A DNA stretch of 34,788 bases. Source: a virus (taxonomy: Duplodnaviria > Heunggongvirae > Uroviricota > Caudoviricetes). The translations under genes and the position numbers were made by a program. The stretch's first letter is position 1. Every line of letters starts with the position of its first letter. The notes beneath the pieces are model-generated. The model made no database searches. It was not told where the DNA came from and was given only the letters and a program-made list of their open reading frames with translations. Location: IMG/VR virus record IMGVR_UViG_2897352509_000006, one strand, 5' to 3'. Below are positions 1 to 34,788 of the stretch, in pieces.

Positions 1-1143
1 CTATGCTGTTTTGATATCTACGATAATCCAGTCTTTACCACGATCATCATTGTATCGGTCGGTCATTTTTCTGGATTTATGACCTAACAACTTTTGCGTA
101 TCCAGACCCTGTTCCCGATATAACCGTTCTGACAGAGATCGCTGCTCATGAAATGTGGGCGCAGTTCCTTGCTCCCATTTTATGCCACATTTTTCCCTGG
201 CCTTTTTAAAAGCCGTTGTAAGAGTATTTGCAGACACCTGGTCTCCTCTGTTTGCTTGAGAGGTAGTGTGACGGTAATGGACCAGATATTTACTAACAAC
301 AGCATCCCTGCACTGAGATATAACTTCACGAAGGGTAATATTCAGAGCATCGCATTTCAGGTTAAGCGGAATAGCAAGTTTTGAACCGGTTTTTTCCTGA
401 GTAATGTGCAACATGTCGTCCCAGATATCAGAGAATTTCAAATTGCAGATATCGCTTAAACGTTGTCCAGTGACAAGAGCAAGTAGCATCCCGCATTTTA
501 AATAGGGCTGCCGTCTGCTTACGCTGTCAAATATTGCCTGCCATTCGGGCAGTGATAATCTTTGACGGTTTACTCGATTTCGCGGTTGTTTTGTTGCCTG
601 CGCTGGGTTAAATCCTGGCGGAACATGTCCTGCGTGTTGTGCTTCTTTGAAGACGTCGATCAACACCATTCTCACGACTTGCGCCATCCTGTTATGACCT
701 TCAGCCTTTACAGCATCAATTATTTCGGCAATATCAAGTGCGGTAATATCCTTGAGGTGTTGCATTCCACAATGCTCACGGAAAAGACGGATGGGTTTGC
801 CTTTTTGCCGATAGGAGTTGGGTCTTAGTTCATTATGTTGCAGCCTGTCCTCCTGGATAGAATTATATTTATCAAGCCATTCTGTCACCGTAATGTCTGA
901 GCGCCTGCCTTTCATTCTTTCCAGACGCTCATTGACGCTTAATATTTGTCGGGTACGTTGTTCAGCAATAATGGTATTTGCTTCAGTAGCAACTTGTTTT
1001 GCTTCATTCTCATCAGTTCCTAAGCTATGAAAACGACCGGATAGTGGATGTTTGTATTGCCAATATACCTTTCCGGTTCGCTTATCTAATTTGCAATATA
1101 AATTGGGTATAGAGATTTTGTGAGATCGGGGGCTAGCAGCCAT
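1..1143 (-). CDS. int: Lambda-family tyrosine integrase (380 aa, complete; stop codon at window positions 1-3)
   Basis: N-terminal arm-binding-like region and C-terminal catalytic region with R (GQRLSD), H-x-x-R (HEQRSLSERLY) and Tyr (KMTDRYNDD) motifs; overall similarity to lambda Int but clearly a different specificity type. Confidence 0.9.
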   Translation of the reverse strand: MAASPRSHKISIPNLYCKLDKRTGKVYWQYKHPLSGRFHSLGTDENEAKQVATEANTIIAEQRTRQILSVNERLERMKGRRSDITVTEWLDKYNSIQEDRLQHNELRPNSYRQKGKPIRLFREHCGMQHLKDITALDIAEIIDAVKAEGHNRMAQVVRMVLIDVFKEAQHAGHVPPGFNPAQATKQPRNRVNRQRLSLPEWQAIFDSVSRRQPYLKCGMLLALVTGQRLSDICNLKFSDIWDDMLHITQEKTGSKLAIPLNLKCDALNITLREVISQCRDAVVSKYLVHYRHTTSQANRGDQVSANTLTTAFKKAREKCGIKWEQGTAPTFHEQRSLSERLYREQGLDTQKLLGHKSRKMTDRYNDDRGKDWIIVDIKTA

Positions 1144-1369
1144 CAGCGATTATCCGTTGGAGTTTTGGGTTTGCGTTTATTGGGAGTTGCGGTTCTGCAA
1201 GCGTTCCTACAAAACGGGAATTTCGGTCAATCATCCAGTAGCGACCAACTTTTATAGCGGGTGGGGCCATCATTTTCCCTTGCGCGTATTTTTTCAGAAC
1301 TCGCTCACTTGGTGCTAAGTCCCCAAATTCTTCTTTAGCCCAGTCCCGTAAAGTGATTAGTCGAGACAT
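1133..1369 (-). CDS. xis: Excisionase (Xis-like, 78 aa), overlapping the int start by 11 nt
   Basis: Pattern LxTLxxWA ... APPAIKVGRYW matches the lambda Xis winged-helix pattern (LTLQEW ... PPPVKDGREY); position immediately upstream of int on the same strand. Confidence 0.75.
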   Translation of the reverse strand: MSRLITLRDWAKEEFGDLAPSERVLKKYAQGKMMAPPAIKVGRYWMIDRNSRFVGTLAEPQLPINANPKLQRIIADGC

Positions 1370-1472
1370 TTGTCCTCCTCTTAGCTGCTGAGGGAGTTTG
1401 TGACCGATATATCTGACATGATATTAAGCTCATGGCAGGTACATCTCTTGACTGGTCATAGAGATAAATTTA

Positions 1473-2297
1473 ATGCTGAGAAATGCAGTATTGAATTTAT
1501 CAATTTTTCACCAGCTTCTGGTCTTTCTGGCTGTCATGCGCAAAACATATGGCTTTAATAAAAAACTGGATTGGGTTAGCAACGAGCAACTTTCCGAATT
1601 AACCGGGATATTGCCGCACAAGTGTTCTGCTGCAAAAAGTGTTCTGGTAAAGCGTGGGATTTTTATTCAGAGCGGGCGGAATACCGGCATTAATAATGTG
1701 GTCAGTGAATGGTCAACATTACCCGAATCAGGTAAGAAAAATAAAGTTTACCTGAAAGAGGTAAATTTACCTGAATCAGGTAAAAAAAGTTTACCCAAAT
1801 CAGGTAAAGGCGTTTACCCGAATCAGGTAAACACAAAAGACAAACTAACAAAAGACAATATAAAACCTTTTTCGTCCGAGAATTCTGGCGAATCCTCTGA
1901 CCAACCAGAAAACGATCTTCCTGTGGTGAAACCGGATGCTGCAATTCAGAGCGGCAGCAAGTGGGGGACAGCAGAAGACCTGACCGCCGCAGAGTGGATG
2001 TTTGACATGGTGAAGACCATCGCGCCATCAGCCAGAAAACCGAATTTTGCAGGGTGGGCTAACGATATCCGCCTGATGCGTGAACGTGACGGACGTAACC
2101 ACCGCGACATGTGCGTGCTGTTCCGCTGGGCATGCCAGGACAACTTCTGGTCCGGTAACGTGCTAAGTCCGGCCAAACTCCGCGACAAGTGGACCCAGCT
2201 CGAAATCAACCGTAACAAGCAACAGGCAGGCATGATAGCCAGCAAACCAAAACTCGACCTGACAAACACTGACTGGATTTACGGGGTGGATTTATGA
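1473..2297 (+). CDS. O: Replication initiator O; C-terminal half matches lambda O, N-terminal DNA-binding half is of a different specificity and possibly 5'-truncated
   Basis: C-terminal GWANDIRLMRERDGRNHRDMCVLFRWACQDNFWSGNVLSPAKLRDKWTQLEINRNK is lambda-O-like; iterons are embedded mid-gene as in lambda O; the ATG at 1473 has no clear Shine-Dalgarno, and the protein has fewer residues before the conserved LxxLRKTYG helix than lambda O. Confidence 0.85.
   Translation: MLRNAVLNLSIFHQLLVFLAVMRKTYGFNKKLDWVSNEQLSELTGILPHKCSAAKSVLVKRGIFIQSGRNTGINNVVSEWSTLPESGKKNKVYLKEVNLPESGKKSLPKSGKGVYPNQVNTKDKLTKDNIKPFSSENSGESSDQPENDLPVVKPDAAIQSGSKWGTAEDLTAAEWMFDMVKTIAPSARKPNFAGWANDIRLMRERDGRNHRDMCVLFRWACQDNFWSGNVLSPAKLRDKWTQLEINRNKQQAGMIASKPKLDLTNTDWIYGVDL
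1719..1875 (+). repeat. Replication origin: five ~17-bp palindromic iterons (1719-1735, 1748-1764, 1767-1783, 1791-1807, 1814-1830; consensus TTACCYGAAWSAGGTAA) followed by an AT-rich tract (1831-1875), inside the O coding sequence
   Basis: Directly visible repeats ttacccgaatcaggtaa / ttacctgaaagaggtaa / ttacctgaatcaggtaa / ttacccaaatcaggtaa / ttacccgaatcaggtaa, then acacaaaagacaaactaacaaaagacaatataaaacc; architecture matches ori-lambda (iterons plus AT-rich region within O). Confidence 0.85.
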
Positions 2298-2995
2298 AAA
2301 ACATCGCCGCACAGATGGTTAACTTTGACCGTGAGCAGATGCGTCGGATCGCCAACAACATGCCGGAACAGTACGACGAAAAGCCGCANTTACAGCAGGT
2401 AGNGCAGATCATNAACGGTGTNTTCAGCCAGTTACTGGCAACTTTCCCGGCGAGCCTGGCTAACCGTGACCAGAATGAACTGAACGAAATCCGCCGCCAG
2501 TGGGTTCTGGCTTTCCGGGAAAACGGGATCACCACAATGGAACAGGTTAACGCAGGAATGCGCGTAGCCCGTCGGCAGAATCGACCATTTCTGCCATCAC
2601 CCGGGCAGTTTGTTGCATGGTGCCGGGAAGAAGCATCCGTTATCGCCGGACTGCCAAACGTCAGCGAGCTGGTTGATATGGTTTACGANTATTNCCGGAA
2701 GCGTGGCCTNTATCCGGATNCAGAGTCTTATCCGTGGAAATCGAACGCGCATTACTGGTTGGTTACCAACTTGTACCAGAACATGCGGGCCAATGCGCTG
2801 GCTGACGCGGAATTACGGCGCAAGGCTGCCGATGAACTGACCTGTATGACAGCGCGAATTAACCGTGGTGAGACGATACCTGAACCAGTAAAACAACTTC
2901 CTGTTATGGGCGGTAGACCTCTAAATCGTGCACAGGCTCTGGCGAAGATCGCAGAAATTAAAGCTAAGTTCGGACTGAAAGGAGCAAGTGTATGA
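2294..2995 (+). CDS. P: Replication protein P (DnaB helicase loader), near-identical to lambda P; contains 8 ambiguous bases
   Basis: Translation MKNIAAQMVNFDREQMRRIANNMPEQYDEKP...KAKFGLKGASV matches lambda P along its length; N bases at 2389, 2403, 2413, 2422, 2689, 2694, 2710, 2720 produce X residues. Confidence 0.95.
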   Translation: MKNIAAQMVNFDREQMRRIANNMPEQYDEKPXLQQVXQIXNGXFSQLLATFPASLANRDQNELNEIRRQWVLAFRENGITTMEQVNAGMRVARRQNRPFLPSPGQFVAWCREEASVIAGLPNVSELVDMVYXYXRKRGXYPDXESYPWKSNAHYWLVTNLYQNMRANALADAELRRKAADELTCMTARINRGETIPEPVKQLPVMGGRPLNRAQALAKIAEIKAKFGLKGASV

Positions 2996-3294
2996 CGGGC
3001 AAAGAGGCAATTATTCATTACCTGGGGACGCATAAGAGCTTCTGTGCACAGGACGTTGCCGCGGTAACAGGTGCAACCGTAACCAGCATAAATCAGGCTG
3101 CGGCTAAAATGGCGCGGGCAGGAATCCTGGTCGTTGATGGTAAGGTCTGGCGAACGGTGTATTACCGGTTCGCTACCAGAGAAGAACGGGAAGGAAAGGT
3201 GAGCACGAATCTGATTTTTAAGGAGTGTCGCCAGAGTGCCGCGATGAAACGGGTATTGAGGGTATATAAAAGAACATCAANGGGAANACAATGA
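2992..3294 (+). CDS. ren: Ren protein (lambda ren homolog); 3' end uncertain because of ambiguous bases at 3282 and 3288
   Basis: MTGKEAIIHYLGTHKSFCAQDVAAVTGATVTSINQAAAKMARAGILVVDGKVWRTVYYRFATREEREGK matches lambda Ren; translationally coupled to P (overlapping ATGA). Confidence 0.85.
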   Translation: MTGKEAIIHYLGTHKSFCAQDVAAVTGATVTSINQAAAKMARAGILVVDGKVWRTVYYRFATREEREGKVSTNLIFKECRQSAAMKRVLRVYKRTSXGXQ

Positions 3295-3361
3295 TGAAAC
3301 AGGTGAGTTGAGTTCAAACTGTAGTACAATTCTCTCCAGTTTGAACAGGAAAGAATATGCT

Positions 3362-3694
3362 ATGAACCCTTATATTTATCTTGGTGGTGCAATACTTGCA
3401 GAGGTCATTGGTACAACCTTAATGAAGTTTTCAGAAGGTTTTACACGGTTATGGCCATCTGTTGGTACAATTATTTGTTATTGTGCATCATTCTGGTTAT
3501 TAGCTCAGACGCTGGCTTATATTCCTACAGGGATTGCTTATGCTATCTGGTCAGGAGTCGGTATTGTCCTGATTAGCTTACTGTCATGGGGATTTTTCGG
3601 CCAACGGCTGGACCTGCCAGCCATTATAGGCATGATGTTGATTTGTGCCGGTGTGTTGGTTATTAATTTATTGTCACGAAGCACACCACATTAA
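3362..3694 (+). CDS. emrE: Small multidrug resistance (SMR) efflux transporter EmrE, 110 aa
   Basis: MNPYIYLGGAILAEVIGTTLMKFSEGFTRLWPSVGTIICYCASFWLLAQTLAYIPTGIAYAIWSGVGIVLISLLSWGFFGQRLDLPAIIGMMLICAGVL is EmrE; ATG at 3362 preceded by aggaaag; the six-frame ORF from 3308 is an upstream extension. Confidence 0.95.
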   Translation: MNPYIYLGGAILAEVIGTTLMKFSEGFTRLWPSVGTIICYCASFWLLAQTLAYIPTGIAYAIWSGVGIVLISLLSWGFFGQRLDLPAIIGMMLICAGVLVINLLSRSTPH

Positions 3695-3938
3695 AAATAA
3701 TTTCTTTTAAAAGACTGCAATATGGCGGTTCATATCTTTACATGGGCCGCTTTTGTTAATGTTTTTAGTTTTTGTGTATTCTTTTGTGCCTTCAAGATTA
3801 TTGCGTAAGCAAATTGCAATACGATTATTGTTGTATATTCAAGATAGTGTGATCGTAATTGTCTTTTTAAATAAAAATTAAACAAAAATTATATCTCACC
3901 ACTAAGGTTTATAAAAGCATAAGTTAGCAGGTGTCACC

Positions 3939-5461
3939 ATGAAAAAAGCCATAGCATATATGCGATTTTCATCACCAGGTCAGATGTCTGGCGACTCATT
4001 AAACCGACAGAGAAGACTTATTGCTGAATGGTTAAAGGTAAATAGTGATTATTATCTTGATACCATAACATATGAAGATTTAGGATTAAGTGCATTCAAA
4101 GGAAAGCATGCACAATCAGGAGCTTTTTCGGAATTTTTAGATGCTATAGAGCATGGTTATATATTGCCAGGAACTACATTGTTAGTTGAAAGTCTGGACA
4201 GACTTTCAAGAGAAAAAGTCGGTGAAGCGATTGAACGTCTGAAATTGATTTTGAATCACGGTATTGATGTTATAACTCTTTGCGACAATACAGTCTATAA
4301 TATTGACTCTTTGAATGAGCCATATTCATTAATAAAAGCCATACTTATAGCACAAAGGGCAAATGAAGAAAGCGAGATAAAGTCAAGTCGGGTTAAATTA
4401 TCATGGAAGAAAAAACGGCAGGATGCACTGGAATCAGGTACGATTATGACGGCGTCTTGTCCGAGATGGCTCTCCTTAGATGACAAAAGAACGGCTTTTG
4501 TTCCAGACCCCGACAGGGTGAAAACTATTGAGCTAATTTTTAAACTCAGGATGGAAAGGCGCTCATTGAATGCAATAGCCAAGTATTTAAATGATCATGC
4601 TGTAAAGAATTTCTCAGGAAAAGAAAGTGCATGGGGGCCTTCTGTAATTGAAAAATTATTAGCGAATAAAGCTCTGATAGGTATATGCGTACCTTCATAT
4701 CGTGCAAGAGGGAAAGGGATAAGTGAAATCGCTGGCTATTATCCCAGAGTCATATCAGATGATTTGTTTTACGCTGTACAGGAAATTCGGTTGGCACCTT
4801 TTGGTATTAGCAATAGTAGCAAGAATCCTATGCTAATAAATCTACTTCGAACAGTTATGAAGTGTGAGGCTTGTGGTAATACCATGATTGTTCATGCGGT
4901 ATCTGGAAGTTTGCATGGCTATTATGTTTGTCCGATGAGAAGATTACATCGATGTGACAGGCCATCAATAAAGAGAGATTTGGTTGATTATAATATCATT
5001 AATGAATTTTTAATTGTAGCAAAATTCAACCAGTTGAAAACAAGAAAGATGCTAATGAAACTTTAGAGTTAAAAATTATTGAGCTTCAGATGAAAATTAA
5101 TAATTTAATCGTTGCATTGTCTGTCGCGCCTGAAGTTACCGCTATAGCAGAGAAAATAAGACTATTAGATAAGGAATTACGAAGAGCTTTGGTATCATTG
5201 AAAACTTTGAAGAGTAAAGGTGTAAATTCATTCAGTGATTTTTATGCTATTGACTTAACCAGTAAAAATGGACGAGAGTTATGCCGTACACTTGCCTATA
5301 AAATATTCGAAAAAATCATAATTAATACGGATAATAAAACCTGTGATATCTATTTTATGAATGGCATTGTTTTTAAACACTATCCTTTAATGAAAGTAAT
5401 ATCCGCCCAGCAGGCGATAAGTGCTCTCAAATATATGGTTGATGGTGAGGTTTATTTTTGA
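3939..5461 (+). pseudogene. ybcK: Large serine recombinase (DLP12 ybcK-like) split by a frameshift into a 375-aa piece (3939-5066) and a 123-aa piece (frame open from 5039, ATG at 5090, to 5461)
   Basis: N-terminus AIAYMRFSSPGQ carries the serine-recombinase catalytic Ser motif; the downstream ORF in another frame continues as a coiled-coil-like C-terminus; the frame switch falls beside an A-run at about 5037-5040 (ttgaaaacaagaaag). Could be a sequencing error. Confidence 0.7.
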
Positions 5462-5962
5462 GTAATAATCACTTTTTCAACCGTGCTATGGTATGAAAGT
5501 AAAGTAACTACTATGATATTAACTATCGAGCAAGAATATCCCCAGGCACTCAACAGGGCGCAGGTCAACGTGAATCGGTCATGACACGACACCGATTTTG
5601 CGGAATCAATGTTGCTTATGAATACAACATCCCGCTTAGTACATGTTCAACACATCAGCAAATTTTGAACTGGGTGTGGCACTTAACTGAAAAAACATGG
5701 ATGACACAAAATGTTACTCGTCGCTTCATTGAAGTAGCTTGTGGATATCACAAGCTAGACTATCGCCAATGATATTCAATTTTTGATTTTTTAGTATCAA
5801 CCTTCCATAATAATGTCACCGGAGCTTGAACAACTCCGGTGACTTCTGCGCATTTAAGGGGACTTAAATGCGACCACAATCTGAACTCCTTACCTTGTCA
5901 CAGATGCAGAAATGCACCTGCGATGTCTTGCATCCAGCGTTTGATCTCTGCGGAGGTGAAGC

Positions 5963-6418
5963 GTGAACCTCCCACAAGATGGCATCAAATTACATCGCGG
6001 TAACTTCACCGCTGTCGGTCAGCAGATCCAGACTTATCTGGAAGACGGCAAATGCTTTCGCATGGTGCTTAAACCGTGGCGCGAGAGACGCAGTCTTTCC
6101 CAGAATGCACTCAGCCACATGTGGTACAGCGAAATCAGTGAATACCTCATCAGCAGGGGGAAATCGTTCGCTACTTCAGCATGGGTAAAAGATGCTCTCA
6201 AACACACATACCTCGGTTATGAAACCAAGGACCTGGTTGATGTCGTAACCGGCGAAATCACTACTATCCAGTCGTTACGCCATACCTCCGATCTTGGTAC
6301 CGGAGAGATGTATGTCTTCCTGTGTAAGGTTGAAGCCTGGGCGATGAATATTGGCTGCCACCTGACTATTCCACAGAGCTGCGAGTTCCAGCTGCTGCGT
6401 GACAAGCAGGAGGCGTAA
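5963..6418 (+). CDS. ninB: NinB-family recombination protein (DLP12 ybcN-like), GTG start
   Basis: 151-aa product with an RSLSQN motif resembling lambda NinB RSLDQN; GGAGG at 5952-5956 six nt upstream of GTG 5963; sits at the head of a nin-like gene run. Confidence 0.7.
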
Positions 6419-6588
6419 TGGCTACACCGCTTATTCGTGTCATGAACGGACACATCTACAAAGTACCAAATCGTCGTAAGCGTAAACCTGAGCTGAAGCC
6501 ATCCGAAATACCAACACTGCTCGGATATACCGCCAGCCTGGTTGATAAAAAATGGTTGCGACTGGCAGCAAGGAGGAATCATGGCTGA
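6418..6588 (+). CDS. ninE: NinE-like small protein (56 aa)
   Basis: Hand translation [56 protein letters not shown], start overlapping the ninB stop (TAATG); matches DLP12 NinE from memory; absent from the ORF track (under 60 aa). Confidence 0.7.
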   Translation: MATPLIRVMNGHIYKVPNRRKRKPELKPSEIPTLLGYTASLVDKKWLRLAARRNHG

Positions 6589-6871
6589 TTTGAGAAAAGC
6601 AGCGCGTAGTCGGGAATGCCAAGTAAGAATCCCTGGCGTATGTAATGGCAACCCTGAAACGTCTGTACTGGCACATATCCGGCTGACTGGATTGTGCGGC
6701 ACCGGTACCAAACCGCCAGACTTGATTGCCACCATTGCATGTTCTGCCTGCCACGACGAAATCGACCGCCGCACACATTTTGTCGATGCTGCATATGCAA
6801 AAGAATGCGCGCTGGAAGGTATGGCGAGAACACAGGTTATCTGGCTGAAAGAGGGGGTTATTAAGGCGTGA
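6581..6871 (+). CDS. ybcO: YbcO-like Cys-rich protein (DUF1364 family, putative nuclease), 96 aa
   Basis: [64 protein letters not shown] matches DLP12 YbcO; ATG at 6581 preceded by aggagg. Confidence 0.85.
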
Positions 6872-7230
6872 ATACCTACAGCATCACATTACCCTGGCCT
6901 CCGAGCAATAATCGCTACTACCGGCATAATCGCGGGCGCACGCACATCAGCGCAGAAGGGCAGGCATACCGTGATAACGTCGCCCGAATCATCAAAGGCT
7001 CCATGCTGGATATCGGCCTGGCTATGCCAGTGAAAATCCGTATTGAGTGCCACATGCCGGATCGCCGTCGCCGTGACCTGGATAATCTGCAAAAAGCCGC
7101 TTTTGAGGCACTCACCAAAGCAGGTTTCTGGCTGGATGATGCTCAGGTCGTTGATTACCGTGTTGTGAAGATGCCCGTTACCAAAGGTGGGAAGCTGGAG
7201 CTGACCATCACCGAACTGGGGAATGAATGA
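6868..7230 (+). CDS. rusA: Holliday junction resolvase RusA
   Basis: [79 protein letters not shown]...[15 protein letters not shown] is RusA. Confidence 0.95.
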
Positions 7231-7367
7231 TGTTTGAGTCTTATATGGCAGAACGTCTTCGCCACCGCTGGATGCGCCTGCGCTTATATCGTTTTCCTGG
7301 TTCTGTTTTGACCGATTACCGGATACTGAAGAATTACGCCAAAACACTGAAAGGAGCTGCCGCATGA
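7227..7367 (+). CDS. ylcG: Small protein YlcG-like (46 aa), translationally coupled between rusA and Q
   Basis: Hand translation [46 protein letters not shown]; start overlaps the rusA stop and its stop overlaps the Q start. Confidence 0.5.
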
Positions 7368-8053
7368 ATACCCAATATTTACAGTATGTCCGCGAGCAAC
7401 TCATTGTGGCTACCGCTGATTTGAGCGGAGCAACGAAAGGACAGCTTGAAGCCTGGCTGGAGCATGCACAATTTGATACTGGTACATACAAACGAAAGAA
7501 GCCGCGCATTCTGGATGAGGTAACTGGCAGGATGATTACGCTGGATAATCCGCCGATTTCCGGTAAGCAGTCGTACGCAAAAGGTTCATCCATTGCACTG
7601 GTCAGCCAGGTTGAGTTCTCAACCTCGTCATGGCGCCGCGCGGTTCTGTCTCTCGAAGAACATCAGAAAGCGTGGTTGCTGTGGAGTTACAGCGAAAGTG
7701 TTCGCTGGGAACATCAGGTCACCATAACGCAGTGGGCATGGAGCGAGTTTAAGACTCTGTTGGGTACCAGGAAAATTGCAGGTAAGACACTGGAACGTTT
7801 GAAGAAGTTGATCTGGCTGGCGGCACAGGATGTGAAGAACGAGCTGGCAGGGCGTAAGACCTATGAATACCAGGAGCTGGCATCACTGGTGGGAGTGACA
7901 TCAAAAAACTGGTCTGAGACATTTACTGAACGCTGGGTTGCAATGAAACACATTTTTCTACAGCTTGATAGCCAAGCTTTATTGCTTTTAACGAAAACAC
8001 GTTCAAAACAAAAGACCACATTTTCACAGCAAGATATTGCAAAACTGGATTAA
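7364..8053 (+). CDS. Late-gene antiterminator Q-like protein (229 aa; not the lambda Q sequence type)
   Basis: Position immediately upstream of a terminator-containing leader and the lysis cassette, downstream of the nin genes; the sequence resembles Q-family antiterminators of other E. coli prophages as I recall them (not verified by search). Confidence 0.65.
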   Translation: MNTQYLQYVREQLIVATADLSGATKGQLEAWLEHAQFDTGTYKRKKPRILDEVTGRMITLDNPPISGKQSYAKGSSIALVSQVEFSTSSWRRAVLSLEEHQKAWLLWSYSESVRWEHQVTITQWAWSEFKTLLGTRKIAGKTLERLKKLIWLAAQDVKNELAGRKTYEYQELASLVGVTSKNWSETFTERWVAMKHIFLQLDSQALLLLTKTRSKQKTTFSQQDIAKLD

Positions 8054-8121
8054 AAATCATATATTTTATGTAAATCTGATATTTTGCCAATGTTGTACGC
8101 ACTGGCAGTAATCCAAATTCA

Positions 8122-8157
8122 AGCCCGAGGTTTAAAGCCTTGGGCTTTTCTGTTTCT
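8122..8157 (+). terminator. Intrinsic terminator-like hairpin (agcccgagg / tttaaag / ccttgggct + ttttctgtttctg); candidate tR'-type terminator of the late leader
   Basis: 9-bp stem with one G-U pair followed by a T-rich run, in the leader between Q and the holin. Confidence 0.5.
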
Positions 8158-8234
8158 GAACGGTGAGTAGCCTTCCAACCTACCCCAGCCAGGGGGTCTT
8201 CAGCTGTTGAGTTGATATTGCTTAGCCCTCTGTT

Positions 8235-8260
8235 GCCAGCTACATGCTGGCTTTTTTATT
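8235..8260 (+). terminator. Intrinsic terminator-like hairpin (gccagc / tacat / gctggc + ttttttatt) just upstream of the lysis genes
   Basis: Perfect 6-bp GC-rich stem with a 5-nt loop and a run of six T. Confidence 0.55.
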
Positions 8261-8374
8261 CCAGGCTTGTGGGGAGCATCAACTCCGTGCTTTGTCGTTA
8301 AATTACCCCGTGAGCCATCAACATATCATTTCACGCTCCGATTTTCTGTCGGAGGCGAAACTGCGGCTATTCAT

Positions 8375-8680
8375 ATGCACGAAAAAGAGAATCTTGCTGG
8401 AGCGTTCTGGCTTGTTTTGCTGATCATCGCAGGTTGGGGGGGGCTTGTCCGTTACCTGATTGATGTGAAGCAGAGTAAAGCAACGTGGAGCTGGATAAAT
8501 GCCCTCGCTCAGATAGTTGTATCAGGATTCACCGGTGTTATTGGTGGCCTAATCAGTATCGAAAGTGGATTCAGTATTTACATGATTCTCGCAACTGCGG
8601 GGATTAGTGGTGCGATGGGTTCGGTTGCACTGACGTACTTCTGGGAACGGCTGACAGGGGTGAAAAATGCAAAATCTTAA
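8375..8680 (+). CDS. Putative holin with three predicted transmembrane segments (not the lambda S or phage 21 S sequence type)
   Basis: Three hydrophobic stretches (AFWLVLLIIAGWGGLV, INALAQIVVSGFTGVIGGLI, IYMILATAGISGAMGSVAL) and a charged C-terminus; stop overlaps the R start; start ATG chosen at 8375 (MHEKEN), though the ORF is open from 8267. Confidence 0.6.
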   Translation: MHEKENLAGAFWLVLLIIAGWGGLVRYLIDVKQSKATWSWINALAQIVVSGFTGVIGGLISIESGFSIYMILATAGISGAMGSVALTYFWERLTGVKNAKS

Positions 8681-9143
8681 TCCTCAGCGTAAAGCTTTCC
8701 TCGATATGGTGGCCTGGTCAGAAGGAACGGATAATGGGCTACAACCGACACGTAATCATGGTTATGACGTTATTGTCGGTGGAGAACTCTTCACTGATTA
8801 CTCCGATCACCCTCGCAAACTTGTCACGCTAAACCCGAAACTCAAATCAACAGCTGCAGGCCGTTATCAACTTCTTTCACGCTGGTGGGATGCTTACCGC
8901 AAGCAGCTTGGGCTGAAAGACTTCTCTCCAAAAAGCCAGGATGCTGTGGCATTGCAGCAGATTAAAGAGCGTGGCGCTTTACCGATGATTGATCGCGGCG
9001 ATATTCGTCAGGCTATCGATCGTTGCAGCAATATCTGGGCTTCACTGCCGGGCGCTGGTTACGGTCAGTATGAACATAAAATCGGTGACCTGATTGCCCG
9101 ATTTAAAGAGGCTGGTGGGGTGGTAAATGAGAGTGAGGTATGA
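8667..9143 (+). CDS. R: Endolysin R (lytic transglycosylase), lambda R-like
   Basis: [18 protein letters not shown]...[105 protein letters not shown] is near-identical to lambda R. Confidence 0.95.
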
Positions 9144-9604
9144 GCAGAATAACCGCGATTATCTCCGCTCTGCTTATCTGCATCATCGTCTGCCTGTCAT
9201 GGGCTGTTAATCATTACCGTGATAACGCCATTACCTACAAAGCCCAGCGCGACAAAAATGCCAGAGAACTGAAGCTGGCGAACGCGGCAATTACTGACAT
9301 GCAGATGCGTCAGCGTGATGTTGCTGCGCTCGATGCAAAATACACGAAGGAGTTAGCTGATGCGAAAGCTGAAAATGATGCTCTGCGTGATGATGTTGCC
9401 GCTGGTCGTCGTCGGTTGCACATCAAAGCAGTCTGTCAGTCAGTGCGTGAAGCCACCACCGCCTCCGGCGTGGATAATGCAGCCTCCCCCCGACTGGCAG
9501 ACACCGCTGAACGGGATTATTTCACCCTCCGGGAACGACTGGTAATGATGCAGGCCCAACTTGAAGGTGCTCAGCAATACATAACCGAGCAGTGTTTAAA
9601 GTAA
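9140..9604 (+). CDS. Rz: Inner-membrane spanin Rz
   Basis: [80 protein letters not shown]... matches lambda Rz. Confidence 0.95.
9360..9545 (+). CDS. Rz1: Outer-membrane lipoprotein spanin Rz1, embedded in the +1 frame of Rz
   Basis: [52 protein letters not shown], with a lipobox (VVGC) and Pro-rich tract as in lambda Rz1. Confidence 0.9.
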
Positions 9605-9632
9605 TGCCCATATCGATGGGCAGCTCATGCAA

Positions 9633-9926
9633 TTATTGTGAGCAATACACACGCGCTTCCAGCGGAGTATAAATGCCTAAAGTAATAAAACCGAGCAATC
9701 CATTTACGAATGTTTGCTGGGTTTCTGTTTTAACAACATTTTCTGCGCCGCCACAAATTTTAGCTGCATCGACAGTTTTCTTCTGCCCAATTCCAGAGAC
9801 GAAGAAATGGTGGGTGATGGTTTCCTTTGGTGTTACTGCTGCCGGTTTGTTTTGAACAGTAAACGTCTGTTGGGCACATCCTGTAATAAGCAGGGCCAGC
9901 GCAGTAGCGAGTAGCATTTTTTTCAT
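9633..9926 (-). CDS. bor: Bor lipoprotein (serum-resistance-associated outer membrane lipoprotein)
   Basis: MKKMLLATALALLITGCAQQTFTVQNKPAAVTPKETITHHFFVSGIGQKKTVDAAKICGGAENVVKTETQQTFVNGLLGFITLGIYTPLEARVYCSQ matches lambda Bor; lipobox LITGC. Confidence 0.95.
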   Translation of the reverse strand: MKKMLLATALALLITGCAQQTFTVQNKPAAVTPKETITHHFFVSGIGQKKTVDAAKICGGAENVVKTETQQTFVNGLLGFITLGIYTPLEARVYCSQ

Positions 9927-10219
9927 GGTGTTATTCCCGATGCTTTTTAAAGTTCGCAGAATCGTATGTGTAGAAAATTAAACAAACCCTAAACAATGAG
10001 TTGAAATCTCATATTGTTAATATTTATTAATGTATGTCAGATGCGAAGGATCGTCACTGTATTCCCGGATTAACTATGTCCGCAGCCCTGACAGGGAAAC
10101 TCCTCTGCGGGAGTGTCCGGGAATAATTAATAACGATGCACACAGGGTTTAGCGCGTACACGTTTTTTATTAAACCAATGCAGTCCGGCTCAGGAGTGAG
10201 AGAAGCCGGACGTTATGGT

Positions 10220-10630
10220 TTAGCGTGGTAAGATCTGTGTAGTTTTCTGGATGCTTTCAGTAAATAGTAATGAATTATCAAAGGTATAGTAATATCTTTT
10301 TTGTTCGTGGATATTTGTAACCCACCGAAAAACTCCTGCTTTAGCAAGGTTTCTTCTGTATTCCTGAAATGTGATCTCTCTGGATTTCAGCTTATTAGAG
10401 GTCGTTTCTATAAGATGCCTATCCTTTGAAAATTTGACAGACACAATGTTTTTTAGGCCCTTTAATAACACTGTATTATCATTTTTTAATACAATATGAA
10501 CATTCTCTGTGGCTAAATAGTAAATGTAATGTGAGACATTGTGACGTTTTAGCTCAGAATAAAACCATTGATAGTTTAAATCGTTTCGAACTTTATCAAA
10601 TATTTGTTTAAAAATGACTACCTGATCCAT
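10220..10630 (-). CDS. ybcV: YbcV-like protein of unknown function (DUF1398 family)
   Basis: [59 protein letters not shown]... matches DLP12 YbcV from memory; start chosen at the second ATG (10630), which has a GAAGG Shine-Dalgarno; the ORF is open to 10645; visibly AT-rich. Confidence 0.75.
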
Positions 10631-10914
10631 AGATAAACCTTCCATGTGATATGAGGGGGCGTAGTCTGCACGATTATCTAAATTGCTTCAATCTGGTCTG
10701 ACCTGTTTTTGTTTTGTTGATGATTTATGTCAAATATTAGGAATGTTTTCAATTAATAGTATTGGTTGCGTAACAAAGTGCGGTCCTGCTGGCATTCTGG
10801 AGGGAAATACAACCGACAGATGTATGTAAGGCCAACGTGCTCAAATCTTCATACAGAAAGATTTGAAGTAATATTTTAACCGCTAGATGAAGAGCAAGCG
10901 CATGGAGCGACAAA

Positions 10915-11121
10915 ATGAATAAAGAACAATCTGCTGATGATCCCTCCGTGGATCTGATTCGTGTAAAAAATATGCTTAATAGCACCATTTCTATGAGTTA
11001 CCCTGATGTTGTAATTGCATGTATAGAACATAAGGTGTCTCTGGAAGCATTCAGGGCAATTGAGGCAGCGTTGGTGAAGCACGATAATAATATGAAGGAT
11101 TATTCCCTGGTGGTTGACTGA
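10915..11121 (+). CDS. ybcW: YbcW-like small protein of unknown function (68 aa)
   Basis: [68 protein letters not shown]; divergent from ybcV; GGAG upstream of the ATG. Confidence 0.65.
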
Positions 11122-11285
11122 TCACCATAACTGCTAATCATTCAAACTACTTAACCTGTGACAGAGCCAACACGCAGTCTGTCACTGTCAGGAAAGTGGT
11201 AAAACTGCAACTCAATTACTGCAATGCCCTCGTAATTAAGTGAATTTACAATATCGTCCTGTTCGGAGGGAAGAACGCAGTAATG

Positions 11286-11480
11286 TCACTCTTTTCTTTG
11301 TTTTGCTTCAGAAGAAACTCTTTTTTCTGAGCACAGTCTCCGGCGGCAGGCTTCAATGACCCAGGCTGAGAAATTCCCGGACCCTTTTTGCTCAAGAGCG
11401 ATGTTAATTTGTTCAATCATTTGGTTAGGAAAGCGGATGTTGCGGGTTGTTGTTCTGCGGGTTCTGTTCTTCGTTGACAT
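11286..11480 (-). CDS. ylcI: YlcI-like small basic protein (DUF3950-type; possible ribbon-helix-helix-like DNA binder)
   Basis: MSTKNRTRRTTTRNIRFPNQMIEQINIALEQKGSGNFSAWVIEACRRRLCSEKR; basic N-terminus followed by a pattern resembling Arc/MetJ-type RHH proteins (inference only). Confidence 0.55.
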   Translation of the reverse strand: MSTKNRTRRTTTRNIRFPNQMIEQINIALEQKGSGNFSAWVIEACRRRLCSEKRVSSEAKQRKE

Positions 11481-11649
11481 GAGGTTGCCCCGTATTCAGT
11501 GTCGCTGATTTGTATTGTCTGAAGTTGTTTTTACGTTAAGTTGATGCAGATCAATTAATACGATACCTGCGTCATAATTGATTATTTGACGTGGTTTGAT
11601 GGCCTCCACGCACGTTGTGATATGTAGATGATAATCATTATCACTTTAC

Positions 11650-11870
11650 GGGTCCTTTCCGGTGATCCGACAGGTTACGGGGCGGCGACCTCGCGGGTTT
11701 TCGCTATTTATGAAAATTTTCCGGTTTAAGGTGTTTCCGTTCTTCTTCGTCGTAACTTAATGTTTTTATTTAAAATACCCCCTGAAAAGAAAGGAAACGA
11801 CAGGTGCTGAAAGCGAGCTTTTTGGCCTCTGTCGTTTCCTTTCTCTGTTTTTGTCCGTGGAATGAGCAAT
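11650..11870 (+). other. cos: Lambda-type cos site: cosQ, cosN (12-nt cohesive end GGGCGGCGACCT at 11680-11691) and cosB, immediately upstream of Nu1
   Basis: Sequence ...cgggtcctttccggtgatccgacaggttacg | gggcggcgacctcgcgggttttcgctatttatgaaaattttccggtttaagg... matches the lambda right end joined to the lambda left end as I recall them. Confidence 0.9.
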
Positions 11871-12387
11871 GGAAGTCAACAAAAAGCAGCTGGCTGACAT
11901 TTTCGGTGCGAGTATCCGTACCATTCAGAACTGGCAGGAACAGGGAATGCCCGTTCTGCGAGGCGGTGGCAAGGGTAATGAGGTGCTTTATGACTCTGCC
12001 GCCGTTATAAAATGGTATGCCGAAAGGGATGCTGAAATTGAGAACGAAAAGCTGCGCCGGGAGGTTGAAGAACTGCGGCAGGCCAGCGAGGCAGATCTCC
12101 AGCCAGGGACTATGAGTACGAACGCCATCGACTTACGCGTGCGCAGGCCGACGCACAGGAACTGAAGAATGCCAGAGACTCCGCTGAAGTGGTGGAAACC
12201 GCATTCTGTACTTTCGTGTTGTCGCGGATCGCAGGTGAAATTGCCAGTATTCTCGACGGGATTCCCCTGTCGGTGCAGCGGCGTTTTCCGGAACTGGAAA
12301 ACCGACATGTTGATTTCCTGAAACGGGATATCATCAAAGCCATGAACAAAGCAGCCGCGCTGGATGAACTGATACCGGGGTTGCTGA

Positions 12388-12413
<26 letters not shown>
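11869..12413 (+). pseudogene. nu1: Terminase small subunit Nu1, disrupted by an apparent 1-bp deletion near 12110-12114
   Basis: ORF 11869-12165 encodes the Nu1 N-terminus (MEVNKKQLADIFGASIRTIQNWQEQGMPVLRGGGKGNEVLYDSAAVIKWYAERDAEIENEKLRREVEELRQASEADLQPGT) then runs out of frame; ORF 12189-12413 in another frame encodes the Nu1 C-terminus (VVETAFCTFVLSRIAGEIASILDGIPLSVQRRFPELENRHVDFLKRDIIKAMNKAAALDELIPGLLSEYIEQSG). Confidence 0.8.
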
Positions 12414-16094
<3,681 letters not shown>

Positions 16095-16114
<20 letters not shown>

Positions 16115-17414
16115 TCTCCCGCATATTGCCAGTATGGCCTTTAATGAGCCGCTGATGCTTGAACCCGCCTATGCGCGGGTTTTCTTTTGTGCGCTTGCAG
16201 GCCAGCTTGGGATCAGCCGCCTGACGGATGCAGTATCCGGCGACAGCCTGACTGCCGGAGAGGCACCCGCGGCGCTGGCGTTATCCGGTGATGATGACGG
16301 ACCACGACAGGCCCGGAGTTATCAGGTCATGAACGGCATCGCCGTGCTGCCGGTGTCCGGTACGCTGGTCAGCCGGACGCGGGCGCTGCAGCCGTATTCG
16401 GGAATGACCGGTTACAACGGCATTATCGCCCGTCTGCAACAGGCTGCCAGCGATCCGATGGTGGACGGCATTCTGCTCGATATGGACACACCGGGCGGGA
16501 TGGTGGCGGGAGCATTTGACTGTGCTGACATCATCGCCCGTGTGCGAGACATAAAACCGGTATGGGCGCTGGCCAACGACATGAACTGCAGTGCAGGTCA
16601 GCTGCTTGCCAGCGCCGCCTCCCGGCGTCTGGTCACGCAGACCGCCCGGACAGGCTCCATCGGCGTCATGATGGCTCACAGTAATTACGGTGCTGCCCTG
16701 GAGAAACAGGGCGTGGAAATCACGCTGATTTACAGCGGCAGCCATAAGGTGGATGGCAACCCCTACAGCCATCTACCGGGTGATGTCCGGGAAACACTGC
16801 AGTCCCGGATGGATGCAACCCGCCGGATGTTTGCGCAGAAGGTGTCGGCATATACCGGCCTGTCCGTGCAGGCTGTGCTGGATACCGAGGCTGCAGTGTA
16901 CAGCGGTCAGGAGGCCATTGATGCCGGACTGGCTGATGAACTTGTCAACAGCACCGATGCGATCACCGTTATGCGTGATGCACTGGATGCACGTAAATCC
17001 CGTCTCTCAGGAGGGCGAATGACCAAAGAGACTCAATCAACAACTGTTTCAGCCACTGCTTCGCAGGCTGACGTTACTGGCGTGGTGCCAGCGACGGAGG
17101 GCGAAAACGCCAGCGCGGCGCAGCCGGACGTGAACGCGCAGATCACCGCTGCGGTTGCGGCAGAAAACAGCCGCATTATGGGGATCCTCAACTGTGAGGA
17201 GGCTCACGGACGCGAAGAACAGGCCCGCGTGCTGGCAGAAACCCCCGGTATGACCGTGGAAACGGCCCGCCGCATTCTGGCCGCAGCACCACAGAGTGCA
17301 CAGGCGCGCAGTGATACTGCGCTGGATCGTCTGATGCAGGGGGCACCGGCACCGCTGGCTGCAGGTAACCCGGCATCTGATGCCGTTAACGATTTGCTGA
17401 ACACACCAGTGTAA
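16095..17414 (+). CDS. C: Head maturation protease C (439 aa; GTG start overlapping the end of B by 20 nt, as in lambda)
   Basis: TAELRNLPHIASMAFNEPLMLEPAYARVFFCALAG... matches lambda gpC; the six-frame ORF from 15960 is an upstream extension. Confidence 0.9.
16809..17414 (+). CDS. nu3: Scaffolding protein Nu3, in-frame internal start within C
   Basis: ATG at 16809 in the C frame gives MDATRRMFAQKVSAYTGLSVQ..., the lambda Nu3 arrangement. Confidence 0.8.
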   Translation: MDATRRMFAQKVSAYTGLSVQAVLDTEAAVYSGQEAIDAGLADELVNSTDAITVMRDALDARKSRLSGGRMTKETQSTTVSATASQADVTGVVPATEGENASAAQPDVNAQITAAVAAENSRIMGILNCEEAHGREEQARVLAETPGMTVETARRILAAAPQSAQARSDTALDRLMQGAPAPLAAGNPASDAVNDLLNTPV

Positions 17415-17423
17415 GGGATGTTT

Positions 17424-17756
17424 ATGACGAGCAAAGAAACCTTTACCCATTACCAGCCGCTGGGCAACAGTGACCCGGCTCATACCGCAACCGCGCCCGG
17501 CGGATTGAGTGCGAAAGCGCCTGCAATGACCCCGCTGATGCTGGACACCTCCAGCCGTAAGCTGGTTGCGTGGGATGGCACCACCGACGGTGCTGCCGTT
17601 GGCATTCTTGCGGTTGCTGCTGACCAGACCAGCACCACGCTGACGTTCTACAAGTCCGGCACGTTCCGTTATGAGGATGTGCTCTGGCCGGAGGCTGCCA
17701 GCGACGAGACGAAAAAACGGACCGCGTTTGCCGGAACGGCAATCAGCATCGTTTAA
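17424..17756 (+). CDS. D: Head decoration protein D (110 aa)
   Basis: [110 protein letters not shown] matches lambda gpD. Confidence 0.95.
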
Positions 17757-17777
17757 CCTGACCCTTCATCACTAAAG

Positions 17778-17798
17778 GCCGCCTGTGCGGCTTTTTTT
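17778..17798 (+). terminator. GC hairpin (gccgc / ctgt / gcggc) followed by a run of seven T between D and E; terminator-like or attenuator structure
   Basis: Directly visible stem-loop plus T-run; function in a Q-antiterminated late operon is uncertain. Confidence 0.4.
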
Positions 17799-17811
17799 AC
17801 GGGATTTTTTT

Positions 17812-18837
17812 ATGTCGATATACACAACCGCCCAGCTGCTGGCGGCAAATGAGCAGAAATTTAAGTTTGATCCGCTGTTTCTGCGTCTCTTTTTCCGTGA
17901 GAGCTATCCCTTCACCACGGAGAAAGTCTATCTCTCACAAATTCCGGGACTGGTATGCATGGCGCTGTACGTTTCGCCGATTGTTTCTGGTGAGGTTATC
18001 CGTTCCCGTGGCGGCTCCACCTCTGAATTTACGCCGGGATATGTCAAGCCGAAGCATGAAGTGAATCCGCAGATGACCCTGCGTCGCCTGCCGGATGAAG
18101 ATCCGCAGAATCTGGCGGACCCGGCTTACCGCCGCCGTCGCATCATCATGCAGAACATGCGTGACGAAGAGCTGGCCATTGCTCAGGTCGAAGAGATGCA
18201 GGCAGTTTCTGCCGTGCTCAAGGGCAAATACACCATGACCGGTGAAGCCTTCGATCCGGTTGAGGTGGATATGGGCCGCAGTGCGGCGAACAACATCACG
18301 CAGTCCGGCGGCACGGAGTGGAGCAAGCGTGACAAGTCCACGTATGACCCGACCGACGATATCGAAGCCTACGCGCTGAACGCCAGCGGCGTGGTGAATA
18401 TCATCGTGTTTGACCCGAAAGGCTGGGCGCTGTTCCGTTCCTTCAAAGCCGTCAGGGAGAAGCTGGATACCCGTCGCGGCTCTCATTCCGAACTGGAGAC
18501 AGCGGTAAAAGACCTGGGCAAAGCGGTGTCTTATAAGGGAATGTATGGCGATGTGGCCATCGTCGTGTATTCCGGACAGTACGTGGAAAACGGCGTCAAA
18601 AAGAACTTCCTGCCGGACAACACGATGGTGCTGGGGAACACTCAGGCCAAATTCCGGGACTGGTATGGCTGTATTCAGGATGCGGATGCATTGAGTGAGG
18701 GTATTAATGCGTCTCCCCGTTATCCGAAAAACTGGAAGACATCCGGCGATCCGGCGCGAGAGTTCACCATGATTCAGTCAGCACCGCTGATGCTGCTGGC
18801 TGATCCTGATGAGTTCGTGGCCGTTCAACTGGCGTAA
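17812..18837 (+). CDS. E: Major capsid protein E (341 aa)
   Basis: MSIYTTAQLLAANEQKFKFDPLFLRLFFRESYPFTTEKVYLSQIPGLV... matches lambda gpE; start at ATG 17812, not the upstream ORF extension. Confidence 0.97.
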   Translation: MSIYTTAQLLAANEQKFKFDPLFLRLFFRESYPFTTEKVYLSQIPGLVCMALYVSPIVSGEVIRSRGGSTSEFTPGYVKPKHEVNPQMTLRRLPDEDPQNLADPAYRRRRIIMQNMRDEELAIAQVEEMQAVSAVLKGKYTMTGEAFDPVEVDMGRSAANNITQSGGTEWSKRDKSTYDPTDDIEAYALNASGVVNIIVFDPKGWALFRSFKAVREKLDTRRGSHSELETAVKDLGKAVSYKGMYGDVAIVVYSGQYVENGVKKNFLPDNTMVLGNTQAKFRDWYGCIQDADALSEGINASPRYPKNWKTSGDPAREFTMIQSAPLMLLADPDEFVAVQLA

Positions 18838-18839
18838 TC

Positions 18840-18866
18840 ATGGCCCTTCGGGGCCATTTTCTCTCT
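18840..18866 (+). terminator. Hairpin (atggccc / ttcg / gggccat) followed by a T/C-rich run between E and FI
   Basis: Perfect 7-bp stem with a tetraloop directly after the E stop codon. Confidence 0.4.
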
Positions 18867-18878
18867 GTGGAGGAGTCC

Positions 18879-19277
18879 ATGACGAAAGATGAACTGATTG
18901 CCCGTCTCCGCTCGCTGGGTGAACAACTGAACCGTGATGTCAGCCTGACGGGGACGAAAGAAGAACTGGCGCTCCGTGTGGCAGAGCTGGAAGAGGAGCT
19001 TGATGACACGGATGAAACTGCCGGTCAGGACACCCCTCTCAGCCGGGAAAATGCGCTGACCGGACATGAAAATGAGGTGGGATCAGCGCAGCCGGATACC
19101 GTGATTCTGGATACGTCTGAACTGGTCACGGTCGTGGCACTGGTGAAGCTGCATACTGATGCACTTCACGCCACGCGGGATGAACCTGTGGCATTTGTGC
19201 TGCCGGGAACGGCGTTTCGTGTCTCTGCCGGTGTGGCAGCCGAAATGACAGAGCGCGGCCTGGCCAGAATGCAATAA
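18879..19277 (+). CDS. FI: DNA-packaging protein FI (132 aa)
   Basis: MTKDELIARLRSLGEQLNRDVSLTGTKEELALRVAELEEELDDTDETAGQDTPLSREN... matches lambda gpFI. Confidence 0.95.
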   Translation: MTKDELIARLRSLGEQLNRDVSLTGTKEELALRVAELEEELDDTDETAGQDTPLSRENALTGHENEVGSAQPDTVILDTSELVTVVALVKLHTDALHATRDEPVAFVLPGTAFRVSAGVAAEMTERGLARMQ

Positions 19278-19288
19278 CGGGAGGCGCT

Positions 19289-19642
19289 GTGGCTGATTTC
19301 GATAACCTGTTCGATGCTGCCATTGCCCGCGCCGATGAAACGATACGCGGGTACATGGGAACGTCAGCCACCATGACATCCGGTGAGCAGTCAGGTGCGG
19401 TGATACGTGGTGTTTTTGATGACCCTGAAAATATCAGCTATGCCGGACAGGGCGTGCGCGTTGAAGGCTCCAGCCCGTCCCTGTTTGTCCGGACTGATGA
19501 GGTGCGGCAGCTGCGGCGTGGAGACACGCTGACCATCGGTGAGGAAAATTTCTGGGTAGATCGGGTTTCGCCGGATGATGGCGGAAGTTGTCATCTCTGG
19601 CTTGGACGGGGCGTACCGCCTGCCGTTAACCGTCGCCGCTGA
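19289..19642 (+). CDS. FII: Head-tail connector protein FII (117 aa)
   Basis: MADFDNLFDAAIARADETIRGYMGTSATMTSGEQSGAVIRGVFDDPENISYAGQGVRVEGSSPSLFVRTDEVRQLRRGDTLTIGEENFWVDRVSPDDGGSCHLWLGRGVPPAVNRRR matches lambda gpFII. Confidence 0.95.
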   Translation: MADFDNLFDAAIARADETIRGYMGTSATMTSGEQSGAVIRGVFDDPENISYAGQGVRVEGSSPSLFVRTDEVRQLRRGDTLTIGEENFWVDRVSPDDGGSCHLWLGRGVPPAVNRRR

Positions 19643-19653
19643 AAGGGGGATGT

Positions 19654-20232
19654 ATGGCCATAAAAGGTCTTGAGCAGGCCGTTGAAAACCTCAGCCGTAT
19701 CAGCAAAACGGCGGTGCCCGGTGCCGCCGCAATGGCCATTAACCGCGTTGCTTCATCCGCGATATCGCAGTCGGCGTCACAGGTTGCCCGTGAGACAAGA
19801 GTACGCCGGAAACTGGTAAAGGAAAGGGCCAGGCTGAAAAGGGCCACGGTTAAAAATCCGCAGGCCAGAATCAAGGTTAACCGGGGGGATTTGCCCGTAA
19901 TCAAGCTGGGTAACGCGCGGGTTGTCCTGTCCCGACGCAGGCGTCGTAAAAAGGGGCAGCGTTCATCCCTGAAAGGTGGCGGCAGCGTGCTTGTGGTGGG
20001 AAACCGTCGTATTCCCGGCGCGTTTATTCAGCAACTGAAAAATGGCCGGTGGCATGTCATGCAGCGTGTGGCCGGGAAAAACCGTTACCCCATTGATGTG
20101 GTGAAAATCCCGATGGCGGTGCCGCTGACCACGGCGTTTAAACAGAATATTGAGCGGATACGGCGTGAACGTCTTCCGAAAGAGCTGGGCTATGCGCTGC
20201 AGCATCAACTGAGAATGGTAATAAAGCGATGA
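19654..20232 (+). CDS. Z: Tail completion protein Z (192 aa)
   Basis: Length, position and sequence match lambda gpZ. Confidence 0.95.
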   Translation: MAIKGLEQAVENLSRISKTAVPGAAAMAINRVASSAISQSASQVARETRVRRKLVKERARLKRATVKNPQARIKVNRGDLPVIKLGNARVVLSRRRRRKKGQRSSLKGGGSVLVVGNRRIPGAFIQQLKNGRWHVMQRVAGKNRYPIDVVKIPMAVPLTTAFKQNIERIRRERLPKELGYALQHQLRMVIKR

Positions 20233-20624
20233 AACATACTGAACTCCGTGCAGCCGTACTGGATGCACTGGAGAAGCATGACACCGGGGCGACGTTTTTT
20301 GATGGTCGCCCCGCTGTTTTTGATGAGGCGGATTTTCCGGCAGTTGCCGTTTATCTCACCGGCGCTGAATACACGGGCGAAGAGCTGGACAGCGATACCT
20401 GGCAGGCGGAGCTGCATATCGAAGTTTTCCTGCCTGCTCAGGTGCCGGATTCAGAGCTGGATGCGTGGATGGAGTCCCGGATTTATCCGGTGATGAGCGA
20501 TATCCCGGCACTATCAGATTTGATCACCAGTATGGTGGCCAGTGGCTATGACTACCGGCGCGACGATGATGCGGGCCTGTGGAGTTCAGCCGATCTGACT
20601 TATGTCATTACCTATGAAATGTGA
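20229..20624 (+). CDS. U: Tail terminator protein U (131 aa)
   Basis: [131 protein letters not shown] matches lambda gpU. Confidence 0.95.
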
Positions 20625-20631
20625 GGACGAT

Positions 20632-21372
20632 ATGCCAACACCAAATCCTCTGGCACCGGTGAAAGGGGCCGGGACCACACTGTGGGTTTATAACGGGAAC
20701 GGCGACCCATATGCAAACCCGCTTTCAGACAATGACTGGTCGCGTCTGGCAAAGGTTAAAGACCTGACGCCCGGCGAACTGACCGCTGAGTCCTATGACG
20801 ACAGTTATCTCGATGATGAAGATGCGGACTGGGCCGCGACCGGACAGGGGCAGAAATCCGCTGGAGATACCAGCTTCACGCTGGCGTGGATGCCCGGAGA
20901 GCAGGGGCAGCAGGCGCTGCTGGCGTGGTTTAATGAAGGTGATACCCGTGCCTATAAAATCCGCTTCCCGAACGGCACGGTCGATGTGTTCCGCGGCTGG
21001 GTCAGCAGTATCGGTAAGGCGGTGACGGCGAAGGAAGTGATCACCCGCACGGTGAAAGTCACCAACGTGGGACGTCCGTCGATGGCAGAAGATCGCAGCA
21101 CGGTAACAGCGGCAACCGGCATGACCGTGACGCCTGCCAGCACCTCGGTGGTGAAAGGGCAGAGCACGACGCTGACCGTGGCATTCCAGCCGGAAGGCGC
21201 AACCGACAAGAGCTTCCGTGCGGTGTCTGCGGATAAAACAAAAGCCACCGTGTCGGTCAGTGGTATGACCATCACCGTGAAAGGTGTTGCTGCAGGCAAG
21301 GTCAACATTCCGGTCGTATCCGGTAATGGTGAGTTTGCTGCGGTTGCAGAAATCAACGTCACCGCCAGTTAA
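20632..21372 (+). CDS. V: Major tail tube protein V (246 aa, including the C-terminal Ig-like domain)
   Basis: [33 protein letters not shown]...NVTAS matches lambda gpV; start at ATG 20632 with GAGGA upstream. Confidence 0.95.
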
Positions 21373-21387
21373 TCCGGAGAATCAGCG

Positions 21388-21810
21388 ATGTTCCTGAAAA
21401 CCGAATCATTTGAACATAACGGCGTGACCGTCACGCTTTCTGAACTGTCAGCCCTGCAGCGTATTGAGCATCTCGCCCTGATGAAACGGCAGGCAGAACA
21501 GGCGGAGTCAGACAGCAACCGGAAGTTTACTGTGGAAGACGCCATCAGAACCGGCGCTTTTGTGGTGGCGATGTCCCTGTGGCATAACCATCCGAAGAAG
21601 ACGCAGATGCCGTCCATGAATGAAGCCGTTAAACAGATTGAGCAGGAAGTGCTTACCACCTGGCCCGCGGAGGCAATTTCTCATGCTGAAAACGTGGTGT
21701 ACCGGCTGTCCGGTATGTATGAGTTTGTGGTGAATGATGCCCCTGAACAGGCAGAGGACGCCGGGCCTGCAGAGCCTGTTTCTGCGGGAAAGTGTTCGAC
21801 GGTGAGCTGA
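21388..21810 (+). CDS. G: Tail assembly chaperone G (140 aa)
   Basis: MFLKTESFEHNGVTVTLSELSALQRIEHLALMKRQAEQAESDSNRKFTVEDAIRTGAF... matches lambda gpG. Confidence 0.95.
   Translation: MFLKTESFEHNGVTVTLSELSALQRIEHLALMKRQAEQAESDSNRKFTVEDAIRTGAFVVAMSLWHNHPKKTQMPSMNEAVKQIEQEVLTTWPAEAISHAENVVYRLSGMYEFVVNDAPEQAEDAGPAEPVSAGKCSTVS
21786..21792 (+). promoter_or_regulatory. Programmed -1 ribosomal frameshift slippery heptamer GGGAAAG at the 3' end of G, producing the G-T fusion
   Basis: Heptamer gggaaag located where the G and T frames overlap; this is the lambda G/GT slippery sequence. Confidence 0.85.
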
Positions 21811-22226
21811 GTTTTGCCCTGAAACTGGCGCGCGAGATGGGGCGACCCGACTGGCGTGCCATGCTTGCCGGGATGTCATCCACGGAGTATGCCGACTGGC
21901 ACCGCTTTTACAGTACCCATTATTTTCATGATGTTCTGCTGGATATGCACTTTTCCGGGCTGACGTACACCGTGCTCAGCCTGTTTTTCAGCGATCCGGA
22001 TATGCATCCGCTGGATTTCAGTCTGCTGAACCGGCGTGAGGCTGACGAAGAGCCTGAAGATGATGTGCTGATGCAGAAAGCGGCAGGGCTTGCTGGAGGC
22101 GTTCGTTTTGGCCCGGACGGGAATGAAGTTATCCCCGCTTCCCCGGATGTGGCGGACATGACGGAGGATGACGTAATGCTGATGACAGTATCAGAAGGGA
22201 TCGCAGGAGGAGTCCGGTATGGCTGA
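21792..22226 (+). CDS. T: T frame of the tail assembly chaperone, expressed as a G-T fusion via the -1 frameshift
   Basis: The -1 frame ORF encodes ...LSFALKLAREMGRPDWRAMLAGMSSTEYADWHRFYSTHYFHDVLLDMHFSGLTYTVLSLFFSDPDMHPLD..., matching lambda gpT. Confidence 0.9.
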   Translation: MFDGELSFALKLAREMGRPDWRAMLAGMSSTEYADWHRFYSTHYFHDVLLDMHFSGLTYTVLSLFFSDPDMHPLDFSLLNRREADEEPEDDVLMQKAAGLAGGVRFGPDGNEVIPASPDVADMTEDDVMLMTVSEGIAGGVRYG

Positions 22227-24768
22227 ACCGGTAGGCGATCTGGTCGTTGATTTAAGTCTGGATGCGGCCAGATTTGACGAGCAGATGGCCAGAGTCAGGC
22301 GTCATTTTTCCGGTACGGAAAGTGATGCGAAAAAAACAGCGGCAGTCGTTGAACAGTCGATGAGCCGGCAGGCGCTGGCTGCACAGAAAGCGGGAATTTC
22401 CGTCGGGCAGTATAAAGCCGCCATGCGTATGCTGCCTGCGCAGTTCACTGACGTGGCCACGCAGCTTGCAGGTGGGCAAAGTCCGTGGCTGATCCTGCTG
22501 CAACAGGGGGGGCAGGTGAAGGACTCCTTCGGCGGGATGATCCCCATGTTCCGGGGGCTTGCCGGTGCGATCACCCTGCCGATGGTGGGGGCCACCTCGC
22601 TGGCGGTGGCGACCGGTGCGCTGGCGTATGCCTGGTATCAGGGCAACTCAACCCTGTCCGATTTCAACAAAACGCTGGTCCTTTCCGGCAATCAGGCCGG
22701 GCTGACGGCAGATCGTATGCTGGTCCTGTCCAGAGCCGGGCAGGCGGCAGGGCTGACGTTTAACCAGACCAGCGAGTCACTCAGCGCACTGGTTAAGGCG
22801 GGGGTAAGCGGTGAGGCTCAGATTGCGTCCATCAGCCAGAGTGTGGCGCGTTTCTCCTCTGCATCAGGCGTGGAGGTGGACAAGGTCGCTGAAGCCTTCG
22901 GGAAGCTGACCACTGACCCGACGTCGGGGCTGACAGCGATGGCGCGCCAGTTCCATAACGTGACGGCGGAGCAGATTGCGTATGTTGCTCAGTTGCAGCG
23001 TTCCGGCGAAGAAGCCGGGGCATTGCAGGCGGCGAACGAGGCCGCGACGAAAGGGTTTGATGACCAGACCCGCCGCCTGAAAGAGAACATGGGCACGCTG
23101 GAAACCTGGGCAGACAGGACAGCACGGGCATTCAAATCCATGTGGGATGCGGTGCTGGATATTGGTCGTCCTGATACCGCGCAGGAGATGCTGATTAAGG
23201 CAGAGGCCGCGTTTAAGAAAGCGGACGATATCTGGAATCTGCGCAAGGATGATTATTTTGTTAACGATGAAGCGCGGGCGCGTTACTGGGATGATCGTGA
23301 AAAGGCCCGTCTTGCGCTTGAAGCCGCCCGAAAGAAGGCTGAGCAGCAGAGTCAACAGGACAAAAATGCGCAGCAACAGAGCGATACCGAAGCGTCACGG
23401 CTGAAATATACCGAAGAGGCGCAGAAGGCTTACGAACGCCTGCAGACGCCGCTGGAGAAATATACCGCCCGTCAGGAAGAACTGAATAAGGCACTGAAAG
23501 ACGGGAAAATCCTGCAGGCAGATTACAACACGCTGATGGCGGCGGCGAAAAAGGACTATGAAGCGACGCTGAAAAAGCCGAAACAGTCCGGCGTGAAGGT
23601 GTCTGCGGGCGATCGTCAGGAAGACAGTGCTCATGCTGCCCTGCTGACGCTTCAGGCAGAACTCCGGATGCTGGAGAAGCATGCCGGAGCGAATGAGAAA
23701 ATCAGCCAGCAGCGCCGGGATTTGTGGAAGGCAGAAAGTCAGTTCGCGGTACTGGAGGAGGCGGCACAACGTCGCCAGCTGTCCGCACAGGAGAAATCCC
23801 TGCTGGCGCATAAAGACGAGACGCTGGAGTACAAACGCCAGCTGGCTGTACTTGGCGACAAGGTCACCTATCAGGAGCACCTGAACGCGCTGGCACAGCA
23901 GGCGGATAAATTCGCACAGCAACAACGGGCAAAACGGGCCGCCATTGATGCAAAAAACCGGGGGCTGACTGACCGGCAGGCAGCGCGGGAAGCCACGGAA
24001 CAGCGCTTGAAGGAACAGTATGGCGATAATCCTCTGGCGCTGAATAACGTCATGTCAGAGCAGAAAAAGACCTGGGCAGCTGAAGACCAGCTTCGCGGGA
24101 GCTGGATGGCAGGCCTCAGGTCAGGCTGGAGTGAGTGGGAAGAGAGCGCCACGGACAGTATGTCGCAGGTTAAAAGTGCTGCCACGCAGACCTTTGATGG
24201 TATTGCACAGAATATGGCGGCGATGCTGACCGGCAGTGAACAGAACTGGCGCAGCTTCACCCGTTCCGTGCTGTCCATGATGACAGAAATTCTGCTTAAG
24301 CAGGCAATGGTGGGGATTGTCGGAAGTATAGGCAGCGCCATTGGCGGCGGCGCATCAGCGTCAGGCGGTACAGCCATTCAGGCAGCTGCGGCGAAATTCC
24401 ATTTTGCGGCCGGAGGGTTTACGGGAACCGGCGGCAAATATGAGCCAGCGGGGATTGTTCACCGTGGTGAATTTGTCTTCACGAAGGAGGCAACCAGCCG
24501 GATTGGCGTAGGAAATCTTTACCGGCTGATGCGCGGCTATGCCACCGGCGGTTATGTCGGTACACCGGGCAGCATGGCGGACAGCCGGTCGCAGGCGTCC
24601 GGGACGTTTGAGCAGAATAACCATGTGGTGATTAACAACGACGGCACGAACGGTCAGATAGGGCCACAGGCACTGAAGGCGGTTTATGACGTAGCCCGTA
24701 AGGCGGCAATGGATGTTGTGACCGGGCAGATGCGCGATGGTGGTCTGTTCTCCGGAGGTGGACGATGA
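22219..24768 (+). CDS. H: Tail tape measure protein H (849 aa)
   Basis: Length, coiled-coil-rich composition and sequence match lambda gpH (MAEPVGDLVVDLSLDAARFDEQMARVRRHFSGTESDAKK...). Confidence 0.95.
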   Translation: MAEPVGDLVVDLSLDAARFDEQMARVRRHFSGTESDAKKTAAVVEQSMSRQALAAQKAGISVGQYKAAMRMLPAQFTDVATQLAGGQSPWLILLQQGGQVKDSFGGMIPMFRGLAGAITLPMVGATSLAVATGALAYAWYQGNSTLSDFNKTLVLSGNQAGLTADRMLVLSRAGQAAGLTFNQTSESLSALVKAGVSGEAQIASISQSVARFSSASGVEVDKVAEAFGKLTTDPTSGLTAMARQFHNVTAEQIAYVAQLQRSGEEAGALQAANEAATKGFDDQTRRLKENMGTLETWADRTARAFKSMWDAVLDIGRPDTAQEMLIKAEAAFKKADDIWNLRKDDYFVNDEARARYWDDREKARLALEAARKKAEQQSQQDKNAQQQSDTEASRLKYTEEAQKAYERLQTPLEKYTARQEELNKALKDGKILQADYNTLMAAAKKDYEATLKKPKQSGVKVSAGDRQEDSAHAALLTLQAELRMLEKHAGANEKISQQRRDLWKAESQFAVLEEAAQRRQLSAQEKSLLAHKDETLEYKRQLAVLGDKVTYQEHLNALAQQADKFAQQQRAKRAAIDAKNRGLTDRQAAREATEQRLKEQYGDNPLALNNVMSEQKKTWAAEDQLRGSWMAGLRSGWSEWEESATDSMSQVKSAATQTFDGIAQNMAAMLTGSEQNWRSFTRSVLSMMTEILLKQAMVGIVGSIGSAIGGGASASGGTAIQAAAAKFHFAAGGFTGTGGKYEPAGIVHRGEFVFTKEATSRIGVGNLYRLMRGYATGGYVGTPGSMADSRSQASGTFEQNNHVVINNDGTNGQIGPQALKAVYDVARKAAMDVVTGQMRDGGLFSGGGR

Positions 24769-25094
24769 AAACCTTCCGCTGGAAAGTGAAACCCGGTATG
24801 GATGTGGCTTCGGCCCCTTCCGTAAGAAAGGTGCGCTTTGGTGATGGCTATTCCCAGCGAGCGCCTGCCGGGCTGAATGCCGACCTGAAAACGTACAGCG
24901 TGACGCTTTCTGTTCCCCGTTGGGAGGCCACGGCGCTTGAGTCGTTTCTGGCTGAGCACGGGGGCTGGAAGGCCTTTCTGTGGACGCCGCCTTATGAGTG
25001 GCGGCAGATAAAGGTGACCTGCGCAAAATGGTCGTCGCGGGTCAGTATGCTGCGTGTTGAGTTCAGCGCAGAGTTTGAACAGGTGGTGAACTGA
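24765..25094 (+). CDS. M: Tail tip protein M (109 aa)
   Basis: MKTFRWKVKPGMDVASAPSVRKVRFGDGYSQRAPAGLNADLKTYSVTLSVPRWEATALESFLAEHGGWKAFLWTPPYEWRQIKVTCAKWSSRVSMLRVEFSAEFEQVVN matches lambda gpM. Confidence 0.95.
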   Translation: MKTFRWKVKPGMDVASAPSVRKVRFGDGYSQRAPAGLNADLKTYSVTLSVPRWEATALESFLAEHGGWKAFLWTPPYEWRQIKVTCAKWSSRVSMLRVEFSAEFEQVVN

Positions 25095-25792
25095 TGCAGG
25101 ATATCCGGCAGGAAACACTGAATGAATGCACCCGTGCGGAGCAGTCGGCCAGCGTGGTGCTCTGGGAAATCGATCTGACAGAGGTCGGTGGAGAACGTTA
25201 TTTTTTCTGTAATGAGCAGAACGAAAAAGGTGAGCCGGTCACCTGGCAGGGGCGACAGTATCAGCCGTATCCCATTCAGGGGAGTGGTTTTGAACTGAAT
25301 GGCAAAGGCACCAGTACGCGCCCCACGCTGACGGTTTCTAACCTGTACGGTATGGTCACCGGGATGGCGGAAGATCTGCAGAGTCTGGTCGGCGGAACGG
25401 TGGTCCGGCGTAAGGTTTACGCCCGTTTTCTGGATGCGGTGAACTTCGTCAACGGAAACAGTGACGCCGATCCGGAGCAGGAGGTGATCAGCCGCTGGCG
25501 CATTGAGCAGTGCAGCGAACTGAGCGCGGTGAGTGCCTCTTTTGTACTGTCCACGCCGACGGAAACGGACGGCGCTGTTTTTCCGGGACGTATCATGCTG
25601 GCCAACACCTGCACCTGGACCTATCGCGGCGATGAGTGCGGTTATCACGGTCCGGCGGTCGCGGATGAATATGACCAGCCAACGTCCGATATCACGAAGG
25701 ATAAATGCAGCAAATGCCTGAGCGGTTGTAAGTTCCGCAATAACGTCGGCAACTTTGGCGGCTTCCTTTCCATTAACAAACTTTCGCAGTAA
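25094..25792 (+). CDS. L: Tail tip protein L (232 aa)
   Basis: MQDIRQETLNECTRAEQSASVVLWEIDLTEVGGERYFFCNEQNEKGEPVTWQGRQYQPYPIQGSGFELNGKG... matches lambda gpL. Confidence 0.95.
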   Translation: MQDIRQETLNECTRAEQSASVVLWEIDLTEVGGERYFFCNEQNEKGEPVTWQGRQYQPYPIQGSGFELNGKGTSTRPTLTVSNLYGMVTGMAEDLQSLVGGTVVRRKVYARFLDAVNFVNGNSDADPEQEVISRWRIEQCSELSAVSASFVLSTPTETDGAVFPGRIMLANTCTWTYRGDECGYHGPAVADEYDQPTSDITKDKCSKCLSGCKFRNNVGNFGGFLSINKLSQ

Positions 25793-25797
25793 ATCCC

Positions 25798-26541
25798 ATG
25801 ACACAGACAGAATCAGCGATTCTGGCGCACGCCCGGCGATGTGCGCCAGCGGAGTCGTGCGGCTTCGTGGTAAGCACGCCGGAGGGGGAAAGATATTTCC
25901 CCTGCGTGAATATCTCCGGTGAGCCGGAGGCGTATTTCCGTATGTCGCCGGAAGACTGGCTGCAGGCAGAAATGCAGGGTGAGATTGTGGCGCTGGTCCA
26001 CAGCCACCCCGGTGGTCTGCCCTGGCTGAGTGAGGCCGACCGGCGGCTGCAGGTGCAGAGTGATTTGCCGTGGTGGCTGGTCTGCCGGGGGACGATTCAT
26101 AAGTTCCGCTGTGTGCCGCATCTCACCGGGCGGCGCTTTGAGCACGGGGTGACGGACTGTTACACGCTGTTCCGGGATGCTTATCATCTGGCGGGGATTG
26201 AGATGCCGGATTTTCATCGCGAGGATGACTGGTGGCGTCACGGTCAGAATCTCTATCTGGATAATCTGGAGGCCACAGGGCTGTATCAGGTGCCGTTGTC
26301 ATCAGCACAACCGGGCGATGTGCTGCTGTGCTGTTTTGGTTCATCGGTGCCGAATCATGCCGCCATTTACTGTGGTGATGGCGAGCTGCTGCACCATATT
26401 CCTGAACAACTGAGCAAACGAGAGAGGTATACCGACAAATGGCAGCGACGCACACACTCCCTCTGGCGTCACCGGGCATGGCGCGCATCTGCCTTTACGG
26501 GGATTTGCAACGATTTGGCCGCCGCATCGACCTTCGTGTGA
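25798..26541 (+). CDS. K: Tail tip assembly protein K (JAMM/MPN-like plus NlpC/P60-like regions); full ORF 247 aa, of which the last 199 aa (from ATG 25942) correspond to the K length I recall for the lambda reference
   Basis: Contains HSHPGGLPWLSEAD (HxHx7Sx2D JAMM-type motif) and a C-terminal Cys/His region; the ORF is open from 5 nt after the L stop; overlaps I by 103 nt. Confidence 0.85.
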   Translation: MTQTESAILAHARRCAPAESCGFVVSTPEGERYFPCVNISGEPEAYFRMSPEDWLQAEMQGEIVALVHSHPGGLPWLSEADRRLQVQSDLPWWLVCRGTIHKFRCVPHLTGRRFEHGVTDCYTLFRDAYHLAGIEMPDFHREDDWWRHGQNLYLDNLEATGLYQVPLSSAQPGDVLLCCFGSSVPNHAAIYCGDGELLHHIPEQLSKRERYTDKWQRRTHSLWRHRAWRASAFTGICNDLAAASTFV

Positions 26542-27110
26542 AAACGGGGGCTGAAGCCATCCGCGCACTGGCCACACAGCTCCCGGTGTTTCGTCAGAAG
26601 CTGAGCGACGGCTGGTATCAGGTACGGATTACCGGGCGGGACGTCAGCACGTCCGGGTTAACGGCGCAGTTACATGAGACTCTGCCTGATGGCGCTGTGA
26701 TTCATATTGTTCCCAGAGTCGCCGGGGCCAAGTCAGGTGGCGTATTCCAGATTGTCCTGGGGGCTGCCGCCATTGCCGGATCATTCTTTACCGCCGGAGC
26801 CACCCTTGCAGCATGGGGGGCAGCCATTGGGGCCGGTGGTATGACCGGCATCCTGTTTTCTCTCGGTGCCAGTATGGTGCTCGGTGGTGTGGCGCAGATG
26901 CTGGCACCGAAAGCCAGAACTCCCCGTACACAGACAACGGATAACGGCAAACAGAACACCTATTTCTCCTCACTGGATAACATGGTTGCCCAGGGCAATG
27001 TTCTGCCGGTTCTGTACGGTGAAATGCGCGTGGGGTCACGCGTGGTTTCTCAAGAGATCAGCACGGCAGACGAAGGGGACGGTGGTCAGGTTGTGGTGAT
27101 TGGTCGCTGA
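26439..27110 (+). CDS. I: Tail assembly protein I (223 aa)
   Basis: MAATHTLPLASPGMARICLYGDLQRFGRRIDLRVKTGAEAIRALATQLPVFRQKLSDGWYQVRITGRDVS... matches lambda gpI. Confidence 0.95.
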   Translation: MAATHTLPLASPGMARICLYGDLQRFGRRIDLRVKTGAEAIRALATQLPVFRQKLSDGWYQVRITGRDVSTSGLTAQLHETLPDGAVIHIVPRVAGAKSGGVFQIVLGAAAIAGSFFTAGATLAAWGAAIGAGGMTGILFSLGASMVLGGVAQMLAPKARTPRTQTTDNGKQNTYFSSLDNMVAQGNVLPVLYGEMRVGSRVVSQEISTADEGDGGQVVVIGR

Positions 27111-27167
27111 TGCAAAATGTTTTATGTGAAACCGCCTCCGGGCGGTTTTATCGTTTATGGAGCATGA

Positions 27168-30569
<3,402 letters not shown>

Positions 30570-30587
30570 ATTTTATAACCCAGAACG

Positions 30588-30613
30588 GGCGTCAGAAATG
30601 ACGCCTTTTTTAT
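30588..30613 (+). terminator. Intrinsic terminator after J (ggcgtca / gaaa / tgacgcc + tttttta)
   Basis: Perfect 7-bp stem with a GAAA loop and a T-run directly downstream of the J stop. Confidence 0.7.
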
Positions 30614-30635
30614 TGCAGAAAAGCGAGAGGTAATT

Positions 30636-31235
30636 ATGCGTAAACTTTATGCCGCCATTTTGTCCGCAGCCATTTGTCTGGCCGTATCCGGTGCGCCTGC
30701 ATGGGCATCTGAACATCAGTCCACGCTGAGCGCGGGGTATCTTCATGCCCGGACCAACGTTCCCGGCAGTGATGATCTGAACGGGATTAACGTGAAATAC
30801 CGTTATGAGTTTACGGATACGCTGGGGCTGGTGACGTCATTCAGCTATGCAGGAGACAAGAATCGCCAGCTGACCCGTTACAGCGATACCCGCTGGCATG
30901 AAGATTCCGTGCGTAACCGCTGGTTCAGCGTGATGGCGGGGCCGTCTGTGCGCGTGAATGAATGGTTCAGCGCGTATGCGATGGCGGGTATGGCTTACAG
31001 CCGTGTTTCGACTTTTTCCGGGGATTACCTTCGCGTAACTGACAACAAGGGGAAAACGCACGATGTGCTGACCGGAAGTGATGACGGTCGCCACAGCAAC
31101 ACGTCTCTGGCGTGGGGGGCTGGCGTGCAGTTTAACCCGACCGAATCCGTGGCCATTGATATTGCTTATGAAGGTTCTGGCAGTGGTGACTGGCGCACTG
31201 ACGGGTTCATCGTGGGTGTTGGTTATAAATTCTGA
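30636..31235 (+). CDS. lom: Lom outer membrane protein (Ail/Lom family beta-barrel)
   Basis: MRKLYAAILSAAICLAVSGAPAWASEHQSTLSAGYLHARTNVPGSDDLNGINVKYRYEFTDTLGLVTSFSYAGDKNRQLTRY...VGVGYKF matches lambda Lom; signal peptide and C-terminal aromatic residue. Confidence 0.95.
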   Translation: MRKLYAAILSAAICLAVSGAPAWASEHQSTLSAGYLHARTNVPGSDDLNGINVKYRYEFTDTLGLVTSFSYAGDKNRQLTRYSDTRWHEDSVRNRWFSVMAGPSVRVNEWFSAYAMAGMAYSRVSTFSGDYLRVTDNKGKTHDVLTGSDDGRHSNTSLAWGAGVQFNPTESVAIDIAYEGSGSGDWRTDGFIVGVGYKF

Positions 31236-31262
31236 TTAGCCAGGTAACACAGTGTTATGACA

Positions 31263-31290
31263 GCCCGCCGGTTCAGGCGGGCTTTTTTGT
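31263..31290 (+). terminator. Intrinsic terminator after lom (agcccgcc / ggttca / ggcgggct + ttttt)
   Basis: Perfect 8-bp GC-rich stem plus T-run. Confidence 0.7.
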
Positions 31291-31293
31291 GGG

Positions 31294-34213
31294 GTGAATA
31301 TGGCAGTAAAGATTTCAGGTGTACTGAAAGACGGCACAGGAAAACCGGTACAGAACTGCACAATCCAGCTGAAAGCAAAACGTAACAGTACCACGGTGGT
31401 GGTGAACACGCTGGCCTCAGAAAATCCGGATGAAGCCGGGCGTTACAGCATGGACGTTGAGTACGGTCAGTACAGCGTTATTCTGTTGGTGGAAGGGTTC
31501 CCGCCGTCACATGCCGGGACCATCACCGTGTATGAAGATTCTCAACCCGGTACGCTGAATGATTTTCTTGGTGCCATGACTGAGGATGATGTCCGTCCGG
31601 AGGCACTGCGCCGTTTTGAGCTGATGGTGGAAGAGGTGGCGCGTAACGCGTCCGCGGTGGCACAGAACACGGCAGCCGCGAAGAAGTCAGCCAGCGATGC
31701 CAGCACATCAGCCCGTGAGGCGGCAACCCATGCGACTGATGCTGCGGACTCAGCACGCGCAGCCAGCACGTCAGCCGGACAGGCCGCGTCGTCGGCTCAG
31801 TCAGCGTCTTCCAGCGCAGGAACGGCATCAACAAAGGCTACTGAAGCATCAAAAAGTGCTGCCGCTGCAGAGTCCTCAAAAAGCGCGGCGGCTACCAGTG
31901 CCGGTGCGGCGAAAACGTCAGAAACGAATGCGGCAGTGTCACAACAATCAGCCGCCACTTCTGCATCCACCGCGACCACGAAAGCGTCAGAAGCTGCCTC
32001 CTCAGCCAGGGATGCGTCGGCTTCAAAAGAGGCGGCAAAATCATCAGAAACGAGCGCAGCCTCGAGCGCCAGTAGTGCAGCCTCCTCGGCAACGGCGGCA
32101 GGCAATTCCGCGAAGGCGGCCAAAACGTCTGAGACAAACGCTAAGTCCTCTGAAACGGCAGCAGAACAGAGTGCCTCCGCAGCAGCAGGCTCAAAAACAG
32201 CGGCTGCATTATCTGCCAGTGCCGCGTCAACAAGTGCCGGGCAGGCCTCAGCCAGTGCCACCGCCGCCGGAAAATCGGCAGAAAGTGCCGCATCGTCTGC
32301 TTCAACAGCCACAACGAAGGCTGGCGAAGCCACTGAACAGGCCAGCGCAGCAGCGAGTTCTGCTTCCGCAGCGAAGACATCCGAAACGAACGCGAAAGCG
32401 TCGGAAACCAGCGCAGAATCCTCAAAAACGGCTGCCGCATCGTCAGCCAGTTCGGCGGCGTCATCGGCATCATCTGCGTCTGCTTCAAAAGATGAGGCGA
32501 CCAGACAAGCGTCAGCAGCGAAGAGCAGCGCCACGACGGCATCCACGAAGGCGACAGAGGCAGCTGGTAGTGCGACGGCAGCAGCTCAGAGCAAAAGTAC
32601 GGCGGAATCTGCAGCAACGCGCGCTGAGACAGCGGCAAAACGGGCAGAGGATATTGCATCCGCCGTGGCGCTTGAGGATGCGAGCACGACGAAAAAGGGG
32701 ATAGTACAGCTCAGCAGTGCGACTAACAGCACTTCCGAGTCACTGGCGGCAACGCCAAAAGCCGTTAAGGCCGCGTATGAGCTGGCTAACGGGAAATACA
32801 CCGCACAGGATGCAACGACAGCACAGAAAGGGATAGTTCAGCTTAGCAACGCGACCAACAGCACATCTGAAATGCTGGCGGCAACGCCAAAGTCGGTAAA
32901 GGCAGCCTATGACCTTGCTAACGGGAAATATACTGCTCAGGACGCTACGACAGCACAAAAAGGAATTGTCCAGCTCAGTAGTGCAACCAACAGCGCATCT
33001 GAAACGCTTGCCGCGACACCGAAAGCAGTGAAAGCAGCTAATGATAATGCGAATGGTCGGGTACCTTCTGCCCGTAAGGTGAATGGTAAGGCGCTTTCAG
33101 CGGATATAACACTGACGCCGAAAGATATTGGTACGCTTAACTCAACAACAATGTCATTCAGCGGTGGTGCTGGTTGGTTCAAATTAGCAACGGTAACCAT
33201 GCCACAGGCGAGTTCTGTTGTTTCAATTACGTTGATTGGTGGCGCTGGATTTAACGTGGGGTCACCTCAACAGGCAGGTATATCTGAACTTGTTTTACGT
33301 GCAGGTAATGGTAATCCGAAGGGGATTACTGGTGCTTTATGGCAGCGCACATTGACAGGGTTTACAAATTTTGCCTGGGTTAATACATCTGGTGATACTT
33401 ACGATATTTACGTTGCAATCGGAAATTATGCGACTGGTGTAAATATTCAATGGGATTATACCAGTAATGCCAGCGTGACGATTCATACGTCACCAGCATA
33501 TTCTGCTAATAAGCCGGAAGGGTTAACGGACGGTACAGTTTATTCACTCTATACGCCATCAGAGCAGTTTTATCCGCCTGGCGCACCAATCCCGTGGCCA
33601 TCAGATACCGTTCCGTCTGGCTATGCCCTGATGCAGGGGCAGGCTTTTGACAAATCTGCATACCCGAAACTTGCAGCGGCTTATCCGTCAGGCGTGATCC
33701 CTGATATGCGTGGCTGGACGATTAAGGGCAAACCTGCCAGTGGTCGGGCCGTATTGTCTCAGGAACAGGACGGCATTAAATCGCATACCCACAGCCCCAG
33801 CGCATCCAGTACGGATTTGGGGACGAAAACCACATCGTCGTTTGATTACGGCACTAAATCCACGAATAACACTGGTGCGCATACCCATAGTTTAAGTGGC
33901 AGCACGAATGCAGCTGGTAATCACAGCCATAGAGATGCAGGCGCATCAGCAGTCAGCCAGTGGTCACAAAATGGGTCAGTACATAAGGTAGTGTCTGCGG
34001 CCAGAGCGAATACCAGTATAGNGTAATCATAGCCATTCACTGTCCGGCACAGCAGCATCTGCAGGTGCACACGCGCATACTGTCGGTATTGGTGCTCATA
34101 CGCACTCCGTTGCGATTGGTTCACATGGACACACCATCACCGTTAACGCTGCTGGTAACGCGGAAAACACCGTCAAAAACATCGCATTTAACTATATTGT
34201 GAGGCTTGCATAA
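31294..34213 (+). CDS. stf: Side tail fibre protein Stf; main frame ends at 34026 beside an ambiguous base (34022), and the conserved C-terminus (...[31 protein letters not shown]) continues in the +1 frame to 34213
   Basis: N-terminus [62 protein letters not shown] matches lambda Stf; long Ala/Ser-rich tract; three tandem 44-aa repeats; hand translation of 34025-34213 gives the lambda Stf C-terminal His-rich motifs and end. Confidence 0.8.
32686..33060 (+). repeat. Three tandem 132-bp (44-aa) repeats within stf (unit [11 protein letters not shown][S/N]ATNS[T/A]SE.LAATPK[A/S][16 protein letters not shown])
   Basis: Repeat landmarks at 32701, 32833 and 32965 (atagtacag / atagttcag / attgtccag), period 132 nt, diverged mainly at third codon positions. 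Confidence 0.9.
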
Positions 34214-34788
34214 TGGCATTCAGAATGAGTGAACAACCACGGACCATAAAAATTTATAATCTGCTGGCCGGAACTAATGAATTTATTGGTGAAGGTGACG
34301 CATATATTCCGCCTCATACAGGTGTGCCAGCAAAGTTCTGACTTATTGCACCGCCAGATATTCCGGCTGGCTTCGTGGCTGTTTTCAACAGTGATGAGTC
34401 ATCGTGGCATCTCGTTGAAGATCATCGGGGTAAAACGGTTTATGACGTGGCTTCCGGCGACGCGTTATTTATTTCTGAACTCGGTCCATTACCGGAAAAT
34501 GTTACCTGGTTATCGCCGGAAGGGGAGTTTCAGAAGTGGAACGGCACAGCCTGGGTGAAAGATACGGAAGCAGAAAAACTGTTCCGGATCCGAGAGGCGG
34601 AAGAAACAAAAAACAGCCTGATGCAGGTAGCCAGTGAGCATATTGCGCCACTTCAGGATGCTGTAGATCTGGAAATCGCAACGGAGGAAGAAACCTCATT
34701 GCTGGAAGCCTGGAAAAAGTATCGGGTGTTGCTGAACCGTGTTGATACGTCAACTGCACAGGATATTGAATGGCCAGCACTGCCGTAG
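34213..34788 (+). pseudogene. tfa: Tail fibre assembly protein Tfa with an in-frame TGA at 34339-34341 (codon 43); the downstream reading frame is intact to the stop at 34786-34788
   Basis: [42 protein letters not shown][92 protein letters not shown]... matches lambda Tfa on both sides of the stop, in the same frame. Confidence 0.7.

Follow-up and report, generated by a model that had tools for sequence, protein, structure and literature searches.

In a lambdoid prophage, int and xis should be separated from the replication gene O by the early left and immunity genes, and the left end of the DNA analyzed here (IMG/VR record IMGVR_UViG_2897352509_000006, 34,788 bp in all; the window) raises the question of how xis came to lie directly against O, P, and ren. 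An earlier note had proposed that the whole intervening region is missing; the coordinates that it gave are correct, as is the juxtaposition of xis with O-P-ren, although the 8–10 kb that it expected between xis and O is an overestimate, as the closest intact relatives have only ∼6–6.6 kb there. A single illegitimate internal deletion of ∼6.0 kb in the phage 21/λ-like icd prophage Sp8 is very probably the cause of this arrangement.

By its sequence, the window is prophage Sp8 of the Escherichia coli O157:H7 lineage, a phage 21/λ-like element integrated at icd. Its first 3 kb are 99.6% identical to the region labeled “prophage Sp8” in the Sakai record, where icd lies immediately upstream, and the two have a common gene order (ECs_1609–ECs_1663). 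Over positions 1–2388, identity is 100% with both Sakai and resequenced EDL933. All differences from Sakai in the first 3 kb lie at 2389 or beyond, many of them being the window's own N's, and the 19 mismatches and one gap in the first 6 kb all lie there too. Away from the junction region, several dense patches of divergence set the window apart from Sakai Sp8, and from 8.3 kb onward they are present in comparison with resequenced EDL933 as well; these patches and the 11 ambiguous bases indicate that parts of the window are of doubtful quality.

The left side of the locus is an undamaged phage 21 type module. The integrase gene (1–1143, minus strand; Pfam Arm-DNA-bind_1 and Phage_integrase) encodes a full-length tyrosine integrase of 380 amino acids that is identical at 374 positions to that of phage 21 and at 377 to that of the AVS0171 prophage, and xis (1133–1369, minus strand; Pfam Exc) encodes a full-length protein of 78 amino acids with 77 identities to each; both lengths equal those in phage 21 (98–99% identity), and neither gene has internal stops. 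Upstream of xis lies a 140 bp spacer (1370–1509) that BLAST and alignment show to be native to phage 21-type phages (140/140 identical to AVS0171, L004 4855–4994, and 139/140 to phage 21) and that continues unbroken as far as the first base of the neighboring DUF4222 stop codon, the rest of the DUF4222 gene being deleted. The 103 bp of noncoding DNA previously noticed between xis and O (1370–1472) were measured correctly, but they are only part of this intact spacer. Every BLAST match to the left side stops at 1509; ungapped, positions 1–1509 are 98.7% identical to phage 21 and 98.9% to the AVS0171 icd prophage.

From 1509 onward the window aligns instead with the O genes of PhiR34_1 and AVS0171, and a three-way alignment together with BLAST breakpoints places the deletion junction at 1509/1510, where C1509 is common to both parental sequences (a 1-nt microhomology) and A1510 is the first unambiguous O base. 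In ∼2,400 genomes with just one of the two halves, the BLAST breakpoint falls at the identical base. The junction is thus 37 nt inside the annotated O reading frame rather than upstream of it, which narrows the earlier placement of the endpoint “in or just before” O to O itself; ATG 1473 lies in native spacer sequence and is not O's own start. Strain AVS0171 carries an intact icd prophage with the same int-xis and O type, and exactly 6,006 bp of it, comprising 13 genes and 77 O codons, are absent from the window. Lambdoid phages are mosaics and the ancestral Sp8 is unavailable, so the content of the deleted segment is inferred from this relative (96.9% identical in O-P, counting the window's N's) rather than observed.

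The absence of the early left and immunity genes, as proposed earlier, was borne out by tblastn searches of the window with cI, cro, cII, N, cIII, ea10, ral, exo, bet, gam, kil, and small early left proteins from three intact relatives, none of which gave a match better than E = 0.01; three repressor types and their cro partners were among the queries without a match. The Sakai annotation has no repressor across the whole of Sp8, and with both cI and cro absent the prophage cannot be repressor-controlled, as had been surmised. The elements that control int and xis (pL with N, and the cII-dependent pI) should be gone as well, their flanking genes and the cII-like gene lying within the missing 6 kb. 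A repeat search found no direct repeats or insertion sequence remnants flanking the junction, so a deletion mediated by an insertion sequence or by homology is unsupported. Rfam and tRNA scans found nothing at or near the junction.

What remains of O is a 5′-truncated gene (1509–2297, plus strand, as defined by Pfam, alignments, and RefSeq) within the annotated open reading frame (1473–2297, plus strand), which matches Pfam Phage_rep_O and has a product of 274 amino acids. In the 339-codon annotation its beginning falls at codon 78, equivalent to residue 48 of the λ/21-type O protein (299 amino acids in the λ type). The 47 native N-terminal residues (λ-type numbering) are replaced by twelve foreign, spacer-derived codons, MLRNAVLNLSIF (1473–1508, plus strand), which protein and DNA alignments and a frame check show to share O's frame by coincidence; the in-frame stop before them is TGA 1449–1451. 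The N-terminus is indeed shorter than that of λ O, as had been noted: the Phage_rep_O (PF04492) match covers positions 28–95 of 95, compared with 1–95 or 2–95 in intact relatives, and the N-terminal origin-binding domain is therefore incomplete, profile positions 1–27 being absent. Every full-length homolog aligned has the conserved motif RVADLDDGYTRIANELLEA, which the window's O does not; the only other aligned homolog without the conserved N-terminal motif is P0006, a gene call on an 854-bp contig, and just one protein cluster contains the N-terminus MLRNAVLNLSIF. In RefSeq the EDL933 gene is marked as a pseudogene, “missing N-terminus”, that starts exactly at the junction base, and most genome annotations call the reading frame “replication protein”. 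The C-terminal half, which in λ O is the part that interacts with P, is invariant in comparison with the O proteins of phage 21 and PhiR34_1 except at P150, M254, and I255.

In an AlphaFold model of an intact O homolog, a helix at residues 22–42 falls in the lost part, whereas the canonical winged-helix core (residues 47–108) is retained; the N-terminal domain has pLDDT values of ∼70–83, and the lost helix is modeled with moderate confidence. A PDB sequence search with intact O found no solved relative, and a Foldseek comparison of the model with the PDB gave winged-helix matches (MarR, CRP) of which the best had E = 0.025 and none reached 0.001; with matches this weak, the idea that the lost helix might be a MarR-like dimerization helix stays a suggestion. 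The origin-binding domain of λ O reportedly spans residues 19–139. The work that defines this domain, Struble et al. 2007, is cited in PMC3349717, and PMC7466680 gives no domain information. We infer that the truncated O of the window is nonfunctional.

The features downstream of the truncation are better preserved. A repeat finder identified an intact replication origin within O (1719–1862), with five 17-bp palindromic iterons, TTACCYGAATCAGGTAA, at 1719–1835 followed by an A+T-rich stretch; its position matches that of the annotated ori and gpO sites within phage 21 O. A λ-type P gene (2294–2995, plus strand; Pfam Phage_lambda_P, E = 9e-59) follows, in whose region the window has 8 ambiguous bases, and then ren (2992–3294, plus strand), which is annotated “protein ren” or “exclusion protein” in matching genomes.

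Little is left that might drive transcription of these genes. At about 1463–1501 (plus strand) a terminator-like scan, the repeat finder, and RNA folding (z = –2.8) agree on a 16-bp A+T-rich inverted repeat followed by AATTTTTC, a terminator-like hairpin that contains ATG 1473. It was not made by the deletion but is native to the spacer, with the same sequence in phage 21 and AVS0171. A promoter scan, which was a simple consensus search that weak or alternative-sigma promoters could escape, found no σ70-like site on the plus strand between 1100 and 3670 and no promoter-like site on either strand around the junction; the hexamer TTGACT at 1448–1453, remarked upon earlier, has no acceptable –10 partner, and a weak 9/12 match within xis on the minus strand is the only promoter-like site left. 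It had been suggested that O, P, and the late genes would depend on read-in or fortuitous promoters. The premise holds, in that no promoter is seen before O-P-ren, but read-in from the icd side appears unlikely because pattern matching places a strong terminator-like hairpin downstream of icd and the 16-bp hairpin with its T-run directly over the fusion start.

Could the junction be an error of assembly? The 11 ambiguous bases and the divergence from 8.3 kb onward might raise that suspicion, but the probability that the window was misjoined here is close to nil, since 1–2388 agrees perfectly with Sakai and resequenced EDL933 and the junction 40-mer is present in 295 of 5,426 complete E. coli genomes, which were assembled independently. 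All serotyped carriers in a sample of 60 are O157. A check of 50,697 phage records and 185,579 species-representative genomes (GTDB) found no copy of the 40-mer, and no intact relative with xis beside an O of the same N-terminus appeared in these three collections; the 40-mer is also a clean marker of the O157:H7 lineage. In O55:H7 CB9615 the icd site is empty, and an Sp8-related phage with 96% identity is reported in the STEC O55:H7 strain 122262 (PMC5708253).

A natural, functional gene order with a short O variant that starts at ATG 1473 might also be considered, as the frame is open, the usual annotation is “replication protein”, and the winged-helix core and entire C-terminal domain are kept. 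This is very improbable, however, because the first 37 nt of the frame are spacer that lies beside DUF4222 in thousands of genomes and is unrelated to O, P0006 alone among the aligned homologs shares the loss of the N-terminal motif, the new N-terminus is confined to its one cluster, no phage record has the junction, and Sp8 does not replicate. It is somewhat less far-fetched, though still improbable, that illegitimate recombination joined two separate elements here, for example an int-xis remnant at icd with either another lambdoid prophage or a phage that was infecting the cell. The mosaicism of lambdoid phages and the many lambdoid prophages that reside together in O157 genomes would favor this, as would the affinities of the two halves: the left is closest to phage 21-type phages, and the right (O-P-ren-emrE-ybcK) is closest to DLP12-like or PhiR34_1-like elements (97.7% over 4 kb). 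However, AVS0171 already combines at icd an int-xis region 98.9% identical to that of the window with the same O type, so there is no need to invoke a second parent; either origin would in any case lead to the same product with the same consequences.

With a single internal deletion as the preferred explanation, the history of the locus may be reconstructed as follows. The deletion would have run from the stop codon of DUF4222, the first gene beyond xis, to O codon 78 (λ residue 48), removing small early left genes, exo, bet, gam, kil, an S24-type repressor gene, a cro-like gene, a cII/YdaT-like gene, and the 5′ end of O. Judged by their position between the lost genes, pL, pR, the operators, and the N/nut functions should have gone with them. 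Expression of int and xis is normally driven by pL and by the cII activator. By analogy with λ, int and xis would now be without both, and pR and N would be lost to O-P-ren and thereby also to Q and the late genes. In the present O reading frame, 12 spacer codons would have been joined by chance to an O that is short of the conserved N-terminal helix; the start codon is enclosed in a hairpin with no recognizable promoter before it, and the surviving ori iterons would have neither a cognate intact O nor activating transcription from pR. The expected outcome is a transcriptionally orphaned prophage that neither excises nor replicates and is inherited vertically, which fits the published failure of Sp8 to circularize, replicate, or be packaged.

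In that study (Asadulghani et al. 2009, PLoS Pathog 5:e1000408; PMC2669165), Sp8 was described as having no CI, Cro, or general recombination functions, and experiments on its circularization, replication, and packaging were all negative; after mitomycin C treatment most genes of the prophages other than Sp1, Sp5, Sp13, and Sp15 showed no significant transcriptional response. Sp8 was nevertheless scored “Replication +”, with O and P “apparently functional”; it was predicted to be excisable with intact replication genes, yet was observed to be inert. Where that account has replication conserved, we find O truncated at its 5′ end and fused to spacer codons. A 6,006-bp deletion that removed all promoters and regulators behind int-xis and O-P and also decapitated O would explain the mismatch between prediction and observation. 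The defect of Sp8 (no CI or Cro, and inert) and the “missing N-terminus” of the EDL933 O were already known, and the only refinement of the literature, as read from the DNA, is that O is truncated. This has little consequence beyond bookkeeping, though the annotation of ECs_1611 and its equivalents should be corrected from an intact O gene to a pseudogene fusion.

It is conceivable, though a long shot, that the iterons, the intact P, and the truncated O, with its winged-helix core and P-interacting C-terminus still in place, act as a decoy or dominant-negative element that hinders the replication of lambdoid phages which superinfect the host and share its replication type; if so, this would help explain why a deleted prophage is fixed across O157:H7. 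The analogy is with λ, where plasmid-borne replication regions are reported to block plating of rep-λ phages (PMC3349717) and ectopic ori copies to arrest λ proliferation (PMC4488673).

Sp8 has a parallel in DLP12, the cryptic prophage of E. coli K-12, which also lost its immunity region by an internal deletion from the int-xis side to the replication/nin side and with which it has the block ren-emrE-ybcK-ybcN-ninE-ybcO-rusA-ylcG-Q in common. The DLP12 deletion is an independent event in a prophage that lies at argU and has a different integrase; with one endpoint within exo (exoD′) and the other within P (peaD′), it took out O and ori entirely, and the DLP12 xis is a pseudogene, whereas in Sp8 xis, ori, the whole of P, and most of O survive. 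The AVS0171 icd prophage and phage 21 resemble Sp8 in attachment site, int, xis, and spacer (and AVS0171 also in O type), but unlike Sp8 both retain a 6–6.6 kb early left/immunity region and a full-length O. Sp3 is the other lambdoid prophage of Sakai reported to be without CI and Cro; according to the same paper it also has no replication genes, and its integrase is disrupted (PMC2669165).

The element is prophage Sp8 of E. coli O157:H7 itself. The first 3 kb of the window align end to end, at 99.6% identity, with sequence in 296 complete E. coli genomes, and the counterpart in O157:H7 strain Sakai, labeled "prophage Sp8; lambda-like phage", lies directly downstream of icd. Positions 1–2388 are identical to Sakai and to resequenced EDL933 (also O157:H7), and the sequences first differ at bases that are ambiguous in the window itself; there are 11 such bases (at 2389–2720, 3281–3287, and 34022; mostly in P and ren), and the window therefore derives from an older or lower-quality assembly. 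The ORFs and coordinates that an earlier note, made from the sequence alone, had assigned to int (1–1143, minus strand), xis (1133–1369, minus strand), O (1473–2297, plus strand; a Phage_rep_O match), P (2294–2995), and ren (2992–3294) are all confirmed. An emrE-type SMR transporter gene (3308–3694) and a ybcK-like recombinase gene (3939–5066) follow ren, as in DLP12, a cryptic prophage of E. coli K-12. Relative to Sp8 of Sakai and resequenced EDL933, the window is near-identical except for dense substitutions and small indels at 8317–13736, 18647–19728, 30872–31440, and 33873–34343, which suggest either exchange with other lambdoid prophages in the same host or a chimeric assembly in which repeated prophage sequence was mixed. 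At 5006, four bp (TTGC) of both references are missing, which leaves the ybcK-like serine recombinase with 375 rather than 508 amino acids; this may reflect either an error in sequencing the window or variation between strains. The tail-fibre assembly region contains an Rfam IS009 (RF02111) match at 34556–34754 (226.6 bits; gathering score 117).

When window 1100–1900 was compared by BLAST with 50,697 phage records and 5,426 complete E. coli genomes, thousands of records matched only the left part, always stopping at 1509, and thousands of others matched only the right part, always beginning at 1509; no record among the 50,697 phages covers both halves. A three-way alignment shows a phage-21-type spacer ending in AATTTATCAATTTTTC fused to O interior sequence beginning ACCAGCTTCTGG, with one C common to both parents at the junction. 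This puts the break 37 nt into the ORF annotated as O. Positions 1370–1509 are the native spacer between xis and its neighboring DUF4222 gene (140/140 identical to AVS0171, a strain with an intact prophage at icd), and the last of these bases is the first base of the DUF4222 stop codon. The spacer also supplies the ATG at 1473 and the 11 codons after it (MLRNAVLNLSIF), which are in frame with O by chance. The earlier note had placed a deletion endpoint in or just before O; the deletion is upheld, but its junction moves to this position within the ORF.

The AVS0171 int-xis region is 98.9% identical to that of the window and its O is of the same type; compared with it, the window lacks exactly 6,006 bp (4995–11000 of the AVS0171 sequence, L004). 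The missing segment carries DUF4222, ASCH, TraR-like, orf61, DUF1382, and DUF1317 genes, exo, bet, gam, and kil, an S24-peptidase repressor, a cro-like regulator, a YdaT/cII-like gene, and the first 77 O codons as annotated. In phage 21, whose regulatory map is fully annotated, the matching interval contains pL, OL, nutL, N, cI, OR, cro, nutR, tR1, and cII. The 8–10 kb between xis and O previously expected from λ is too large for these relatives, in which it is about 5.9–6.6 kb.

Intact O homologs match positions 1–95 of the Pfam Phage_rep_O profile, and the Sp8 ORF matches only 28–95. A protein search found 1,761 homologs; when 23 of these were aligned, the conserved N-terminal motif RVADLDDGYTRIANELLEA was present in every full-length member and missing from Sp8; the MLRNAVLNLSIF start is limited to one protein cluster. 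An AlphaFold model of an intact 309-amino acid homolog (mean pLDDT 59, about 70–83 across residues 31–115) predicts a helix at 22–42 followed by a winged-helix unit (helices 47–60, 72–79, and 83–95; strands 99–102 and 105–108). Sp8 O begins at residue 48, so that it would lose the whole first helix, while the winged-helix core and all of the C-terminal domain would remain. The PDB matches found by Foldseek, all of them winged-helix proteins, are weak and suggestive only, and a sequence search found no solved structure of an O relative; loss of Sp8 O function is thus inferred. The origin (1719–1862), with five palindromic iterons and an A+T-rich stretch, is intact. RefSeq, as it now annotates resequenced EDL933, already lists the O gene as a pseudogene ("incomplete; missing N-terminus") whose start coincides exactly with window position 1509.

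A naturally short O is ruled out, since the first 37 nt are unrelated spacer, the family-wide N-terminal motif is missing, and the junction is in no phage record. An assembly artefact is likewise excluded by the presence of the junction 40-mer in 295 of the 5,426 complete genomes. A repeat search found no IS remnant or direct repeat flanking the junction, leaving an IS- or homology-mediated deletion unsupported; with 1 nt of microhomology, the event was an illegitimate recombination. Lambdoid phages are mosaic, and two different elements might have recombined instead of one prophage suffering an internal deletion, but AVS0171 makes a second element unnecessary and the outcome would be unchanged, so we consider this very improbable.

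Every serotyped genome among 60 sampled rows of junction carriers is O157; the 40-mer is also present in four IMG/VR contigs and in none of 185,579 species-representative genomes. By this distribution, the junction is stable, passes on vertically, and marks the O157:H7 lineage. The 295 genomes hold 297 copies, so one or two have more than one, and one O157 strain (NZ_AP026099.1) has an IS1203-family insertion within the first 3-kb region. In O55:H7 strain CB9615 the icd site is empty (icd is followed by iraM); an Sp8-related prophage is reported in an STEC O55:H7 strain (PMC5708253). CB9615 also has a small satellite-like element between roxA and phoQ (L013 44753–49001 plus L014 1–6192, both CB9615 sequences) that encodes an integrase, an Icd-like protein, a RepA-family helicase, capsid and decoration proteins, and a small terminase.

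The absence of a repressor, cro, or N from the window, as first read from its ORFs, holds in tblastn searches with cI, cro, cII, N, cIII, ea10, ral, exo, bet, gam, kil, and small early-left proteins of phage 21, PhiR34_1 (another intact relative), and an intact icd prophage, which found no homolog in the window better than E = 0.01; the Sakai annotation lists no repressor in the whole 44-kb prophage. Just past the right end of Sp8, outside both the annotated prophage and the window, Sakai ECs_1664 (L005, the Sakai sequence, 44619–44768) is weakly similar (E = 2e-4) to the helix-turn-helix N-terminal part of the AVS0171 and PhiR34_1 repressors; it may be part of another remnant at the same site.

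In λ, pL with N drives xis and int, int is also expressed from the cII-dependent pI, and pR with N drives O, P, and Q. All of these elements would fall within the lost interval, which would orphan both divergent gene sets. The TTGACT at 1448–1453 had been noted to have no good −10 partner, and a simple sigma-70 scan agrees, finding no promoter-like site in 1100–3670 on the plus strand or in 1100–3824 on the minus strand; a single weak (9/12) promoter-like site is seen on the minus strand, within xis. The start codon of the fusion is buried in a 16-bp A+T-rich hairpin (1463–1501) followed by AATTTTTC, by pattern match a terminator-like feature belonging to the native spacer, and a G+C-rich terminator-like hairpin lies 3′ of icd; read-in from the left would need to cross both. 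Phage 21 and many icd prophages share this inverted repeat and T-run (1463–1509) in the spacer upstream of xis; the feature is terminator-like on the plus strand and faces the leftward early operon, and the phage 21 record annotates no native role for it. Sp8 was predicted to be excisable, with replication scored as conserved, and yet it gave no circular form, amplification, or packaged DNA (Asadulghani et al. 2009, PMC2669165), and outside Sp1, Sp5, Sp13, and Sp15 most prophage genes showed no significant response to mitomycin C (PMC2669165). Orphaned gene sets fit these results, and the mapped junction would explain why Sp8 neither excises nor replicates despite the published prediction.

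The original observation is thus confirmed, and its interpretation is supported with a corrected junction. Loss of the immunity region in Sp8 is already known, and this analysis adds only the junction to the exact base, the 6,006-bp length of the missing segment, and the recognition that O as annotated is truncated and fused. Among independent cases DLP12 is the nearest parallel; it shares the ren-emrE-ybcK...Q block with Sp8 and has also lost its immunity region. DLP12 and PhiR34_1 carry ybcL-ybcM between ybcK and ybcN, whereas Sp8 lacks both genes, and the DLP12 deletion differs in running from inside exo to inside P, in a prophage at another attachment site.
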